A DNA stretch of 58,008 nt from Solirubrobacterales bacterium (GTDB lineage Bacteria > Actinomycetota > Thermoleophilia > Solirubrobacterales > JACPNS01), in contig JBOGYW010000002.1 in the NCBI GenBank assembly GCA_050696815.1, positions 1-58,008 on the forward strand, given 5' to 3'. Positions 1 through 58,008 of this stretch are shown here, in pieces. The position numbers and the translations under genes are program-made. The notes below the pieces were generated by a model. That model was not told where the DNA came from and did no database searches. It saw nothing but the letters and a program-made list of their open reading frames with translations. Within the stretch, counting starts at the first letter, position 1. Every line of letters begins with the position of its first letter.

Positions 1-1298
1 GCCGGGTTCTCGTACTGATCGCCGCTGAGCCCGGCGATCACCGGCAGCACCGCGATCGCCATCAGCTGGCCGGTTCGTGCAACGGCGTTGTTGACCGCCG
101 ACGCCACGCCGGCCTCGTCCTGCGGCGCCGACGACAGCGCGGTCGACGTGACCGGCGCGACGATCAGCACCAGTCCAAAGCCAAACACGAGGATCGCCGG
201 CAGCACGCCGGTCAGATAGTCCACGCCCGGTTCGATCATCCGCATCATCAGCATCGCCACGGCGACGATCACCGGCCCGACGGTCAGCGGCAGCCGCGGC
301 CCGATGCGCTGCGACAGGCCACCGGCGCGCGAGCTCAGCAGCAGCAGGATGATCGTCACCGGCAGGCCCGCAATGCCGGCTTCGACCGGCGTGTAGCCGA
401 GGCCGATCTGCAGCATCAGGACGAGAAAGAAGAACACGCCGCCGAGCCCGGCATAGACGGAGAAGGTGATCAGGTTCGCCGCCACGAACGTCGGCGAGCG
501 GAAGATGCCGAGCGGCAGCATCGGATCTTTTGCGCGGCGTTCGACGAAGACGAAGGCGACACAGGCGGCCGCGCCCGCGGCGGCGGCCGCCAGCACGACC
601 GGCGAGCCCGCGCCGCGCTCCGGTCCTTCGATCAGCGCCCAGGACAGGCCGCCGAGCCCAACCGCGGCGAGCGTTGCGCCGGCGAAGTCGAGCGAGCCGG
701 TGACTTCGCGTCCACGCGTCTCGGGAACGTGACGTAGCCCGGCGAGAACGACGAATATGCCGAGCGGCAGGTTGAGGAAAAAGATCGCGCGCCAGCTGAC
801 GGCGTCGATCAGCCAGCCGCCGAGTGGCGGCCCGAAGGCCGTCGACGCGCCCGCCAGGCCCGACCACAGGCCGATCGCGCGGCCACGGTCGGCCTTCACG
901 AACGACGCCTCGATGATCGCCAGGCTGCCCGGCGTCAGCAGCGCGCCGCCGATCCCCTGCAAGAAGCGGCCGGCGATCAGCAGCTCCGAGCTCGGCGCCA
1001 GCCCGCACAGCATCGACGCGACCGTGAACCAGACCGTGCCGACGAGAAACGCCTTGCGCCGCCCGAAGCGATCGCCGAGCGACCCACCGAGGATGATCAG
1101 CGACGCCAGCGCCAGCATGTAGCCGTTGACGATCCACTGCAGATCGGCGAGTCCGGCGTCGAGGTCGCGGCCGATCGCCGGCAGCGCGATGTTCACGACC
1201 GATCCATCGAGGAACACGATGCAGGAGCCGAGCACGCAGACGGCGATCGTCCAGCGGCCGGGGCCGCTGTCGAGTGTCAGACCTGCTTGTTCCGTCAC
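1..1298 (-). CDS. MFS transporter, DHA2 (EmrB/QacA-like) family; 3' end runs off the window
   Basis: Absent from the ORF track because it is open at the window edge. My reverse-strand translation from GTG at 1298 reads VTEQAGLTLDSGPGRWTIAVCVLGSCIVFLDGSVVNIALPAIGRDL...LGGSLGDRFGRRKAFL...GRFLQGIGGALLTPGSLAII. This shows MFS motif A and a drug:H+ antiporter signature, and it is hydrophobic throughout. The + strand ORFs at 466..1344 are Arg/Pro/Ser-rich antisense artefacts. Confidence 0.8.
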   Translation of the reverse strand, partial: MTEQAGLTLDSGPGRWTIAVCVLGSCIVFLDGSVVNIALPAIGRDLDAGLADLQWIVNGYMLALASLIILGGSLGDRFGRRKAFLVGTVWFTVASMLCGLAPSSELLIAGRFLQGIGGALLTPGSLAIIEASFVKADRGRAIGLWSGLAGASTAFGPPLGGWLIDAVSWRAIFFLNLPLGIFVVLAGLRHVPETRGREVTGSLDFAGATLAAVGLGGLSWALIEGPERGAGSPVVLAAAAAGAAACVAFVFVERRAKDPMLPLGIFRSPTFVAANLITFSVYAGLGGVFFFLVLMLQIGLGYTPVEAGIAGLPVTIILLLLSSRAGGLSQRIGPRLPLTVGPVIVAVAMLMMRMIEPGVDYLTGVLPAILVFGFGLVLIVAPVTSTALSSAPQDEAGVASAVNNAVARTGQLMAIAVLPVIAGLSGDQYENP

Positions 1299-1368
1299 GT
1301 CAGGCACCTTACAATTCCCTTACAACTCCCGAACGGCCGACTAACGGGCGGCTCCGAGTATCAAACCT

Positions 1369-2067
1369 ATGGCAAAACGCGTTCTGATCGTCGAAGACGA
1401 ATTCAACATCGCGGACCTGATCCGTGTGTATCTCGAGGGCGACGGGTTTGAACCCGTCTGGGTCCAATCGGGCGAGGCAGCGCTCGATGAGGTCGCACGC
1501 CAGGGCTTCGATCTCGTCATTCTCGACATCGGGCTCCCCGGTATCGACGGCTTCGAAGTGTGCCGTCGTCTCCGTGCGCGTACCGCCATCCCGATTCTGA
1601 TGCTCACCGCGCGGGAGGACGAGATTGATCGCGTGGCTGGGCTCGAATCGGGGGCTGACGACTACGTCGTCAAGCCCTTCTCGCCGCGCGAGCTGGTTGC
1701 CCGCGTGAAGGCGATCCTTCGACGCGCGGGCGGCGGCGGCTCCTCGCTTGGCGGCAGCGTGCTGCGCGCCGGCGAAATCGAGCTCCGTCGCGACGCGCGC
1801 GAAGTGACGCTCGCCGGCGAGCCGATCGAATTGACAAACCGCGAGTTCGACCTGCTCGCGGCGCTGCTCTCCCACCCCAACGTCGCGCTGGCCCGCGACC
1901 GCCTGCTCGAAATCGTCTGGGGCGGCGAGTATCCCGGCGGCACGCGCACAGTCGACGTGCACGTCGCTCAGCTGCGCCGCAAGCTCGGCGACGCCAGCCC
2001 GATCAAGACGGTGCACGGCGTCGGCTACAAAATCGCCGCACCGCAGGCGGCGGAGACCCCGACTTGA
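1369..2067 (+). CDS. OmpR-family response regulator (receiver + winged-helix)
   Basis: Receiver domain: MAKRVLIVEDEFNIADLI...DLVILDIGLPGIDGFEV...LMLTAR. C-terminal trans_reg_C-like part: ELTNREFDLLAALLSHPNVALARDRLLEIVWG...RTVDVHVAQLRRKL...VHGVGYK. Divergent from the MFS gene. Confidence 0.92.
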   Translation: MAKRVLIVEDEFNIADLIRVYLEGDGFEPVWVQSGEAALDEVARQGFDLVILDIGLPGIDGFEVCRRLRARTAIPILMLTAREDEIDRVAGLESGADDYVVKPFSPRELVARVKAILRRAGGGGSSLGGSVLRAGEIELRRDAREVTLAGEPIELTNREFDLLAALLSHPNVALARDRLLEIVWGGEYPGGTRTVDVHVAQLRRKLGDASPIKTVHGVGYKIAAPQAAETPT

Positions 2068-3506
2068 TCCGCTCGCTGCGTGGCCGCGTCTTCGCCGCCA
2101 CGCTGATCGCCTCGGTCGCTGCGGTCGGCATCGCGCTGGCGATCGGCATCTTCACGACGCGCTCGGCGATCCGCGACTCGTACCGCCAAGAAGTGCTGCG
2201 CGAGGCGAGCGTCGTCGCCACCCAGGTGGCGCGGATCGGTGGCGCCGACCTCTCCCAACTGCCAGGCCCGCTCGCCGGCGGCGGCCCCGGCGGCGTCAAC
2301 AACGCCAACGATCCCTATGCCAACGGATCCGGCCCGGCCGGCGGCCGGCGCGGTGATCGTGAACCGGCGCCGCCGCGCGTGCTGATCGTCAGCGCCGCCG
2401 ACAGCGTGCTCGGCGGCGACTCCGCAAAAAAGTTGGCGCGCGGACACTCGATCAGCGGCATACGGACCTTCAACGGCGAACGCAGCGTGTTTGCCGCCGT
2501 GCCGCTCAGCAGCGGTCGCTACTACGTGCTGGCGGTCCGCCCCGACCGCATCGCCAGTGGCGACTACGGCAACTATCTGACAGGGCTGGTGCTCGCCGCG
2601 CTGATCGCGGCGGCGCTGTCCGCGGCGGCGGCGGCGTTGATCGCCCGGCGCATCACGCGGCCGATCGGTCAGGTCGTCGCGGCCAGTGCCGAGCTGGCGG
2701 CCGGGCGCACGCCTGAGCGCCTCGAAGTACCGGAAGAGACCGAGCTTGCCGAGCTGGCAACCACCTTCAACAACATGGCCGACCAGCTGGCGCACGCCCG
2801 CGAGGCCGAGCGCGTCGTGCTGATGTCGGCTTCACACGAGCTGCGCACGCCGCTGACCGCAATCAGCGGCTACGCCGAGGGCATCGAGGACGGCACGATC
2901 GACGCCAAGACCGGTTCGGCCGTGATCGTCAGCGAGTCGCAGCGGCTCGAACGCCTGGTGCAGGACCTGCTGGTGCTGGCGCGGCTCGAGCAGGGAACCT
3001 TCGAGACCCGTAGCGAGCAGGTCGACCTCGCGAAGGTCGCCGAGACCGCGCGCAGCAGACTGGCGCTACGGGCCGGCGAAGCCGGTGTGAACCTGCAGAC
3101 CCAGATCGCGCCCGGCGCGATCGCCGTTGCCGACTCCGACCGCGTGCTGCAGATCGTCACCAACCTGGTCGACAACGCCGTGCGGATCACGCCGCAGGGC
3201 GGCGACGTGACCGTCGCGGCGGCACCGGGTGAGATCGTCGTCAGCGACACGGGACCCGGCATCCCCGCGAGCGACCTGCCACACGTCTTCGAACGCTTCC
3301 ATCTGCGCAAGCGCCGCGGCATGGGCTCGCCCGACGGTTCGGGCATCGGCCTGGCGATCGCGCGCGAGCTGTCTGAGGCGATGGGCGGCTCGGTCGCAGT
3401 CCAGAGCAAAGAAGGCGAAGGCGCGCGCTTTACCGTGAGCCTGCGGCGCCCAGCTGCTGCAGCTCCGTCAGCGACTGCAGCATCTGCGCCCCCGCGGGCT
3501 TCTTGA
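2064..3506 (+). CDS. Sensor histidine kinase (TM-HAMP-HisKA-HATPase_c)
   Basis: 4-nt overlap with the regulator gene. H-box SASHELRTPLTAISGYAEG; N/G boxes QIVTNLVDNAVRITP, VSDTGPGIP, GSGIGLAIAREL. Two hydrophobic segments flank a periplasmic region. Confidence 0.9.
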   Translation: MIRSLRGRVFAATLIASVAAVGIALAIGIFTTRSAIRDSYRQEVLREASVVATQVARIGGADLSQLPGPLAGGGPGGVNNANDPYANGSGPAGGRRGDREPAPPRVLIVSAADSVLGGDSAKKLARGHSISGIRTFNGERSVFAAVPLSSGRYYVLAVRPDRIASGDYGNYLTGLVLAALIAAALSAAAAALIARRITRPIGQVVAASAELAAGRTPERLEVPEETELAELATTFNNMADQLAHAREAERVVLMSASHELRTPLTAISGYAEGIEDGTIDAKTGSAVIVSESQRLERLVQDLLVLARLEQGTFETRSEQVDLAKVAETARSRLALRAGEAGVNLQTQIAPGAIAVADSDRVLQIVTNLVDNAVRITPQGGDVTVAAAPGEIVVSDTGPGIPASDLPHVFERFHLRKRRGMGSPDGSGIGLAIARELSEAMGGSVAVQSKEGEGARFTVSLRRPAAAAPSATAASAPPRAS

Positions 3507-4290
3507 TCGCCGGCTGCGGCTGCCCTTGGTTGTACTCGTGGTACTGCAACGCGACGGCCATCGCGCCGGCGCCGAACAGCGCGATGTTCGCATTCAGCGA
3601 AACGTCCGTCAGAGCGCCGTTGTCGATCCCGAACCAAACCTGAGGGTCGCCGGCGAGCATCAGTTTGCAGACCTGTTCCAGCGACCCGCCGCCACTGAAG
3701 CCGGCGAGCGGCGACCCGCCGCCACCCGCTGCCGACATCTTCGACATCGCCTTGCCGAAGGCCGGCAGCACCGCTGAACAAAGCTTGTTGCGGCTGACGC
3801 GCGCTGCGATCGTCGTCACCGACTTGCCCTGGGCGTTCTGCATCGGCTGCGATTCGGCGAAGTGGCCGATCGCCTTGCCGAGCGCCCGATAGATCGCCGC
3901 CGAGTCGAGCGCCGAGGAACCGCGCTGCGCCTGCGGCACCGGCACGCCATAGGTGCCCTGCGGGGTCACCAGGTACATGTTGCCGTCGCCCGGCATCGAG
4001 ACGCCGCTGCTCTGGCCCTCGGCGACCATCGTCATCGTGAACATCGGGTTCGCCGGGTCACTGTTGTCGCTGGCGCCGGCGAACGTCATCGAAAATGACT
4101 TGCTGTCGTCGCCCGCGACCTTGAAGCCGACGCTGCCGGAGAAGGCGCGTGTCTTGTAGGCGGCAGTCTTCTCAAGCGCCTGAGCGACGTCGCGGCCTTT
4201 GCCCGTCCAGGTACAGCCGGCGAGCAGCAGCGCCGCGAGCAGCGCGAGCACGGCGGCGGCGAGCGCCTTTACTGCGCGTGTAGAAGCCAT
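3430..4290 (-). CDS. Lipoprotein of unknown function
   Basis: Signal peptide with lipobox: MASTRAVKALAAAVLALLAALLLAGC. The remainder is soluble-looking with no motif I recognise. Its 3' end overlaps the convergent kinase tail by 77 nt. Confidence 0.65.
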   Translation of the reverse strand: MASTRAVKALAAAVLALLAALLLAGCTWTGKGRDVAQALEKTAAYKTRAFSGSVGFKVAGDDSKSFSMTFAGASDNSDPANPMFTMTMVAEGQSSGVSMPGDGNMYLVTPQGTYGVPVPQAQRGSSALDSAAIYRALGKAIGHFAESQPMQNAQGKSVTTIAARVSRNKLCSAVLPAFGKAMSKMSAAGGGGSPLAGFSGGGSLEQVCKLMLAGDPQVWFGIDNGALTDVSLNANIALFGAGAMAVALQYHEYNQGQPQPAIKKPAGAQMLQSLTELQQLGAAGSR

Positions 4291-4331
4291 CGATTACGGC
4301 ATCGGCGCGCCTGCGGCGGCGCTTTACCGGC

Positions 4332-5468
4332 CTAGTCCAGCGCGCGGCTGAGCTGCGTTTGCGGCTCGATCGACCAGCGCTTGGCGATCTCGTCGAGTTC
4401 GTCGCCGATCGGCCAGCTGTCGGGCGCGATCTCGCCGTCGTTGTCCGGCGAACCACCCTTCAGCTTCATCGAGCCGGTGTTGTCGCCGATCGCCCGGATC
4501 TCATCGATCTCGACCGGGCAGAGCACTCCGTCTTCGTTTGACAACACCGCCAGCTCGGCGCGCTTGTCCTCGATCGACTTGGCTCCGCCGAGCTCCTCGA
4601 TCAGGGTCGGCGCGACGCACTTGACCGGTTCGTGCGAGAGGTTCCACAGGCAGGCGGTCTGCAGCAATGTCAACTTGTGCCGCTCGGCGATCGGACGCAC
4701 GCGGTCGAGCCGTTCGTTGCCGCGCTCGATCCAGCCATCGGGCCGGAACATCCGGTGGTCGCGCTCGGGAAACTCATGCCCCGGGCGGACATCGTCGTGG
4801 AACAGCCCGCCGTAGTCGACGACGCGCGTGATCAGCTTCACGTCGTGCTCGACGGCCGCCGGCAGCACCAGCTCGCCCGGCCACGGCTCGAACGGGTTGA
4901 GGATCACCATCGACCAGTCGATCAGCGCGCCGAAGCGCTCGAAGCATTCGATCAGGTCGAGCGTAAAGCCGTTTGCCGGCCCCGGGGCGACGCCCAGCAG
5001 GCGCGTCAAACCGGCGTCGCGCACCGCCGCCATGCCGCTCCAAACGGCTTCGCTCGTGTAACCGGTGCGGTCCGGGTTGTGCAGCATCAACAGGTCGAAG
5101 CTGTCCACGCCGAGCCGCTCGAGGCTGCGCTCGGTCGCCATGCGGATGTAGTCGGCGTAGTCGTCCGGGCCGCGCAGCGCGGCGTCGGTGAAGCGCGGGA
5201 AGCCCTTCGCGCCGGCGCGCTCGCCCTCGTAGAAGTCGTGGCCGATCGCACCGACCAGGCAGTAGCTGTCGCGCGGCAGCCCGGCGAGCGCCTCACCGGC
5301 GAGTTTGTCGGCGTCGCCGGCGCCGTAAGCGTCGGCGGTGATCAGCGTCCGGATCTGCGCGTCGGGGCGCAGCAAAGCGACCAAGCGGTCACGCTCGATT
5401 GCCGCTCCGAAGTTCATGTAGGCGCCGCCACTCCATGTGCCGAGCGCCGTGCGTGTCGGGTCGATCAT
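4332..5468 (-). CDS. Aldo/keto reductase family oxidoreductase
   Basis: LITADAYGAGDADKLAGEAL...SLERLGVDSFDLLMLHNPD...AVRDAGLTRLLGVA. This is the typical AKR D-Y-K-H scaffold arrangement. Confidence 0.85.
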   Translation of the reverse strand: MIDPTRTALGTWSGGAYMNFGAAIERDRLVALLRPDAQIRTLITADAYGAGDADKLAGEALAGLPRDSYCLVGAIGHDFYEGERAGAKGFPRFTDAALRGPDDYADYIRMATERSLERLGVDSFDLLMLHNPDRTGYTSEAVWSGMAAVRDAGLTRLLGVAPGPANGFTLDLIECFERFGALIDWSMVILNPFEPWPGELVLPAAVEHDVKLITRVVDYGGLFHDDVRPGHEFPERDHRMFRPDGWIERGNERLDRVRPIAERHKLTLLQTACLWNLSHEPVKCVAPTLIEELGGAKSIEDKRAELAVLSNEDGVLCPVEIDEIRAIGDNTGSMKLKGGSPDNDGEIAPDSWPIGDELDEIAKRWSIEPQTQLSRALD

Positions 5469-5499
5469 CGCCCGAAAAGATAGCCCGCGCCCGTCGGCG

Positions 5500-6396
5500 C
5501 TAGAGCACGTCGAGCAAGTACAAGGCGTTGAGCAACTTGCCCACGTTCTTACGCGTGACCTTGTGTGCGTGCGGCAGGCGCTTGACCGAAACCAGCTCGT
5601 TGACGTCGGTGAACTCGAAGTCGCCGATCAGCTCATAGCCCTGCGTGGTCAGCGCTGAGGGCGCTTCCACATGCACCGTGCGCATCACGTTTTCGGCGTC
5701 GATTCCGAAGGTGATCCGCGGAAGCTGCTCGCCCGCCGGGGTCGCGTCCGCCCATCCGGTGGGGTCGGACACATAGAGGTGATACGCGCCGTCGTAGACG
5801 ACCTTCGACATGTTCGGCAGCACCGTTTGCGCAAGCGAGGAGAACGGCACCGCGGCGGAGTAAAGCTCGATCGCGACCCCGTCGCTGGTTGTCGAGGGAC
5901 CGTCGTCACGCCAATCCGACAGCGGTGCGACGATCTTGTCGACCAGCGCCAACGGGTCGGCCGCGTGTTTCGCGTGGAACATCCGGTACCAGGAGTCGGC
6001 ATTGATCGGCATGCGGTAGTTCGTACCGCTGGCACGGACGTAGTAGACGCGCTTCAAAGCGACCAGACGGATGAAGAACTTCGCGGCGGACACCGAGATC
6101 GAGTAGTCGCTGCTGAAGCGCCTGTGATTGCCGAGGTTGAAGATGCCGGTCATCTGGTTGACCGAGATCACACGCCGCTTATTGCGGAGGCCACGCTCGG
6201 ACATCGTCGCCGTGAAGCGGCCGGACTCGATCGTCGGGTCGGTCGTGACCAAACCGGCGCGCACAGCCTCGAGCGGGTCGGTCGCATTCGCCACCGGAGC
6301 CGCCACCGCGACGGCGACTACCACGCCCGCCAAAACGAGCAGCATCCTTGCCCTCAAAGTCATAACCCGTGTTTCGGCATCCGGCGCCACGAACAC
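5500..6396 (-). CDS. Secreted hypothetical protein
   Basis: Signal-peptide-like N-terminus (MTLRARMLLVLAGVVVAVAVAAPVANA). The start may be the internal ATG at 6363 rather than GTG 6396. No recognisable catalytic motif. Confidence 0.55.
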   Translation of the reverse strand: MFVAPDAETRVMTLRARMLLVLAGVVVAVAVAAPVANATDPLEAVRAGLVTTDPTIESGRFTATMSERGLRNKRRVISVNQMTGIFNLGNHRRFSSDYSISVSAAKFFIRLVALKRVYYVRASGTNYRMPINADSWYRMFHAKHAADPLALVDKIVAPLSDWRDDGPSTTSDGVAIELYSAAVPFSSLAQTVLPNMSKVVYDGAYHLYVSDPTGWADATPAGEQLPRITFGIDAENVMRTVHVEAPSALTTQGYELIGDFEFTDVNELVSVKRLPHAHKVTRKNVGKLLNALYLLDVL

Positions 6397-6410
6397 AAGC
6401 GAAAAAGTCG

Positions 6411-7088
6411 CTAAAAGCGCGTCGCTTCCTCGAACGGCTCGATCAGCTCCGGCCCTTCGTTGTCGGCGTTTCCGACTGCCGGGGCCACCGCGCGCGCCGT
6501 CATCTCGGTCGACGGAAACGGCTGCAGGGCAGCGAGCGCCTGCTGCGTGTCGTCACCCAGCCACTGCCCGACCTGATCGGGCGTGAGCATCGCCGGCATC
6601 CGGTCGTGCACTCCGGCAACGAGATCGTTCGGCTCGAGCGTGATGATCGCGCAGGAGTCGGTGCCGCCTTCGCCGGTACCGGACTGGAAGAGCCCCGCGA
6701 ACGCGAAGCCCTCGCCGCAGGTTCGCGAGAACCAGTACGGCCGTTTGCGCGCGCCCTTGCCCTCGGCCGCGCGCCACTCGTAGAAGCCGTCGGCCGGGAT
6801 CGCGCAGCGCCCGTCGTCGAGCAGCGCATTCCAGAACCCCGAGCCGGCCAGAGTCTCGGCGCGCGCGTTGATCAGCATCGGCGGGCCGCCCTTCCAGGTC
6901 GACTTGACACCCCAGTGCATCGACTCCGCGACCGTCGAGCCGCCGGCGCCACGGGTCAGCGCAAGCACCATCTGGCCCGGCGCGATGTTGTAGCGCGGCC
7001 GTTTGACGAGGTCGCCGACGCTCGCGAGGTCGGTGTGAAAGGCCGGATCGACCCAGTCGAACGTGCCAAGGGTGTATCTGCCGCACAT
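6411..7088 (-). CDS. SOS-response-associated peptidase (SRAP / YedK-HMCES family)
   Basis: M-C-G-R-Y N-terminus plus RYNIAPGQ, HWGV, INARAET, IPADGFYEW, RMPA motifs. I place the start at the ATG giving Met-Cys (7088), not the track start at 7097, because the family uses Cys2 as nucleophile. Confidence 0.85.
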   Translation of the reverse strand: MCGRYTLGTFDWVDPAFHTDLASVGDLVKRPRYNIAPGQMVLALTRGAGGSTVAESMHWGVKSTWKGGPPMLINARAETLAGSGFWNALLDDGRCAIPADGFYEWRAAEGKGARKRPYWFSRTCGEGFAFAGLFQSGTGEGGTDSCAIITLEPNDLVAGVHDRMPAMLTPDQVGQWLGDDTQQALAALQPFPSTEMTARAVAPAVGNADNEGPELIEPFEEATRF

Positions 7089-7578
7089 GGGGCGCAATTT
7101 AGCCAGTCACCGGCGCGAGCGAGGCGGGACGCATCGACCGATGGATCGGCGTAGCATGAATCTTCCGGCTGCGCGATCACATTCGAGATCGCACATTCCA
7201 GCCCCACCACCACCGCCGATCCACCAAGCCCCCCGGTGAATACGGCGGATCGCAATCGCCAACAACCCGCAATCGCAGACGCGCGCCGCGCCAGCACCGC
7301 AGAGTCAGCAGGCTGAACCTTCAGATCGCCGCGACTCGCGTGTTGGCGGTGCGGCGGCGGACGCGGAGGAGTCCTAATAATTCGTTAATGCGTTGATCGC
7401 CTGCGCTAAACCGCGGTTGGTCACACTGCTTGCACTGAGTCTTCTGCAATTCGTCGCGGGACGCTTTCCCAAGCAAACCGCAGCCGTTCGAGCCGGCCAT
7501 GACGATGGCGCAAGGACTAGTGACATCGCAGGCAGATCCCCAACTCCCCCCTGCCGAGCGAATGGCAAACCGAGGAGC

Positions 7579-7616
7579 AAACAACAAGGGCGACCGAGAG
7601 GTCGCCCTTGTTGTTT
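7579..7616 (-). terminator. Intrinsic terminator hairpin downstream of the cupredoxin gene (potentially bidirectional)
   Basis: Perfect 14-bp stem CAACAAGGGCGACC / GGTCGCCCTTGTTG (7582-7595 / 7600-7613) with a GAGA loop, extendable by A:T pairs. T-rich flanks on both strands (TTTCTTT on +, TTGTTTG on -). Lies 23 nt after the TAG of the 7639..8091 gene. Confidence 0.75.
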
Positions 7617-7638
7617 CTTTAGATTCTCGATCTGCCCG

Positions 7639-8091
7639 CTATTTGACGGTCAGCGTCCCCTTCATGCCGGCCTGCTCGTGACCGGGCACGCTGCAGAAGA
7701 ACGTGTAGTCGCCCGCCTTGAGGCCCTTGAGGTCCAACGTGGCGCTCGACTTGGTGATGTCGTCGGTCGCACCGAGCTTCTTGCCGGAGGCGTCCTCAAC
7801 GGTGACGTTGTGCGGTGTCGACGAGTCGTTCGTGAAGTCGATCGATACGTCGCCCGCGCCGGCGCTGAGCGAGGTCTCCTCGTACTTCAACCCGCCGCTC
7901 GGGTCGGCAGCCAACGCGACAGCGCCGCCGGACGATTTCTTTTCCGTCGACTGCGTTGCACCCTGGTCGGTCTGATCCGACTGCTGAGGGTTGTTGTCGG
8001 TCGTGTTCGTGTTGTCTTGCGCGCAACCCGCGAGCGCCAACACGAGCGCGCCGAGAATCGCGAGTACGGACAGTTTCTGCTTGCGCATCAA
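7639..8091 (-). CDS. Cupredoxin (plastocyanin/azurin-like type-1 copper) lipoprotein
   Basis: Lipobox LVLALAGC, a low-complexity linker, then HNVTV...FFCSVPGHEQAGM, the His...Cys-x4-His-x4-Met blue-copper ligand pattern. Confidence 0.85.
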   Translation of the reverse strand: MMRKQKLSVLAILGALVLALAGCAQDNTNTTDNNPQQSDQTDQGATQSTEKKSSGGAVALAADPSGGLKYEETSLSAGAGDVSIDFTNDSSTPHNVTVEDASGKKLGATDDITKSSATLDLKGLKAGDYTFFCSVPGHEQAGMKGTLTVK

Positions 8092-8172
8092 GCCCTACCT
8101 CTCTAGACGGGATGGTCAGCTACTTAGTATCACGGACCGCCGAGCGAAAACTCCACTGGCGCGCCGACTGTC

Positions 8173-8709
8173 ATGCGTGTTATCTTGCGGCCGATCGTGA
8201 GTGACAGACCTCAGAGCGACGGGGCATCACCGCTGGTCGGCGTGATCATGGGATCTCAGTCGGACTGGGAGACGCTCGCTGCCGCAGCCGAGACGCTCGA
8301 AGCACTTGGCATCGAGCACGAGGTCAAGATCGTCTCCGCGCACCGCACGCCCGACCGCCTGTTCGAATACGCCGAGTCGGCCCGCGCCCGCGGCATCGAA
8401 GTGATCATCGCCGGCGCCGGTGGCGCCGCGCACCTTCCGGGCATGGTCGCTGCAAAGACTTCTCTGCCCGTGCTCGGTGTTCCGGTCGAGTCGAAGGCCC
8501 TGAGTGGGATGGACTCCTTGCTGTCGATCGCCCAGATGCCGGCCGGCATACCGGTCGGGACCCTTGCGATCGGTCAGGCCGGCGCGACCAATGCCGCCCT
8601 GCTCGCCGCGTCGATCCTCGCCGGCGGCAGGCCCGAGGTGCTCGCCGCGCTCGACGCGCGGCGCGCGGCCCAGACCGCCGCGGTCGCCGAAGAGCCAGAG
8701 CGCGACTGA
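8173..8709 (+). CDS. purE: N5-carboxyaminoimidazole ribonucleotide mutase
   Basis: [14 protein letters not shown]...[12 protein letters not shown]...[17 protein letters not shown]...PVLGVPV...[20 protein letters not shown]. Start is uncertain; GTG at 8197 is also possible. Confidence 0.9.
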
Positions 8710-8713
8710 CCTC

Positions 8714-9811
<1,098 letters not shown>

Positions 9812-9862
9812 CGAGCTGCTTTGAGTCTCCCCAGAGACTCGGGCTTGATCAGCCGGTGACGA

Positions 9863-10834
9863 TCACCCAGTGAATTGGGGAGTCACGCGCTTGACCGTGA
9901 CCTTCGCGGCGCAGCGCGTGAACGAGCCGAACTTGCTCGCCGCCTTGCCGTTGCTGAAGACCGTGACGACCTCGAAGTTGTGCTTGCCGGCCTTGTAGCT
10001 GCGCGCACTCAGCTGAAACGCCTCGGCGCCGCTGTGCGTCTGCTTCTTCTTGCCGTCAACGAACAGCGTCGAGGACTTGATCGAGCCGCTGCTGTACGAC
10101 GGGGCGATCTTGAAGACACGCGAGACGCAGCGCTTGAACTTGGTGATCGCAAGCGACGGGTCGGCCTCGGCGACGACCTGCGGTGCGGACCAGGTGACCT
10201 GGCCGGTGTCCGTCAGTTTCGCGGTCAGACACTCGAGCACGACGGCACCGGCCTGCGGGCCCTGGCAGAGTGCCTCTGCAATCGGCTGCTCGTTGAAGAA
10301 GCCTTCGCATGCGGCCGGCAGCGGGCCATCCGCCTTTTCGCCGTTGTAGATCGGGTAACAGATGTCCGGCAGCTCGAGACTGGCCTCGACCACGTCAGTG
10401 CCGGTCAGCTGGGAAGTAAAGGAGAAGCTGGCGACGCCGCTCGCGTTGAGCGCGCCTTCGCCGGTCAAGCCGGTGTTCGGTCCGCTCGTGACCTTGAACG
10501 CCACGGTCACGCCCTCAAGCTCGTCGATCTCGCCGTAGACGCAGGCGTCGTAAGTGTCACCGAACGACGCATCGACCGACTGGAGCTGCGGCGGCGCGGG
10601 GTTGGTCGAGGTGACCGTCGCGGTGAAGGCCTGTTGCGTGCCCACCAGCTGCGAAGCCGTCTTCGGCGCGACGGTCAGCTTGCAGAGATCAGCGGTCGTG
10701 TAAAAGGTGTAGCCGCCGCTCGAAACGGCCGCGGATGCGGATCCGGTGGCGACTGCGAACGCCGCGACGATGCACAGCAACGTAAAAATTGTCCGAGCGC
10801 CGAGCTGGCGCGCAACGTGGGCCGAGCGAATCAA
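9863..10834 (-). CDS. Secreted Ig-like-domain protein, paralog P1 (C-terminus ...RVTPQFTG)
   Basis: TTG start preceded by GGAGA. Signal peptide ...AAFAVATGSASA. Big_1/invasin-like segment TQQAFTATVTS...VTVAFKVTSGPNTGLTGEGALNASGVASFSFTSQLTGTDVVEA. Lys-rich, Cys-bracketed C-terminal module. Paralogous to 11996..12880. Confidence 0.75.
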   Translation of the reverse strand: MIRSAHVARQLGARTIFTLLCIVAAFAVATGSASAAVSSGGYTFYTTADLCKLTVAPKTASQLVGTQQAFTATVTSTNPAPPQLQSVDASFGDTYDACVYGEIDELEGVTVAFKVTSGPNTGLTGEGALNASGVASFSFTSQLTGTDVVEASLELPDICYPIYNGEKADGPLPAACEGFFNEQPIAEALCQGPQAGAVVLECLTAKLTDTGQVTWSAPQVVAEADPSLAITKFKRCVSRVFKIAPSYSSGSIKSSTLFVDGKKKQTHSGAEAFQLSARSYKAGKHNFEVVTVFSNGKAASKFGSFTRCAAKVTVKRVTPQFTG

Positions 10835-10963
10835 TGGATTCTCCTATCCGAGTTTGAATGCGCCGCATCCGGCGGCGGTCAAGTTAAAAGGTCGCATCGC
10901 GCCTGCCACCGAGCTCTGGCCGAGTGGCGCGGCAACCAATACCTACTTAGATTTGAGTCTAGG

Positions 10964-11932
10964 TCAATTCTCCGGTTTGTCAAGGCCTGAAACTATGCGT
11001 TCACGCAGCATTTCCGTGGTGCCCGCGGCCGCGGCGCGGGCGCTGCGCGCGTCGCTCAACTCGACCCCGTGTTCGTTCGCCAGATCGAGCAGCTGCTGGC
11101 TCTTTTCGCCCTCGTTGGCTGCCTTGAAGAACAGCCAGCCGAACAGCACGAACGAGATGAATGTGCCCTCGGCCATCATCACCGCCCCAGCGACGCTCTG
11201 GTCGGCGACCGGCGAGAGACCCCAGACGTTCACTGAGTGCTGGTACTGCTGGTAGTAAGCGGTGCCGCTGAAGACGAAGACGTTGCCGAGCAGCACGCCG
11301 GCCAGACGCACGCCGATGATGTAGAAGAGCTTTGCGACGTTGCCGAACCAGGCCGGCTGCGGCAGCGGGCCGAACAGCGCCATCCACATGTTGAAGCCAG
11401 CGCTGAAGAACAGCATGTGCTGAATCACGTGCACGGTGTCGTGATTGAGTGCGGCTTCGAACATCACCGGCAGGTGCCAGAAGTACATGTTCGCGATCCA
11501 GAAGACCAGCGCCACGACCGGGTTGGTCAGCGGGCGCAGCGCCGCGATCAGCTTGATCTTCAGCAGCGGCTGGATCAGTGGGCCCGTGATGCCGAGCACC
11601 ATCAACAACGCCGCGAGGTCGCCGATCATCAGGTGTTCGAGCATGTGCGAGAGGAACGAGTTGTCGTCGCTCGCGCCCAGTGGCGAGAGCGGCTCGGCGA
11701 CCAGCAGGAAGATCGCGCCGTAGAACGCGATCTGCCGCGCCACACCGACGCGCCGCGGCGTCTTCGCAAGCGTGCGCACGCGGCGGGCGTACCCGAAGGT
11801 CACCACCGCAAGCAACAAGACCATTGGCGGCGACACCGATCCGAAGGTGACTTCCGCGAGGATGAACTTCACGTTCTCAACGCTACCAGCGGGAGCAAGA
11901 GTCCAGAAAGGCCGACGCCCGCCGCGTATCAA
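10964..11932 (-). CDS. Cytochrome c oxidase assembly factor CtaG-like membrane protein (Caa3_CtaG family)
   Basis: Polytopic. Motifs: SHMLEHLMIGDLAALLMVLG...NPVVALVFWIANMYFWHLPVMFEAALNHDTVHVIQHMLFFSAGFNMW. This matches the H-x-x-x-H / W-H-x-P / H-x-x-Q-H pattern of that family. Start uncertain (GTG 11872 plausible). Confidence 0.6.
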   Translation of the reverse strand: MIRGGRRPFWTLAPAGSVENVKFILAEVTFGSVSPPMVLLLAVVTFGYARRVRTLAKTPRRVGVARQIAFYGAIFLLVAEPLSPLGASDDNSFLSHMLEHLMIGDLAALLMVLGITGPLIQPLLKIKLIAALRPLTNPVVALVFWIANMYFWHLPVMFEAALNHDTVHVIQHMLFFSAGFNMWMALFGPLPQPAWFGNVAKLFYIIGVRLAGVLLGNVFVFSGTAYYQQYQHSVNVWGLSPVADQSVAGAVMMAEGTFISFVLFGWLFFKAANEGEKSQQLLDLANEHGVELSDARSARAAAAGTTEMLRERIVSGLDKPEN

Positions 11933-11995
11933 TCAACGGGGCGGGCGTCGTTTCCCACGACAGTCTGAGCTGCCGGGACATCTATTGGCTTTTGA

Positions 11996-12880
11996 TCAGC
12001 CGGTGAAGTTCGGGCTGATGCGGCGCGCGGTGGTGCGCACGGCGCAGCGCTTGAACTTGCCGGTCTTGACGACGCGCGTGCCGTCGCTGAAGTACGTCGT
12101 GAGCTTGATCGAGTGCGTGCCGGACGAGTACTTGCCGCTGTCGATCGTGAACGACTTCGAACCCGAGTCAGAGCTGCCGCCGCTTGTCGTCGTCTTGACG
12201 GTCTTGCCGTCGACCTGAAGCACGAACTTGGTTGCCGTGCCGTTGGTGTACGACGACTTGATCGTGAACTTACGGCTCTGGCACTTCTTCGAAACCGACA
12301 GCGCCGAGTCCGGTGCGCCCTGCGGCGTCACGGGAGTCGTCGGCGGCAGCCAGATCTTCGAAGCCGAAGCCCACGAGACGCTGCCGTTCGGAATCGTGAC
12401 CGGGTCCCAAAGCGGCAGGCCGGTCTGGTCGTCGTACTCCATCGCCGTGTAGGCCTCAACTACGTCGGTACCGGCGTTCGAGCTGCTCCAGGTGAACGTC
12501 GCCTGGCCGTTGGCGTCGGTCACGCCCGAGCCCTTGGCTCCGGCGTTCGGGCCGCTCATGACGTCGAAGTACACGGTCAGGCCTGCGCCGGCCGCGACCT
12601 TCGTGACCTCCGGGTCGTTGCAGTAGACGTCGGGGTCGTTCGAACCGCTGTACTGCAGCGTCTTCGTCAGCGTCGCGGTGACGGTGTGCGAGGACTGCTG
12701 CGGCAGCTGGTTGGTGGCCGTCGGCGGGTTGAGCGTCAGGCAAATCTGCGTGTTGTGCGCGAATGCGCTGGTGGCGCCCGCAAGCATCGCGATCGCCGCG
12801 CTGAACAAAGCGAGCAGGAGAGCGATCGTCCGACGTGCGAACAGGGGGCGAGTCTGCGCCGAGTGCATGATCAAATCCAT
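11996..12880 (-). CDS. Secreted Ig-like-domain protein, paralog P2 (C-terminus ...RISPNFTG)
   Basis: Signal peptide LLLALFSAAIAMLAGATSAFA followed by H. Ig-like segment SHTVTATLT...LTVYFDVMSGPNAGAKGSGVTDANGQATFTWSSSNAGTDVVEA. C-terminal module KKCQSRKFTIKSSY...GKFKRCAVRTTARRISPNFTG aligns with P1. Confidence 0.75.
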   Translation of the reverse strand: MDLIMHSAQTRPLFARRTIALLLALFSAAIAMLAGATSAFAHNTQICLTLNPPTATNQLPQQSSHTVTATLTKTLQYSGSNDPDVYCNDPEVTKVAAGAGLTVYFDVMSGPNAGAKGSGVTDANGQATFTWSSSNAGTDVVEAYTAMEYDDQTGLPLWDPVTIPNGSVSWASASKIWLPPTTPVTPQGAPDSALSVSKKCQSRKFTIKSSYTNGTATKFVLQVDGKTVKTTTSGGSSDSGSKSFTIDSGKYSSGTHSIKLTTYFSDGTRVVKTGKFKRCAVRTTARRISPNFTG

Positions 12881-13084
12881 TTCTTTCTGGTGCCGAGTGT
12901 TTCCGGCTGAGATCAGCGGTCCGAGATGAAAATCCGAGATGTTGCTGCAAATCGCAGCATATGGTCCCCGAACAACTGATTCTGCCGAGTCAGTCGTTAC
13001 TACCGACTAGTCCACCCTAGCACCGGCTTGGTCGCGTGTCCAGCTGACAACCAAGGGATATTCCCGCAGTTTGCGGGCGCGGAG

Positions 13085-13120
13085 CTACCCGGTTGGCGGT
13101 AGCCGCCGCCGACCGGGTAG
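13085..13120 (-). terminator. GC-rich hairpin 20 nt after the P3 stop (terminator candidate, no U-tract)
   Basis: CTACCCGGT (13085-13093) pairs with ACCGGGTAG (13112-13120), with an inner GGCGG/CCGCC stem. A second small hairpin, CCCGCA-GTT-TGCGGG, lies just beyond it. Confidence 0.4.
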
Positions 13121-13139
13121 TAGGTCTCCGAGCGACGAG

Positions 13140-14228
13140 CTAGGTCGTGAACTTCAACTTTGCTGCCCTGCCCTTGTTCTTGCCCTTGTCGATCGCGTAA
13201 ACACTGAACTTGTGCTTGCCCGACTTCAGGCCCTTCGCCTTGTACGGCGACCGGCAGGTCTTGCTCTTGCTCTTGTCGAGCTTGCAATTGAAGGTCGAGC
13301 CCTTCTCGTTCGAGGAGAAGTAGATCTTCGATCCCTTGCGCTTCGTAATCGTGGTCTTCGGCGCCGTCGTGTCGGTGAACCTCGCGTCGATCGTCTTGTC
13401 GCCGTCCATCTTCACCGCGCACGGCGAGAAGTTGCAGCCGCCGCCCGTGAAGAGCTCAAAGTTCGATCCCGTAGCCGCGTTCGCCTGCAGCGCGACGATC
13501 GTGTTGTCACCGAAGACGACACTGCAGAGCGAGCCGCAGTTGACGCCGCCGACCGACGAGGTCACGGTGCCGCTGCCGTTGCCGGACTTCGTGATCGTCA
13601 GCGCCTGCGCGCCGGTGCTGAACGTCATCGCGAACTGCAGATCCTCGCCGTACAGCGACCATGGGGAGCCGGTCCAGTCGGCTTCAGATGTGCCGTTGTT
13701 CTGGTAGAAGAACGTGCCGCCCGGATAGGCGGTGTCGTTGTCGGTCGAGCGAAACCGGCCGGCGGCGCCGGCGCTGGCTTCAAAGTCCTTCGAGACGCTG
13801 AGGAACAGGACGTACCTGGTCGAAGGCACCAAGGCGATGCCGCCGGTGTTGAAGGTCAGTTCGGTGACGCCGATGCTGAAATCGGTTTCGCGAATACCGC
13901 TCTCGTACAGAGCCGAGCCAGTGGCCTTGCTCGTCCCGTCGTCCCAGGCGTAGACCTCTGCGCGGCTGAGCAGGGTGTTGGGAACGTTTTCGACCCTGAA
14001 CGTAAAGCTGGTCAGCTTCTGGTTCGGGTCGGCAGGGGACGTGATCGTCTGTCCGTACGTCGCCGTGTTCGGGACCGCGTAGCTGCTGATGAAATTGAGG
14101 TTCGCGTCGTCGCGTGTGTCGACGATGGTTGAACTTGCGTGGGCCGCGGGAACGACGAACAACGACAGCGCCGCGGCGAGGATAAGTGAGCGTTTGAGTG
14201 AGGTTTTCATAACGCGAAATCCTGCCAT
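13140..14228 (-). CDS. Secreted protein P3: N-terminal beta-rich domain + divergent InlB B-repeat-like domain + Lys-rich Ig-like C-terminal module (...KLKFTT)
   Basis: Signal peptide MKTSLKRSLILAAALSLFVVPAAHA (likely start ATG 14210). LTITKSGNGSGTVTSSVGGVNCGSLCSVVFGDNTIVALQANAATGSNFELFTGGGCNFSPCAVKMDGDKTIDARF matches the widespread G-x-G-x-V-x-S...C...C...F B-repeat-like pattern. The last ~77 aa resemble the toxin's Ig modules (FNCKLD...CRSPY...GKHKFSVYAID). Confidence 0.75.
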   Translation of the reverse strand: MAGFRVMKTSLKRSLILAAALSLFVVPAAHASSTIVDTRDDANLNFISSYAVPNTATYGQTITSPADPNQKLTSFTFRVENVPNTLLSRAEVYAWDDGTSKATGSALYESGIRETDFSIGVTELTFNTGGIALVPSTRYVLFLSVSKDFEASAGAAGRFRSTDNDTAYPGGTFFYQNNGTSEADWTGSPWSLYGEDLQFAMTFSTGAQALTITKSGNGSGTVTSSVGGVNCGSLCSVVFGDNTIVALQANAATGSNFELFTGGGCNFSPCAVKMDGDKTIDARFTDTTAPKTTITKRKGSKIYFSSNEKGSTFNCKLDKSKSKTCRSPYKAKGLKSGKHKFSVYAIDKGKNKGRAAKLKFTT

Positions 14229-14350
14229 ACCCGTCAGTCACTTAGCTATCGAACGTCCAAGAGAGCACGCTTTCTTCGCGTTTGCTCAACGGAGCAACTC
14301 GACAACCAGCGTTTTTTGGGTCGCTGCCGATGCGATTGCCGGCAGCGCAA

Positions 14351-14806
14351 TCAGTGGCGATACGGCTCTCTCTCGAGCTCCCGGATCTCTACGCCGCGGC
14401 ACACCACTTGAATCGAATGCCCGTCACCCTCCCAAAGGGCCTCGACCATGAGCGGCCGGAAATCATGCGCTTTGGCATGTCGATCAAGGATCAAAGAATC
14501 TGTTTCCGCGCGCAAGAGCGATATTTCCGTATAGCCCCAGCTCACCTGTTCGCGCTCGGCAATGAACTGGTCTGTCATTTCGTTGCGAAATCGGAACTCC
14601 AGAGTGTTCGCGCAAATCAACGACACCCGCAGCGGTTCCTCAACCACGGTTGTTTGGTCCTCACTCCACACGTAATGAATCGCTAGCTCGAAGTCCATTC
14701 CTGGATGCAGCATCCTGGCTTCTACAAGCATGCACTCCTCGAAACGCTTGTAGCGCTCAAGTTCAGCGGAGAGTTGTTCAGCGGTGGTGAGCAGTTTTTT
14801 ATTCAC
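14351..14806 (-). CDS. Candidate immunity protein for the RHS toxin (unknown family)
   Basis: Distal part of track ORF 14351..15334. GTG at 14806 overlaps the toxin stop by 8 nt; ATG 14833 and ATG 14731 are alternatives. Acidic, cytoplasmic-looking, about 150 aa: ...MDFELAIHYVWSEDQTTVVEEPLRVSLICANTLEFRF.... Noticeably more A/T-ending codons than its neighbours. Confidence 0.6.
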   Translation of the reverse strand: MNKKLLTTAEQLSAELERYKRFEECMLVEARMLHPGMDFELAIHYVWSEDQTTVVEEPLRVSLICANTLEFRFRNEMTDQFIAEREQVSWGYTEISLLRAETDSLILDRHAKAHDFRPLMVEALWEGDGHSIQVVCRGVEIRELEREPYRH

Positions 14807-17800
14807 GCAGATAAATGCCGTGCGAGCCTTCATTCGTACCTGGATCACGGCCGTACTCGTCAAGATACTGGCCGTGCCTGTTGCGCATACGGATCTCGGT
14901 GCCGCCTTCGCGGGGACGCATGCGCACCTGCTCTCCGCCGGGACCTTCAAACAGCGGACCTTTTCCATCATTCGACACGCGCTGCTTCCAGCCGCGCCGT
15001 GTAAGAATTTCTCGCACCTGAGCAGCGGTCTTGTCCCGCACCGAGCCAGTTTCAAATAGCTCACGCATTTCTGGACTCGCATCGCGCAATGCGCCTGGAA
15101 GTCCACCGGGCGGACGGGACGGCTCATCGCCACCGCGGCCAGACCCAGGCGGCGGGTCCTTGGGCTCCTTGGACAGGCCGGTTTTCTGCTTGAAAACCTC
15201 CCAATGCGTATGCACCATGGCCTTGGTCTGGTCCCACAAGTCGTACCAAGGATCGACTCCGCAGTCGAAACACGGGGAGCCCCCGGGGGGAAACGGGCGA
15301 GGCCTGTCGATCGCAGATCGCCCATCGAGGTCAAATTTTACCGACGGATCGTTCAGCGCGTACGCAAACGGATTCTGCGTTTGCGGGGAACTGCGTTCGC
15401 CCGGAAGGGGATCGCGCGAAACAAACCGCCCCGAACTCGGGTCGAAGATCCGCGCGCCCATGTGGATCTGATCAGTTCCATACATGGCGGAACGGCCGTG
15501 CGCACCGAGGTAGCCGAAAGAGTCGTCGTCCAGACCGCTTCCACCGCTGGCGCCGCCGATATCAAGATCGACACCAAACGGGTCGTAATCACGCACGTCT
15601 GAAAGGTCACCCGACTCGTTGAGATTCGCGAGCACCGATCCATGCTCGTCAACCAGCGGGTAGGTCGCCGACGCTGCGTTGACGTCGGTTTCGATCAGTC
15701 CACGCGGCCCGTATGCGTAAGCCTTCGAGCGCGTCGCCGCCGAGGTCGTTCCGTCGCCGACGTGAGTGGACTCCGCGACCGGACGATCGTCCAACTCGTA
15801 GTTGTACGTGCGCGTGACTGAATCGCCCGAGGTCTGGACCAACCGATTCAGCGCGTCGTACGAGAACGTCTGCTCGCCGTTCTGGAGTGAATCCTTGCCT
15901 GTCAGGCGATCCAGTGAGTCATACGCGTACGTCGTCGCGCCGGACGGTCCGGTGTCAGACGCTGTGCGACCCTGGTCGTCGTACGTGTACGTGTGCTCGC
16001 CGGGAGCGGACGTCATCTGGTTGAGAGCGTCGTAGGTGTACGCGTCACCGTTCTTCGTCAAACGATTGCCGGCCGCGTCGTACGTGTACGTATCCGCGTG
16101 GTCACCGAAATCGACGTCGGTCAAGCGGTCAAGCGCGTCGTACCCGTAGTCCTGAGTGCTCGTCGGCGTTTCGCGGTGCGTCGGGTTGCCGTTTGCGTCG
16201 TAGCGGTAGAAGAGCCGCGAGCGGAGCTCGCCGCTGCCGTTTCGCGAGTACGAGCGCGTCAACCGGTTCGCGAGGTCGTAGAAGTTCTGCTGGCGCAGAA
16301 CTGTCTTTGCCACGCCACCCGCCGCCGGACGCGTCGTTGTCCGCTCGATCAAGTTCCCGCTCCCGTCGTACGCGAAGCGGTGAACCCGGCCGTTCGGCAT
16401 CGTGACCGACGTGATGCGGTTTCGTGAGTCGTAGTCGAACTCGGTGGTTCCGCTGACATTTGTGCGCGACGTGACGTTGCCGTTCGCGTCGTAGCCGAAC
16501 GTCGTCGAAACTCCGAGCGCATCAGTCGCCGACTCCATTCGATCTGCGTCGTCGTATCCGAAATGGACCACTCGGTCGGCAGCGTCCTTCGCATCGGTCA
16601 GCCGGCCGTCGGCGTCGTAAGTGAACTCTTCGGTCGAATCGTCCGCGAGCGTGATGTTCTTTACATGGTTGAGTGCGTCGTACTCAAACTCGGTGGTCTC
16701 GCCTTCCACGTCCTTCGTCAGCAAGTTTCCGACGTCGTCGTATGTGTAGGTCGTCGTTAGGCCGAGTGGCTGCTCGACGACGGTCTGGTTTCCCGCCTCG
16801 TCGTATTGATAGGTCGTGACGTTGTCCCTCGGATCCGTTTTTCGAATCGCCTCGCTGTCCGCGTTGTACTCGTAGGTCGTTTCTCCGCCCTTGGCATCGA
16901 TGACCTTCGTGAGGTCTCCGGCGAGGTTGTATTCGAACTTCGTCGAGTGGCCCCGAGCGTCGGTTTCAGCGGTCTTGCGGCCCAGCACGTCGGAGGAATA
17001 AGTGACCGCCGCTCCCTCCGGACCAACTTCACGGACTACTTGCCCGTTCGCGTTGCGAATCGTGCGCCCGATGCCACCTCGTGCATCGGTTTCGCTAGCG
17101 ACCTCGCCGAACTCGTCGTAGCCGTAGCTCGCCGTGGTCTTCCCTTCGATGCCAGTGGTTGACAGCCGGCCGAGGCCGTCGTAGTCGGAAGTCGACTCAT
17201 TGCCGTTGGGGTCCGTCACCTTGGTGACATGCCCCGAGTCGTCGTAGTCAAACGAGGTCGTGCCTCCCTCTGGATCCTCGACCGACTCGACGTCTCCCAT
17301 CGGCAGGTGGGAGTACGTCGTCACGTGGTCCATCGGGTCGGTGACCGTTTCGACGTTTCCGTGCTCGTCATAGGTGTACGAGGTCTCGCCGTCCAACGCG
17401 TCGATCACGTGCTCGACGCGACCGGCGTCACCGTAGGTGTATTCGGTTCGGTTTCCATTCGCGTCCACCGTCGCCGAAAGCACCCCGGGTGCGTCGTACT
17501 CGAACGATGTCGACTCCGTCGCCCCACTGACCACCTTGTGTTCAGCCTGTAGATCGTTCGTGTCTTCGTCGTAGTCGTACGACGTCACCCGCCCGGTCGG
17601 GTCGGTTTCGGACGTCTTGTTGCCGTGCGTGTCGTAGGTGTACGTCGTCGTCCGGCCAGCGGCGTCGACAATCGACGTCAGTCGGTTGTTTGTGTAGGTG
17701 AGCGTCGATTTGCGCCCATCAGGCCGCACGACCGACGTGATGTTGCCGTTCGCGTCTCGGTGGTACTCGCTGCGGATCCCGCCCGGCTTCGAAACGGAAG

Positions 17801-20800
17801 TCACGTTTCCGTGCCCATCGACGCGATACAGCGTCGACTTGCCGGTTGCATCGGTGACACGCGTCGAACCATCGGAGTACTCGAAATCGAAGTGCTGGTC
17901 GGTGCCGATGTCCTGATGAACCACGCGTCCGAACTCGTCGTACTCGTTCTCGACGATCGTGCGCTCGTCGGCGTCGGTCGCGGAAACCATCATTCCGTTG
18001 TCCTCGTCGTAGCCGTACGCGACTCGGCCCTCTTCGGGGTTGGTGACTGCGGACAGGGAAGATCCGGCATGGTCGTAGAGCACCGTCCGGCCATTCGAAT
18101 CGGTCGCCGATTCGAGCATTCCGTCTTCGCCATAACTGAACGTGATCGACTCGCCGTCTGTGTTCGTCTCGCTGACGAGCTTGCCGTCGTCGTATGAGTA
18201 CGAGATTCGGTTGCCGCTCTTGTCAACCTCGTCGATGATCTCGCCGTCGAGCGTGTAGCGAGTTGTGTTATCGCCATACGGATCGGTGAGAACGCGAATG
18301 TCTCCGAGCGTGCCGTCATGCACGGCGGTGAGCTGCTCAGTGTGGCCGGCCGGTGCCAAGTAGCTGCCATCGGTTTGCCTCGTGAAGTCGTACGAGCGGC
18401 CATCGGCTTGGATGACGCGCACCGAATCGTTCCCAAGCGGGAACGCACCGGCTGATCCAGCCCACGACCAGCCTTGGCCGATGGAGGTCGTGCGGGGGTC
18501 ACGCGAGTTGTACGTTCGTTCGAGGGTCAGCTTCGGCCCGTGGCCGCTGACGGCGAGATCAGTCTTGTTGAGCACAAAGTTGCCAGTGCCCGGGTCAACG
18601 GGATCGCCGACCCATGAGCCCCTCCGGGCCCCAAGCGCGTCAAGCAGCGTCAGATAGTCGCTCGGATTGCAGAACTTCACCAAGACGTCTGGGTCGTTCT
18701 TGCACTGCTCGGCCGCGTGCTTCCAGTCCATGTTGTCAAGCGAGACCGTGATTTCGGGACAAGCTTCGCTGCATTCTCCTCGCTCAACTCCGGAGAAGAA
18801 CTCGTCATACGCGTCGTCTGTCGCAAGCCAAGTGACCTCCTGATTGAGCATGAAGTCGTCGATCGTCGAGATCGCGTTCTGTTCCTCGTCGTAGTACGTA
18901 TAGAGACAGGTAAGCGGAGTCAACGTGGTTTCAACGTTGCCCTGAGGCTCTCCGAGGTCGTTCCAACGAGTACCCAGATACGAAGAGCGCGTCGGGTACT
19001 GGTCGATCTCATACGGATCACCGGGTCTCACAACCCAACAACCGCCTGCAGGCAGGTCGAAATCCTGGTGCGTGTCGTTGTCTATCCCCCAGCACCCGTC
19101 GCCCGATCCGCCTCCGCACGCGCTCTCGCCGTTCCAGGCACGGTCAGTGCCTTTCATCACCATTCGCCCGTTGGCATTGTCGAACTGCCAACCGTTCACG
19201 TGCACGTCGTAGCCCGGGTCGTTTTCTCCAGGCCCACTGTGCAGCGACGAGTAGTCGCCACCGTGGAACAGAAACTTGAGATTCGAGATCAAGCCGGGAG
19301 CAGGCGAGTCCACTTCGAAGCTGTCGATGATGTTGAGCTGTAGTTCTCCGGTGCTGTTCGCGGGAGCAAAACCAAGCGTGCTCATGAACGCATGCCGCGA
19401 CGGCAGGATGCCGAACAGCTTCAGTGCGTCAATCGCGTCCTGACTGTTCCAGGGAGTCTCTTCCCCTTCGTCTCCGAGGGCGAGGTTCGCAACAGCGTGC
19501 TTCACGTTGTCCCGAGTCTTCGCGTTGAGCGTGTCGCCGCCCGGTTCGTGGTCTACGGCGTCTTCGTAGCCGGCCGTGCTCGCAACGACTGGCACCGAGA
19601 AGGATCGAACTACCGGCCGCGTCGCGGCGCCCGTCGCGCCGCGCTCACGAACAGCGAAAGTGTGATTGCCGGCCGGCAACTCGGGCGAGTCATACGGCGA
19701 TTCGCAGGCCGCGAAGGAATCGCTGTCGATCCTGCACTCGAAGCGCACGCCGACGCTCGAGGACTCGAAGCCAAACGCCGCGAACGAGCCGCTGACCTCC
19801 TCGTCGTCGGGACCGAACGTGAAGGAAATTGGGCTCGTTGTCGTCGGCTCTTCGCTGGTCGCCTCAGATGAGTCCACGTAGAAGTCGCGGACCTCGGTCG
19901 TCGCGGCCTTTCGCCGCACGCTCGGGCTGCGCACTTCGAGGCGGTGCTTGCCTTCCTCCAGGTCGCTGATGGCCAGAGACGGCGTGCAGATCTTGAAGTC
20001 CGAGCCATCGATCGAGCATTCGAGATCGATACCCGTCGGGTCGTCCGACTCGCTGAAGCTCGCGGGGGTGATGGTGATGTCGCCTGTCGGAAACACCATC
20101 GCGTCGGTCATCGGCTTCGTGGTCACAGCGGTCGCACCGGCGTCCTGGGAAGTGACGCTGATCGTGATGTGTTCGTGAGCCGCGACGTCGGGCCCGAACT
20201 CCAAATGTGCCGGCGACGCATCTTTGAGTCCATTGGCGATCGCACGCACGGCGAAAGTCTGCGGCCCAGACCAGCCAGTTGGCGGCTGTTCGTAGTTAGC
20301 TGCGTATGGGGACGTGCACGGCAGCCAATCGCCGTCATCGACACTGCATTCGAAATGCGCGCCGGCGATCGTCGAGTGGAAGGTGAACGTCGGCGAAGCT
20401 CCGTCGATCCTGCTTTCCGGATGACCGACGGTCAGCTCGGACGGAGGATCGAGAATCGTGTCGGGTCGTAGATCTTCGTCCACGGCGACCGTGAACGAGC
20501 GACTCGCCGGCGTGGCATCGGTCGGCCCGGCGGGGATACTGGCCGCGACGGTGAACGTGTGCTCGCCATCCTCGAAGTTGGCGATTTCGAGTGGCGGTTC
20601 ACATTCCGTCGGAGTTGCTTCGTCGAGCGAGCATTCAAATGTGACTCCAGAGGACGTAGCGTCAAAGTCAAATGTGACGTGGTCGCCGCTGACAGTTGAG
20701 TCTTCAGCCGGGCCGTCGGCGATCTCCGTGTCGACGCTCGAAGCCGTCGCCGCGGTCGAGCCGGTGGCGGTCACGTGACGCACGATTCCCCGACTCTTGT

Positions 20801-23800
20801 TGCCGTCGCCGTCGACGGAACGCACGGCAAATGTGCGCTCTGACAGCGAACTCGACGGAAGCTCGAACGGCGATGTGCAGGTCGCGAAGGCGCCCGAATC
20901 GACTGAACACTCGAAGGATGCAGTCCAGGCGGGCGCGCCGAACGAGTACTCGATCGCGCCGACGGTGACGGTGTCGCCGTCGGCGGGTCCAGCGGTGATC
21001 GTCGGCAGCGCCGGCGGTGCAGTCACCACGAACAGGGCCTCGGCTGGAGTCTGGTCTGTTGCACCGGAGATCGATGCCCGCACCGCAACCGTGTGGTTGC
21101 CAACCGGCGAAGCCGAGCCGGTCGCAAGAGTCAGCTTGTTCGGCGACGAGCAGGCGACCCAGCTCTCCACGTCGATCTTGCATTCGTAGGTCGCGTCGGC
21201 GTCTGACGAGCTGAACTCGATCGTCGGCGTAGCGTTGCTGCTTCTCGCCTCAGGTGCCACGTCGATCGACGTCTCAGGCTCAACCGGATCAAGCGTCGAG
21301 ACCCAAGAGATCGTCGCGGGTGTCGTCTCTGAGCGGCCGTCGTAGCTGGCTCGCACCGAGAAGGTCTGAATGCCCGGCTGGTTGATTCCCTGAATCTCGG
21401 GGTCGCCCGGGTTGCACCTCACCCAAGGCCGGCTGTTCAGCCTGCATTCGCGCTCGATGCCTGCCGGCATTTCATGACCGTCGGCCCAACTCGTGTAATA
21501 CAACGACGGGAGCCAGTTGATCGAGCTGAAGTCGATCCACGAAGGATCGGGGTTGGCGTGGTTCGTGATGCAGGCGATCTCGGAATTGACGTCGGAGGGG
21601 TCCGGGTCGTACACGACCTGATCTTCGGCCAGGCTTGTGTTCCCAACTTCGTCAACGCCGTAGACAATGAAGTTTGCGCGGCAGACATCTAGGTCGGTCG
21701 CCACGTATGGCGACTCACACGGTTCGAGTTCTCCTCCGTTGAAGCCACATTCGTAATGGTCGATGTCAGACGCCGACGAATGAAACTCAAACTGATGCGA
21801 CGACGACGTCTCGACTTCGCCGCCATCGCGCGGATTGTCGATCGCGACTCCAGGTTCGGTGGTGTCCAGCGTGAAGTTGAACGTGTGCGTATCACCGATG
21901 TGCGTTCCATTCGACTGCTTGGCCCACAACTGGATCTCGTACGTGCCCTCGTTCCAACTGTTGTTGACCGACAACGGGATCGAACAGTTTTGATTGACGC
22001 TGCTCGTTGTCGACTCTGTGCCTTGAACATGGCAGCCGATACCCGGCACGCTAAACGCGGTGTCAACATCGAACCCTCCGTTGCCAGGTCCGATGACCGA
22101 TGGCACCCCGTCAGGGAACTGCAGCACGGTTGCGGGGTCGTAAACCCTGAACGAACTTCCGACGCCAACGTCCGAATTGCCCAGCGTGTCGGTTGCGCGA
22201 ACCTTGAAGTAGTGGAGTCCATAAGCGATCGAGGTGACCTCGTAGGGCGAGGTGCAGCTTTCGAAGGTGCCTTCATCAAGCGCGCACTCATAGCTGGCCG
22301 AGGCGTCGTCCGAATAAAAGCTGGCGCTACGGGACATACCGGACTGATACATCGACGGGTAGCTTGCCCAGGAAACGGCCGGCGCTTGAACATCGACGGA
22401 GAAATGCCGGACTGTCGGCGTCGGATCAACTCCACCGTGGCCGTCCACAGCGCGTACTACGAGGATCTTGGAGCCTGTCCCGCCCCAGCCTCCGCCGGGC
22501 GTGAACGGATTGCTACAAGACGAGAAGTCCTCGTCTTCCGGGTTCGAGAGATTGACTGCGCACTCGTAGGAAACCCCGGTGTCGCTGGAAAAGCCAAAGG
22601 CCGCTCCATCATTTGCCGTCGTCCCACTCTCTGCCACGCCACTGCTGATCGCGGTCGAGGGCGGATACGCCACGTACGACCGCTCACAGTCCGTCAGCGT
22701 GTCGGCACCGCCGTCATCGACCACCGCGAAGTCATATCCATCCCCACAGTCGGCGGAGTTCGCGTGTCCTTCTCGCACGAGCAGTTCGTCGTCGCCGGTG
22801 CCACCCTCCAGATTCTCGACGTCAGATCCGATCTGATCCTGTTCCCCGCTCTCGCCGTCGTTTGCCACGCCATCGAGGGAGAGGCTCAGCGCATTGGACC
22901 GTGACGAATAGTCCGCGGTGTCGTTGCCCGAGCCACCCGCGATCGTGTCTTGGCCGCTGCCAGGGTCCAGCGAATCGGCTCCGTTTCCACCAGACAGAGA
23001 ATCGTCGCCTCCAACGCCATAAACGGTGTCGTTGCCGTCATTTCCAGAAAGCGTGTTCGCTCCCGAACTTCCAGTCAAGGTGTCGCTGCCGGAGCCGCCA
23101 GCGATTCCTTCAACGTCGCTGGCGAGGTTGTCGCCCTCGCCGCTTTCGCCATCGTTCGCCGTACCGTCGATCGACGCGCTCACCGCCGCTGTTCGCGATG
23201 CATAGGTCGCGGTGTCGGTGCCTCCGTCGCCGTTGACCACGTCGGCGCCGAGACCCGGCTCAACCGAGTCGTTCCCGCTCCCGCCGGAAATCGTGTTGCT
23301 GGAGGAGTTACCGGTCAAGGCGTCGGCATAGTCCGACCCGGTGAGATTCTCGATCTGAGTGATTGTGTCTGAGCCGGCGCCGACGGTGTTCTGGCTTGAC
23401 GTGGTCGCCAGCGAGACGGTTACGGCAGACGAAGCAGAACCGTACGTCACCGTGTCCGTGTCGCTTCCGCCAGTAAGCGTGTCGTTGCCGGAAAGGCCCT
23501 CAATGCTGTCGTCGCCTGCACCGCCAGAGAGCGTGTTTGCACTCGCGTCACCTGTCAGCGTGTCGCCATAGCCCGAGCCGGTGAGATTCTCGAATGTCGC
23601 GAGCGTGTCCGAGCCGGCGCCGCCAGTGCTCTGGCTGGTCGAGACCGCAAGCGAAACCGATACGCCGGCAGCAGCCGCCGCGTAAGTGGCCGTGTCCGTG
23701 CCGCCACCGCCGGTCAGCGTGTCGTTACCTGCGAGGCCTTCGACCGAGTCGTTGCCATTGCCACCCTGGATGTCGTTGGCAGACGAGCTACCTGTCAGCG

Positions 23801-25781
23801 TGTCGTTGCCCGAGCCGGTCGTGATGTTCTCGACGTCTCCGCGCACGTTGTCGCCCTCGCTCGCGGCACCGTCGTTGGCGGTACCGTCGAGCGTGACGGT
23901 GAGGTCGCTCGTGCGCGTCGAGTAGTCCACTCGGTCATCGCCGTTGTCGCCGTACACGTCGTCGGCGGCGAGACGCGGGTTGATCGAGTCGTTGCCGTCG
24001 CCGCCGTGAATCGTGTTCGCCAAATCGTCGCCACCGAGCGTGTCGCCGTACGCCGACCCGGTCAGGTTCTCCACCTGGGTGATCGTGTCCGTACCGGCGC
24101 CCGTGGTGTTCTGCGAAGTCGTCGTAACCAGGGCGACGGTCACCGCAGAAGCCGCGTTCGCGTAGGTGACCAGGTCCGTGCCGCCGCCACCGGTGATCGT
24201 GTCATCCCCGGCACCGCCTTCGAGCGTGTCGTTTCCGTTGTTGCCCGTCAGGCCATCGTTGCCCGACGTGCCGGTGAGCGTGTCGTCGTAGTCGCTGCCC
24301 CACACTCGTTCGGCGCCGCTGATCGTGTCGGTGCCTGCGCCGCCGGTGTTCTGCGCGCTGGAGTTAGCGAGGCTGACCGTGACTGCCGAGCCCGCGGTCG
24401 AATAATCCACACGGTCGGTTCCGGAACTGCTGTCAAGGATGTCGTCGCCGTCGCCGCCGGTCAGGAAGTCATCGCCGCCACCGCCATAGATCGAGTCGTC
24501 ACCGCCCGCGGCGCTGATCGTGTCACTGCCGGTTCCGCCGGTCAGTGCGTTGGCGGAACTGTTGCCAGTTAGAAAGTCGTTGCCGGATCCCGTGATCGCG
24601 TTCTCGACGTCGGACGCGATGTTGTCGTTTTCACCGGACTCGCCGTCGTTGGCGGTATCGGTCAGTGAGACGTTGACGTTGGCGGTGCGGCCCGAGTAGT
24701 CAACCGTGTCGACGCCGGCGTTGCCGTTGACGGTGTCGGTGCCTGTGCCTGGGTCTACAAGGTCGTTGCCGTTGCTGCCGCTGATCGTGTCGTTGCCGCC
24801 GGCGCCGCTTAGCGTGTCGTTGCCGTCATTGCCAGTAAGTCCGTCGGCGCTCGAGCTGCCGGTTAGCGTGTCGTCGTACGCGCTGCCCCACAAGCGCTCG
24901 CAGCCGCTGATCGTGTCGTTGCCCGCGCCAGCGGTGTTTTGCGAACTTGTTGTCGCAAGCGAAACCGTCACGGCAGAACCCGCGCTTGAGTAGTCGTCGC
25001 GGTCCGTGCCAGAGCCACAGGAAATGGTGTCGTCACCATCGCCGCCGGTCAGGAAGTCGTCGTCGCTGCCGCCGGTCACTGTGTCTGCGCCAGCCGAGCC
25101 GCCGATCGTGTCGCTGCCTGCGCCGCCGTCGAGCGAGTTGGCAGAGCTGTTGCCCGTCAGAAAGTCGTTGCCCGTACCACCGGTCGCGTTTTCGACGTCG
25201 CTCGCGACGTTGTCGTTCTCGCCCGAAGCGCCGTCATTAGCCGTGTCCGTGAGCGAGACGTTCAGGTTCGCGCTGCGTGCGGAGTAGTCGGCGGTGTCTG
25301 CCCCAGAGCCACCGTTGATCGTGTCCGTCGCTGTGGAGGTGATGATCGTGTCGTTGCCCCCGCCGGCGTTGATCGTCGCTCCAACGGAAGAAGTCGACCG
25401 CAACGTGTCGTTGCCGTCGTCGCCATTGATCGTGATCGCGGTGATGCCGGTCGAAGAGCACGTCGCCGTGTGCGAGTCGACTGATGTGCAGCCCGAAGTC
25501 ACGCCCAAGGTGGCGCCGCTGTCGGCGATCGTGAAGGTCGAGCCGGAAAGCGAGACGGTGACATCGTTCGCTTCGCCGCTTGCCGCGGTTAAGACGAGAG
25601 TGTTCCCGGATGTTCCTGCCGAGCTCGCGAACGATGTTGACGCAGCGATTAGTCCGACGAGAGCAAACAGGACAGAAGCGCTCGCAAAGGAGGCCAGCCG
25701 GGCGATCCTCGTGACAGACGCGCGCAGGGCACAGCGGTGATGCCCGCCGGTGCGTTTTCCGAAGCAGTGCGAAGTCTTCAA
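14799..25781 (-). CDS. Giant secreted polymorphic toxin (3660 aa): Sec signal, RTX-type Ca-binding repeats, about 11 Ig-like Cys-pair modules, RHS/YD-repeat shell, variable C-terminal toxin (WapA-like)
   Basis: Uninterrupted ORF from TTG 25781 to TAA 14799. Motifs read directly from the translation; see the sub-features below. Confidence 0.9.
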   Translation of the reverse strand: MKTSHCFGKRTGGHHRCALRASVTRIARLASFASASVLFALVGLIAASTSFASSAGTSGNTLVLTAASGEANDVTVSLSGSTFTIADSGATLGVTSGCTSVDSHTATCSSTGITAITINGDDGNDTLRSTSSVGATINAGGGNDTIITSTATDTINGGSGADTADYSARSANLNVSLTDTANDGASGENDNVASDVENATGGTGNDFLTGNSSANSLDGGAGSDTIGGSAGADTVTGGSDDDFLTGGDGDDTISCGSGTDRDDYSSAGSAVTVSLATTSSQNTAGAGNDTISGCERLWGSAYDDTLTGSSSADGLTGNDGNDTLSGAGGNDTISGSNGNDLVDPGTGTDTVNGNAGVDTVDYSGRTANVNVSLTDTANDGESGENDNIASDVENAITGSGNDFLTGNSSANALTGGTGSDTISAAGGDDSIYGGGGDDFLTGGDGDDILDSSSGTDRVDYSTAGSAVTVSLANSSAQNTGGAGTDTISGAERVWGSDYDDTLTGTSGNDGLTGNNGNDTLEGGAGDDTITGGGGTDLVTYANAASAVTVALVTTTSQNTTGAGTDTITQVENLTGSAYGDTLGGDDLANTIHGGDGNDSINPRLAADDVYGDNGDDRVDYSTRTSDLTVTLDGTANDGAASEGDNVRGDVENITTGSGNDTLTGSSSANDIQGGNGNDSVEGLAGNDTLTGGGGTDTATYAAAAAGVSVSLAVSTSQSTGGAGSDTLATFENLTGSGYGDTLTGDASANTLSGGAGDDSIEGLSGNDTLTGGSDTDTVTYGSASSAVTVSLATTSSQNTVGAGSDTITQIENLTGSDYADALTGNSSSNTISGGSGNDSVEPGLGADVVNGDGGTDTATYASRTAAVSASIDGTANDGESGEGDNLASDVEGIAGGSGSDTLTGSSGANTLSGNDGNDTVYGVGGDDSLSGGNGADSLDPGSGQDTIAGGSGNDTADYSSRSNALSLSLDGVANDGESGEQDQIGSDVENLEGGTGDDELLVREGHANSADCGDGYDFAVVDDGGADTLTDCERSYVAYPPSTAISSGVAESGTTANDGAAFGFSSDTGVSYECAVNLSNPEDEDFSSCSNPFTPGGGWGGTGSKILVVRAVDGHGGVDPTPTVRHFSVDVQAPAVSWASYPSMYQSGMSRSASFYSDDASASYECALDEGTFESCTSPYEVTSIAYGLHYFKVRATDTLGNSDVGVGSSFRVYDPATVLQFPDGVPSVIGPGNGGFDVDTAFSVPGIGCHVQGTESTTSSVNQNCSIPLSVNNSWNEGTYEIQLWAKQSNGTHIGDTHTFNFTLDTTEPGVAIDNPRDGGEVETSSSHQFEFHSSASDIDHYECGFNGGELEPCESPYVATDLDVCRANFIVYGVDEVGNTSLAEDQVVYDPDPSDVNSEIACITNHANPDPSWIDFSSINWLPSLYYTSWADGHEMPAGIERECRLNSRPWVRCNPGDPEIQGINQPGIQTFSVRASYDGRSETTPATISWVSTLDPVEPETSIDVAPEARSSNATPTIEFSSSDADATYECKIDVESWVACSSPNKLTLATGSASPVGNHTVAVRASISGATDQTPAEALFVVTAPPALPTITAGPADGDTVTVGAIEYSFGAPAWTASFECSVDSGAFATCTSPFELPSSSLSERTFAVRSVDGDGNKSRGIVRHVTATGSTAATASSVDTEIADGPAEDSTVSGDHVTFDFDATSSGVTFECSLDEATPTECEPPLEIANFEDGEHTFTVAASIPAGPTDATPASRSFTVAVDEDLRPDTILDPPSELTVGHPESRIDGASPTFTFHSTIAGAHFECSVDDGDWLPCTSPYAANYEQPPTGWSGPQTFAVRAIANGLKDASPAHLEFGPDVAAHEHITISVTSQDAGATAVTTKPMTDAMVFPTGDITITPASFSESDDPTGIDLECSIDGSDFKICTPSLAISDLEEGKHRLEVRSPSVRRKAATTEVRDFYVDSSEATSEEPTTTSPISFTFGPDDEEVSGSFAAFGFESSSVGVRFECRIDSDSFAACESPYDSPELPAGNHTFAVRERGATGAATRPVVRSFSVPVVASTAGYEDAVDHEPGGDTLNAKTRDNVKHAVANLALGDEGEETPWNSQDAIDALKLFGILPSRHAFMSTLGFAPANSTGELQLNIIDSFEVDSPAPGLISNLKFLFHGGDYSSLHSGPGENDPGYDVHVNGWQFDNANGRMVMKGTDRAWNGESACGGGSGDGCWGIDNDTHQDFDLPAGGCWVVRPGDPYEIDQYPTRSSYLGTRWNDLGEPQGNVETTLTPLTCLYTYYDEEQNAISTIDDFMLNQEVTWLATDDAYDEFFSGVERGECSEACPEITVSLDNMDWKHAAEQCKNDPDVLVKFCNPSDYLTLLDALGARRGSWVGDPVDPGTGNFVLNKTDLAVSGHGPKLTLERTYNSRDPRTTSIGQGWSWAGSAGAFPLGNDSVRVIQADGRSYDFTRQTDGSYLAPAGHTEQLTAVHDGTLGDIRVLTDPYGDNTTRYTLDGEIIDEVDKSGNRISYSYDDGKLVSETNTDGESITFSYGEDGMLESATDSNGRTVLYDHAGSSLSAVTNPEEGRVAYGYDEDNGMMVSATDADERTIVENEYDEFGRVVHQDIGTDQHFDFEYSDGSTRVTDATGKSTLYRVDGHGNVTSVSKPGGIRSEYHRDANGNITSVVRPDGRKSTLTYTNNRLTSIVDAAGRTTTYTYDTHGNKTSETDPTGRVTSYDYDEDTNDLQAEHKVVSGATESTSFEYDAPGVLSATVDANGNRTEYTYGDAGRVEHVIDALDGETSYTYDEHGNVETVTDPMDHVTTYSHLPMGDVESVEDPEGGTTSFDYDDSGHVTKVTDPNGNESTSDYDGLGRLSTTGIEGKTTASYGYDEFGEVASETDARGGIGRTIRNANGQVVREVGPEGAAVTYSSDVLGRKTAETDARGHSTKFEYNLAGDLTKVIDAKGGETTYEYNADSEAIRKTDPRDNVTTYQYDEAGNQTVVEQPLGLTTTYTYDDVGNLLTKDVEGETTEFEYDALNHVKNITLADDSTEEFTYDADGRLTDAKDAADRVVHFGYDDADRMESATDALGVSTTFGYDANGNVTSRTNVSGTTEFDYDSRNRITSVTMPNGRVHRFAYDGSGNLIERTTTRPAAGGVAKTVLRQQNFYDLANRLTRSYSRNGSGELRSRLFYRYDANGNPTHRETPTSTQDYGYDALDRLTDVDFGDHADTYTYDAAGNRLTKNGDAYTYDALNQMTSAPGEHTYTYDDQGRTASDTGPSGATTYAYDSLDRLTGKDSLQNGEQTFSYDALNRLVQTSGDSVTRTYNYELDDRPVAESTHVGDGTTSAATRSKAYAYGPRGLIETDVNAASATYPLVDEHGSVLANLNESGDLSDVRDYDPFGVDLDIGGASGGSGLDDDSFGYLGAHGRSAMYGTDQIHMGARIFDPSSGRFVSRDPLPGERSSPQTQNPFAYALNDPSVKFDLDGRSAIDRPRPFPPGGSPCFDCGVDPWYDLWDQTKAMVHTHWEVFKQKTGLSKEPKDPPPGSGRGGDEPSRPPGGLPGALRDASPEMRELFETGSVRDKTAAQVREILTRRGWKQRVSNDGKGPLFEGPGGEQVRMRPREGGTEIRMRNRHGQYLDEYGRDPGTNEGSHGIYLRE
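14802..15317 (-). other. C-terminal polymorphic toxin tail (172 aa) of the RHS protein, family not recognised
   Basis: Begins right after NPFAYALNDPSVKFDLDGR, which is the RHS core end and equivalent to the canonical DPxGL boundary. A Pro/Gly-rich linker is followed by a basic ~85-aa tail: TAAQVREILTRRGWKQRVSNDGKGPLFEGPGGEQVRMRPREGGTEIRMRNRHGQYLDEYGRDPGTNEGSHGIYLRE. Confidence 0.6.
15318..18611 (-). other. RHS / YD-repeat shell and RHS-associated core
   Basis: Entry motif GDPVDPGTGNFVLNKTDLAVSGHGPKLTLERTYNS. Dozens of Y-D-x-x-G-N/R-x-x-x-x-x-D repeats (e.g. YTYDTHGNKTSETDPTGRVTSYDYD). End motif GARIFDPSSGRFVSRDPLPGE...NPFAYALNDP. Confidence 0.88.
18612..19586 (-). other. Unassigned ~320-aa Cys-rich module between the Ig repeats and the RHS shell
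   Basis: aa ~2066-2390: ...HGGDYSSLHSGPGENDPGYDVHVNGWQFDNANGRMVMKGTDRAWNGESACGGGSGDGCWGIDNDTHQDFDLPAGGCWVV...ECSEACPEITVSLDNMDWKHAAEQCKNDPDVLVKFCNPSDY. About 10 Cys; no motif I can name. Confidence 0.4.
19587..22664 (-). other. About 11 tandem Ig-like modules with a conserved Cys pair
   Basis: Recurrent pattern F-x-F-x-S-x(4-8)-[FY]-E-C-x-[LVI]-D-x(5-8)-C-x-S-P-x(8-15)-G-x-H-T-F-x-V-R-A-x-D. Examples: TFECSLDEATPTECEPP...GEHTFTVAA; RFECRIDSDSFAACESPY...GNHTFAVRE. Confidence 0.7.
22692..25439 (-). repeat. RTX-type (hemolysin-type Ca-binding) nonapeptide array built from two alternating super-modules
   Basis: G-G-x-G-x-D-x-[LIF]-x runs throughout. Five copies of D-Y-S-x-R-x-x-x-[LV]-x-V-S-L-[TD]-x-T-A-N-D-G-x-S-G-E-x-D-N...S-D-V-E-N alternate with five copies of S-A-V-T-V-S-L-A-x-x-S-x-Q-N-T-x-G-A-G-x-D-T-I...E-N-L-T-G-S. 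aa ~165-350 and ~360-545 (nt 24147..25289) are a clear ~190-aa tandem duplication. Confidence 0.8.
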
Positions 25782-26143
25782 TTGTCCGATCCCTTCCGAG
25801 CCGAGCGAGCCGAGCCTGAGCCAAACCAGGCGAACTACTTCATTCGCGTCACGTGGTTTTGGTCACTACGTTTGCGTAACGTAACGTCCAAAGGGACTGA
25901 AAAGTTGCGGCGCGCGCGCCGTTGTTTTGAACCCCGCGCAAATTGCGATCGAAACGTCAAGTATTCAGCGCTTGAGCGAACCGATGCGTTGACACCGTTT
26001 GCCATCTGTCGTTGCTAGCAGCGCCGAATCCTCGCGACGCTGGCTCGGCACAAGCGGGCGCAAATCTGCGTTTCGGTTTCCACGCGCCCAACACGCGAAG
26101 AACGTTCTACAGCGGAAAACGGCAGTCCAAAGCCAGAATCAAA

Positions 26144-26217
26144 TCGGGGCGACTGGATTCGAACCAGCGACCTCTCGCTCCCAAAGCGAGTGCGCTACCA
26201 GGCTGCGCTACGCCCCG
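26144..26217 (-). tRNA. tRNA-Pro (anticodon UGG), CCA not encoded
   Basis: Reverse strand: CGGGGCG-TA-GCGC-AGCCTGGTA-GCGC-A-CTCGC-TTTGGGA-GCGAG-AGGTC-GCTGG-TTCGAAT-CCAGT-CGCCCCG-A. Full cloverleaf: 7-bp acceptor, D and T arms, GGTTCGAAT T-loop, anticodon loop U-U-UGG-G-A. Confidence 0.93.
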
Positions 26218-26260
26218 CAGCATCTCGATCATACGAAGGGCAGTATGCTCGGCCGCGCTG

Positions 26261-27520
26261 ATGGCAGAGATCGCCCCCTTAAAGACACTGCGCTACGACA
26301 CCAAGCGCGTCGGGCCGCTCGGCGGCGTTATCTCGCCGCCGTACGACGTAATCGACGACGAGCTGCGCGCGCAGCTGGCCGGCGGCAGTGAGTTCAACGT
26401 CGTCGAGATCGACCTGCCGGTCGGCGAGGACAAGTACAACGCAGCGGCCGAGCGCCTCGAGCAGTGGAAGTCCGAAGGTGCCCTCGTCAGCGAAGCCGAG
26501 CCCGCGATCTGGGTGCTGCGCCAGGACTACACCGGTCCCGACGGCGCGCCGCGCACCCGCCACGGCATCTTCTGCCGCGTGCGCGTGACCGACTACGGCC
26601 CCGGCAAGATCCGGCCGCACGAGCGCACTCACCCCGGCCCGAAGCAGGACCGCCTCGATCTGATGCGAGCAACCGGCGCGAACCTGTCGCCGATCTTCAG
26701 TCTTTTCTCCGACGCCGACGGCGGCTTCCGCGCCAAGCTCGAGGAGATCGCCGGCAGCGAGCCGTTCGACGCCTGTGACGACCTCGACGGCAACTCGAAC
26801 ACGCTCTGGCGCGTCGCCGACGAAGCGACGGTCGCCGAGCTCACAACTGAGCTCGCCGACAAGGAGCTGTTGATCGCCGATGGCCATCACCGCTATGAAA
26901 CCGCCCGCGTCTACGCCGAGGAGATCGGTGGCGAGGGCGAACACAACTACGTTTTGATGTTCCTCTGCGCATTGGAAGACCCGGGAATGACCGTCTTCGC
27001 GACGCACCGCCTGGCGAAGGACACGACGCGCGAGCAGCAGGAAGCGATCCGCGACGTGATCAAGGAGTCGTTCGAGTTCAGCGAGACGACGGCGGACCAG
27101 CTGGCGCCGCCGGACGACGACGACACCTCGCTCTGCGAGTTCGGCTACCTGGACTCATTCCACAAGCAGCCCTACCGCCTGAAGCTGAAGGACCAGGCCA
27201 CCGCGGAGGCCGCGCTCGCCGACAAGCCGCCGGCCTACCGCCGGCTCGACACCGCGATCCTCGAGGCACTGTTCCTGAAGGGCGCGCTCGGCATGACCGA
27301 CGACGACATCTCACACCTCAACGGCCTCGGCTATTCGAGCAATCTCGCCGAGGCGCGCGGGCTCGTGGAGTCTCAGAAGTTCGATCTCTGCTTCTTCCTG
27401 CGGCCCACGCCGATCGAGCAGATCCGCGAAATCGCCGCCGAGGGCGAGAACATGCCGCCGAAGTCGACGTACTTCTACCCGAAGATCCCTACGGGCCTGG
27501 TCTTCAACCCGATTTCGTAA
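26261..27520 (+). CDS. DUF1015 family protein
   Basis: MAEIAPLKTLRYD...ISPPYDVIDDE...IRPHERTHPGPKQDRLDLMRATGANLSPIF...LLIADGHHRYETA. Start moved to ATG 26261 because the track's 26012 start reads through the antisense of the tRNA. Confidence 0.85.
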   Translation: MAEIAPLKTLRYDTKRVGPLGGVISPPYDVIDDELRAQLAGGSEFNVVEIDLPVGEDKYNAAAERLEQWKSEGALVSEAEPAIWVLRQDYTGPDGAPRTRHGIFCRVRVTDYGPGKIRPHERTHPGPKQDRLDLMRATGANLSPIFSLFSDADGGFRAKLEEIAGSEPFDACDDLDGNSNTLWRVADEATVAELTTELADKELLIADGHHRYETARVYAEEIGGEGEHNYVLMFLCALEDPGMTVFATHRLAKDTTREQQEAIRDVIKESFEFSETTADQLAPPDDDDTSLCEFGYLDSFHKQPYRLKLKDQATAEAALADKPPAYRRLDTAILEALFLKGALGMTDDDISHLNGLGYSSNLAEARGLVESQKFDLCFFLRPTPIEQIREIAAEGENMPPKSTYFYPKIPTGLVFNPIS

Positions 27521-27795
27521 CAGCGGACTTACGCTCGGGTTAAGTCCTATGGGGTCTCGACCCCATACGCAATCGTGGTCATCCGTTCTAGACGCAATAC
27601 GGAAGACCTCGAAATCGCTTGCGTTCCAGACGGTTCCGACCGAGACTGTTGCTCAGTGGAGCCCCTCGATTCTGGTGGCAACGAGCGCAGTTAACCCGTC
27701 CTCGGCGCTCGCGGCAACGGAAACGATGCGACCTCAAACTCCGAGCCGGTGGCGCAACCGGCTTGAGCCACGGGCGAAATGCCCGCAGGGAGTAG

Positions 27796-27836
27796 AAAAG
27801 GGCCCGGTTTCTGGGGGGAGACCGGGCCTTTTTCTT
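27796..27836 (+). terminator. Strong intrinsic terminator with no coding gene immediately upstream
   Basis: AAAAG-GGCCCGGTTTC (27801-27811) / loop TGGGGG / GAGACCGGGCC (27818-27828), followed by TTTTTCTT. 11-bp stem with one G:U pair. The A-tract/T-tract flanks make it formally bidirectional. It lies 280 nt after the DUF1015 stop. Confidence 0.8.
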
Positions 27837-27953
27837 GCCCTAAAAGCCGCTTGCCTACTGGCGATATTCCTGCTAGCTTGATTTTGATCGCGAGATTGCT
27901 CGGCCCCCTGGAGCACGCTCAATGCAACGCTCCTAGAGCAAGCTGGAAACAAC

Positions 27954-29660
27954 TTGGATTTGACGACCGACAACAGCAAGCGCCGGCTTCCGAGACGCCG
28001 GCGCAAGACCGGCAAACCCGGTGAGCGCGAGGGCTCCGTCCCGCCGCCGCTCGGCAGCGCGCTGACCGAGGCACTGAACGCAGGCCGTGGCAAGCCCGGC
28101 GCGCCGCTCGCACGGTCACCGCTGCAGATACCGCGGCCGTCGGCGCCGATCGATCTCAGCGGCGGCGTGGGCAAGGAAGAGCCGGCGCTCGAGCTCGAGT
28201 ACATGGAAGTTCCCGAAGGGCGCCCCGGTGGACGCCGTTCCCGCGCGCACGGAACCGCCGAAGAACAGGCACAGATTCGCCCGCTGCGCGTCGTCTCCGG
28301 CGGCGGCTTCGAGCTGGAGTCCGACGCGGAAACAACTTCACGCAGCCTCAGCCCTTCAAACGCCGCCGCCCTCGGCGACTTCGCCGCGGCGATGGCCGGC
28401 CCGCTCGCAGGCGCGATCTACCTGCGCAGCATCGCCGTGTTCATCGGCTCGGCGCTGCTCGTGATGCTGCTGCGCGCACAGGCGCGACGCAGCGCACTCA
28501 GCGAAGGTGAGATCAGCGGCCTGTCGCCGGTGGTCGCCGCCGCCGGCGTATTCGTACTTTCGCTCGCCGTGCACTGGAGCAGCGGGTTTGAAGAGGCCGC
28601 TACCGCCGCTGCGGCGGCACTCGCCGCGGGCGCGATCGCCGCGCTGTTCCTGAAGATCGTCACCGACCGGTTCGTGCACGTGCGCATCGCGGTCGTCGGC
28701 GAGGCCGCGACGGCCCACCAACTCGCCTGGCAGCTCGCGCGCGAACGCGTCGGCCGCTACACGATCGTCGGCTACGTCACGCGCACCAGTGAGCGCGACA
28801 ACCTGCGCGACCTCGACCACGTGTCCTTCAAGGTGCGCCGGCTCGGCCTGCTTTCCGACCTCAGCCACATCGTCGCGCGCAACGACATCGAACTGCTCGT
28901 GATGGCCGCCGACCAGGACCGCATGAAGGTCTTCGAGCGCGCCACCGTGTGCGCCGAGCGCTACCGCACACGGCTGATCGCGCTGACCGCATTCGAAGAG
29001 GCGGTCTTCCGCCGCGTACCGGTCGACCAGCTGAACGTCGCCTGGTTCCAGGCGATCATGCACCCGCGCTTCCGTCCGGCGCCGCGCTTCGCGACGCGAA
29101 TGATCGACCTCACGGTCGCGTTGGTCGCCGGCCTTCTCACCGCCCCGTTCTGGCTGCTGTCGGCAGCTTTCATCAAGCTCGCCTTCGGTGGCCCGGTGCT
29201 GGTGCGCCGCCGTCGCGTCGGCGAGCGCGGCCGTTCGTTCTCGGTGCTGCGCTTCCGCGTTGCCGCGAACGACGAAGACGGCAACGCGCCGGCCGAAGAC
29301 GTCCCGGCCGCCGGCTTCGGACGCGTCCTTCGGCGCACGCACATCGAGGCGCTGCCGCAGCTGCTCAACGTGCTGCGCGGCGACATGAGCCTCGTCGGCC
29401 CCGAGCCCGCAACGCCAAAGCTCGTCGCGGAGGTCGAGAACGAGATCGAGTTCTACGGCCGCCGCCACCTCGTGCGCCCCGGTCTGACCGGCTGGGCGCA
29501 GCTACACCGTCTGCCCGACGAGGAGGAGGACGTTGAGACGATGCTCTCGCGCGACCTCTTTTACCTCAAGCACCAGTCGCTGCTGCTTTACGTGTACGTG
29601 CTGCTTTCAGCAGTGTGGAGCGCCTTCACAGGCAACAGCCGAGCGCGCGCCCAGGCCTGA
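27954..29660 (+). CDS. Polyprenyl-phosphate sugar-phosphate transferase (Bac_transf / WbaP-EpsB-like priming glycosyltransferase)
   Basis: The C-terminal half has the family pattern: MIDLTVALVAGLLTAPFWLLSAAFIKLAFGGPVLVRRRRVGERGRSFSVLRFR...IEALPQLLNVLRGDMSLVGPEP...RPGLTGWAQL. TM segments precede a Rossmann-like linker. The N-terminal ~130 aa are Arg/Pro/Gly-rich, so the TTG start at 27954 is uncertain (ATG 28203 possible). Confidence 0.8.
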   Translation: MDLTTDNSKRRLPRRRRKTGKPGEREGSVPPPLGSALTEALNAGRGKPGAPLARSPLQIPRPSAPIDLSGGVGKEEPALELEYMEVPEGRPGGRRSRAHGTAEEQAQIRPLRVVSGGGFELESDAETTSRSLSPSNAAALGDFAAAMAGPLAGAIYLRSIAVFIGSALLVMLLRAQARRSALSEGEISGLSPVVAAAGVFVLSLAVHWSSGFEEAATAAAAALAAGAIAALFLKIVTDRFVHVRIAVVGEAATAHQLAWQLARERVGRYTIVGYVTRTSERDNLRDLDHVSFKVRRLGLLSDLSHIVARNDIELLVMAADQDRMKVFERATVCAERYRTRLIALTAFEEAVFRRVPVDQLNVAWFQAIMHPRFRPAPRFATRMIDLTVALVAGLLTAPFWLLSAAFIKLAFGGPVLVRRRRVGERGRSFSVLRFRVAANDEDGNAPAEDVPAAGFGRVLRRTHIEALPQLLNVLRGDMSLVGPEPATPKLVAEVENEIEFYGRRHLVRPGLTGWAQLHRLPDEEEDVETMLSRDLFYLKHQSLLLYVYVLLSAVWSAFTGNSRARAQA

Positions 29661-29740
29661 ATTTCAGTTCATTTCCTGGATGAACGCCGTTCAACGGGTA
29701 GAATTCCCCGACCTCACCAGGCCATTCTGGAACGCCCACC

Positions 29741-31429
29741 TTGCAGCAGAAATACGACCATGACTGGATAGTCGTCGGCACCGGCTTCGGTGGCAGCGTC
29801 TCCGCACTTCGCCTCGCCGAAAAGGGCTACGACGTGAAGATGCTTGAGTGCGGTCGTCGTTTCGAGGACGAGGACTTCGCCGAGACGATGTACAGGCATC
29901 CCGGCCGCTACTTCTGGCGGCCGTTCGCGAAGATGAAAGGCATCTTCCGGATGACGTTCTTCAAAGACGTCGTCGTACTCAGCGGTAGCGGCGTCGGTGG
30001 CGGCAGCCTCGGCTACGCCAACACGCTGTACCGCGCGCAGCCGAAGTTCTTCAAGGACCAGCAGTGGGAAGGCGTCGGTGACTGGTCCGAGGAGCTGCAG
30101 CCGTTCTACGACACGGCGGAGCACATGCTCGGCGTGACCGAAGTACCGATCCACCAGCCGGCCGACGACATCATCAAGGGCCTCGCCGAAGACTTCGGCG
30201 TGCCGGAGACCTACAAGAAGACTCGCGTCGGCGTGTTTTTCGGCGAGCCGGGCCAGGCCGGAGAGACCGTGCCCGACCCCTACTTCGGCGGCGAGGGACC
30301 CGAGCGCACTGCGTGCAAGCACTGCGGCTCGTGCATGATGGGCTGCCGCTTCGGCGCGAAGAACACGCTGGTCAAGAACTACCTCTGGTTCGCGGAAAAG
30401 CTCGGCGTGAAGATCGACCCGCTGCGCACGGTCACAGACATCCGCCCGATTCTCGATGAGAACGGCGAGCGCGACGGCGCGGCCGGTTACGAGATCGAAA
30501 GCGTTGCGACCGGCGCCTGGTTTGTGAAGCGCCGCCGCGTTGAAACCGCGCGCGGCGTTGTCGTCTCGGCCGGCGCCTACGGCAGCAACCGGCTGCTGGT
30601 CAACTGCAAGCTCGGCGGCTCGCTGCCGAACCTCTCGGACCGGCTCGGCGAACTTGTGCGCACGAACAGTGAGGCGATCCTGGCGGCGACGGCGAAGAAC
30701 GATGACGTCGACTACTCGACGTCGGTTGCGATCAGCTCGAGTTTCTTCCCGGACGAGAACACGCACATCGAAAACGTGACCTACGGCCACGGCGGCGACG
30801 CGATGGGCCGCTCGTACACGATCCTCACCGGCGAGGGGTCGAAGCTGACGCGCCCGCTGAAGTTCATTGCGGCCTCGATACGCCATCCGCGTGATGTCGC
30901 GAGGCTTTTCGCCGCCTACCATTGGTCCAGGCGCACAGTGATTCTGCTCGTCATGCAGACACTGGACAACTCGATCAAATTCCGGCCGAAAAAGAACCGC
31001 TTCGGTGGTGGCTGGCGCTTGACGACCGAAGAAGACGAATTGAACCCGAACCCCCGATTCATTCCCGCGGCCAACAAGGCCGCTGAACTCGCCGCCAAGC
31101 GGATGGACGGCGTGCCGCAGAGCAGCGTTTTCGAAGTGCTCTTCAACATTCCGGCGACCGCCCACATCCTCGGCGGCGCGGTGATCGGCGGCGACGCCAC
31201 ACGCGGCGTGATCGACGGCCACAACCGTGTCTTCGGTTACAAGAACATGCTCGTCTGCGACGGATCGGCAATGCCGGCAAACCCCGGCGTCAACCCCAGC
31301 CTCACGATCACCGCGATCTCCGAACATGCGATGTCGGCGGTGCCCGAGAACAGCTCGGACCGCGCCTTCAACATCGAGGCGATCGCATCACCTGCAGCGC
31401 CTCAAACCGCGGCGGTCAGCGAGTCTTGA
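29741..31429 (+). CDS. GMC-family FAD oxidoreductase (cholesterol-oxidase-like)
   Basis: DWIVVGTGFGGSVSALRLAEKGYDVKMLECG (FAD Rossmann); ...GSGVGGGSLGYAN...; C-terminal ...HILGGAVIG...NMLVCDGSAMPANPGVNPSLTITAISE. Confidence 0.85.
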   Translation: MQQKYDHDWIVVGTGFGGSVSALRLAEKGYDVKMLECGRRFEDEDFAETMYRHPGRYFWRPFAKMKGIFRMTFFKDVVVLSGSGVGGGSLGYANTLYRAQPKFFKDQQWEGVGDWSEELQPFYDTAEHMLGVTEVPIHQPADDIIKGLAEDFGVPETYKKTRVGVFFGEPGQAGETVPDPYFGGEGPERTACKHCGSCMMGCRFGAKNTLVKNYLWFAEKLGVKIDPLRTVTDIRPILDENGERDGAAGYEIESVATGAWFVKRRRVETARGVVVSAGAYGSNRLLVNCKLGGSLPNLSDRLGELVRTNSEAILAATAKNDDVDYSTSVAISSSFFPDENTHIENVTYGHGGDAMGRSYTILTGEGSKLTRPLKFIAASIRHPRDVARLFAAYHWSRRTVILLVMQTLDNSIKFRPKKNRFGGGWRLTTEEDELNPNPRFIPAANKAAELAAKRMDGVPQSSVFEVLFNIPATAHILGGAVIGGDATRGVIDGHNRVFGYKNMLVCDGSAMPANPGVNPSLTITAISEHAMSAVPENSSDRAFNIEAIASPAAPQTAAVSES

Positions 31430-33063
31430 TCGAAAAGGCCAAGCAGACGGGCAAGCGCTACGGCGAACTTGCAAAGACTGTCGCGTCCACGAAGATGGTC
31501 CGGCCGACGCACCCAAAGGTTCTGCTGGAAGTGCGCCGCGCGCTGAAGAAGTACGGACCGACGCAGCCCGCTGGCTACGCGATCAGCGCCGCCCGCCTGC
31601 CGGACGAGCCGGCGATCATCGACGAGCTCGGCGTGCTGACGAACAAAGAGGTGCACGAGCGCACCAACCAACTTGCTCACGGACTGATGAGCGCCGGCGT
31701 CCGCGAAGGCAGCCGCGTCGCGATTCTCTGCCGTAACCACCGCGGCTTCATCGAGGCCTTCGTCGCGGCGCTGAAGATCGGTGCCGACGGCCTGCTGCTG
31801 AACACGGCGTTCGCCGGGCCGCAGCTGGTCCAGGTGATCGAGGACCAGGACGCCGATGCCGTGATCATGGACGAGGAGTACGTGCGCATGCTCGACGGCG
31901 CGCTCGACGACCGTCCGGTGTTCATCGCCTGGCGCGACAGTGAAGATCCAGGTTTTCCGACGATCGACAGCCTGCGCGAGGATATGAGCACGGAGGAGCC
32001 GCCGGAGCCGGGCCGCGTCGGCCGCACGATCATCCTCACCTCCGGTACGACCGGCAAGCCGAAAGGCGCCGCGCGCGCCGAACCGAAGGGCCTGAAGGGC
32101 CTGCTCTCGGTCGTCTCGACGATTCCTTACCGGCACCGCGACCGCATGCTCGTCGCCGCGCCGCTGTTTCACGCCTGGGGCTTCTCGAACTTCTCGGCCA
32201 ACCTGACCTTCAACGGCACCGCGATCCTGCGCCGCCGCTTCGATCCCGTCGACGTACTGCGCACGATCGAGCGCGAACAGGTCGACATGCTCGTCGTCGT
32301 GCCGGTGATGCTGCAGCGCATGCTCGACGTGCCCGAGGCCGAGCGCCGCCGGTACAACGTCTCCAGCCTCAACGCCGTCGCCGCCAGCGGCTCGGCGCTG
32401 CCCGGACAGCTCGCGACCGAGTTCATGGACGAGTTCGGCGACGTGCTCTACAACCTCTACGGCTCGACCGAGGTCGCCTGGGCGACCGTCGCGGCGCCGG
32501 AGGACATGCGCGCCGCCCCCGGCACCGCCGGCAAGGCGCCGACGGGCACGATGTTGAAGATCCTCGACGACGAGGGCCACGAGGTGCCGAAGGGCGAGAC
32601 CGGCCAGATCTTCGTGAAGCACGACATGATTTTCGAGGGCTACACCGGCGGCGAGCAGAAGAACGCATTCGCCGACATGGCCGGCACCGGCGACCTCGGG
32701 CACCTTGACCGTGGCGACCGGCTGTTCATCGACGGCCGGATCGACGAGATGATCGTCTCCGGCGGTGAGAACGTCTACCCGATCGAAGTCGAGGACGTGC
32801 TCGCGAACCACGACTCGGTGCACGAGATCGCCGTGATCGGCGTGGAAGATCCCGATTTCGGCGAGCGCCTGCGTGCCTTCGTCGTGCTGCGCGACGACGC
32901 CGAGGTCAGCGAGAGCGACCTCAAGGCGCACGTCAAGGAGCACCTGGCGAACTTCAAGGTGCCGCGCGAGATCGTCTTCCTCGACGAGCTGCCGCGCAAC
33001 GGCACCGGCAAGGTGATGAAGCGCGAACTGCGCGAGATCGCCATCGACCCGGCCGCGCAGTAG
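31426..33063 (+). CDS. AMP-dependent acyl-CoA synthetase/ligase
   Basis: 4-nt overlap with the GMC gene. IILTSGTTGKPKGA (AMP-binding motif I), YGSTE, TGDLG...GRIDEMIVSGGENVYP, and C-terminal ...LPRNGTGKVMKREL. Confidence 0.88.
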   Translation: MIEKAKQTGKRYGELAKTVASTKMVRPTHPKVLLEVRRALKKYGPTQPAGYAISAARLPDEPAIIDELGVLTNKEVHERTNQLAHGLMSAGVREGSRVAILCRNHRGFIEAFVAALKIGADGLLLNTAFAGPQLVQVIEDQDADAVIMDEEYVRMLDGALDDRPVFIAWRDSEDPGFPTIDSLREDMSTEEPPEPGRVGRTIILTSGTTGKPKGAARAEPKGLKGLLSVVSTIPYRHRDRMLVAAPLFHAWGFSNFSANLTFNGTAILRRRFDPVDVLRTIEREQVDMLVVVPVMLQRMLDVPEAERRRYNVSSLNAVAASGSALPGQLATEFMDEFGDVLYNLYGSTEVAWATVAAPEDMRAAPGTAGKAPTGTMLKILDDEGHEVPKGETGQIFVKHDMIFEGYTGGEQKNAFADMAGTGDLGHLDRGDRLFIDGRIDEMIVSGGENVYPIEVEDVLANHDSVHEIAVIGVEDPDFGERLRAFVVLRDDAEVSESDLKAHVKEHLANFKVPREIVFLDELPRNGTGKVMKRELREIAIDPAAQ

Positions 33064-33082
33064 CAGTTACTCGTCAGCTAGA

Positions 33083-33466
33083 TTGGTTCGCGTGAGCGAG
33101 CTGATCCACACCTGTTACCGCATCACCGACGTCGACAAGTCCGTCGAGTTCTACGGCAAGCTCGGCTTCGAGGAACTGCGGCGGATGCCGATCCGCGACG
33201 AGGCGATCAATGTCTTCATGGGACTGCCGAACGACGGCGCGCGCCTCGAGCTGACCTACAACTTTGGCGTCGATTCATATGAGATCGGCACCGGCTACGG
33301 CCACATCGCGATCACAGTTTCTGACCTCGACGCGACGCTCGAGCAGCTCGCGACCGTCGGCATCGAACCCGAGAAACCGCCGTACAGCGTGCGCGAGGGC
33401 GGCTCGCGGCTGTGTTTCGTGCGCGATCCGGACGACTACCGGATCGAATTGATCGAGAAGGGCTGA
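33083..33466 (+). CDS. gloA: Lactoylglutathione lyase (glyoxalase I, VOC family)
   Basis: LIHTCYRITDVDKSVEFY...LELTYNFGVDSYEIGTGYGHIAI...FVRDPDDYRIELIEKG, colinear with classical GloA. Confidence 0.85.
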   Translation: MVRVSELIHTCYRITDVDKSVEFYGKLGFEELRRMPIRDEAINVFMGLPNDGARLELTYNFGVDSYEIGTGYGHIAITVSDLDATLEQLATVGIEPEKPPYSVREGGSRLCFVRDPDDYRIELIEKG

Positions 33467-33479
33467 GGTCCGCCCGGCC

Positions 33480-34736
33480 TCAGAACAGCGGTAGTAGCAG
33501 CAGCGTCGCCACCGCCGCTGTCAGGCCGATCAGCGTGATCAGCGTCGCCCACCTGTCCGTGGTGCTGAGCGTGTACTCACCCATCACGTCGTGGCTGAGC
33601 GCCAGGCGACGGATCACAACAAGCACTGGCACGAGCAGAATCGCATTGAGCGCCTGCGTCAGCACCAGCAGAGAGATCAGCGGCACGCCTGGCACGCAGA
33701 CGAGCGTTCCTCCGATCACGAGCGATCCGACCAGCACCGCGCGGAATAGCCGGCTCTCACGGCCGCGGCCGAGGTGCGCGGGCCGCCCAGCCGCCTCGCA
33801 CACCGAGTACGCGGTGGCGAGTGGCAGCACGGCCGCTGCCAACAGGCTCGCGCCCACGAGGCCTAGCCCGAACAGCATCTCGGCGGCGCCGCCGGCAACG
33901 GGTTCGAGCGAGCGCGCAGCCTGGGCGGCGTCGTCAACATGCACACCCGCAGGATGCAGCGTGGCGGCACTTGCAATCACGATGAATGCGCCGATCACAC
34001 CGGTCAGCACCGCCCCGGTGACCACATCGAAGCGCTCGGCGCGCAGCTGACGCACAACGAGGTGTTTGTCTGCGGCGTATGACTGGATGAACGTCAGACC
34101 CCACGGCGCCAGCGTCGTGCCGATCGTCGCAACCATCAGTACAACGCCGTCCTTGCTCTTGGGAACCGACGGAACGACCATGCCGCGAGCCGCGGCACCC
34201 CAGTCCGGGTGGGCCAGAATCGCAGCGGCTACATATGCCAGGAACACACTGCCCATAGCAATCAACACGTGCTCAACACGTGTGAACGAACCGCTGAGCA
34301 GCAGCACGCTAACCAACACCACCGCCGCGACGATGCACGGTGTGCGCGGAAGATTCGCCAGGTCGGCCGCGGCGGCGATACCCGCGAACTCGGCGGCCGT
34401 GGTTCCGATGTTCGCGACGAGCAGCGTCACGAGCAGCGACCACGTCACCCGCTTGCCGTAGCGGCGGCGCACCAGCGCGGTGAGTCCGCGTCCGGTCACC
34501 ACCCCCATGCGCGCGCCAACGTCGTGGAACACGATCAACGCCGCGGTGGATACGGCAAGCACCCAGAGCAGCTGGTAGCCCGTGCGCGCACCAAGCACCG
34601 AGTAGGTCGTGATCCCGGCGGGATCGTCGTCGGAAAGTCCGGCGAGCAGGCCGGGTCCGATCACGGCGAGCAGCGCAGCCAGTGAACCCCGCGCCGCTAG
34701 CCGTCTGCGGCGTTCTTTGAATGGCAAAATCTTCAC
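33480..34736 (-). CDS. NRAMP/SLC11-family divalent cation transporter with NRMT-type (Mg2+-like) metal-site substitutions
   Basis: GPGLLAGLSDDDPAGITTYSVLGARTGYQLLW (TM1) and MVATIGTTLAPWGLTFIQSY (TM6). The fold pattern is NRAMP, but D-P-G-N is D-P-A-G and G-A-x-x-M-P-H is G-T-x-x-A-P-W. Confidence 0.8.
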   Translation of the reverse strand: MKILPFKERRRRLAARGSLAALLAVIGPGLLAGLSDDDPAGITTYSVLGARTGYQLLWVLAVSTAALIVFHDVGARMGVVTGRGLTALVRRRYGKRVTWSLLVTLLVANIGTTAAEFAGIAAAADLANLPRTPCIVAAVVLVSVLLLSGSFTRVEHVLIAMGSVFLAYVAAAILAHPDWGAAARGMVVPSVPKSKDGVVLMVATIGTTLAPWGLTFIQSYAADKHLVVRQLRAERFDVVTGAVLTGVIGAFIVIASAATLHPAGVHVDDAAQAARSLEPVAGGAAEMLFGLGLVGASLLAAAVLPLATAYSVCEAAGRPAHLGRGRESRLFRAVLVGSLVIGGTLVCVPGVPLISLLVLTQALNAILLVPVLVVIRRLALSHDVMGEYTLSTTDRWATLITLIGLTAAVATLLLLPLF

Positions 34737-34746
34737 GTAGCCACCC

Positions 34747-35490
34747 CTAGACGCCCACCACGGCCTCGAGCGCGAAGATCATCGCCGCGCCGACCGCGGT
34801 GCCCGCGGCGGCGCGCGCGTAAGCCCCGCGAACGAAGCCTTCAGGTATCAGCTCGATCGCCACGAGCACGAGCATCGCGCCCGCCGCAAAGCCGAACGAA
34901 ATCGGCAGCAGCGACTCGATCTGGTCGACCAGCGCGTAGGCGATCAGCGCGCCGATCGGCTGCGGCAGGCTGGTCGCGGTGGCGATCCAGAACTGCCGCC
35001 AAAAGCCGATTCCCGAGCCCTGCGTGGCGATCGCCATGCTCGTGCCTTCGGGCACGTTCTGCAGCGCGATCGCCAAAATCACGAACAGGCCGATGTCGCG
35101 ATCGGGTGCGGCGAAAGCCGTGCCAATCGCAAATCCCTCGGGCAAGCTGTGTGCGAACAGCACCGCGAAGACGAGTACGCCGCGGCGCACGCCGGCGCCG
35201 CGCAGCTGGCCGATGTGCACGTCGTACCCACGCAGCGCGCGACGGATTGCAAAGAACATCGCCGCGCCGACGGCCGCGCCGGCGCAAACCTCAAACGTCG
35301 AGCCGAACTCGAATCCCGGCTTGAGCAGCCCGACCACGGAGGCAACAGCCATCGCACCGACCGCGATGCCGATCAGGACCGGTCGCCAGCGCTCGGCATC
35401 GTCGCCGAGCACGTAAACCGGAACCACACCGACGCCAGTCGCAAGCATCGTCGCGACGCCGGCCAGCAGCACGATCAGCCATTCGCTCAT
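34747..35490 (-). CDS. ZIP-family metal (Zn/Fe) transporter, ZupT-like
   Basis: FAHSLPEGFAIGTAFA and IALQNVPEGTSMAIA (paired H/N-x-x-P-E-G motifs); eight hydrophobic segments. Confidence 0.82.
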   Translation of the reverse strand: MSEWLIVLLAGVATMLATGVGVVPVYVLGDDAERWRPVLIGIAVGAMAVASVVGLLKPGFEFGSTFEVCAGAAVGAAMFFAIRRALRGYDVHIGQLRGAGVRRGVLVFAVLFAHSLPEGFAIGTAFAAPDRDIGLFVILAIALQNVPEGTSMAIATQGSGIGFWRQFWIATATSLPQPIGALIAYALVDQIESLLPISFGFAAGAMLVLVAIELIPEGFVRGAYARAAAGTAVGAAMIFALEAVVGV

Positions 35491-35544
35491 GGCGCCAAGC
35501 TAGCTCGTGCGTCACTCGCACCGAGGTCGCGTATCGTGTGACCG

Positions 35545-36678
35545 ATGACTCAGCGTGCGACCGTTCTGATCGTCGGCGGCGGGATCGCCGCACTCGAGAC
35601 CGCGCTCGGCCTGTACGAATCGCCGAACTTCTCGGCCGACGTCGCACTCGTCGCGCCGAACGAAAAGTTCTACTACCGGCCGTTCGCCGTACTCGAACCG
35701 TTCGGCTTCCACCAGAACGCCGAGCTGGCACTGGGCGAGCTGCTCAAGGACAGTCGCACGACGCTGATCCACGATTCGGTCGCACGCGTCGACCTGGATC
35801 TCAAGGTCGCGACGCTGGGCGGAGGCGAAGCGATCGAGTTCGATGCGCTGGTGATCGCCACCGGCGCGGCGCAGTCGGAGGGCATCAAGGGCGCAACGAC
35901 CGTCGGTGGACCGGACGGCACCGCCGGAGTGGCGCGATTGTTGACGGAGATCGACAGCGGCACGCTACGCCGCATCGCCTTCGTCGCCGCGCGCGGCGCG
36001 TCGTGGACGCTGCCGATCTACGAGCTCGCGCTGCTCACCGCGGCGAGGGCGGCGCACCGGCGTGGTTCGGGTATTCGCATCGCCGTGATTACGCCCGAGC
36101 GCCAGCCTCTCGGCATCTTCGGCCCGGAGGCCTCCGATCGCGTCACCGCGCTGCTGCGCGATGCCGAGATTGAACTGCACACTGCGGAGAGTGCGCTGAG
36201 CTTCGCCGACGGCGTCATCACGACCCTCGCCCGTACGGAGATCAAAGCGGATCGCACCGTTGCACTGCCGATCTTGACCGGCCACCGAATCGATGGGCTG
36301 CCGCAGAACGAAGCCGGTTTCCTCGCAGTCGACGAACACGGACTGGTCAGTGGCCAGCGCGACCTCTACGCCGCCGGCGACACCACGGATTTCCCGGTCA
36401 AGCAGGGCACTATCGCCTCACAGCAGGCCGAAGCCGTCGTCGAGTCGCTCGCCTGCCGCTGTGGCTCGCAGGAGCAGGCGCGGGCATTCGTGCCGCAGCT
36501 GCACGGTGTGCTCTTCTCGACACACGGCAAGACCGTGATGGATGCACTGCGCGGGCCCGGCGGACAGACCTCGGATGCGATCCCCGAGCAGTTGCTCGAA
36601 GATGACGCCGAGAAGTTCTACTCCCGCTATCTCGGCCGGCGAATGCAGCAGCTGCGCGCGCGGTCGATGCGGTCGTAA
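35545..36678 (+). CDS. FAD-dependent pyridine-nucleotide-disulfide oxidoreductase family protein (SQR/NDH-2-like)
   Basis: ATVLIVGGGIAALETALGL (dinucleotide fold), ...DALVIATGA..., a second Rossmann RIAFVAARGASWTLPIYELAL, and ...LYAAGDTTDFP. Confidence 0.75.
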   Translation: MTQRATVLIVGGGIAALETALGLYESPNFSADVALVAPNEKFYYRPFAVLEPFGFHQNAELALGELLKDSRTTLIHDSVARVDLDLKVATLGGGEAIEFDALVIATGAAQSEGIKGATTVGGPDGTAGVARLLTEIDSGTLRRIAFVAARGASWTLPIYELALLTAARAAHRRGSGIRIAVITPERQPLGIFGPEASDRVTALLRDAEIELHTAESALSFADGVITTLARTEIKADRTVALPILTGHRIDGLPQNEAGFLAVDEHGLVSGQRDLYAAGDTTDFPVKQGTIASQQAEAVVESLACRCGSQEQARAFVPQLHGVLFSTHGKTVMDALRGPGGQTSDAIPEQLLEDDAEKFYSRYLGRRMQQLRARSMRS

Positions 36679-36679
36679 G

Positions 36680-37234
36680 TTACTTGCGCCAGGCCGCTTC
36701 AAGCGGCACACCGAACGTGTTCAGCGCGCCGGCGAGCATCGCGTAGTTGCCGGTGAGCATCACCAGCTCGAGAATCAGGTCCGGTGAGTAGCGCGCGCTC
36801 AGCGCGTCCCAGGTCTCGTCGCTGAGTATGCGGTCGTCGAGGATCTCGCCGGCAGCGCGCAGCACCAGGCGCAGGCGCTCATCGAGCTGCTCGTTTTGCG
36901 GGTCGCTGCCGATCAGTTCGATCTGATCCGCAGTCAGCCCGGCGCGGCGGCCGAGCGCTTTGTGCTGTGTCCACTCGTATTTCGAGCCGCAACGCGCGGC
37001 GGTGAACAAGATCACCGCCTCGGTCTCGATGCGCGGCAGCTTGCCGCGCGGCATCATCCGGGCGTTCAATGCCAGGAACGGCCGAAACAGCCGGCGGTTG
37101 ACCGACAGCACGCGCAGGAACTGGTAGCTGCGGCCGCGCGAACCGCGCCTGAACGCCGCGATCACGAGCTTGCTGACGGCCGAGCGCTTGATCCGCGGGT
37201 CGTCGGTGCGGTCGGGCGCCGCGTGCCAGGTCAT
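36680..37234 (-). CDS. Carboxymuconolactone decarboxylase (AhpD-like) family protein
   Basis: Only the distal 184 aa of track ORF 36680..38035 look real: ...EAVILFTAARCGSKYEWTQHKALGRRAGLTADQIE...LILELVMLTGNYAMLAGALN. ATGA overlap with the upstream MBL gene at 37231-37234. Confidence 0.7.
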   Translation of the reverse strand: MTWHAAPDRTDDPRIKRSAVSKLVIAAFRRGSRGRSYQFLRVLSVNRRLFRPFLALNARMMPRGKLPRIETEAVILFTAARCGSKYEWTQHKALGRRAGLTADQIELIGSDPQNEQLDERLRLVLRAAGEILDDRILSDETWDALSARYSPDLILELVMLTGNYAMLAGALNTFGVPLEAAWRK

Positions 37235-38325
37235 TTGCGCTTGCGTTCGATCGCGGTCATCGTCTGTTGCATCGCGACGATCGCCTTCGAGCGCCCCGCG
37301 CCCAGCAGGTGGTCCTTGCCGCCGTCGCGCACGTGCTGCTCGGTGTGCAGCGTCACGACGAGGCGAGCGGGGTCGTCCCACCGCGACCACGGCAGCTGCG
37401 TGAACTCGTCGCTCAGCAACAGCTTCCGCGCGGCCTTCGCCGGCGCGACACCGTTCTCGAGCTGGCTCACGCCCTCGCGCTGAACCCATTCGAAGTAGTC
37501 GCGCAACAGATCGACCTCGGCCTGCGTGCAGACCGGGCCGTGCCCAGGCACAAAGGTCTCGGCGCCGAGCCCGGAGATCGTCGCGATCGCCTTCTGCCAG
37601 CTGCTCACCGGACCGGCCCACATGATCGGCGTGCCGCCGATGAAGAGGATGTCCGCCGCGAAGCACACACCGGCATCGGGCACCCACGCAACCGCGTCGC
37701 CGCCGGTGTGCGCCGGGCCGACCTCGATCAGTTCGACGCTGCGGTCGCCGACCGCCACGGTCAGCGAGCCGGAAAAGGTCTCGTTCGGTTTGGTCAGCAC
37801 GACCTCGCTCCAGTCGAACGGCGAGAACTGCGTTCCCATGTACTTCAGCGGCAGCCGCGGCAGATTGCCGTAGTCGCGCGTGCCGATCAACGGCAGCGGA
37901 ACGCTGCCGATCGCCGCAAGCAGCTTGCCGCCGCGTTGCATCGCGCGCAGCTCCTTCGGCGGGTCGTACTTCATCAGCTCCAGCGCGCGGTCGGTGGAGA
38001 TGATCCGCGCGTCGGCCAGCAGCTGGTTGCCCCACACGTGGTCGCCGTCGGAGTGGGTGTTGAAAAGCGTCTGCGGCTTGGCGATGCCGGTCAGCTCGCG
38101 CGCCGCGTCGAGCATCCGCTGGGTCAACTTGAGATCCCAGAGCGTGTCGACCAGCAACGCTTGGTCACCCGAAACGATCAGGCCCGAGTTTGACTCGCCC
38201 AGTTCGCCGTTCGGCTGCATCCAGGCCCAGGTTTCATCGGCTACCTGTTGGTAGCCGAGATCGAAGCGTGCCTCACGCCCATGTAGGGTCGGTTGGCGAG
38301 CGTTCTGCAAGGTTGCCGAGGGCAT
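37231..38325 (-). CDS. MBL-fold metallo-hydrolase
   Basis: LVDTLWD...LFNTHSDGDHVWGN (H-x-H-x-D-H variant)...GPAHTGGDAVAWVPD...FVPGHGP. Confidence 0.8.
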   Translation of the reverse strand: MPSATLQNARQPTLHGREARFDLGYQQVADETWAWMQPNGELGESNSGLIVSGDQALLVDTLWDLKLTQRMLDAARELTGIAKPQTLFNTHSDGDHVWGNQLLADARIISTDRALELMKYDPPKELRAMQRGGKLLAAIGSVPLPLIGTRDYGNLPRLPLKYMGTQFSPFDWSEVVLTKPNETFSGSLTVAVGDRSVELIEVGPAHTGGDAVAWVPDAGVCFAADILFIGGTPIMWAGPVSSWQKAIATISGLGAETFVPGHGPVCTQAEVDLLRDYFEWVQREGVSQLENGVAPAKAARKLLLSDEFTQLPWSRWDDPARLVVTLHTEQHVRDGGKDHLLGAGRSKAIVAMQQTMTAIERKRK

Positions 38326-38361
38326 GCGCGTTTAATATACATCACGTCTAATAGCAGTGAG

Positions 38362-38955
38362 ATGACGAAGGCGCCACGAACACGAATGTCGGTCGACGCT
38401 CGGCGCGAGCAGATGCTCGATGTCGGCATCGTGCTGCTCGCCGGAACGCCGCTCGAGGAGATCTCGATCGACGACATCGTCGCCAAGGCCGAGATCTCGC
38501 GCGCGCTGTTCTATCACTACTTCGAGAGCAAGAGCCAGTACTTCCGCCAGGCGGTCGAGCGCGCCTCGAATGCGATCTCAGATGCAACTCGCCCTGATCC
38601 CGAGGCGCCGCCGGGCGACCAGCTGAAGTACGCGATCGACGGCTACCTCGACTTCGTCACGGACCACTCGTTGCAGTACCGCGCGATCTACCGCAGCCTG
38701 CAGACCGGCGACCCGGCGATCCGGCAGATCCTGGTCGACAGCCAGTCCGAGAAGGAAGAGCAGATCCTCGCCGTGCTCGGTGAGCAGATCGAGATCAGTG
38801 AACTCGTGCGGCTGGCGGTGCACGGCTGGATCGCCTTCCTGATCGCCAACTGCCTGCGCTGGCTCGATACCGGCGAGCCCGAGCGTGACCAGCTGCGCGA
38901 CATGTGCACCGAGACGCTGTTCGCCGCCGTCGCGGCGGCGGTCAAACAGGGCTGA
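38362..38955 (+). CDS. TetR-family transcriptional regulator
   Basis: HTH region REQMLDVGIVLLAGTPLEEISIDDIVAKAEISRALFYHYFESKSQYF. Start set to ATG 38362. Divergent from the MBL/CMD pair with only 36 bp between the starts. Confidence 0.85.
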   Translation: MTKAPRTRMSVDARREQMLDVGIVLLAGTPLEEISIDDIVAKAEISRALFYHYFESKSQYFRQAVERASNAISDATRPDPEAPPGDQLKYAIDGYLDFVTDHSLQYRAIYRSLQTGDPAIRQILVDSQSEKEEQILAVLGEQIEISELVRLAVHGWIAFLIANCLRWLDTGEPERDQLRDMCTETLFAAVAAAVKQG

Positions 38956-39544
38956 CGGCGCCGGCCGCTCGGCGGCAGTACTCCGTGAGCGCCGCCACCA
39001 CGTGGTCCTGTGACGCTCCGCCGCCATCGACCGGCGACAGCGGTCCGACGAGCGCTTCGCCGATCGAGCCGACCAGCGCGGCAGCCGTCAGATCGACGTC
39101 TTGGTCGGGAATCGCGCCGGCAGCGATCCCCTCGGCCAGCAGTCCCGCGATCAGGTCCGTGTAGTAGCGGCGAAACTCGAGCCGCTCGATGTCGACCAGC
39201 GGGTCGACCGGCTCGGCGAGCAGCGACCAGGCGAGCCGCCGATTGCTGAGGGCGCGGCGCGAGAAGACCTCGACGACGGCGTCGAGCCGGTCGGTGAAGC
39301 TCTCGTGTTCCGCGGCGGCTGCGCGCATCGCGTCGACCTCGCGGTCGCAGACCGAGCGGAAGACCTCCACGAACAGCGCCTCTTTCGACGGAAAATGGCG
39401 GTAGAGCGTGCCCGCCGCGACGCCGCTGCGCTCAGTGATCGCACCGACGGTCGCGGCGGCGTAGCCGCCTTCTTGCAGCAGAGCGATCGTGCTGTCGATC
39501 AGCTTCTGCCTGGTGGCGCCGCGCGGGCGGCTCGCCGTCGCCAC
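38942..39544 (-). CDS. TetR-family transcriptional regulator (last gene of the aidB-like operon)
   Basis: RQKLIDSTIALLQEGGYAAATVGAITERSGVAAGTLYRHFPSKEALF. Separated by 2 nt from the upstream crotonase gene. Confidence 0.88.
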   Translation of the reverse strand: MATASRPRGATRQKLIDSTIALLQEGGYAAATVGAITERSGVAAGTLYRHFPSKEALFVEVFRSVCDREVDAMRAAAAEHESFTDRLDAVVEVFSRRALSNRRLAWSLLAEPVDPLVDIERLEFRRYYTDLIAGLLAEGIAAGAIPDQDVDLTAAALVGSIGEALVGPLSPVDGGGASQDHVVAALTEYCRRAAGAVSPV

Positions 39545-39546
39545 AC

Positions 39547-40455
39547 TCAGCCTTTGAAGGTCGAGAGTCCGTGGTCGCCGAACGGCTCGTCGCGTTCACG
39601 CACTGCTTCGCGATAGCCGTCGGTGTAGGCCTTCTCCTGGAACGCGTAGCCCTCGACGGTGTGCCGGGTGATGCCGTCGAAGATGATTCCGAGCGTCTGC
39701 GTGTTGCGCAACCCCTGCGTCTCGATCGTCTGATTGACGAGCAGCTTCATCATCATCAGCTGGTTGAGCGGCATGCGCGCGATTCGCTGAACCAGGACCT
39801 CGGTGCGCTCGTCGAGCTCCGCCGCCGGTGGCGCTTCGATCGCCAGTCCCCACTCCGCCGCTTCGGCGCCGGACAGCGAGTCGCCGGTGAACAACAGCCG
39901 CTTCGCCCGCTGCGGGCCGATCCGGTGCGCCCACAGCGCAGTCGTCGGCGAGCCCCAGACGCGCGCCGGCGGATAGCCGATCTTTGCGTCGTCCGCGATC
40001 ACCAGCAGGTCGCTGCAGAGCGCCATGTCCGTGCCGCCGGCGACGCAGAACCCGTGCACCTTGCAGACGATCGGCTTGCCGCACTCGAATAGCTTCATGA
40101 ACGTCTTGACGTTGCGGCTCATCATCGCGTAGTCGGTCATCGGGTCCCAGACCGCGGCCGGGTTGTGGTTGGCGGCCATCACCGCCGGGTCGATCGGCGA
40201 GCCCAGCTCGCGCTTGGGCGGCGCTTCGCGGCCGGCCATGCGCTCGGCCGCTTCGACCAAGTCGTAACCACCGCAGAAGCCGCTGCCGGCGCCTGCGAGC
40301 AGCAGAACCTTTGCCTGCGGATCGAGGTCTGCCTTCTCGACCGCTTCCGCCAGCTCCTCGAGCAGGTCGCGATTGATGCCGTTGCCGCGTTCGGGGCGGT
40401 TGAGCGTGATGCGCGCGACCGCACCATCGCGCTCGTAGATAACGGCCTCGCTCAT
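39547..40455 (-). CDS. Enoyl-CoA hydratase/isomerase (crotonase) family protein
   Basis: AVARITLNRPERGNGIN...VLLLAGAGSGFCGGYDL...KPIVCKVHGFCVAGGTDMALCSDL. Confidence 0.85.
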   Translation of the reverse strand: MSEAVIYERDGAVARITLNRPERGNGINRDLLEELAEAVEKADLDPQAKVLLLAGAGSGFCGGYDLVEAAERMAGREAPPKRELGSPIDPAVMAANHNPAAVWDPMTDYAMMSRNVKTFMKLFECGKPIVCKVHGFCVAGGTDMALCSDLLVIADDAKIGYPPARVWGSPTTALWAHRIGPQRAKRLLFTGDSLSGAEAAEWGLAIEAPPAAELDERTEVLVQRIARMPLNQLMMMKLLVNQTIETQGLRNTQTLGIIFDGITRHTVEGYAFQEKAYTDGYREAVRERDEPFGDHGLSTFKG

Positions 40456-42068
40456 GGCGCGATCCGATCGATGATCGCCTGCGCGTCGACGCCGGTCGGC
40501 AGCGTGCCGTAGGCGCGGCCGCCGTCGCCGAGCCGTCCGGCGCAGAACGCGTCGCTGACGGCCGGCGGTGCGTTGCGCACCAACAGGCTTGCTTGGAATG
40601 CGACGCCGAGGTCCTCGACGATCCGGCGGGCACCGAACTGAGCGTCGATCATCTCGGGATCGTTCGCGCCCTCGGCGAGGCCTGCCAGACGGCGGCCAAT
40701 ACCGTCGATGTGCGCATCGAGCCTGTCATCGGCGCCGCGCGCCAGCTCGCACTCGGCCAGGAAGGCCGGCAGCCCTTCGGGCTCCTTCGCCATCGCGCGC
40801 AGCACGTCGAGCGCGGCGACGTTGCCGGAGCCTTCCCAGATCGACATCAGCGGTGCGTCGCGGTAGATCAGCGGCATGCCGGAGTCCTCCACGTAGCCGT
40901 TGCCGCCCAGGCACTCGAGCGCCTCACCGGCGTGACCCGGCGAGCGCTTGCAGATCCAGTACTTCATCACCGCCGTGCCGAAGCGGCGCAGCGGCTCATC
41001 CTGCTCGTCGAACGCGCGGGCGATGCGCATCACTGAAGCCGTCGTCGCCTCGGACTCGATCGCCAGGTCCGCGAGCACGTTCTGCATCGCCGGCTGGTCC
41101 GCGAGCAGCTTGCCGAAGGCCGTGCGGTTGCGGGCGTGATGGGTGGCCTCGAGCACGCCGCGGCGCATCGAGGTCATCGAACCGATCATGCAGTCGAGCC
41201 GCGTGTGGTTGACCATGCCGATGATCACCGGCACACCGCGACCTTCTTCACCGACCAGCCGTGCTCGCTGGCCCTTGAACTCGACCTCACTGCTGGGCAG
41301 CGAACGCGTGCCGAGCTTGTCCTTCAAGCGCTGGAACTCCATACCCTCGCCGCGCTCCACGAAGAAGCAGCTAAGCCCGCCGGGCGCTTGCGCCAGCACG
41401 AGGAAGACATCGCACGGCGGATACGAGCAGAACCACTTGTGGCCCCATAGCTCGTATTCGTCGCCGCCGGCCGGCCGCGCCTCGGTGGTGTTCGCGCGCA
41501 CGTCGGAGCCGCCCTGCTTCTCGGTCATCGCCATGCCGGCGATCGCGCCGTTCGCATAGTCGGGCATCGTCAGCCGGTCTTCCCACTCTGCCGCGATCTC
41601 GGGCGCGTTGTTGCGCAGCGGCGGGATCACCGCGTGGGTCATCGAGATCGGGCACATCACACCGCCGTTGGCGTGCGACCAAGTTCCGAACAGCGCCGCG
41701 CGCGCAGCGTGGGCGCCGTCCCGGTAGTCGCGCCACGGCAGCGAGTGGGTCTGGTGCTCGATCCCGGTCTTCAACAGCTCGTGCCAGGACGGATCAAGTT
41801 CGACCTGGTCGATGCGATTGCCGAAGCGGTCGTGCGTCAGCAGTGTCGGCTCGTTGCGCTCGGCGCGGCGCGAGTGCTCGCGCGTCTCGGCGCTGCCGGC
41901 GATCGCGCCGAGCGCGACCAGCCGGTCGGTCGCCCATTCGGCGCCCTCGCGCGCGACGGCCTCTTGCAGCGGCGTGTCGGCGAGATAGTGGTTGATCGGC
42001 TCCAGCGGAACCGACTGGTTGAAGACCTCGTGGGTCTGGCCGGCGGCGCTATCAACGGTCGTACTCAT
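40452..42068 (-). CDS. aidB: AidB-like acyl-CoA dehydrogenase
   Basis: Colinear with E. coli AidB as I remember it: HEVFNQSVPLE...DPSWHELL...MTEKQGGSDVRANTT...GHKWFCS...LVLAQAPGGLSCFFV...LKDKLGTRSLPSSEVEF...SIWEGSGNVAALDVLR. Confidence 0.82.
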   Translation of the reverse strand: MSTTVDSAAGQTHEVFNQSVPLEPINHYLADTPLQEAVAREGAEWATDRLVALGAIAGSAETREHSRRAERNEPTLLTHDRFGNRIDQVELDPSWHELLKTGIEHQTHSLPWRDYRDGAHAARAALFGTWSHANGGVMCPISMTHAVIPPLRNNAPEIAAEWEDRLTMPDYANGAIAGMAMTEKQGGSDVRANTTEARPAGGDEYELWGHKWFCSYPPCDVFLVLAQAPGGLSCFFVERGEGMEFQRLKDKLGTRSLPSSEVEFKGQRARLVGEEGRGVPVIIGMVNHTRLDCMIGSMTSMRRGVLEATHHARNRTAFGKLLADQPAMQNVLADLAIESEATTASVMRIARAFDEQDEPLRRFGTAVMKYWICKRSPGHAGEALECLGGNGYVEDSGMPLIYRDAPLMSIWEGSGNVAALDVLRAMAKEPEGLPAFLAECELARGADDRLDAHIDGIGRRLAGLAEGANDPEMIDAQFGARRIVEDLGVAFQASLLVRNAPPAVSDAFCAGRLGDGGRAYGTLPTGVDAQAIIDRIAP

Positions 42069-42084
42069 CTGTTCCCTTCGAACG

Positions 42085-42104
42085 ATGTGAATCCGGATTC
42101 ACAT
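42085..42104. promoter_or_regulatory. Perfect 20-bp palindrome, candidate TetR operator of the aidB-like operon
   Basis: ATGTGAATCCGGATTCACAT lies 17 nt upstream of the ATG at 42068, in the 125-bp gap shared with the divergent GT39-like gene. Confidence 0.55.
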
Positions 42105-42193
42105 AGCTTACACGAAATCCCGAACTGGGGTCGGTTTCGGCCGAACCTTCAAGGCGCACGCGGCAGGGCGGCGCGCCGATATCGTTTCCCGCC

Positions 42194-43855
42194 GTGAGCA
42201 CCCCGCGCAAACGGCCGACGGCTGCCGCATTGACTCTCGCCGGGATTCTCTTCACCGGACTGCTGCTGCGGCTCTGGGGCATTCGCAACGGACTGCCGGT
42301 CGTCTACAACCTCGACGAGTACGCCCACTTCGTCGTCTCGGCCGTGAACATGTTCGGCGGCGGGCTGAACCCGCACTACTTCCAGAACCCACCGGCCTAC
42401 ACGTATCTGCTGCACGTGCTCTTCTCGATCGCCTACGCGGTGCCGCCGATCGGCTCGCTCGGGCTCGCCGTGCACCACGCGTTCGAAGGCGACCCGACAA
42501 CGCTCTACGTGATCGCGCGCGTCACTAGCGCGCTGATGGGTCTCGGCGCCGCCTGGATCCTGTACTTCGTCGGCAAGAAGCTCTACGGCGTCGCCGTCGG
42601 CCTGGTCACCACGGCGCTGCTCACCTTCACCTTCCTACCCGTCTTCTACAGCCACGTCGCGCTCAACGACGTGCCGACGCTGCTGCCGCTCTGTCTCGGG
42701 CTGTTCGGCCTGGCGGGGATCGTCAAGCGCGGCAAGCTGCTCGACTACCTGATCGCGGGCCTGGGCCTGGGCCTCGCGACCGCTACTAAGTACACCGCGG
42801 CGGCGCTGGCGGTCGGAATCTTCACCGCTTGGCTGATCCGCGTCTGGGGCGACCGCGAGGCCTTCCGGCGCGAGGCGCCCTACCTGATCGCCGCCGGCGC
42901 GCTTTCGCTGGCCGTCTTCTTCATCGCCAACCCCTACGCGCTGCTCGATCCGCACAAGTTCGTCTACGACGTGCGCCGCCAGCGCGACATCAGCGCCGGC
43001 GTCTCGAAGCTCGGCACCGACGACACCACGGGCTGGGCCTACTACGTCAAGACGCTGACCTGGGGCTACGGCTGGCTGCCGCTGCTGACAGCGCTCGGCG
43101 GCGCGGCGCTTGCGCTCAAGCGCGACTGGCGCAAGACGCTCCCGTTCGTCGTGACCGCCCTGCTGGTCTGGCTGTTCATGGGCCACCAGGAGCGCTTCTA
43201 TGCGCGCTGGCTGATGCCGGTCTATCCGATCCTCGCGCTCTTCACCGCCTACGCGATCGTCGAGCTCGGCAGACTTGCGGGCACAAAGTGGCGCACCGCC
43301 CCCACCGTTGCGGTCGCGGCGATCGTGCTCGCCCAGCCGCTCGTAACCGTGGTCCACAACGACATCGTGCTGACGAAGACCGACACGCGTGCGCTGGCGA
43401 AGAGCTGGCTGTTGGAGAACGTCGGCGCCGGCAAGAAGGTCGCGATCGAGCTGATCGGGCCGAAGCCGTACTTCAACGTCGGCGGGGCACGCGGCGGCGC
43501 GAAGGAGTTCGATTACTACCCGCTGCCGACCGGCAGCGAGGTCGAGCGGTACGCGCAGTCGCTGAAGCCTGAGCTGCTGAACGCTTACGCGGCGGGCGGC
43601 TACTGCTACGTCGTCGTCGGCAGCATCCAAAAGGGCCGCGTAACCAAGGATCCCTCGAAGGCGCCGGGCGCCGCGGCTTACTACAAGGCGCTCGACGCCC
43701 AGGCCGAGAAGGTCGCGAGCTTCAGCCCGGTCAAATCCGGCACCAAACTGCCGACCTTCAACTTCGACATCTCGTACAACTGGTACCCGTTGAACTACAC
43801 CCGGCCGGGCCCACAGATCGACATCTACCGGCTGAAAACGGGCGACTGCAAGTAA
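42194..43855 (+). CDS. GT-C fold membrane glycosyltransferase (GT39 / ArnT / PMT_2-like)
   Basis: N-terminal LLRLWGIRNGLPVVYNLDEYAHFVVSA...YFQNPPAYTY, followed by more than 10 TM segments and a soluble C-terminal domain. Confidence 0.7.
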   Translation: MSTPRKRPTAAALTLAGILFTGLLLRLWGIRNGLPVVYNLDEYAHFVVSAVNMFGGGLNPHYFQNPPAYTYLLHVLFSIAYAVPPIGSLGLAVHHAFEGDPTTLYVIARVTSALMGLGAAWILYFVGKKLYGVAVGLVTTALLTFTFLPVFYSHVALNDVPTLLPLCLGLFGLAGIVKRGKLLDYLIAGLGLGLATATKYTAAALAVGIFTAWLIRVWGDREAFRREAPYLIAAGALSLAVFFIANPYALLDPHKFVYDVRRQRDISAGVSKLGTDDTTGWAYYVKTLTWGYGWLPLLTALGGAALALKRDWRKTLPFVVTALLVWLFMGHQERFYARWLMPVYPILALFTAYAIVELGRLAGTKWRTAPTVAVAAIVLAQPLVTVVHNDIVLTKTDTRALAKSWLLENVGAGKKVAIELIGPKPYFNVGGARGGAKEFDYYPLPTGSEVERYAQSLKPELLNAYAAGGYCYVVVGSIQKGRVTKDPSKAPGAAAYYKALDAQAEKVASFSPVKSGTKLPTFNFDISYNWYPLNYTRPGPQIDIYRLKTGDCK

Positions 43856-43912
43856 TCACTTTTAGGCATTCGTGTCCATTCGGCGCGTCCAGGACTCAAA
43901 TTCCGGGGAGTT

Positions 43913-45436
43913 GTGACCGATAGCTATTACGTGGTTCGCAACCGCAACAATTTCCTGCTGGCCGTCGTAGTCGCGCTGACCGTGCTCGCAGCGATTCCGG
44001 TCAGCTCCTCGGCAGCTGAATCGCAGCGCACGACCTTCCTCTTCTCCCGCTCGGTCAACGGTGGTGTTCCGAACGGACCGTCACGCAACGGAACGCTCAC
44101 CCACGACCAGCGCATCGCGCGCATCGCGGCCTACGAGTCCGACGCCAGCAACATCGTCGCCGGCGACAGCAACGGCGTCACCGACGTCTTCTTCGTGCGC
44201 CGCGCAACACCATGGGGCAACAACGGCACGCCGTGGATCATGAGCCAGACCGAGTTGGCGTCGACAGGCCTCGCCGGCCAGCCCGCAAACGGACCTTCTT
44301 ACAAGCCGGCGCTCGACGGCTCTTCACACGCCAAGCCGAGCTGCATCGCCTTTGTGTCCGACGCCTCGAACCTCGTTCCCGGCGACACCAACGGCGTTGC
44401 CGACGCCTTCGTGCGCAACATCAACAGCGGCAAGATCACGCGTGTCTCCGTCAACAGCGACGGCAAGCAGGCGAACGGCCCGTCCTTCGAGGTCAGTCTC
44501 GACGGCGGCTGCGAGCGCGTGGCGTTCACGTCTTCGGCGACCAACCTTGGCCTCAACAACCCGAAGAAGCTGGGCTGGACCTCGGCGCGCACCGCAGGGT
44601 CGACCGGCGGTCACCGCCAGGTCTTCGTGCACGTGATCAAGGCAAGGGGCCTCGACAAGACCTTCAACGGAATGACCTTCGTCGCCTCGGCGAACGACAA
44701 GGGCAAGCCGGGCAACGGCGACAGCTACGAGCCAGGCTTCGCGCGTGCCGGCAAGGCCGTGACCTACACGTCGAATGCCAGCAACCTCGACCGCGGCGAC
44801 CGCAACGCCCAGAGCGACGTCTACGAACGCACCTTCATTCGCTTCTACACCCACGTAAAGGGCAAGGGCACCCAGGCGCTGAAGTTCGACACGCGCCTCG
44901 TCTCGGCGAACTCCGGCGGCAAGGCCGGCAACGGACCGTCGAGCCACTCGACTTCAACCGACGACGGCCGCTACATCTCATTCGAGACGATGGCTTCGAA
45001 CGTACTGCCGGGCGACGGCAACGGCGTCTCTGACGTCGCGCGCGCAGACATGAAGAAGAAGCGCGTCAAGCAGGACTGGGTTTCCAAGTCGATCGACGGT
45101 GCCGGCAACGGCGCGTCGAACCGCCCGGTGATCTCCGGCGCCGGTGAGTTCGTGCTGTTCGACAGCGACGCCAACAACCTGCGCCCCTCGACCGACGTCG
45201 CAATCGACGGCAACGGCGTGCGCGACATGTTCCTCTGGAACGCCCCGACCCGCCACGTGTCGCTGGAGTCACGCAACTGGGAGAACGGATACCTCGCGAA
45301 GGCGTCGGAGAACCCGGCCAGCAGCTCGCGTGGAAACTACGTGCTGTTCGAGTCGGCCGACAAGCAGATCGACGAGCTGATCAGCAACCTGACGGGCATC
45401 TCGCAGCTTTACATGCGTTACCTCGGCCCGCAGTAG
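43913..45436 (+). CDS. Secreted PD40/TolB-like beta-propeller repeat protein
   Basis: GGGGAG precedes GTG 43913; signal peptide present. Six to seven repeats of S-x-[DN]-G-x-x-x-x-F-x-S-x-A-x-N-L-V-x-G-D-x-N-G-x-x-D-V-F (e.g. CIAFVSDASNLVPGDTNGVADAFVR). Confidence 0.75.
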   Translation: MTDSYYVVRNRNNFLLAVVVALTVLAAIPVSSSAAESQRTTFLFSRSVNGGVPNGPSRNGTLTHDQRIARIAAYESDASNIVAGDSNGVTDVFFVRRATPWGNNGTPWIMSQTELASTGLAGQPANGPSYKPALDGSSHAKPSCIAFVSDASNLVPGDTNGVADAFVRNINSGKITRVSVNSDGKQANGPSFEVSLDGGCERVAFTSSATNLGLNNPKKLGWTSARTAGSTGGHRQVFVHVIKARGLDKTFNGMTFVASANDKGKPGNGDSYEPGFARAGKAVTYTSNASNLDRGDRNAQSDVYERTFIRFYTHVKGKGTQALKFDTRLVSANSGGKAGNGPSSHSTSTDDGRYISFETMASNVLPGDGNGVSDVARADMKKKRVKQDWVSKSIDGAGNGASNRPVISGAGEFVLFDSDANNLRPSTDVAIDGNGVRDMFLWNAPTRHVSLESRNWENGYLAKASENPASSSRGNYVLFESADKQIDELISNLTGISQLYMRYLGPQ

Positions 45437-45452
45437 CGGCGCCGGCTCCTAC

Positions 45453-46478
45453 CTAACGCGCGCGCGGATCGAAGCGCGCGACCTGATCGTCACGCGAGAG
45501 CGGCAGCCAGACGCGGTTGTCGTTGAAGTCCACACCGGTTGGAGCGTTGCCGATGCCGATCGGAAGGGCGTCGCGGCGGGCGGTCTTTGCGTCGATCCGC
45601 AGAAGCGTGTCGCCGTCGACGCTCGCCACCCAGATGCTGCCGCCGCCGGCCGTGATCGCCTGCGGGCGGATCGGCACGGGGATCGGCTTGCCGACGCGCT
45701 TGCCGGTTTTCAAGTCGATGCGCCAGACACTCGATGGCGGGATCCGCTGGCTGCCGCCGGTCAGCGCGGAGGGTCCGGCCTCGCCTGAGGTGTCGCGGGC
45801 GCTGGTGACCCAGAGGTAGCCGTCGCTCACGACCAGCGCGGTCGGCAGGCCGCCGACCTTGATCGGATCGCCGACCCGCTTGCCCGTCGTCGGGTCGATC
45901 TTGTCCACCAGTCCGTCGCGGATGTTCGCGACCCATACGTAGCCCGCGCCGGTCGCGACGCGGTACGGGGGGCCGCTCAGCTTGATGCGCTCACCGACGC
46001 GCTTGCCGGTGTCTGGATCGAGCTTGCTCAGGGACTGATTGCGGATCGATGTGACCCACTCGTAGCCAAAGCCGTGCGTAAGCCCGAACGGGCGGTTGTC
46101 GACCTTGATGCGATCGACCACCTTGCGCGTCGACGGGTCCACCCGCACCAGCTCGTCGTTCTGGAAGCCGGCGACCCAGACCTTGCCGAAGGCGACATCC
46201 AGCGCGTACGGCGCCGGGCTCGTGAACACCGGCTTCTTGCCGATCTTCCTGCCGGTCCGCGGGTCGAGCTTGGTCAGCACGCTGCCGGCCATGCTCGTGA
46301 CCCAGATTCCGCCTTCGCCGGCGGCGATCGCGATCGGCCGCTTCGGCACATCGGTCGTCTGCCCGGTGAACGGCAGTACGACGATCTCGGCGTCGTTGCG
46401 CACGGCGTGGCCGGGCTTGTCTTCGCCGCAGCCGGTCAGCATCGCCGCCACGACCAAGTAGAGAGCGAGGCGCTTCAT
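45453..46478 (-). CDS. Seven-bladed beta-propeller lipoprotein (NHL/Vgb-like repeats)
   Basis: Start moved to ATG 46478 (MKRLALYLVVAAMLTGC lipobox; ATGA overlap with the upstream gene). Seven repeats of P-x-x-[LIV]-x-x-G-x-G-x-[LIV]-W-V-[TA]-[SN]...D-P-x-T-G-K. Confidence 0.75.
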   Translation of the reverse strand: MKRLALYLVVAAMLTGCGEDKPGHAVRNDAEIVVLPFTGQTTDVPKRPIAIAAGEGGIWVTSMAGSVLTKLDPRTGRKIGKKPVFTSPAPYALDVAFGKVWVAGFQNDELVRVDPSTRKVVDRIKVDNRPFGLTHGFGYEWVTSIRNQSLSKLDPDTGKRVGERIKLSGPPYRVATGAGYVWVANIRDGLVDKIDPTTGKRVGDPIKVGGLPTALVVSDGYLWVTSARDTSGEAGPSALTGGSQRIPPSSVWRIDLKTGKRVGKPIPVPIRPQAITAGGGSIWVASVDGDTLLRIDAKTARRDALPIGIGNAPTGVDFNDNRVWLPLSRDDQVARFDPRAR

Positions 46479-48073
46479 TTGGCACCGCAGGTCGTGTAGA
46501 TGATCCACGCGCGGTTCTCGCCGCGGAACACAAAGTCAGGCTGCGCGAAACCGGTCCACGGCTTGCGCAGGGTGCGGTCGACGACGCTCATCTGCAACGG
46601 GTCGAGCGCGCTCGTCTGAATCATCTGCGTGCCCTGGGTCGGCGGACTGTTCAGCTGCGTGGTGGCCGGCACCTGCTTCTTCGGCAGGTCCAGCAGGTAG
46701 CGGATCACCGGAACCGACTCGTGGGTGAAGGCCGTCAATGGCAGGCAGCTCTCAACCTGCGCTCGGATCTTCGGCTTGTCGAGGATGTTGTAGATGCGGC
46801 TGAACTTCACCGACACCTCGTCGGTACTCGTGTTCAGGTGGCGGATGTTGTTCAGATAGCCCGGCGCGCGCACGAGCATCAGCGCGAGCGTGATCACCGC
46901 GAACCAGACACCGACCTTGCGCACCGTTCCCGTCAGCTGCACCCAGCCCACAAGCGAGAAGGCGACGCCAATGCAGAGCACGATCGACGGGATCACGAGG
47001 TAGCGCGAGATCACCGAGAGTCCGGCCACCGCGATCAAGAGGTAGGTGAAGACGCCGATCAGCGCCAGGGCGCTGAGCATCAGCATGCGGGCGCGCAGCG
47101 CGTAGATCGCCAGGCCCAGGCCCATCATGCCGGCGATTCCGTTGACGACCTTCTCGCTGCCGCCGATCAGCTTCGGCAGCGCTGCGATCGCGCCTGGCAG
47201 CGACTTCTGGCGGTTCAGCTCGGCGGCGACTTTGCTCGTCGAATTGATCGAGTACATCGGGTCGCCCGTGACGATCGCGTCCCAGACCAACCAGATCACA
47301 GGGGCCGAAATCACCAGCAAGGCGTAGCCGGCGAGCTGCGGCAACGTCGGGCGCTCACCGGGCAGATCCACGTCCGGCTTCACGTAGCCGAACGCCAGCC
47401 ACAACCAGTAAAGGCCCGCCAGCAGCCAGGCCTCGGGTCGCAGCAGCCCGCAGGCGGTCAGCAGGATCAGCGGCGCGAGTCCGCGGCGCGGCTTCTGCAG
47501 CTCGAGTACGACGGCCCAGACGACCATCGTCAGGAACGGGATGTCGAGCATCGAACGGAAAGCGAACGCCATCAAGTCGGTGCGCGTTAGCAGCACGAGC
47601 ACGCTGAAGAAGGCGACCAGCGTGCCGATCTTCAGCTTGACCATCTTGAAGACCCCGTAGAGCAGCCCGACGTAGAACGCGAGCGACAGGTACAGCACCA
47701 GCTGCACCGCGGCGCCGCCGGTCAGGCTGAGCACCGCCGTGTAGGCGTTGAACAGCGGGTGGGGCGTCGGCGTGTTGAAGACGTAGTAGTCCGGCAGGTG
47801 GCCGTGGCGGATCTCACTGCCCCAGATCAGCGCGTAGTACGTGTCGTAGTTGGGGAACAGCGGCCGGAAGATCGTGAAGCCGACGAGCAGCACGAAGAGG
47901 CCGATGAACAGGCTGTATTCGACCTTTTTATTCTCGAGTTTGGCGGTCAGCCAGTCGAGGGCGCCGACGATCCGGTCGCCGATGCGCGCGGAGAACGAAC
48001 GACCGGCGGCGCCGCTGCGGGCGCCGCCGGGAAGCTCAGGAGCGAGCGCTCCGGAACCTGATTCGCTCTTCAT
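46475..48073 (-). CDS. Polytopic membrane protein, possibly a GT-C type glycosyltransferase
   Basis: More than 10 hydrophobic segments and a soluble C-terminal ~110 aa. No signature I can name, so the functional call is weak. Confidence 0.5.
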   Translation of the reverse strand: MKSESGSGALAPELPGGARSGAAGRSFSARIGDRIVGALDWLTAKLENKKVEYSLFIGLFVLLVGFTIFRPLFPNYDTYYALIWGSEIRHGHLPDYYVFNTPTPHPLFNAYTAVLSLTGGAAVQLVLYLSLAFYVGLLYGVFKMVKLKIGTLVAFFSVLVLLTRTDLMAFAFRSMLDIPFLTMVVWAVVLELQKPRRGLAPLILLTACGLLRPEAWLLAGLYWLWLAFGYVKPDVDLPGERPTLPQLAGYALLVISAPVIWLVWDAIVTGDPMYSINSTSKVAAELNRQKSLPGAIAALPKLIGGSEKVVNGIAGMMGLGLAIYALRARMLMLSALALIGVFTYLLIAVAGLSVISRYLVIPSIVLCIGVAFSLVGWVQLTGTVRKVGVWFAVITLALMLVRAPGYLNNIRHLNTSTDEVSVKFSRIYNILDKPKIRAQVESCLPLTAFTHESVPVIRYLLDLPKKQVPATTQLNSPPTQGTQMIQTSALDPLQMSVVDRTLRKPWTGFAQPDFVFRGENRAWIIYTTCGAK

Positions 48074-48098
48074 TTCTTGAGTGTCGCTGGCGCGTCGG

Positions 48099-49253
48099 CT
48101 AGTTGAGGCGCTCGACGATCATCGCCATGCCCTGGCCGCCGGCAACGCACATCGACTCGAGGCCGATCTGCTTGTCGTTGGTCTCCAGGTTGTTCAGCAG
48201 CGTGCCCATGATGCGGGTACCGGTCATGCCGAACGGGTGGCCGATCGCAATCGCGCCGCCCTGCACGTTGAGCTTGTCGATCGGGATGTTCAGCTCGGCG
48301 ATACTCGGCAGAACCTGCGCGGCGAAGGCCTCGTTGATCTCGAAAAGGTCGACGTCATCGACCGTCATGTTTGCGGCCTTCAGCACCTTGTTGATCGCCG
48401 GGATCGGGCCGATGCCCATGTACTCCGGCGCCACGCCGGCGGCGCTGGAGGCAATGATCTTGGCGCGCGGCTTCAGGCCGAGCTCGGCGGCGCGGTCGCT
48501 GCTCATCACGAGCGAGGCAGCGGCGCCGTCATTCAGCGGGCAGGCGTTGCCTGCTGTGACCGTGCCGCCCTCCGGCTTGAACACCGGGTTGAGGCCGGCG
48601 AGCTTCTCCACGGTGGTGCCGGCACGCGGGCCGTCGTCTTTGCTGACGACGGTGCCGTCGGCCGTGGTGTACGGCGTGATCTCGCGGTCGAAGAAGCCGT
48701 TCTCCTGGCCCTCGCAGGCGAGCTGCTGACTGCGGGCGGCGAAGGCGTCCTGGTCCTCACGCGAAACGCCGTAGCGCTCGGCGACGTTCTCGGCCGTGAT
48801 GCCCATCGGGATGTAGACGTTCCAGAGCGCGCCCTCGGAGCCGTCGAGCTTTGAGTGCATCTTGAAGTCCGGGTTGCCCGCGGCGCGGCTGGAAGCCTCG
48901 ATGCCACCGGCCAGGTAGGTGTCGCCGTCGCCGGTCTGGATCGCGTTGGCGGCGGCGCGAATGCTCTGCAGCGAGCTGGCGCAGAAACGCGTGACGGTGT
49001 GACCCGCGACGGTCTCCGGCAGGCCGGCCAGCAACCAGGCGTTGCGGCCGATGTTGTAGCCCTGCTCGTTGTCGGGGAAGCCACAGCCCATGATCACTTC
49101 GTCGTAAGTGTCGGGCGCAACCTGCGGGTACTTGTCGACAAGGGTCTTAACTGCGAATGCCGCGAGGTCCTCCGAACGCTCACCGGCCAGCGAGCCCTTG
49201 AAGGCGCGGCCGATCGGGGTGCGGACGACATCGACGATTACTGCATCTGGCAT
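48099..49253 (-). CDS. Acetyl-CoA C-acyltransferase (thiolase)
   Basis: VTRFCASSLQSI (active-site Cys), NVYIPMGITAE, GNACPLNDGAAA, NEAFAAQ, GGAIAIGHPFGMTGTR, CVAGGQGMAMIVE. Confidence 0.92.
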   Translation of the reverse strand: MPDAVIVDVVRTPIGRAFKGSLAGERSEDLAAFAVKTLVDKYPQVAPDTYDEVIMGCGFPDNEQGYNIGRNAWLLAGLPETVAGHTVTRFCASSLQSIRAAANAIQTGDGDTYLAGGIEASSRAAGNPDFKMHSKLDGSEGALWNVYIPMGITAENVAERYGVSREDQDAFAARSQQLACEGQENGFFDREITPYTTADGTVVSKDDGPRAGTTVEKLAGLNPVFKPEGGTVTAGNACPLNDGAAASLVMSSDRAAELGLKPRAKIIASSAAGVAPEYMGIGPIPAINKVLKAANMTVDDVDLFEINEAFAAQVLPSIAELNIPIDKLNVQGGAIAIGHPFGMTGTRIMGTLLNNLETNDKQIGLESMCVAGGQGMAMIVERLN

Positions 49254-49334
49254 TGAAAACGCTCCTTGCGGGGGTGGATTCTGACCGTGAAATCTGCGCG
49301 CAAAGGGTATCGCGCACGGTCGTTCGGCCGGCGG

Positions 49335-50459
49335 TTAGGCCGGCGCGCCGACCGGGGCCACGCCGAGGCCCTGCAGCAGCAGCTCGCGGTTGAAGCTCGT
49401 GTCGCCGAGCAGTGCGCGAGAGGCGGTGGCGCGGCGGTAGTAGTAGTGGGCTTCGTGTTCGTAGGTGAAGCCGATGCCGCCGTGAAGCTGGATGTTCGCG
49501 CGGGCGGTCTCCCAGAAGGTCTCGGCCACCTGGGCCTTGGCGAGCGGCGCGATCGCCGGCAGCTCCTCGCGCTTGGCGGCGGCGACCCAGCCGGCGTAGT
49601 ACGCCGCGCTGCGTGACGCCTCGACGCCCATCAGCAGGTCGGCGCAGATGTGCTTGACGGCCTGGAAGCTCGCGATCGGCTTGCCGAACTGGAAGCGGTC
49701 CTTGGTGTATTCGAGGGCCGTGTCGAAGCAGTGCTGGGCCGCGCCCAGGGACTCGGCGGCGAGCGCCACCGATGCGAGCTGCATCGTTGTTGCGAGCGTT
49801 GACCTTCCGTCGCCGATCGCTGCCGAAGCGGGTACGCGTACATCGCCGAACTCAAGCGTCGCGAGCTTGCGAGTCTCATCGACGGCGTGCGCCGGAGTAC
49901 GAGTCAGCCCCGCAGCGTCGCCAGGGACGGCAAGCAGAACGACGTCGCCGTCCACCTGAGCGACCACGACGATCGCGTCAGCCGTGTGGCCATCGATCAC
50001 GTAGTCCTGGGTGCCGCCGATCACGTAGTCGTCGTCGTCGCGCTTCGCGCTCAGCTTCACGTCGGGCGCGGTGTAGGCGAGCGTCGCGGTCTTCTCGCCC
50101 GACGCGATCGCGGCCAACAGCGCGGCATTGTCGTCGGACAAAGGCCTGGCCTTCGATCCCTCAATCAACGCGTTCGCGGCCAAGCAGACGCTTGCAAAGA
50201 ACGGTGAGGGGTACAAAGACCCGCCCATCTGTTCCAAAACCACGACGAGTTCGACGTAGCCAAGCCCCACGCCGCCGAACTCTTCCGGCACGTGCAGGCC
50301 GGTCCAGCCGAGCTCGGCGATGTGCGCGTAGTCGGCGCGGTCGAAGCCCTCGGCGGTTTCGGAGAGCTCAACCACCCGGTCGAGCTTCGCCGTCTCCTCC
50401 ATCAAGCGCTTCGCGCTCGCCTGGATCTCGCGCTGCTCGTCGTTGAATGCGAAGTCCAC
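49335..50459 (-). CDS. Acyl-CoA dehydrogenase family protein (shorter partner of an adjacent pair)
   Basis: ACAD N/M/C layout: WTGLHVPEEFGG...QFGKPIASFQAVKH...IQLHGGIGFTYEH. Confidence 0.8.
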   Translation of the reverse strand: MDFAFNDEQREIQASAKRLMEETAKLDRVVELSETAEGFDRADYAHIAELGWTGLHVPEEFGGVGLGYVELVVVLEQMGGSLYPSPFFASVCLAANALIEGSKARPLSDDNAALLAAIASGEKTATLAYTAPDVKLSAKRDDDDYVIGGTQDYVIDGHTADAIVVVAQVDGDVVLLAVPGDAAGLTRTPAHAVDETRKLATLEFGDVRVPASAAIGDGRSTLATTMQLASVALAAESLGAAQHCFDTALEYTKDRFQFGKPIASFQAVKHICADLLMGVEASRSAAYYAGWVAAAKREELPAIAPLAKAQVAETFWETARANIQLHGGIGFTYEHEAHYYYRRATASRALLGDTSFNRELLLQGLGVAPVGAPA

Positions 50460-50461
50460 GC

Positions 50462-51706
50462 TCAGCCACCCTTCTTGATCTCTGCGAACGGCATCTCGGC
50501 GTCCGTGCGCGGCTCTTTCGGCATGCCGAGCACGCGCTCAGAGATGATGTTGCGCTGGATCTGGTCGGTGCCGCCGTAGATCGAAGTCGCGGGCACGACC
50601 AGGTTCAAACGCTCGGCGACCTTCAAAAGCTTGTCGTCCTCGGGCGCGCCGAGCGCGCCAACACCGGCGATCTTGATCATGTAGTCGGCGACCGCGCGCA
50701 CCAGCAGGTTGTAAGCAAGCTTGCCGGTCGAGGCTTCGACGCCCGGGCCCTGGCCCTTCATCAACGCCGTCGTAACGCGGTATCCCGTGAAGCGGTTGAC
50801 CTCGTACATCGTGTACACCCGCGCCAGCTCGTCGCGGACCAGCGGATCACCGATCACGCCGGCGCGCTCGGTCAGCTCGATCAGCGCGCGCGGGCCGCGG
50901 GCGATGAACTTGCCCATCGTCTCCAGCGAAGACTCCGCGTCGGCCTCTTCCAGATCGACCGCTGCGTCCTCGTCGGATCCGCCGAGCCCGCCGAGGCCCA
51001 GCGCCATGCGCTCGTTGGCCAGCGTCGTCATCGACACCTTCCAGCCCTCGCCAATCGCGCCAACCCGCAGGTCGTCGCTGATCTCGACGTCGTTCAGAAA
51101 AACCTCGTTGAAGACCGCCTCGCCGGTCATCTCCTTCAGCGGCACGATCTCCACACCCTCGGCCTGCATGTCGCAGATGAAGTAGGTGATGCCCGCGTGC
51201 TTAGGCAGAGCGGGATCGTGGCGCGCCATCAGGATTCCCCAGCGCGCGAGCTGCGCGTGCGTGGTCCAGACCTTCTGGCCGGTGACCTTCCACGTGTCGC
51301 CGTCCTGCACGGCCCGCGTCTGGATCGCGGCAAGGTCAGAGCCCGCGCCGGGCTCGCTGAAGAGCTGGCACCAGATCTCCTCGCCACGCAGCATCGGCTT
51401 GAGGAAGCGCTGCTTCTGCTCCTCGGTGCCGTGGGAGATGATCGTCGGCCCGGCCATCGGCACGCCGATCCCGCGTGGCGGCGGCTCGGCGCCGATCTTC
51501 TGGCGCTCCTGGTTGAAGATGATCGCCTCGGAGGCGCTGGCACCGCGGCCGCCGTACTGCTCAGGCCACAGCGGCGCCGCCCAGCCGGCGTCGGCGAGAA
51601 TCCCGAACCAGTCTTCTTGGCTCAGCGAATCCTTCCAGTTGGCCTCGAGCCAACCGCGGATTTCCTCACGGAGTTTCGCCTCCCCGGGCGTGTCACGCAA
51701 GTCCAT
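50462..51706 (-). CDS. Acyl-CoA dehydrogenase family protein (longer partner)
   Basis: WPEQYGGRGAS...WCQLFSEPGAGSDLAA...DTWKVTGQKVWTT...SIYGGTDQIQRNIISERVLG. 2-nt gap to the next ACAD gene. Confidence 0.82.
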   Translation of the reverse strand: MDLRDTPGEAKLREEIRGWLEANWKDSLSQEDWFGILADAGWAAPLWPEQYGGRGASASEAIIFNQERQKIGAEPPPRGIGVPMAGPTIISHGTEEQKQRFLKPMLRGEEIWCQLFSEPGAGSDLAAIQTRAVQDGDTWKVTGQKVWTTHAQLARWGILMARHDPALPKHAGITYFICDMQAEGVEIVPLKEMTGEAVFNEVFLNDVEISDDLRVGAIGEGWKVSMTTLANERMALGLGGLGGSDEDAAVDLEEADAESSLETMGKFIARGPRALIELTERAGVIGDPLVRDELARVYTMYEVNRFTGYRVTTALMKGQGPGVEASTGKLAYNLLVRAVADYMIKIAGVGALGAPEDDKLLKVAERLNLVVPATSIYGGTDQIQRNIISERVLGMPKEPRTDAEMPFAEIKKGG

Positions 51707-51730
51707 TGGCGCGGAGTGTAATAAGGCCGA

Positions 51731-52600
51731 TCAGGTTGCCGCGAGCTCGGCAATCGCCTCGGCCAAGGCCGGGGCCTGATCCTCTTGCAGAAAGTGCTTG
51801 CCGGGGACCTCGATGTAGCGGGCGTCGGCCAGGATCTCGCGCGCCTCACGCCCCTGTTTCGCGGCGCGCAGAGCCGTGTCGCGCGCGCCCCAGACAATCT
51901 GCTTCGGATACTCCGCCGCCTGCAGGGCGCCGGTGTACAGACGTTCCTTCTCGGCAGTTGGCTCGAACCCGCGCATGATCTTCAGGAACGCTTTGCCGCG
52001 GTCTCCGCGCTTCAGCAACCGCGCGTAGGCCCGTAATTCCGCGGTCGGTGTGGCCGCGCGGTTCTGAATGCCCTGCATCCACATCAGCGGCACGATCGTC
52101 AGCTCATTCATCGAACCAACCCACAGCTCACCTGCTCCGCGCACACCGAACGGGCGCATCACCGGCGGCTTGCGGAAACCGTCGACCTTGATCAAGGTGT
52201 TCAGCACGGTCAGCGAAAGCACTCGCTCGGGAACCGCTGCCGCAATCTCGAATCCGACCGGGCCGCCGATGTCGTGGACCACCAGATGAAACCGCTCGAG
52301 CCCGAGCGCATCGATCGCCGCCAACGAAAACCGGCCGAGGCCGCTCCAGCTGTAGTCGTAGTCGGGCGGACGTTCGGCGAGGCCGAGCCCGGGAAGGTCG
52401 AAGGCGACGCCGCGCAGCCCGCGCGCAGGCAGTTCGCTGATCACCTTGCGATAGAGAAACGCCGATGCGGGAACGCCGTGCATCAGCAAGACCGGATCGC
52501 CGTCGCCTTCGTCAACGACGAAGCTCTTCACTCCATCGGCGCTGAAATAGCGCCCGCGCGCCTCCCAGCGCTCGACGACTTCGCGGCCTGCCCGGCTCAT
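51731..52600 (-). CDS. Alpha/beta hydrolase (haloalkane-dehalogenase / epoxide-hydrolase type)
   Basis: DPVLLMHGVPASAFLYRKV...FHLVVHDIGGPVGF (Asp nucleophile elbow H-D-x-G-G)...GKHFLQED. Confidence 0.8.
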   Translation of the reverse strand: MSRAGREVVERWEARGRYFSADGVKSFVVDEGDGDPVLLMHGVPASAFLYRKVISELPARGLRGVAFDLPGLGLAERPPDYDYSWSGLGRFSLAAIDALGLERFHLVVHDIGGPVGFEIAAAVPERVLSLTVLNTLIKVDGFRKPPVMRPFGVRGAGELWVGSMNELTIVPLMWMQGIQNRAATPTAELRAYARLLKRGDRGKAFLKIMRGFEPTAEKERLYTGALQAAEYPKQIVWGARDTALRAAKQGREAREILADARYIEVPGKHFLQEDQAPALAEAIAELAAT

Positions 52601-53262
52601 GCCAACGCGTCGAACTCTGTCGTGCGGATCGGTTCGAGATCGTCGGCGGCCGTCGGCTCGATCAAGTGTGCGCAGTCGTTCAGCCGCACGATCCGGCCGG
52701 TGCCGTCGGGCTCAACAATGAACTCGGTGATTGAGGCGTTGCCGATCGACATGATGCGACCCAGTTCCGAGGCCGGCATTCCGAGCAGGTGGCAGGTAGC
52801 CAAGCGAATGCAGCCGCCGTGCGTCACTGCGACCACGGTCTGGCCGTCGTGCGCGCTCGCCAGGTCGGCCAGCGCGCCGGCCACGCGGACCATCGCGTCG
52901 GCGTAGCGCTCGCCGCCCTCCCAGCCCTCGATGCCTTCAACGCGCCAGCGGCGCCAAACGCCTGGGTCCTGCGCCTCAAGCTCGTCTCGCGAGACGCCGG
53001 TCCAAGAACCGAGGTCGACCTCGCGCAGGTCTTGACGCGGCTCGACCGGCAGGCGCACGTTGTCGGCCAGCGCCCGCGCAGTGTCCATCGCGCGCTGAAG
53101 ATCCGAGGCCACGATCACGTCGATCTCCTCATCGACCAGTCGCCCGGCCATGCGCGCGGCCTGGCGGCGTCCGAGCTCCGATAGCGGCGGGTCGGCCTGC
53201 CCTTGCAGCAGGCCCGACGCGTTCCACTCGCTCTCTCCGTGGCGTACGAGAAGCAGTCTCAC
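52597..53262 (-). CDS. Histidine phosphatase (phosphoglycerate-mutase-like) family protein
   Basis: MRLLLVRHGESEWNASGLLQGQADPPLSELGRRQA...VAVTHGG. Confidence 0.85.
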   Translation of the reverse strand: MRLLLVRHGESEWNASGLLQGQADPPLSELGRRQAARMAGRLVDEEIDVIVASDLQRAMDTARALADNVRLPVEPRQDLREVDLGSWTGVSRDELEAQDPGVWRRWRVEGIEGWEGGERYADAMVRVAGALADLASAHDGQTVVAVTHGGCIRLATCHLLGMPASELGRIMSIGNASITEFIVEPDGTGRIVRLNDCAHLIEPTAADDLEPIRTTEFDALA

Positions 53263-53654
53263 TCGAGTGAGATTACGTCGAGCGGCACGCCGAGCTCGTC
53301 TCGGATCGCATCGTCGAACGCGGTCGGGTCGGGAATCGCGTCGTTCGGGTTGTGGTGCGCGATCACCACCCCTTCGGCGCTGTGGCTACGTCCCGACTCG
53401 ACGATCTCGGTCTCGAGGTCGTCGCCCGGCAGCCACTCATGTTCCAGCGCGACGCCCTCGCCGCGCAGCGCGTCGACGCGCTTGTCGAGCGTCTCGAGGT
53501 AGCCGTCGCCGTCGATCGAACGCTCGTCGCCCCAGCGTGAGACGTTCGGCGTCAGCAAGACGAAATCGCTGGTGCTGTCCAGCGAGCGGATCCGCGCGTC
53601 ATCCAGCACCGCGGCCAGTGTGTCGTCGTCGAATGCCACCAGAACCCAGGTCAT
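53259..53654 (-). CDS. Hypothetical acidic protein (131 aa)
   Basis: First gene of the co-directional run, with a 4-nt overlap onto the next gene. Coding-like composition but no recognisable motif. Confidence 0.5.
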   Translation of the reverse strand: MTWVLVAFDDDTLAAVLDDARIRSLDSTSDFVLLTPNVSRWGDERSIDGDGYLETLDKRVDALRGEGVALEHEWLPGDDLETEIVESGRSHSAEGVVIAHHNPNDAIPDPTAFDDAIRDELGVPLDVISLE

Positions 53655-53700
53655 AGCCCGATCATAAAGACGAACCGGCGAGGATGCCGCGCCGGCCCGC

Positions 53701-54732
53701 TTGTCGCTAGTCTTGGCGCCGCAGATGGAAGCCCACCTTCAAGCCGCCGAAGGCCATCCCGACCGCAACCTCGCGCTCGAGCTGGTCCGCGTAACCGAGG
53801 CCGCGGCGCTCGCCGCCGCACGCTGGGTCGGCCACGGCGACAAGATCGCCGCCGACCAGGCCGCGGTCGACGCGATGCGCTTCGTGCTCAACTCAGTGCC
53901 GATGGACGGCACCGTCGTGATCGGCGAAGGCGAGAAGGACGAGGCGCCGATGCTCTACAACGGTGAGCAGATCGGCGACGGCAGCAAGCCCGAGGTCGAC
54001 ATCGCCGTCGACCCGCTCGAAGGCACCACGCTGACCGCAAAAGGTTTTCCGAGCGCGCTCTCGGTGATCGCACTCTCCGAGCGCGGCACGATGTTCGACC
54101 CCGGCCCCTGCGTCTACATGGAGAAGATGGCCGGCACCGAGGAGATCGCCGATCTGCTCGACCTCGACCGTCCGATCAACGAGACGCTCGAGCTGGTCGC
54201 CGCGCGCAAGAGCAAGATTGTCAGCGACGTGCTCGTGATCATGCTCGACCGCGACCGTCACCAGCCGATGGCCGAAGCGGTTCGCAAGGCCGGCGCGCGC
54301 ATTCGCTTCATCACCGACGGCGACGTCTCCGGCGCGCTGATGGCAGTTTCCGAGCGTTCCCCGGTCGACCTGCTGTGGGGAATCGGCGGCACGCCGGAAG
54401 GCGTGATCAGTGCCGCCGCGATCCACTGCATGGGCGGTCGCTTGGTGGGACGCCTCTGGCCGCGCAACGACGAGGAGCGCAGCGAAGCGGTCAACCTGAA
54501 CTACGACCTCGACGCGATCCTCACCGAACACGACCTCGTGAAGGGCACTGACGTTTTCTTCGCCGCCACCGGCGTGACCGACGGCGACATGCTGCAGGGC
54601 GTTCGCTACCCGCGCAAGAAGGCGACGACCGAGTCGCTGATCATGCGCTCACGCAGCGGCACCGTGCGCCGCGTCCTTGCGACGCACAACCGCGCAAAAC
54701 TGCGCGAAATCACCGGCGAGCGCTACGGCTAA
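53701..54732 (+). CDS. glpX: Class II fructose-1,6-bisphosphatase
   Basis: LALELVRVTEAAALAAARWVGHGDKIAADQAAVDAMR...GTVVIGEGEKDEAPML...VDIAVDPLEGTTLTAKG...WGIGGTPEGVISAAA...TGVTDGDML. Confidence 0.9.
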   Translation: MSLVLAPQMEAHLQAAEGHPDRNLALELVRVTEAAALAAARWVGHGDKIAADQAAVDAMRFVLNSVPMDGTVVIGEGEKDEAPMLYNGEQIGDGSKPEVDIAVDPLEGTTLTAKGFPSALSVIALSERGTMFDPGPCVYMEKMAGTEEIADLLDLDRPINETLELVAARKSKIVSDVLVIMLDRDRHQPMAEAVRKAGARIRFITDGDVSGALMAVSERSPVDLLWGIGGTPEGVISAAAIHCMGGRLVGRLWPRNDEERSEAVNLNYDLDAILTEHDLVKGTDVFFAATGVTDGDMLQGVRYPRKKATTESLIMRSRSGTVRRVLATHNRAKLREITGERYG

Positions 54733-55361
54733 TCGATCACTTGCGCGCGGATCGCTACGGCGACCGCGTGCGTACGCGTTCCCGCGTTGAGCTTCGCGAG
54801 GATGCGCTTGGTGTGCGTGCGAATCGTCTCGGTCGAGAGGCCGAGCGTCGTCGCGACCTTCTCCGTGTGCGCGCCGTCAGCGAACATCTGCAGGATCTGG
54901 CGCTGACGCTCGGTCAGCACCTTGCTGGCCGCGTCTAGCGCCGCGTCCTCATCGTCGGCGAGCGCAGGGTCGATGAAGAACTCGCCGGAACGCGCGGCTT
55001 CGATCGCCGTGCTCAACACGGCGGCGTCGGAGTCCTTGCGCACGCACGCGCGGGCGCCGGCCTTCAGGGCCTCGGCCAGCACACGCATGTTGCCGTCGGC
55101 GGCGAACACGACGACCGGAGCGTTGATCTCCTTGCGGAGGTGCAGGATCGAGCTGGTCGCGTCGGCGTTTCCGAGGTGCGGATCGACGATCACGACGTCG
55201 GGCTTGGCCTTCTTCGCGGTCGCGAGCGCATCCTCAACGGTCGAGGCTTCGTTGATCTTTGCGCCGGAGAATTCAGCTTTAAGGACGCTGGCGACGCCTT
55301 GTCGCAGCACGGGATGATCGTCAACGATCAAGAAACTGTTCGAATCACTCATGAGGAGCAC
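54729..55361 (-). CDS. NarL/FixJ (LuxR-type HTH) response regulator, no adjacent kinase
   Basis: FLIVDDHPVLRQG...DVVIVDPHL... receiver domain. C-terminal LTERQRQILQMFADGAHTEKVATTLGLSTETIRTHTKRILAKL. Confidence 0.88.
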   Translation of the reverse strand: MLLMSDSNSFLIVDDHPVLRQGVASVLKAEFSGAKINEASTVEDALATAKKAKPDVVIVDPHLGNADATSSILHLRKEINAPVVVFAADGNMRVLAEALKAGARACVRKDSDAAVLSTAIEAARSGEFFIDPALADDEDAALDAASKVLTERQRQILQMFADGAHTEKVATTLGLSTETIRTHTKRILAKLNAGTRTHAVAVAIRAQVID

Positions 55362-55565
55362 TCCTGCTCTTGCGGGGTCTGCATTGCGCGGATTTCTTTC
55401 GACTAGGGGTTAGTCGATGTTACTCGTCCGTAACCTCGCTCTGTCCCAGAACGGGTTACGTGCCGGATGATCGTTAGGAGCCTATCTGTCGCGCCCCCTG
55501 ACCAGGCTGTTACACCAAATAAGTTACCGCAATCCGCGGTCGACCGAACGAAGGTTCAGTTTAGG

Positions 55566-56237
55566 CTACTGCGGCAGAGGTAGCGCGCCGAGGATCACCG
55601 TGTCGCTGGTGCCGAGTGCGCGGGCGGTCGCCAGCGTGAGATCCCAGGTGACTCCGTGAACGTATGGTCCGCGGTCGATCACCGGCACCGTCACCTTGCG
55701 GCCCGCGTTGAAGAACTCGACCTTCGAACCGCACGGCAGCGAGCGGTGCGCCACGCCGAGCGTGCGGCGCGTCAGCTTGATGTTGCAGGCGGTGCGGTGT
55801 CCGTAGAAGCCCGGTCCGTACCAGGTGGCCTTCTGGCGGCGATAGACCGACAGCGGACCCTGCTCCTGGTTGGAAGACGCGATCGCGGTGTCGGTCGGCG
55901 TGATGCGGAAGTCGTAGCGACCGGCCTTGAACGGCTTCCAGGTGATCGTGAAGTCTCCCGCGGCGTCCGTCGACGCGGTCGCTACGGCGGTCCATGGGCC
56001 TTGGCCGAGGCGCGCCTCGATCGACACTTGGCCGCTGCCCGGAGCAACGTGACCGGTGATCGTCGACGACTTGCCGGCGAAGGCACCCTTCGGCGCGCTA
56101 ACGACCGGATCGGCAAACCCGGCCCCGCCGCCAGACGTGGCGTCGCCGGCAGCGGCGAGCGGCGGCAGAACGCAGAATGCTGCGATCGCGAAAACGGTGC
56201 ACAAGGGTGCGGCGAGTTTCAGGTTGAGCCTCGTCAA
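55566..56237 (-). CDS. Secreted RlpA-like (double-psi beta-barrel) protein
   Basis: TTG start and signal peptide. N-terminal Ig-like part. C-terminal KATWYGPGFYGHRTACNIKLTRRTLGVAHRSLPCGSKVEFFNAGRKVTVPVIDRGPYVHGVTWDLTLATARALG matches the DPBB_1 pattern. Confidence 0.85.
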   Translation of the reverse strand: MTRLNLKLAAPLCTVFAIAAFCVLPPLAAAGDATSGGGAGFADPVVSAPKGAFAGKSSTITGHVAPGSGQVSIEARLGQGPWTAVATASTDAAGDFTITWKPFKAGRYDFRITPTDTAIASSNQEQGPLSVYRRQKATWYGPGFYGHRTACNIKLTRRTLGVAHRSLPCGSKVEFFNAGRKVTVPVIDRGPYVHGVTWDLTLATARALGTSDTVILGALPLPQ

Positions 56238-56249
56238 GATTGCTTCTCT

Positions 56250-56435
56250 TTCGAACGGGCCTACGGGGTTAGCTGAAGGGCTCGCGCTGAAAGAGTCGCG
56301 CTACGGTCGCGGTGTTGATGACCGATTCGCCCCGGCTCGGGTCGCGGCTGGAATGCCGGACTGCGAGCAGTGGTTCCCCCGCCTGGCCGAGTCAAGGACC
56401 CAGCCGGTTAGGCGGCAAGTTCGCGGCGAGTATAC
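56250..56435 (-). promoter_or_regulatory. Candidate ydaO-yuaA (c-di-AMP) riboswitch in the 5' leader of the RlpA-like gene
   Basis: The reverse strand contains, in the order expected from the B. subtilis ydaO leader as I recall it: CCGCCUAACC...GGCGGGGGAACCA (56371-56383)...ACCCGAGCCGGGGCGAAUCGG...UUCAGCUAACCCCGUAGGCCCG (56256-56277). Confidence 0.7.
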
Positions 56436-56481
56436 ATATCGGCTACCGCCGCGTACTGTGACGAGGGTCACAATTGGGTAA

Positions 56482-57987
56482 TTACCGCGCTAAGACCGAG
56501 AAGATCGTTTTCGGCTTTGCCGACTGTTCGGTAACAAGCGTGACGCGCTGGGTTGCACGGGCGCGGATCGCGTATCGGCCGTCGGCCAGCGCGCGGCGCG
56601 AAACGCTCAGATGCCAGCGGCCGGCGCCGCCTGCGCGTACCCACAGGGGCCGGTCGCAGGCGCGCGCGACGAAGCGCGAACGGCGCTCGCTCCACCACTT
56701 GCAGCGGTTGCCCGCGATCCGCGAGATCGCCACATCGACGCGCGCGACGCCGACGGTGTCGGCCTTCGCGCGGCCGGTCACGCGCAGCATCGCCGATTTC
56801 TTCAGCCTGCTCTTGCTCTTCGGCGTGACGACGCTCGCAAACGGGTCGGCACAGCCGTCGTGGTTCTTGTCGACGAGCGGATTGGTCAGCGGACACGGGT
56901 CGGAGCCGTCGGGCAGCCCGTCGCCGTCGTCATCGTCGTCGCATGGGTCGCCCCGGCCGTCGCCGTCGTGGTCGAGCTGGTTCTGATTCGCCAGGCCCGG
57001 ACAGTTGTCGAGCGCGTCGATCGCGCCGTCGTGGTCGGCGTCGTCGTAGCGCAGGCGCACGATCCGGCCGTTGCCGTTGTCGGCCACATACGCCAGGGCG
57101 CCCGGCGCGGTCGCGATCGAAGAAGGTGAGTTGAACTGGCCGACGCCGCCGCCGCTCGAACCAAAGTTCGCCAGCGGCGCGAAGCCACCGCCCTGACCGT
57201 TGAACAGGTCGACGCGGTCATTGCCCGTGTCTGCCACCAGCACGCGTCCGGCGGGGTCGCTCGATAGTCCCAGCGGGCTCTTTACCTGCCCGGGCGCGCT
57301 GCCGTAACTGCTGAAGCCGGTGACGACGATGCCGCGGGTGTCGAAGAAGCGCAGGGCAGAACCGGCCGTGGCCGACGACACATAGAAGCGCTCGAGCGTG
57401 TCCAGGGCGATGCCGCTCGGCGGCCCGAACGGACCGGGGTCGGTCACGCCGAAGGCGAAAAGCGGATCGAACGTGCCACGCGCCGGGTCCAGCGCCTGCA
57501 CGCGAGCGTTGTTGGTCTCGGCCGCGTAGACGCGCGGCTCGACGTCGGTGGCGAGCTGGGCGAGGCCGTTGAACTGGCCCAGCGCCGAGCCGGTCGTGCC
57601 CGAGGTGCCGAGATAGCTGGCACCGCCGACCCACGGGCCGAACAGCACGATCACGTTGCGCGCCGCGTCGGCGACGTAGATGTTGCCGCGGTTGTCGACG
57701 GCTACGGCCGAGGGATCCTGCAGCAGGCCCGAGCCAAACGAGCCGAGTGGCGCGTTGCCCCTGCGCGCACTGTCGTAGACCTGAACTCGGCCGCCGTTGC
57801 GCAGCGGCACGTAGACGCGGCCGGCGCCGTCGGTCGCGATCCAGCCGGAGTTGACGCCGCCGACGGCGACGCCCTCCCACTCGAACGCGGCGGCCCGCGC
57901 GCCGCCGGCGAGCGCCAGCGAGCCGAGTACGGCGACGAAGATCGCGAGGATCAGCGCCGGAAAGGCGTGCGTCGATCGAGAAGCCAT
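56482..57987 (-). CDS. Secreted NHL-repeat beta-propeller protein with thrombospondin type-3 Ca-binding repeats and a C-terminal Ig-like module
   Basis: Signal peptide ...LALAGGARA. Repeats such as PSAVAVDNRGNIYVADAARNVIVLF and PLGLSSDPAGRVLVADTGNDRVDLF. TSP3: DADHDGAIDALDNCPGLANQNQLDHDGDGRGDPCDDDDDGDGLPDGSDPCP. Confidence 0.82.
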   Translation of the reverse strand: MASRSTHAFPALILAIFVAVLGSLALAGGARAAAFEWEGVAVGGVNSGWIATDGAGRVYVPLRNGGRVQVYDSARRGNAPLGSFGSGLLQDPSAVAVDNRGNIYVADAARNVIVLFGPWVGGASYLGTSGTTGSALGQFNGLAQLATDVEPRVYAAETNNARVQALDPARGTFDPLFAFGVTDPGPFGPPSGIALDTLERFYVSSATAGSALRFFDTRGIVVTGFSSYGSAPGQVKSPLGLSSDPAGRVLVADTGNDRVDLFNGQGGGFAPLANFGSSGGGVGQFNSPSSIATAPGALAYVADNGNGRIVRLRYDDADHDGAIDALDNCPGLANQNQLDHDGDGRGDPCDDDDDGDGLPDGSDPCPLTNPLVDKNHDGCADPFASVVTPKSKSRLKKSAMLRVTGRAKADTVGVARVDVAISRIAGNRCKWWSERRSRFVARACDRPLWVRAGGAGRWHLSVSRRALADGRYAIRARATQRVTLVTEQSAKPKTIFSVLAR

Positions 57988-58008
57988 CGAAGCATCAGAC
58001 GTTAACTG

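Follow-up and report, generated by a model that had tools for sequence, protein, structure and literature searches.

Work on Sec-dependent RHS toxins has centred on Firmicutes. In the model of WapA, a Sec signal is followed by an N-terminal wall-binding part, a DUF6531-Rhs region and a PreT-CT part, and WapA loci of the Streptococcus suis type carry adjacent srtB and secF-like genes (PMC12704120). How a protein of more than 300 kDa crosses the Gram-positive wall is an open question (PMC12704120). Two other groups of proteins share parts with the one described here. T6SS Rhs effectors (RhsA, Tse5, RhsP) and TcB-TcC cocoons have a YD-repeat cage with an N-terminal plug, and the aspartyl autoprotease of their RHS core frees the enclosed C-terminal toxin. 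T1SS RTX adhesins and toxins (SiiE, LapA, MARTX, CyaA) carry long GGxGxD arrays and tandem Ig-like modules as a stalk, in an acidic chain predicted to fold only with calcium. In T1SS, the C-terminus exits first and the C-proximal RTX repeats fold with external calcium, ratcheting the chain out. RTX is mentioned only as T1SS toxins by Zhang et al. (2012), and no RTX-RHS fusion is described in the searchable literature.

We have analysed a stretch of 58,008 nucleotides (positions 1 to 58,008 of contig JBOGYW010000002.1, assembly GCA_050696815.1, Solirubrobacterales bacterium), hereafter called the window, which contains a giant ORF. From N- to C-terminus, its product is predicted to comprise a signal, an RTX block, 11 Ig-like modules, an orphan module, a DUF6531-RHS cage, an RHS core, a linker and a toxin domain of ~100 aa. 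It is probably an RHS polymorphic toxin that a monoderm actinobacterium exports by Sec and directs, with a WapA-like logic, against competing bacteria. A WapA-style, Sec-exported reading and this domain order had already been put forward in an initial annotation, and both find support in HMM matches and in the recurrence of the toxin/immunity pair at other loci.

With WapA of Bacillus subtilis and S. suis, the window protein shares the DUF6531-RHS cage, the RHS core, a pre-toxin linker, a variable C-terminal toxin and an immunity gene directly downstream; the N-terminal Sec signal, predicted here by hydropathy, and a monoderm host, assumed here from taxonomy, would be further common traits. 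WapA differs by its wall-binding domain and its srtB/secF-like neighbours, neither of which is present in the window locus. No LysM, SLH, LPXTG or wall-binding repeat is detected in aa 1-2391 with Pfam and NCBIfam, and no sortase, srtB or SecF/SecDF-like gene is found among the ~40 window ORFs scanned. The window protein has instead ~980 aa of RTX, the 11 Ig-like modules and a 329-aa orphan module, is ~1.5 times longer than WapA, and its host is a Thermoleophilia actinobacterium, not a Firmicute. As it has neither the wall-binding part nor the srtB/secF-like neighbours, we do not file it as a member of the WapA family.

Unlike T1SS RTX proteins, the window protein has its RTX repeats at the N-terminus, behind a predicted Sec signal, and they stop at ~aa 1030 of 3660, its C-terminus being an RHS-caged toxin. 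A C-terminal T1SS secretion signal just past the RTX repeats is absent from the protein, and no gene for an ABC transporter, a membrane fusion protein (MFP) or an outer-membrane factor (OMF) is found among the ~40 window ORFs. As both the C-terminal signal and the transporter genes are missing, it is not a T1SS RTX protein. In contrast to T6SS Rhs effectors and Tc toxins, whose type of plugged cage and core it shares, it has a predicted Sec signal, an actinobacterial host and no PAAR, VgrG, chaperone, TcA or TcB parts; in particular, Pfam reveals no PAAR, LXG or WXG domain and no VgrG-binding N-terminus.

The window protein was also compared with 79 metagenomic loci, those whose cage resembles its own most closely (33% identity or less), which contain 52 RHS ORFs. 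Counted by regular expression, the RTX nonapeptide motif occurs 25 times in the window protein and never in these 52 ORFs, none of which matches its RTX, Ig, orphan or N-terminal parts. Within this limited sampling, RTX and RHS are combined in 0/52 related RHS ORFs and in 0/107 relatives of the Ig array. As a general scheme, Sec export of a caged toxin with an immunity partner is already known; what appears new, in a sampling that is limited, is the RTX-Ig-RHS build, a toxin/immunity family without a name and the orphan module.

Reading frame and architecture of the giant protein

A single uninterrupted minus-strand ORF had been described from TTG 25781 to TAA 14799, and the ORF listing gives the same frame of 3660 aa, that is, a 10,980-nt coding sequence (14799..25781) for a chain of ~390 kDa. 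TTG 25781 is the sole in-frame start upstream of the hydrophobic segment, and a Shine-Dalgarno-like motif, GGAAGGGA, lies ~8 nt 5' of it. By our own estimate (~62% GC, stop frequency ~0.03 per codon), 3660 codons would stay open by chance with a probability of ~e^-107. GC content by codon position follows a coding pattern, with a GC3 of 0.76 vs ~0.87 in neighbouring genes. The DNA repeats within the ORF, tandem as well as dispersed, are short or at most 77% identical, and are old and diverged; as direct repeats of this kind offer no substrate for it, collapse of repeats during assembly is unlikely.

A profile search of the protein against Pfam and NCBIfam matches the RTX block, the RHS repeats and the RHS core that had been read from the translation, as well as DUF6531, and only three Pfam families match it at E<0.01. 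The predicted features are collected in Table 1.

Table 1. Predicted features of the giant ORF and of the gene that follows it (coordinates in the window)
Feature	Residues (aa)	Coordinates	Strand	Evidence or remarks
TTG start and Sec-type signal	1-52	25626..25781	-	basic n-region, hydrophobic core aa 29-47, SFA/SSAG
Beta-rich lead-in and RTX calcium-binding nonapeptide block	57-1035	22677..25613	-	Pfam PF00353
Eleven tandem ~92-aa Ig-like modules	1036-2062	19596..22676	-	conserved Cys pair ECxxD...CxSP
Orphan 329-aa module, 8 Cys	2063-2391	18609..19595	-	between stalk and RHS plug
DUF6531, N-terminal domain of RHS cage	2392-2466	18384..18608	-	PF20148 7e-16
RHS/YD-repeat shell	2467-3398	15588..18383	-	PF05593 2e-93, TIGR01643 1.7e-74
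RHS repeat-associated core, ending ...NDPSVKFDLDGR	3399-3488	15318..15587	-	TIGR03696
Pre-toxin linker	3489-3558	15108..15317	-	non-conserved; CxxC 3504-3507, Pro/Gly-rich stretch
Predicted C-terminal toxin domain	3559-3660	14802..15107	-	77 phmmer homologues, polymorphic-toxin family without name
Predicted cognate immunity gene, 151 aa		14351..14806	-	GTG start overlaps toxin stop (GTGAATAA)

At the N-terminus, the basic n-region and the hydrophobic core initially noticed are both present: a K/R/H-rich stretch is followed by the core (Kyte-Doolittle 2.19), which is the only hydrophobic 19-mer of the whole protein, and then by the SFA/SSAG site. This Sec-type signal is assigned by eye and by hydropathy, and is compatible with either a cleaved signal peptide or a signal anchor. 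The G-G-x-G-x-D block behind it is recognised by Pfam HemolysinCabind (2.7e-62, 18 stretches), and its NCBIfam matches are to serralysin and RTX C-terminal models. It is built of ten super-units of ~80-100 aa each, of two alternating types, and is very acidic (D+E 16%, K+R 1.6%).

The Ig-like modules, estimated at about eleven by the initial annotation, are indeed 11 in number, with their first Cys at positions 1074, 1166, 1250, 1345, 1446, 1534, 1625, 1717, 1812, 1922 and 2016. Big_13 reaches only 22.8 bits on the giant protein, below the Pfam cut-off of 27. As homologous arrays, found in 107 relatives (P0001-P0107), carry precomputed matches to Y_Y_Y (PF07495) or Big_13 (PF19077), the module is a divergent relative of Big_13/Y_Y_Y; its profile also matches, weakly, structures of SiiE BIg and PKD. 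These Ig-array proteins of Actinomycetota and relatives have the same ~90-aa Cys-pair module in arrays of at least 10, the best matches being 27-32% identical over as much as 98% of the Ig region. They are secreted proteins whose other domains include cupredoxin, arylsulfatase, subtilisin and lectin, and RHS repeats are found in none of the 107. A Pfam RTX match is present in P0065 only, and P0077 matches the window RTX block by local phmmer; among the relatives found, at least two further proteins thus have a stalk that combines RTX with an Ig array.

The Cys-rich module that follows had been left unassigned, and it matches nothing in Pfam, in PDB sequences, in GTDB genomes or in a word-indexed search of 5.8 billion clusters. 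Its single-sequence AF2 model is unusable (pLDDT 34.5), and a role in receptor binding is a guess.

As to the RHS part, the DPVDPGTGNF motif, described as the entry to about 1000 aa of YD repeats, lies at aa 2393, at the very start of DUF6531, and the repeats themselves are found by RHS_repeat in 15 stretches. The end of the core had also been located correctly: Rhs_assc_core covers aa 3399-3487 with 37.4 bits, against a cut-off of 32.5, and ...FDLDGR ends at aa 3488. This core end is the expected boundary of autoproteolysis; since its final motif is DLDG and not the usual DPxG, autoproteolysis is an assumption.

Such a composite protein could, in principle, result from an assembly chimera, in which the genes of an RTX-Ig adhesin and of an RHS toxin would have been mis-joined in frame, or from a pseudogene or an unexpressed gene. 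The DNA comes from an uncultured organism, the exact 3660-aa protein is absent from the public gene index and is on no public contig, and the orphan module, which has no relatives, lies right at the junction. This explanation is nevertheless very improbable, given that the whole coding sequence is a single frame with HMM matches along its length, that there is no long or near-identical repeat for mis-joining, that GC is uniform across the parts (0.60-0.65), and that the GC3 value with its coding pattern and the Shine-Dalgarno-like motif are those of a gene. The ORF thus appears to be real and to encode a genuine 3660-residue secreted toxin of a soil actinobacterium.

The C-terminal tail and the adjacent predicted immunity gene

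The protein had been described as closed by a 172-aa tail. This length is borne out (aa 3489-3660), but the tail divides in two, and only its last ~100 aa form the predicted toxin domain. Word-indexed cluster search with the tail gives nothing and exhaustive phmmer is needed, which yields 77 cluster representatives, 34 of them with E <=1e-10. The best-scoring stretch starts no earlier than query residue 59 (aa 3546 of the protein) in 72/77 matches, and 72/77 cover the last ~115 query residues or fewer. In all 77 proteins, which are 51-2507 aa long, the match is located at the extreme C-terminus. Among the 65 relatives scanned, 16 have a PT-HINT, nine an RHS_repeat and one a PT-TG scaffold. The toxin domain is therefore a portable cassette, which PT-HINT, RHS and PT-TG scaffolds carry at their C-terminus. 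The longest of these relatives, P0168 (L084 917..10958), is a DUF6531-RHS-PT-HINT toxin of 2507 aa whose N-terminus looks like a signal or a transmembrane segment; its gene is preceded by an LGFP-repeat gene, which suggests an actinobacterial contig, and followed by an IS element. With it, the toxin domain would have a second carrier of the Sec-type RHS kind, this one without RTX.

The toxin domain belongs to no Pfam family and gives only noise in NCBIfam, and neither the tail nor the immunity protein matches PDB sequences. Eight positions are near-invariant in the trimmed family alignment (R35, E62, R65, R69, R76, N79, D86 and H99), and all are kept in the window protein, as R3590, E3617, R3620, R3624, R3631, N3634, D3641 and H3654. 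An AF2 model built from the family alignment (pLDDT 91, pTM 0.83) shows three short helices, then four strands. Foldseek finds nothing significant for this model in the PDB (best E 0.87, TM <=0.39) and nothing at E<0.2 in BFVD. The barnase, BECR and HicA-like toxin folds, which the sequence pattern had suggested, are unsupported, as Foldseek matches none of them in the PDB.

A nuclease, most likely an RNase, is our tentative candidate for the activity, with a little less than an even chance of being correct. It is suggested by the small size of the domain, the basic tail (K+R 15.7%), the conserved R/E/R/R/R/N/D/H set and the cytoplasmic immunity protein. That a model of such high confidence matches no fold is, on the other hand, evidence against the known nuclease folds.

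The 151-aa ORF that overlaps the toxin stop is similar (BLASTP 3e-8) to the gene located 3' of the toxin homologue P0114. It is homologous to, and can be aligned with, the genes that follow P0114, P0144 and P0130, each of which overlaps the toxin stop by 4 nt. The W-G...E motif is kept in this 4-way alignment, in which E24, G36, W90, G91, E94 and E126 are conserved, and the 151-aa protein is without a signal peptide. From its position and conservation, 14351..14806 is predicted to be the cognate cytoplasmic immunity gene. Its GC content is 0.544, vs 0.60-0.65 in the giant ORF and 0.67 in the flanks, and the toxin/immunity pair looks like a recently exchanged cassette.

This overlapping gene was not part of the initial annotation, nor was the Ig module of the neighbouring secreted protein (see below). 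An inverted repeat is found just 3' of the immunity gene stop (14318..14346; 7-bp arms GCTGCCG ... CGGCAGC, 10-nt loop), with a T6 run before it on the plus strand; it is not a canonical terminator on either strand, and promoter and terminator scans at the locus give nothing informative. At the other loci, an orphan PT-HINT fragment and an Imm50 gene (L086 6481..7576) lie 3' of P0130 and its immunity gene, in a typical array of spare toxin/immunity cassettes, and a McrBC-type restriction system with an EVE domain (L082 7180..10543) adjoins the RHS toxin/immunity pair of P0114. The window itself has no spare toxin cassette and no further RHS or RTX piece, its sole extra match being the Ig module in the next gene.

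The toxin could also be aimed at eukaryotes (protists, nematodes, fungi or insects), in which case the RTX and Ig parts would serve as adhesins to the host surface in the manner of MARTX or Tc toxins. Many anti-eukaryotic toxins are found among RTX and RHS/Tc proteins, and a toxin fold without match, to which no activity is assigned, would fit this view. It is made very improbable by the conserved, translationally coupled immunity gene that accompanies the toxin family at four loci, by the PT-HINT and PT-TG scaffolds on which this family is found, typical of interbacterial polymorphic toxins, and by the orphan PT-HINT cassette with Imm50 at one of the homologous loci. An action against competing bacteria is the reading that we retain.

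Host and genomic neighbourhood

The thiolase encoded at 48099..49253 is 82-87% identical to thiolases of three MAGs of the Solirubrobacterales (Thermoleophilia, Actinomycetota). The window shows synteny with two of these MAGs (L002 and L004) over ~5 kb, at ~74-78% DNA identity, and the third (L003) aligns with it in two blocks, at 71-81%. Cultured Solirubrobacterales are Gram-positive, and from the taxonomy of these nearest MAGs the host is taken to be monoderm. The initial annotation had noted that no T1SS, T6SS or T7SS gene occurs in the window, and none is indeed found in the ~40 flanking ORFs with Pfam and NCBIfam scans. The paradox that it implied, of RTX repeats without T1SS, largely dissolves: as Sec export alone reaches the outside of a monoderm cell, the missing T1SS, T6SS and T7SS genes are not paradoxical.

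The flanks of the locus consist of chromosomal housekeeping genes, including purE/purK, ctaG, glpX and genes of acyl-CoA metabolism, and a divergent DUF1015 gene adjoins the giant ORF on its upstream side. From ~12000 to 26000, GC is 0.60-0.65, except for the immunity gene, vs 0.667-0.673 in both flanks, which, like the lower GC3 of the giant ORF, would fit an island acquired between ctaG and the DUF1015 gene. The product of the next gene past the immunity gene (13140..14228, minus strand) has 362 aa and a signal peptide of its own; its last ~85 aa are the Cys-pair Ig module of the giant ORF (FNCKLD...CRSPY), and its remainder belongs to no Pfam family. Between this gene and ctaG, on the same strand, a 294-aa ORF (11996..12880, minus strand) shows a weak Big_1 Ig-like match (7.9e-5, below threshold) and may belong to a cluster of surface proteins.

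Elsewhere in the window, two beta-propeller-type proteins are presumably secreted, one NHL/ScyF-like (56482..57987, minus strand; 1.7e-35, far below the model cut-off) and one SGL/DUF6923-like (45453..46508, minus strand). A homologue of protein O-mannosyltransferases of the PMT family (GT39-like; 42194..43855, plus strand) fits an actinobacterial host and could bear on the glycosylation of Sec-exported proteins.

Proposed export and display, and significance

For a Sec-exported toxin with WapA-like logic, the following sequence of events can be proposed. The signal peptide would take the unfolded ~390-kDa chain through SecYEG, N-terminus first. The acidic RTX block would be disordered in the low-calcium cytoplasm and would fold into beta-rolls on meeting external Ca2+. 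Once folded, the RTX and Ig modules could form a stalk of some tens of nanometres, carrying the RHS cage through or past the cell wall. The RHS core would cut after ...FDLDG(R), leaving the linker and the toxin enclosed in the cage until contact with a target, perhaps via the orphan module, frees the toxin, which would then enter the target cytoplasm. The 151-aa protein would protect the producer and its kin from within their cytoplasm. Our best reading is that the RTX-Ig stalk stands in place of the wall-binding domain.

As neither a wall-binding domain nor srtB/secF-like neighbours are present, the protein could alternatively be released rather than stay attached to the cell. Signal peptidase would then free the whole RTX-Ig-RHS protein, which would find its targets alone, much as a bacteriocin or a fused BC capsule of the Tc type does. 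Besides the missing wall anchor, sortase motif and wall-binding domain, the AxA-like site SFA/SSAG after the hydrophobic core agrees with such a release, and Sec-exported diffusible antibacterial proteins are known in Gram-positives (PMC12582261). This is nonetheless rather unlikely, as domains of the TcA or colicin type, for receptor binding or membrane translocation, are not detected, as the known Sec-dependent RHS toxins (WapA) act from the cell surface (PMC12704120), and as a long stalk is most sensible with one end held at the cell.

A bolder possibility, for which the odds are lower still, is that the N-proximal RTX block acts as a Sec-coupled calcium ratchet for the 390-kDa cargo, as the mirror image of T1SS, and that the caged toxin and its immunity protein represent a new fold and a new activity. 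If this were true, such a ratchet would let monoderm bacteria export giant RHS toxins.

For the crossing of the wall, the locus would represent an actinobacterial solution that relies on a very different N-terminal apparatus, with RTX repeats, a stalk of Ig modules and the orphan module. A compact toxin/immunity pair is also revealed, whose toxin lies outside Pfam and NCBIfam and is without a structural relative among solved structures. The activity of the toxin and the role of RTX in Sec export are both directly testable.

Follow-up and report, generated by a model that had tools for sequence, protein, structure and literature searches.

A probable new toxin/immunity cassette at the C-terminus of an RHS protein from a Solirubrobacterales bacterium

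Overview of the cassette

The window analyzed here, a stretch of 58,008 nucleotides from a Solirubrobacterales bacterium, encodes a 3660-aa RHS protein whose C-terminal tail and adjacent ORF very probably form an RHS-borne toxin/immunity cassette belonging to a family not named before. The cassette is a new toxin/immunity family within a well-known kind of system, and its carrier appears to be an RHS protein resembling WapA, from an actinobacterium of the Solirubrobacterales (Thermoleophilia), with Sec export predicted from the sequence. A preliminary description of this DNA had proposed that an unclassified tail beside a dedicated small ORF represents a new toxin/immunity family, and this proposal has been borne out by the family search, by the pairing of the two genes in 16 of 16 loci, and by the absence of fold or sequence matches.

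By analogy with other RHS toxins, we infer a course of events in which the RHS shell would enclose a cargo of ~170 aa and the RHS-associated aspartyl-protease plug would cut after the DLDG(R) motif. The basic ~100-aa domain would then be delivered into a neighboring cell, where it may act as an enzyme, and the co-translated acidic protein of ~150 aa would bind and block the toxin domain, thereby protecting the producer.

Carrier protein and RHS core

The polymorphic toxin ORF (14799..25781, minus strand), taken from the ORF list and its translation, comprises 3660 codons in a reading frame that is unbroken throughout. It contains RTX nonapeptide repeats, paired-Cys modules, DUF6531, RHS/YD repeats, and an RHS core that is followed by the linker and the toxin domain, with Pfam matches to RHS_repeat (2e-93), HemolysinCabind (2.7e-62), and DUF6531 (7e-16). 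The carrier contains 15 RHS-repeat stretches, 18 RTX nonapeptide stretches, and—by motif count, and with no Pfam match—at least seven paired-Cys repeat modules. The N-terminus reads as a predicted Sec signal peptide, and the host lineage is monoderm.

The RHS-associated core domain (15321..15587, minus strand) was identified with NCBIfam TIGR03696 (Rhs_assc_core; E 1.6e-9, 38.1 bits against a cutoff of 32.5, profile positions 1–75 of 76) and ends in DPLPG-(22 aa)-DLDG. The match stops at ...FDLDG, protein residue 3487, one residue short of the tail. Both the RHS/YD repeats and the core lie directly upstream of a variable tail, the arrangement of an RHS polymorphic toxin system. As in related proteins, this core may serve as an autoproteolytic plug at the boundary between shell and cargo. 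The published autocleavage pattern consists of two DPLGL motifs 17 residues apart (PMC8636562); in the window, DPLPG and DLDGR are separated by 22 aa, with Asp and Gly retained and P and L replaced in the second motif. These departures—DLDGR instead of DPxGL, and a spacing of 22 instead of 17—are counted against the interpretation favored here. The only relatives of the window's RHS core among GTDB species representatives have ~25–38% identity, and therefore allelic replacement of the tail at this locus could not be shown.

Limits of the toxin domain

Translation of 14802..15317 (minus strand) yields a 172-aa tail forming the C-terminus of the 3660-aa ORF, in exact agreement with the tail quoted in the preliminary description. 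The RHS boundary given there, DLDGR / SAIDRP, is likewise right, because the TIGR03696 match runs as far as ...FDLDG. The proposed division of the tail into two parts holds for the Cys/Pro/Gly-rich linker upstream, but the globular end measures ~100 aa rather than ~85 aa, two helices having been misplaced in the linker.

The linker or pre-toxin stretch (15105..15317, minus strand) of ~71 aa, with a CFDC motif, a Pro/Gly-rich composition, and a pI of ~6, is not conserved among homologs. The conserved C-terminal toxin domain (14802..15104, minus strand), delimited by phmmer, alignment, and AF2, spans ~100 aa (residues ~3560–3660; pI 9.3); it starts at ...GLPGALRDASPEMRELF... and takes in the two helices. 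In almost all of the 77 homologs, the alignment starts at tail residue ~59–87, and in three it begins at 45–52, within the Pro/Gly-rich stretch; the non-conserved linker is limited to tail residues ~1–70.

The putative toxin family

Homologs of the toxin domain were found in 77 representative clusters at E ≤ 1e-3, and in 34 at E ≤ 1e-10 (best E 6.5e-20), by a phmmer search of 1.84 billion proteins; the similarity is far beyond chance. The family was revealed only by this exhaustive HMMER search: a word-indexed search with the 172-aa tail gave no match, missing even the window's own protein, and a genome scan with the window's own tail was empty, this copy being too divergent. A genome scan with a 10-sequence sub-alignment of the family was successful. 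No members were found in plasmid and phage collections, and all members found carry the source name "hypothetical protein."

The domain is always C-terminal, lying within 29 residues of the C-terminus in the 77 clusters. With respect to the carriers, 13 of the 17 long members scanned contain RHS repeats, PT-HINT, or both—some of them also DUF6531 or DUF6443—and the other four have no Pfam match; where upstream domains can be identified, they are RHS repeats or PT-HINT. The domain is polymorphic in the sense that it recurs behind RHS repeats, PT-HINT, and DUF6443-RHS, and it also exists as short orphan ORFs that follow an IS110 transposase or different toxin cassettes. One Rhs_assc_core protein of Streptomyces atratus (GGT34515.1), which has no annotation at its C-terminus and is possibly a member of the family, failed toxicity validation, which counts against the favored interpretation (Nachmias et al., bioRxiv 10.1101/2021.10.19.465003).

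Eight polar residues are conserved at 92–100%, namely R28, E55, R58, R62, R69, N72, D79, and H92 in domain numbering (R3590, E3617, R3620, R3624, R3631, N3634, D3641, and H3654 in protein numbering), and all eight are retained in the window copy. H92, six residues from the C-terminus of the window protein, is the only conserved His. Among the 66 aligned sequences, the window copy diverges most (29–49% identity). It could be weakened or inactive, because it alone has F36W, Y47P, and W66T, replacements at three near-invariant aromatic positions, of which W66 is invariant in the rest of the family; M60R and N76Q are further replacements. More typical copies are those of Actinoplanes aureus and Promicromonospora iranensis.

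The view that the tail bears no signature of a known toxin family has held up: the tail (Pfam at E ≤ 10) and the immunity ORF had no match in Pfam, NCBIfam, or PADLOC, and the 66 toxin homologs had none in Pfam at E ≤ 1. PHROGs gave no match for the tail and a single chance-level match (E 0.34) for the immunity ORF. At E ≤ 1, the 16 immunity homologs had no Pfam matches except two chance ones, and the immunity family matched no known immunity families (Pfam Imm families, SUKH/SMI1, barstar-like) and, as a profile, no PDB sequence. PDB sequence searches, profiles included, returned chance matches only (antibody heavy chain, phage protein, and toxin B at E 0.45), and the 66-sequence toxin profile produced three irrelevant matches against all PDB sequences at E ≤ 10. 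The earlier remark that no HNH signature is present is also supported, with one conserved His only (H92), no Pfam HNH-type match, and no His-(His)/Asn/His metal-finger motif of the HNH/EndoVII fold in the family. Literature searches by motif and keyword found no description of the toxin/immunity family.

An MSA-based AF2 model of the toxin domain (pLDDT 94.3, pTM 0.85) predicts an alpha-alpha-beta4 fold with a C-terminal loop, and a single-sequence model reached a pLDDT of 82.9. Foldseek, which the preliminary description had put forward as a check of the tail, gave no significant match to an established toxin family: with the pLDDT-94 model there was no match at E < 0.1 in PDB or BFVD, the best of the 258 matches at E ≤ 10 being a PDB entry at E 0.59.

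The probable cognate immunity gene

The predicted cognate immunity gene (14351..14833, minus strand) is homologous to the ORF located 3′ of the toxin domain in related loci and encodes an acidic protein (pI ~5). Its start is either GTG 14806 (151 aa), which overlaps the toxin stop codon in GTGAATAA, or ATG 14833 (160 aa; public gene call P0109), and the gene is translationally coupled to that of the toxin. The immunity family is characterized by the motifs F-x-E-C and N-W-G-x-x-E, and the window ORF is intact and keeps the three residues that are invariant in this family as well as the near-invariant E126.

The pairing of the two genes is obligate. An immunity-family ORF lies directly 3′ of the toxin, often overlapping it, in all 16 loci examined, which belong to Actinomycetota, Acidobacteriota, Gemmatimonadota, Bacteroidota, Verrucomicrobiota, and Chloroflexota, and the ORF directly downstream of the toxin domain was homologous to the window's immunity ORF in each of the 15 other loci (hmmsearch E 4e-12 to 2e-66). 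Neither family was matched in 160 control loci (835 kb), 80 of which were other RHS loci with their downstream flanks; the cognate gene thus co-varies with the toxin, being present in 16/16 loci against 0/160 controls. Furthermore, the toxin domains mostly have a pI of 9–11.6 and the immunity proteins a pI of 4.6–6.3 (14 of 16 at or below 5.7), a charge complementarity that counts for the pairing. Counted against the favored interpretation is that acidic immunity proteins with basic toxins are common to many toxin classes.

A perfect, GC-rich inverted repeat of 8 bp (CGCTGCCG / CGGCAGCG, 10-nt loop; 14322..14347, unstranded) is located 4 nt past the immunity stop codon and may mark the end of the operon. 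It has no U-tract, and a terminator scan found no canonical terminator after the immunity gene.

Candidate activity and alternative explanations

The best guess is that the toxin domain is a nuclease acting in the cytoplasm, for which the chance is about even, and an activity other than that of an RNase or DNase is an equally good prospect. RNase is ranked above DNase as a best guess, the basis being only size, basic charge, and conserved residues. A metal-independent RNase can be proposed tentatively, in which E3617 and H3654 would serve as acid and base and R3620, R3624, and R3631, on the exposed face of the beta3–beta4 hairpin, would bind phosphate; a metal-dependent DNase is improbable. 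In the model, R58, M60, and R62 occupy alternating positions on one predicted hairpin strand, as do D67 and R69 on another, so that these residues would share one face of the sheet—a site geometry typical of small RNase toxins. No nuclease family for the domain was detectable by Pfam, NCBIfam, PDB profile search, Foldseek, or hhalign.

The loose resemblance of the last 30 residues to colicin E3, pointed out as speculation in the preliminary description, is a product of chance as far as sequence and fold methods can tell, and the probability that the tail is a colicin-E3-type 16S rRNA-cleaving domain is negligible. The best local hhalign alignment to the E3 C-terminal sequence does fall on the stretch noticed before (domain 75–97 against E3 79–101), but its probability is 0.0%, PF09000 is matched by neither the tail nor any of the 66 homologs, and no E3 or CdiA-CT(ECL) structure appears among the best 50 of the 258 Foldseek matches. 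The catalytic block of colicin E3 is D-x-x-H-x-x-x-E, and it has no counterpart in a family with one conserved His only. Every member of the hhalign panel (barnase, RNase Sa, colicin E3-CT, YoeB, RelE, and HicA) gave a probability below 1%. No relationship to barnase, RNase Sa, YoeB, RelE, or HicA was detected (0.1–0.4%, and no Pfam match); barnase/RNase Sa, RelE/YoeB, and HicA-type structures were absent from the best 50 of the 258 Foldseek matches. A likeness of G-Y-L-F-x-N-x-x-G-E to the barnase/RNase Sa motif G-x-x-F-x-N-x-E-x-x-LP was also considered, and it was dropped because hhalign gave the same stretch a probability of 0.2%.

Greater weight attaches to a toxin with a non-nuclease target—an enzyme consuming NAD+ or nucleotides, a modifier akin to ADP-ribosyltransferases, or an inhibitor that blocks an essential protein stoichiometrically—though this is still rather unlikely. 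The searches revealed no nuclease signature whatever in the toxin domain, the four conserved Arg residues together with Glu, Asp, and His would also fit the binding of a nucleotide cofactor, and Foldseek lists the NADase TNT (4qlp_A) as a weak, non-significant match (E 3.8, TMq 0.41). However, the order of the conserved residues S7, R28, and E55 follows neither R-S-E nor H-Y-E, the tail has no hydrophobic segments suited to membrane action, and at ~100 aa the domain is below the size of every ART or NADase toxin known to us.

It is quite improbable that the window copy has decayed into a non-toxic remnant that persists only as cargo of the RHS shell. Its extreme divergence among the 66 sequences and its replaced aromatic residues would fit such decay, but the frame is intact through 3660 codons, no conserved polar residue has been lost, the coupled immunity gene is intact with its invariant residues, and AF2 folds this copy with confidence from the single sequence (pLDDT 82.9).

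A structural relationship to PT7(Bc) (PDB 8owu), which would make the domain a small metal-dependent DNase, is very unlikely. PT7(Bc) is a 78-aa toxin that is predicted to be secreted by the T7SS via an LXG fusion, degrades DNA in an EDTA-sensitive manner, depends on D37 and H47, and was described as a novel fold (bioRxiv 10.1101/2021.10.19.465003). Chain 8owu_C is the top Foldseek match of the single-sequence model (pLDDT 82.9), at E 0.069 and probability 0.84 over 78 columns, the whole chain (TM 0.42/0.51, 0.51 being normalized to the target), and D79 and H92 are a conserved Asp and His, which resemble those needed by PT7 in residue type. This match is not significant, however; 8owu is absent among the best 50 of the 258 Foldseek matches of the MSA-based model (pLDDT 94.3), and it was not retrieved with the 66-sequence profile from the PDB at E ≤ 10. 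Moreover, PIM7 has 117 aa against ~150 aa for the immunity protein here, PT7 is fused to LXG and the present family stands behind RHS/PT-HINT, and the taxa reported for PT7 (Firmicutes and Proteobacteria) do not overlap with the phyla of the loci examined here.

Significance

RHS and other polymorphic toxins have been productive for new enzymology, with tRNases, ADP-ribosyltransferases, NADases, and (p)ppApp synthetases among the examples. The toxin/immunity cassette preferred as the explanation here offers a well-delimited target for study: the boundaries of the domain are clear, eight residues are candidates for catalysis, a cognate inhibitor is presumed, the structural model is confident and has no solved relative, and natural variants come from six phyla. 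Its characterization would add toxin and immunity families to annotation resources in which the members are listed as "hypothetical protein," and might expose a nuclease fold or a cellular target not seen before. The chance falls a little short of even that the cassette represents a new-fold enzymatic toxin superfamily with a new immunity fold, a mechanism or target absent among characterized polymorphic-toxin domains, and a spread by the swapping of cassettes between bacteria, chiefly from soil and freshwater, of six or more phyla. The window also documents a WapA-like RHS weapon, predicted to be Sec-dependent, in the little-studied Thermoleophilia.

Comparison with known systems

The BECR grouping, reportedly introduced by Zhang and colleagues in 2012, includes barnase/RNase Sa, RelE/YoeB, and colicin D/E5. 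The toxin domain resembles BECR-type RNases in its size (~100 aa) and basic charge, in the predicted succession of N-terminal helices and a four-stranded antiparallel sheet, and in having a conserved Glu, a sheet that bears several Arg residues, and only one His close to the C-terminal end, as is the case in YoeB and RNase Sa; it differs in having no detectable sequence, profile, or Foldseek relationship, so that the likeness would be topological only. The PT1–PT9/PIM pairs are similar in that they consist of short (~80–120 aa), formerly unannotated C-terminal toxin domains with downstream immunity genes, mostly without a structural homolog (bioRxiv 10.1101/2021.10.19.465003), but the present family has no sequence similarity to PDB chains, and its carriers, immunity size, and taxa are different.

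T6SS-associated Rhs toxins with autoproteolytic release comprise Photorhabdus laumondii Rhs1-Tre23 (PMC8636562) and, as cited within the same article, Aeromonas dhakensis TseI. They share with the protein described here an Rhs_assc_core plug immediately ahead of the cargo, a pair of motifs containing Asp upstream of the cleavage site (putative here), and a toxin that is presumably encaged. In contrast, PAAR, VgrG, and Eag elements were not observed here, a predicted Sec signal being present instead; DPLPG and DLDGR, 22 apart, take the place of two DPLGL motifs 17 apart; and the cargo family is new.

The carrier is most readily compared with the WapA-type toxins of Gram-positive bacteria, such as Bacillus subtilis WapA with WapI, reportedly described by Koskiniemi and colleagues in 2013. 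Common to both are a signal peptide (predicted here), a long YD/RHS shell, an RHS core, a small variable C-terminal toxin, an immunity gene directly downstream, and a monoderm host. The toxin and immunity protein of the window, however, show no sequence relationship to the WapA-CT/WapI pairs represented in Pfam or PDB, and the carrier adds 18 RTX nonapeptide stretches, at least seven paired-Cys modules, and the putative cleavage motif DLDGR.

RHS Carrier and Tail Boundary

The 172 residues singled out in the preliminary description as a toxin tail are the exact translation of window 14802..15317 (−), and form the C-terminal end of a 3660-codon ORF (14799..25781, −). In this carrier, RHS repeats (15 stretches), RTX nonapeptides (18 stretches), and DUF6531 were identified with Pfam, and YD repeats, an RHS core, and TIGR03696 (Rhs_assc_core) with NCBIfam. 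The boundary originally placed at DLDGR/SAIDRP proved correct, because the TIGR03696 match stops at carrier residue 3487 (75th of 76 profile positions), within ...NDPSVKFDLDG. In Rhs proteins, two DPLGL motifs lie 17 residues apart, and C-terminal autocleavage occurs directly after the second, which holds the catalytic Asp (Jurenas et al., PMC8636562). In the carrier of the window, Asp and Gly are retained in each motif, but the form is non-canonical: DPLPG is followed 22 residues on by DLDGR, upstream of the tail boundary.

The carrier has an N-terminus (...RIARLASFASASVLFALVGLIAASTSFA/SS...) that looks to be a Sec signal peptide. A neighboring AidB-like gene shares ~80% identity with genes from MAGs of Solirubrobacterales and Thermoleophilaceae, which places the host among the monoderm actinobacteria; the carrier is accordingly read as an exported RHS toxin of the WapA kind, not a T6SS effector. 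Preceding DUF6531 and the RHS shell, at residues ~100–2350, are the RTX stretches and at least seven modules of ~90–190 aa with a paired-Cys motif ([FY]EC..D......C.SP), none of which matched a Pfam family. RTX repeats fused to an RHS toxin look unusual in a monoderm actinobacterium.

A Conserved C-terminal Domain

A word-indexed homologue search returned no relatives of the tail. An exhaustive phmmer search of 1.84 billion cluster representatives brought out 77 proteins with E ≤ 1e-3 (34 of them with E ≤ 1e-10; best 6.5e-20), and every available source name of family members is "hypothetical protein." Nearly all alignments begin at tail residue ~59–87 (three at 45–52) and end at ~160–171, at most 29 and usually 2–5 residues from the target C-terminus in all targets but one (P0077). 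Because the alignments begin there and reach the target C-termini, the conserved unit is estimated at ~100 aa (window 14802..15104), beginning at ...GLPGALRDASPEMRELF.... The globular end proposed earlier does correspond to a conserved C-terminal domain, with its start ~15 residues before the one suggested; the ~70 residues preceding it, containing CFDC and rich in Pro and Gly, form a non-conserved linker. The one exception, P0077, is a 534-aa metagenomic protein built of six tandem repeats of 57 aa (ADVSPRFQEIFENGHVDEPDAKACRLILERE...); its similarity is weak (E 8e-4) and confined to the N-terminal, two-helix portion of the domain in the window. This match is probably due to chance, but could be a sign that the helical part is a separable module.

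The Probable Cognate Immunity Gene

The ORF just downstream, in another frame, ends at 14351 (−). Two starts are considered: GTG 14806, where the ORF overlaps the stop codon of the toxin (GTGAATAA), and ATG 14833, which the public gene call uses (P0109, 160 aa). In three unrelated family members, the gene that directly follows the toxin aligns with this ORF and shares with it the motifs F-x-E-C and N-W-G-x-x-E. When six-frame ORFs of all 16 loci were searched locally by hmmsearch with toxin and immunity profiles, the immunity family was found immediately after the toxin domain in every one (E 4e-12 to 2e-66). Neither profile matched at E ≤ 1 in 160 unrelated control loci (835 kb), 80 of which were other RHS loci taken together with the 3 kb downstream. 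The toxin domains are mostly basic (pI 9–11.6; 9.3 in the window copy) and the immunity proteins acidic (pI 4.6–6.3, and at most 5.7 in 14 of 16). This constant, specific pairing bears out the earlier suggestion of a dedicated immunity partner, and the tail and downstream ORF very probably constitute a genuine toxin/immunity cassette. The immunity family has no relative in Pfam or the PDB.

Carriers and Locus Contexts

Among 17 long family members scanned against Pfam, 13 carry RHS repeats, PT-HINT, or both, some also with DUF6531, DUF6443, or DUF4214, and four gave no match; in short members, the sequence just before the domain ends like an RHS core (...NPxxxxDPxGL/M) or a Hint module (...LVHN). 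A genome scan with a sub-alignment of the toxin family located 12 loci: in Acidobacteriota (Pyrinomonadales), Actinomycetota (Actinoplanes, Promicromonospora, Actinomyces, and Streptomyces), Gemmatimonadota, two Bacteroidota MAGs, a Verrucomicrobiaceae isolate, a Chloroflexia MAG, and one further MAG. The plasmid and phage collections searched were without toxin-family members.

On three Logan contigs (L002–L004; SRR116594xx, 1..5860), an RHS protein of 3456 aa that bears another kind of tail comes first, together with an Imm32 immunity gene; an IS110-family transposase called as two ORFs (DEDD_Tnp_IS110 and Transposase_20) is next, and then an orphan cassette of the present family, an arrangement that reads as a snapshot of cassette stacking or displacement. 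The family also forms the final pair of a toxin array on a JGI contig (L005; 3300082193, 1..5886), where no fewer than three short ORFs, of PT-HINT or orphan-toxin type, lie upstream and two of the following ORFs show faint HEAT-like matches. A lone pair with a 110-aa gene call (L001; ENA ERZ25039554 contig_25011, 4382..6782) adjoins a DUF433/PIN toxin–antitoxin pair and an HTH regulator, and has no RHS gene within 6 kb; its context is for these reasons read as orphan or TA-like.

In the window, GC content is 0.56–0.58 across the toxin domain and immunity gene (14500..14999) and mostly 0.61–0.67 in surrounding 500-nt intervals, with occasional dips to 0.56–0.59, as would fit horizontal exchange of the cassette. 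A GC-rich hairpin with 8 bp of perfect pairing (14322..14347) sits 4 nt past the stop of the immunity gene; it is not a canonical intrinsic terminator, because an A-run rather than a T-run follows on the coding strand. The immunity gene is immediately followed by an ORF of 362 aa (13140..14228, −) with a clear signal peptide (MKTSLKRSLILAAALSLFVVPAAHA), a Lys-rich C-terminus, and no Pfam match. Elsewhere in the window is a 501-aa ORF (56482..57987, −), another surface protein of the teneurin/RHS world: it has NHL repeats and a thrombospondin type-3 repeat, and matches teneurin-NHL weakly.

Predicted Structure and Putative Activity

AlphaFold2, supplied with a 66-sequence alignment, modeled the domain with confidence (pLDDT 94.3, pTM 0.85) as helices 8–13 and 24–32, strands 37–40, 47–50, 56–62, and 65–71, and a long ordered C-terminal segment, yet the model has no solved structural relative. 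Foldseek, proposed in the preliminary description as a check for an established toxin family, returned nothing significant from the PDB (best E 0.59 over 37 columns; TM ≤ 0.41 among the matches listed) or BFVD (best E 0.18).

The same description had noted a resemblance to colicin E3. The best local hhalign alignment to E3 does cover the stretch concerned, but with a probability of 0.0%; PF09000 was matched by neither the tail nor its homologues, and no E3-like structure is among the Foldseek matches listed. The resemblance is thus a chance one. As for PT7(Bc), a 78-aa, EDTA-sensitive DNase toxin fused to LXG and called a novel fold (bioRxiv 10.1101/2021.10.19.465003), its structure (8owu_C) was the top match of an earlier single-sequence model (pLDDT 82.9; E 0.069, TM 0.42/0.51). 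It is not among the 50 matches listed for the better model, and the family profile showed no similarity to it among PDB sequences; kinship with PT7 is a weak lead from modeling. Table S3 of the same study lists a 231-aa Streptomyces atratus protein (GGT34515.1), picked by algorithm, with an N-terminal Rhs_assc_core and an unannotated C-terminus, for which toxicity validation failed (Nachmias et al., bioRxiv 10.1101/2021.10.19.465003).

Columns conserved at ≥90% include R28, L31, G35, F36, G46, Y47, L48, F49, E55, R58, M60, R62, W66, R69, N72, N76, L78, D79, G82, H92, and I94 (domain numbering). The window copy, the most divergent member, retains the polar residues R3590, E3617, R3620, R3624, R3631, N3634, D3641, and H3654, and uniquely has W at F36, P at Y47, and T at the otherwise invariant W66. 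Since R58, M60, and R62 alternate on predicted strand 3, with D67 and R69 on predicted strand 4, these residues may share one hairpin face; E55 would sit where that hairpin is entered, and the C-terminal segment would supply the family's only conserved His.

Of the activities of short polymorphic-toxin tails, that of nucleases is reportedly the most frequent. The family profile gave hhalign probabilities of 0.0–0.4% to barnase, RNase Sa, YoeB, RelE, HicA, and colicin E3-CT, and homology lends the nuclease reading no support. Metal-independent RNase toxins such as barnase, RNase Sa, and YoeB combine a basic, ~100-aa domain of α-helix and β-sheet with a Glu, several Arg, and a C-terminal His; the present domain is like them in each of these respects. 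By this analogy, the chances of a nuclease of either kind are about even, with an RNase a tentative assignment and a DNase unlikely.

Comparison With Known Systems

Systems that pair an RHS polymorphic toxin with an immunity gene downstream are thoroughly known, and unannotated tails are common. The new element is a defined family pair of ~77 clusters at 50% identity in at least six phyla. In agreement with the earlier reading of an unclassified tail of a new family, neither protein matched Pfam (2025), NCBIfam (2026), PADLOC, or PDB sequences (2026), PHROGs gave a single chance-level match (E 0.34, to the downstream ORF), and the searchable literature does not describe the pair. Overall, beside the systems already known, the pair would not astonish a specialist, but it makes a clean candidate, ready for testing, for a toxin fold or activity that is new.
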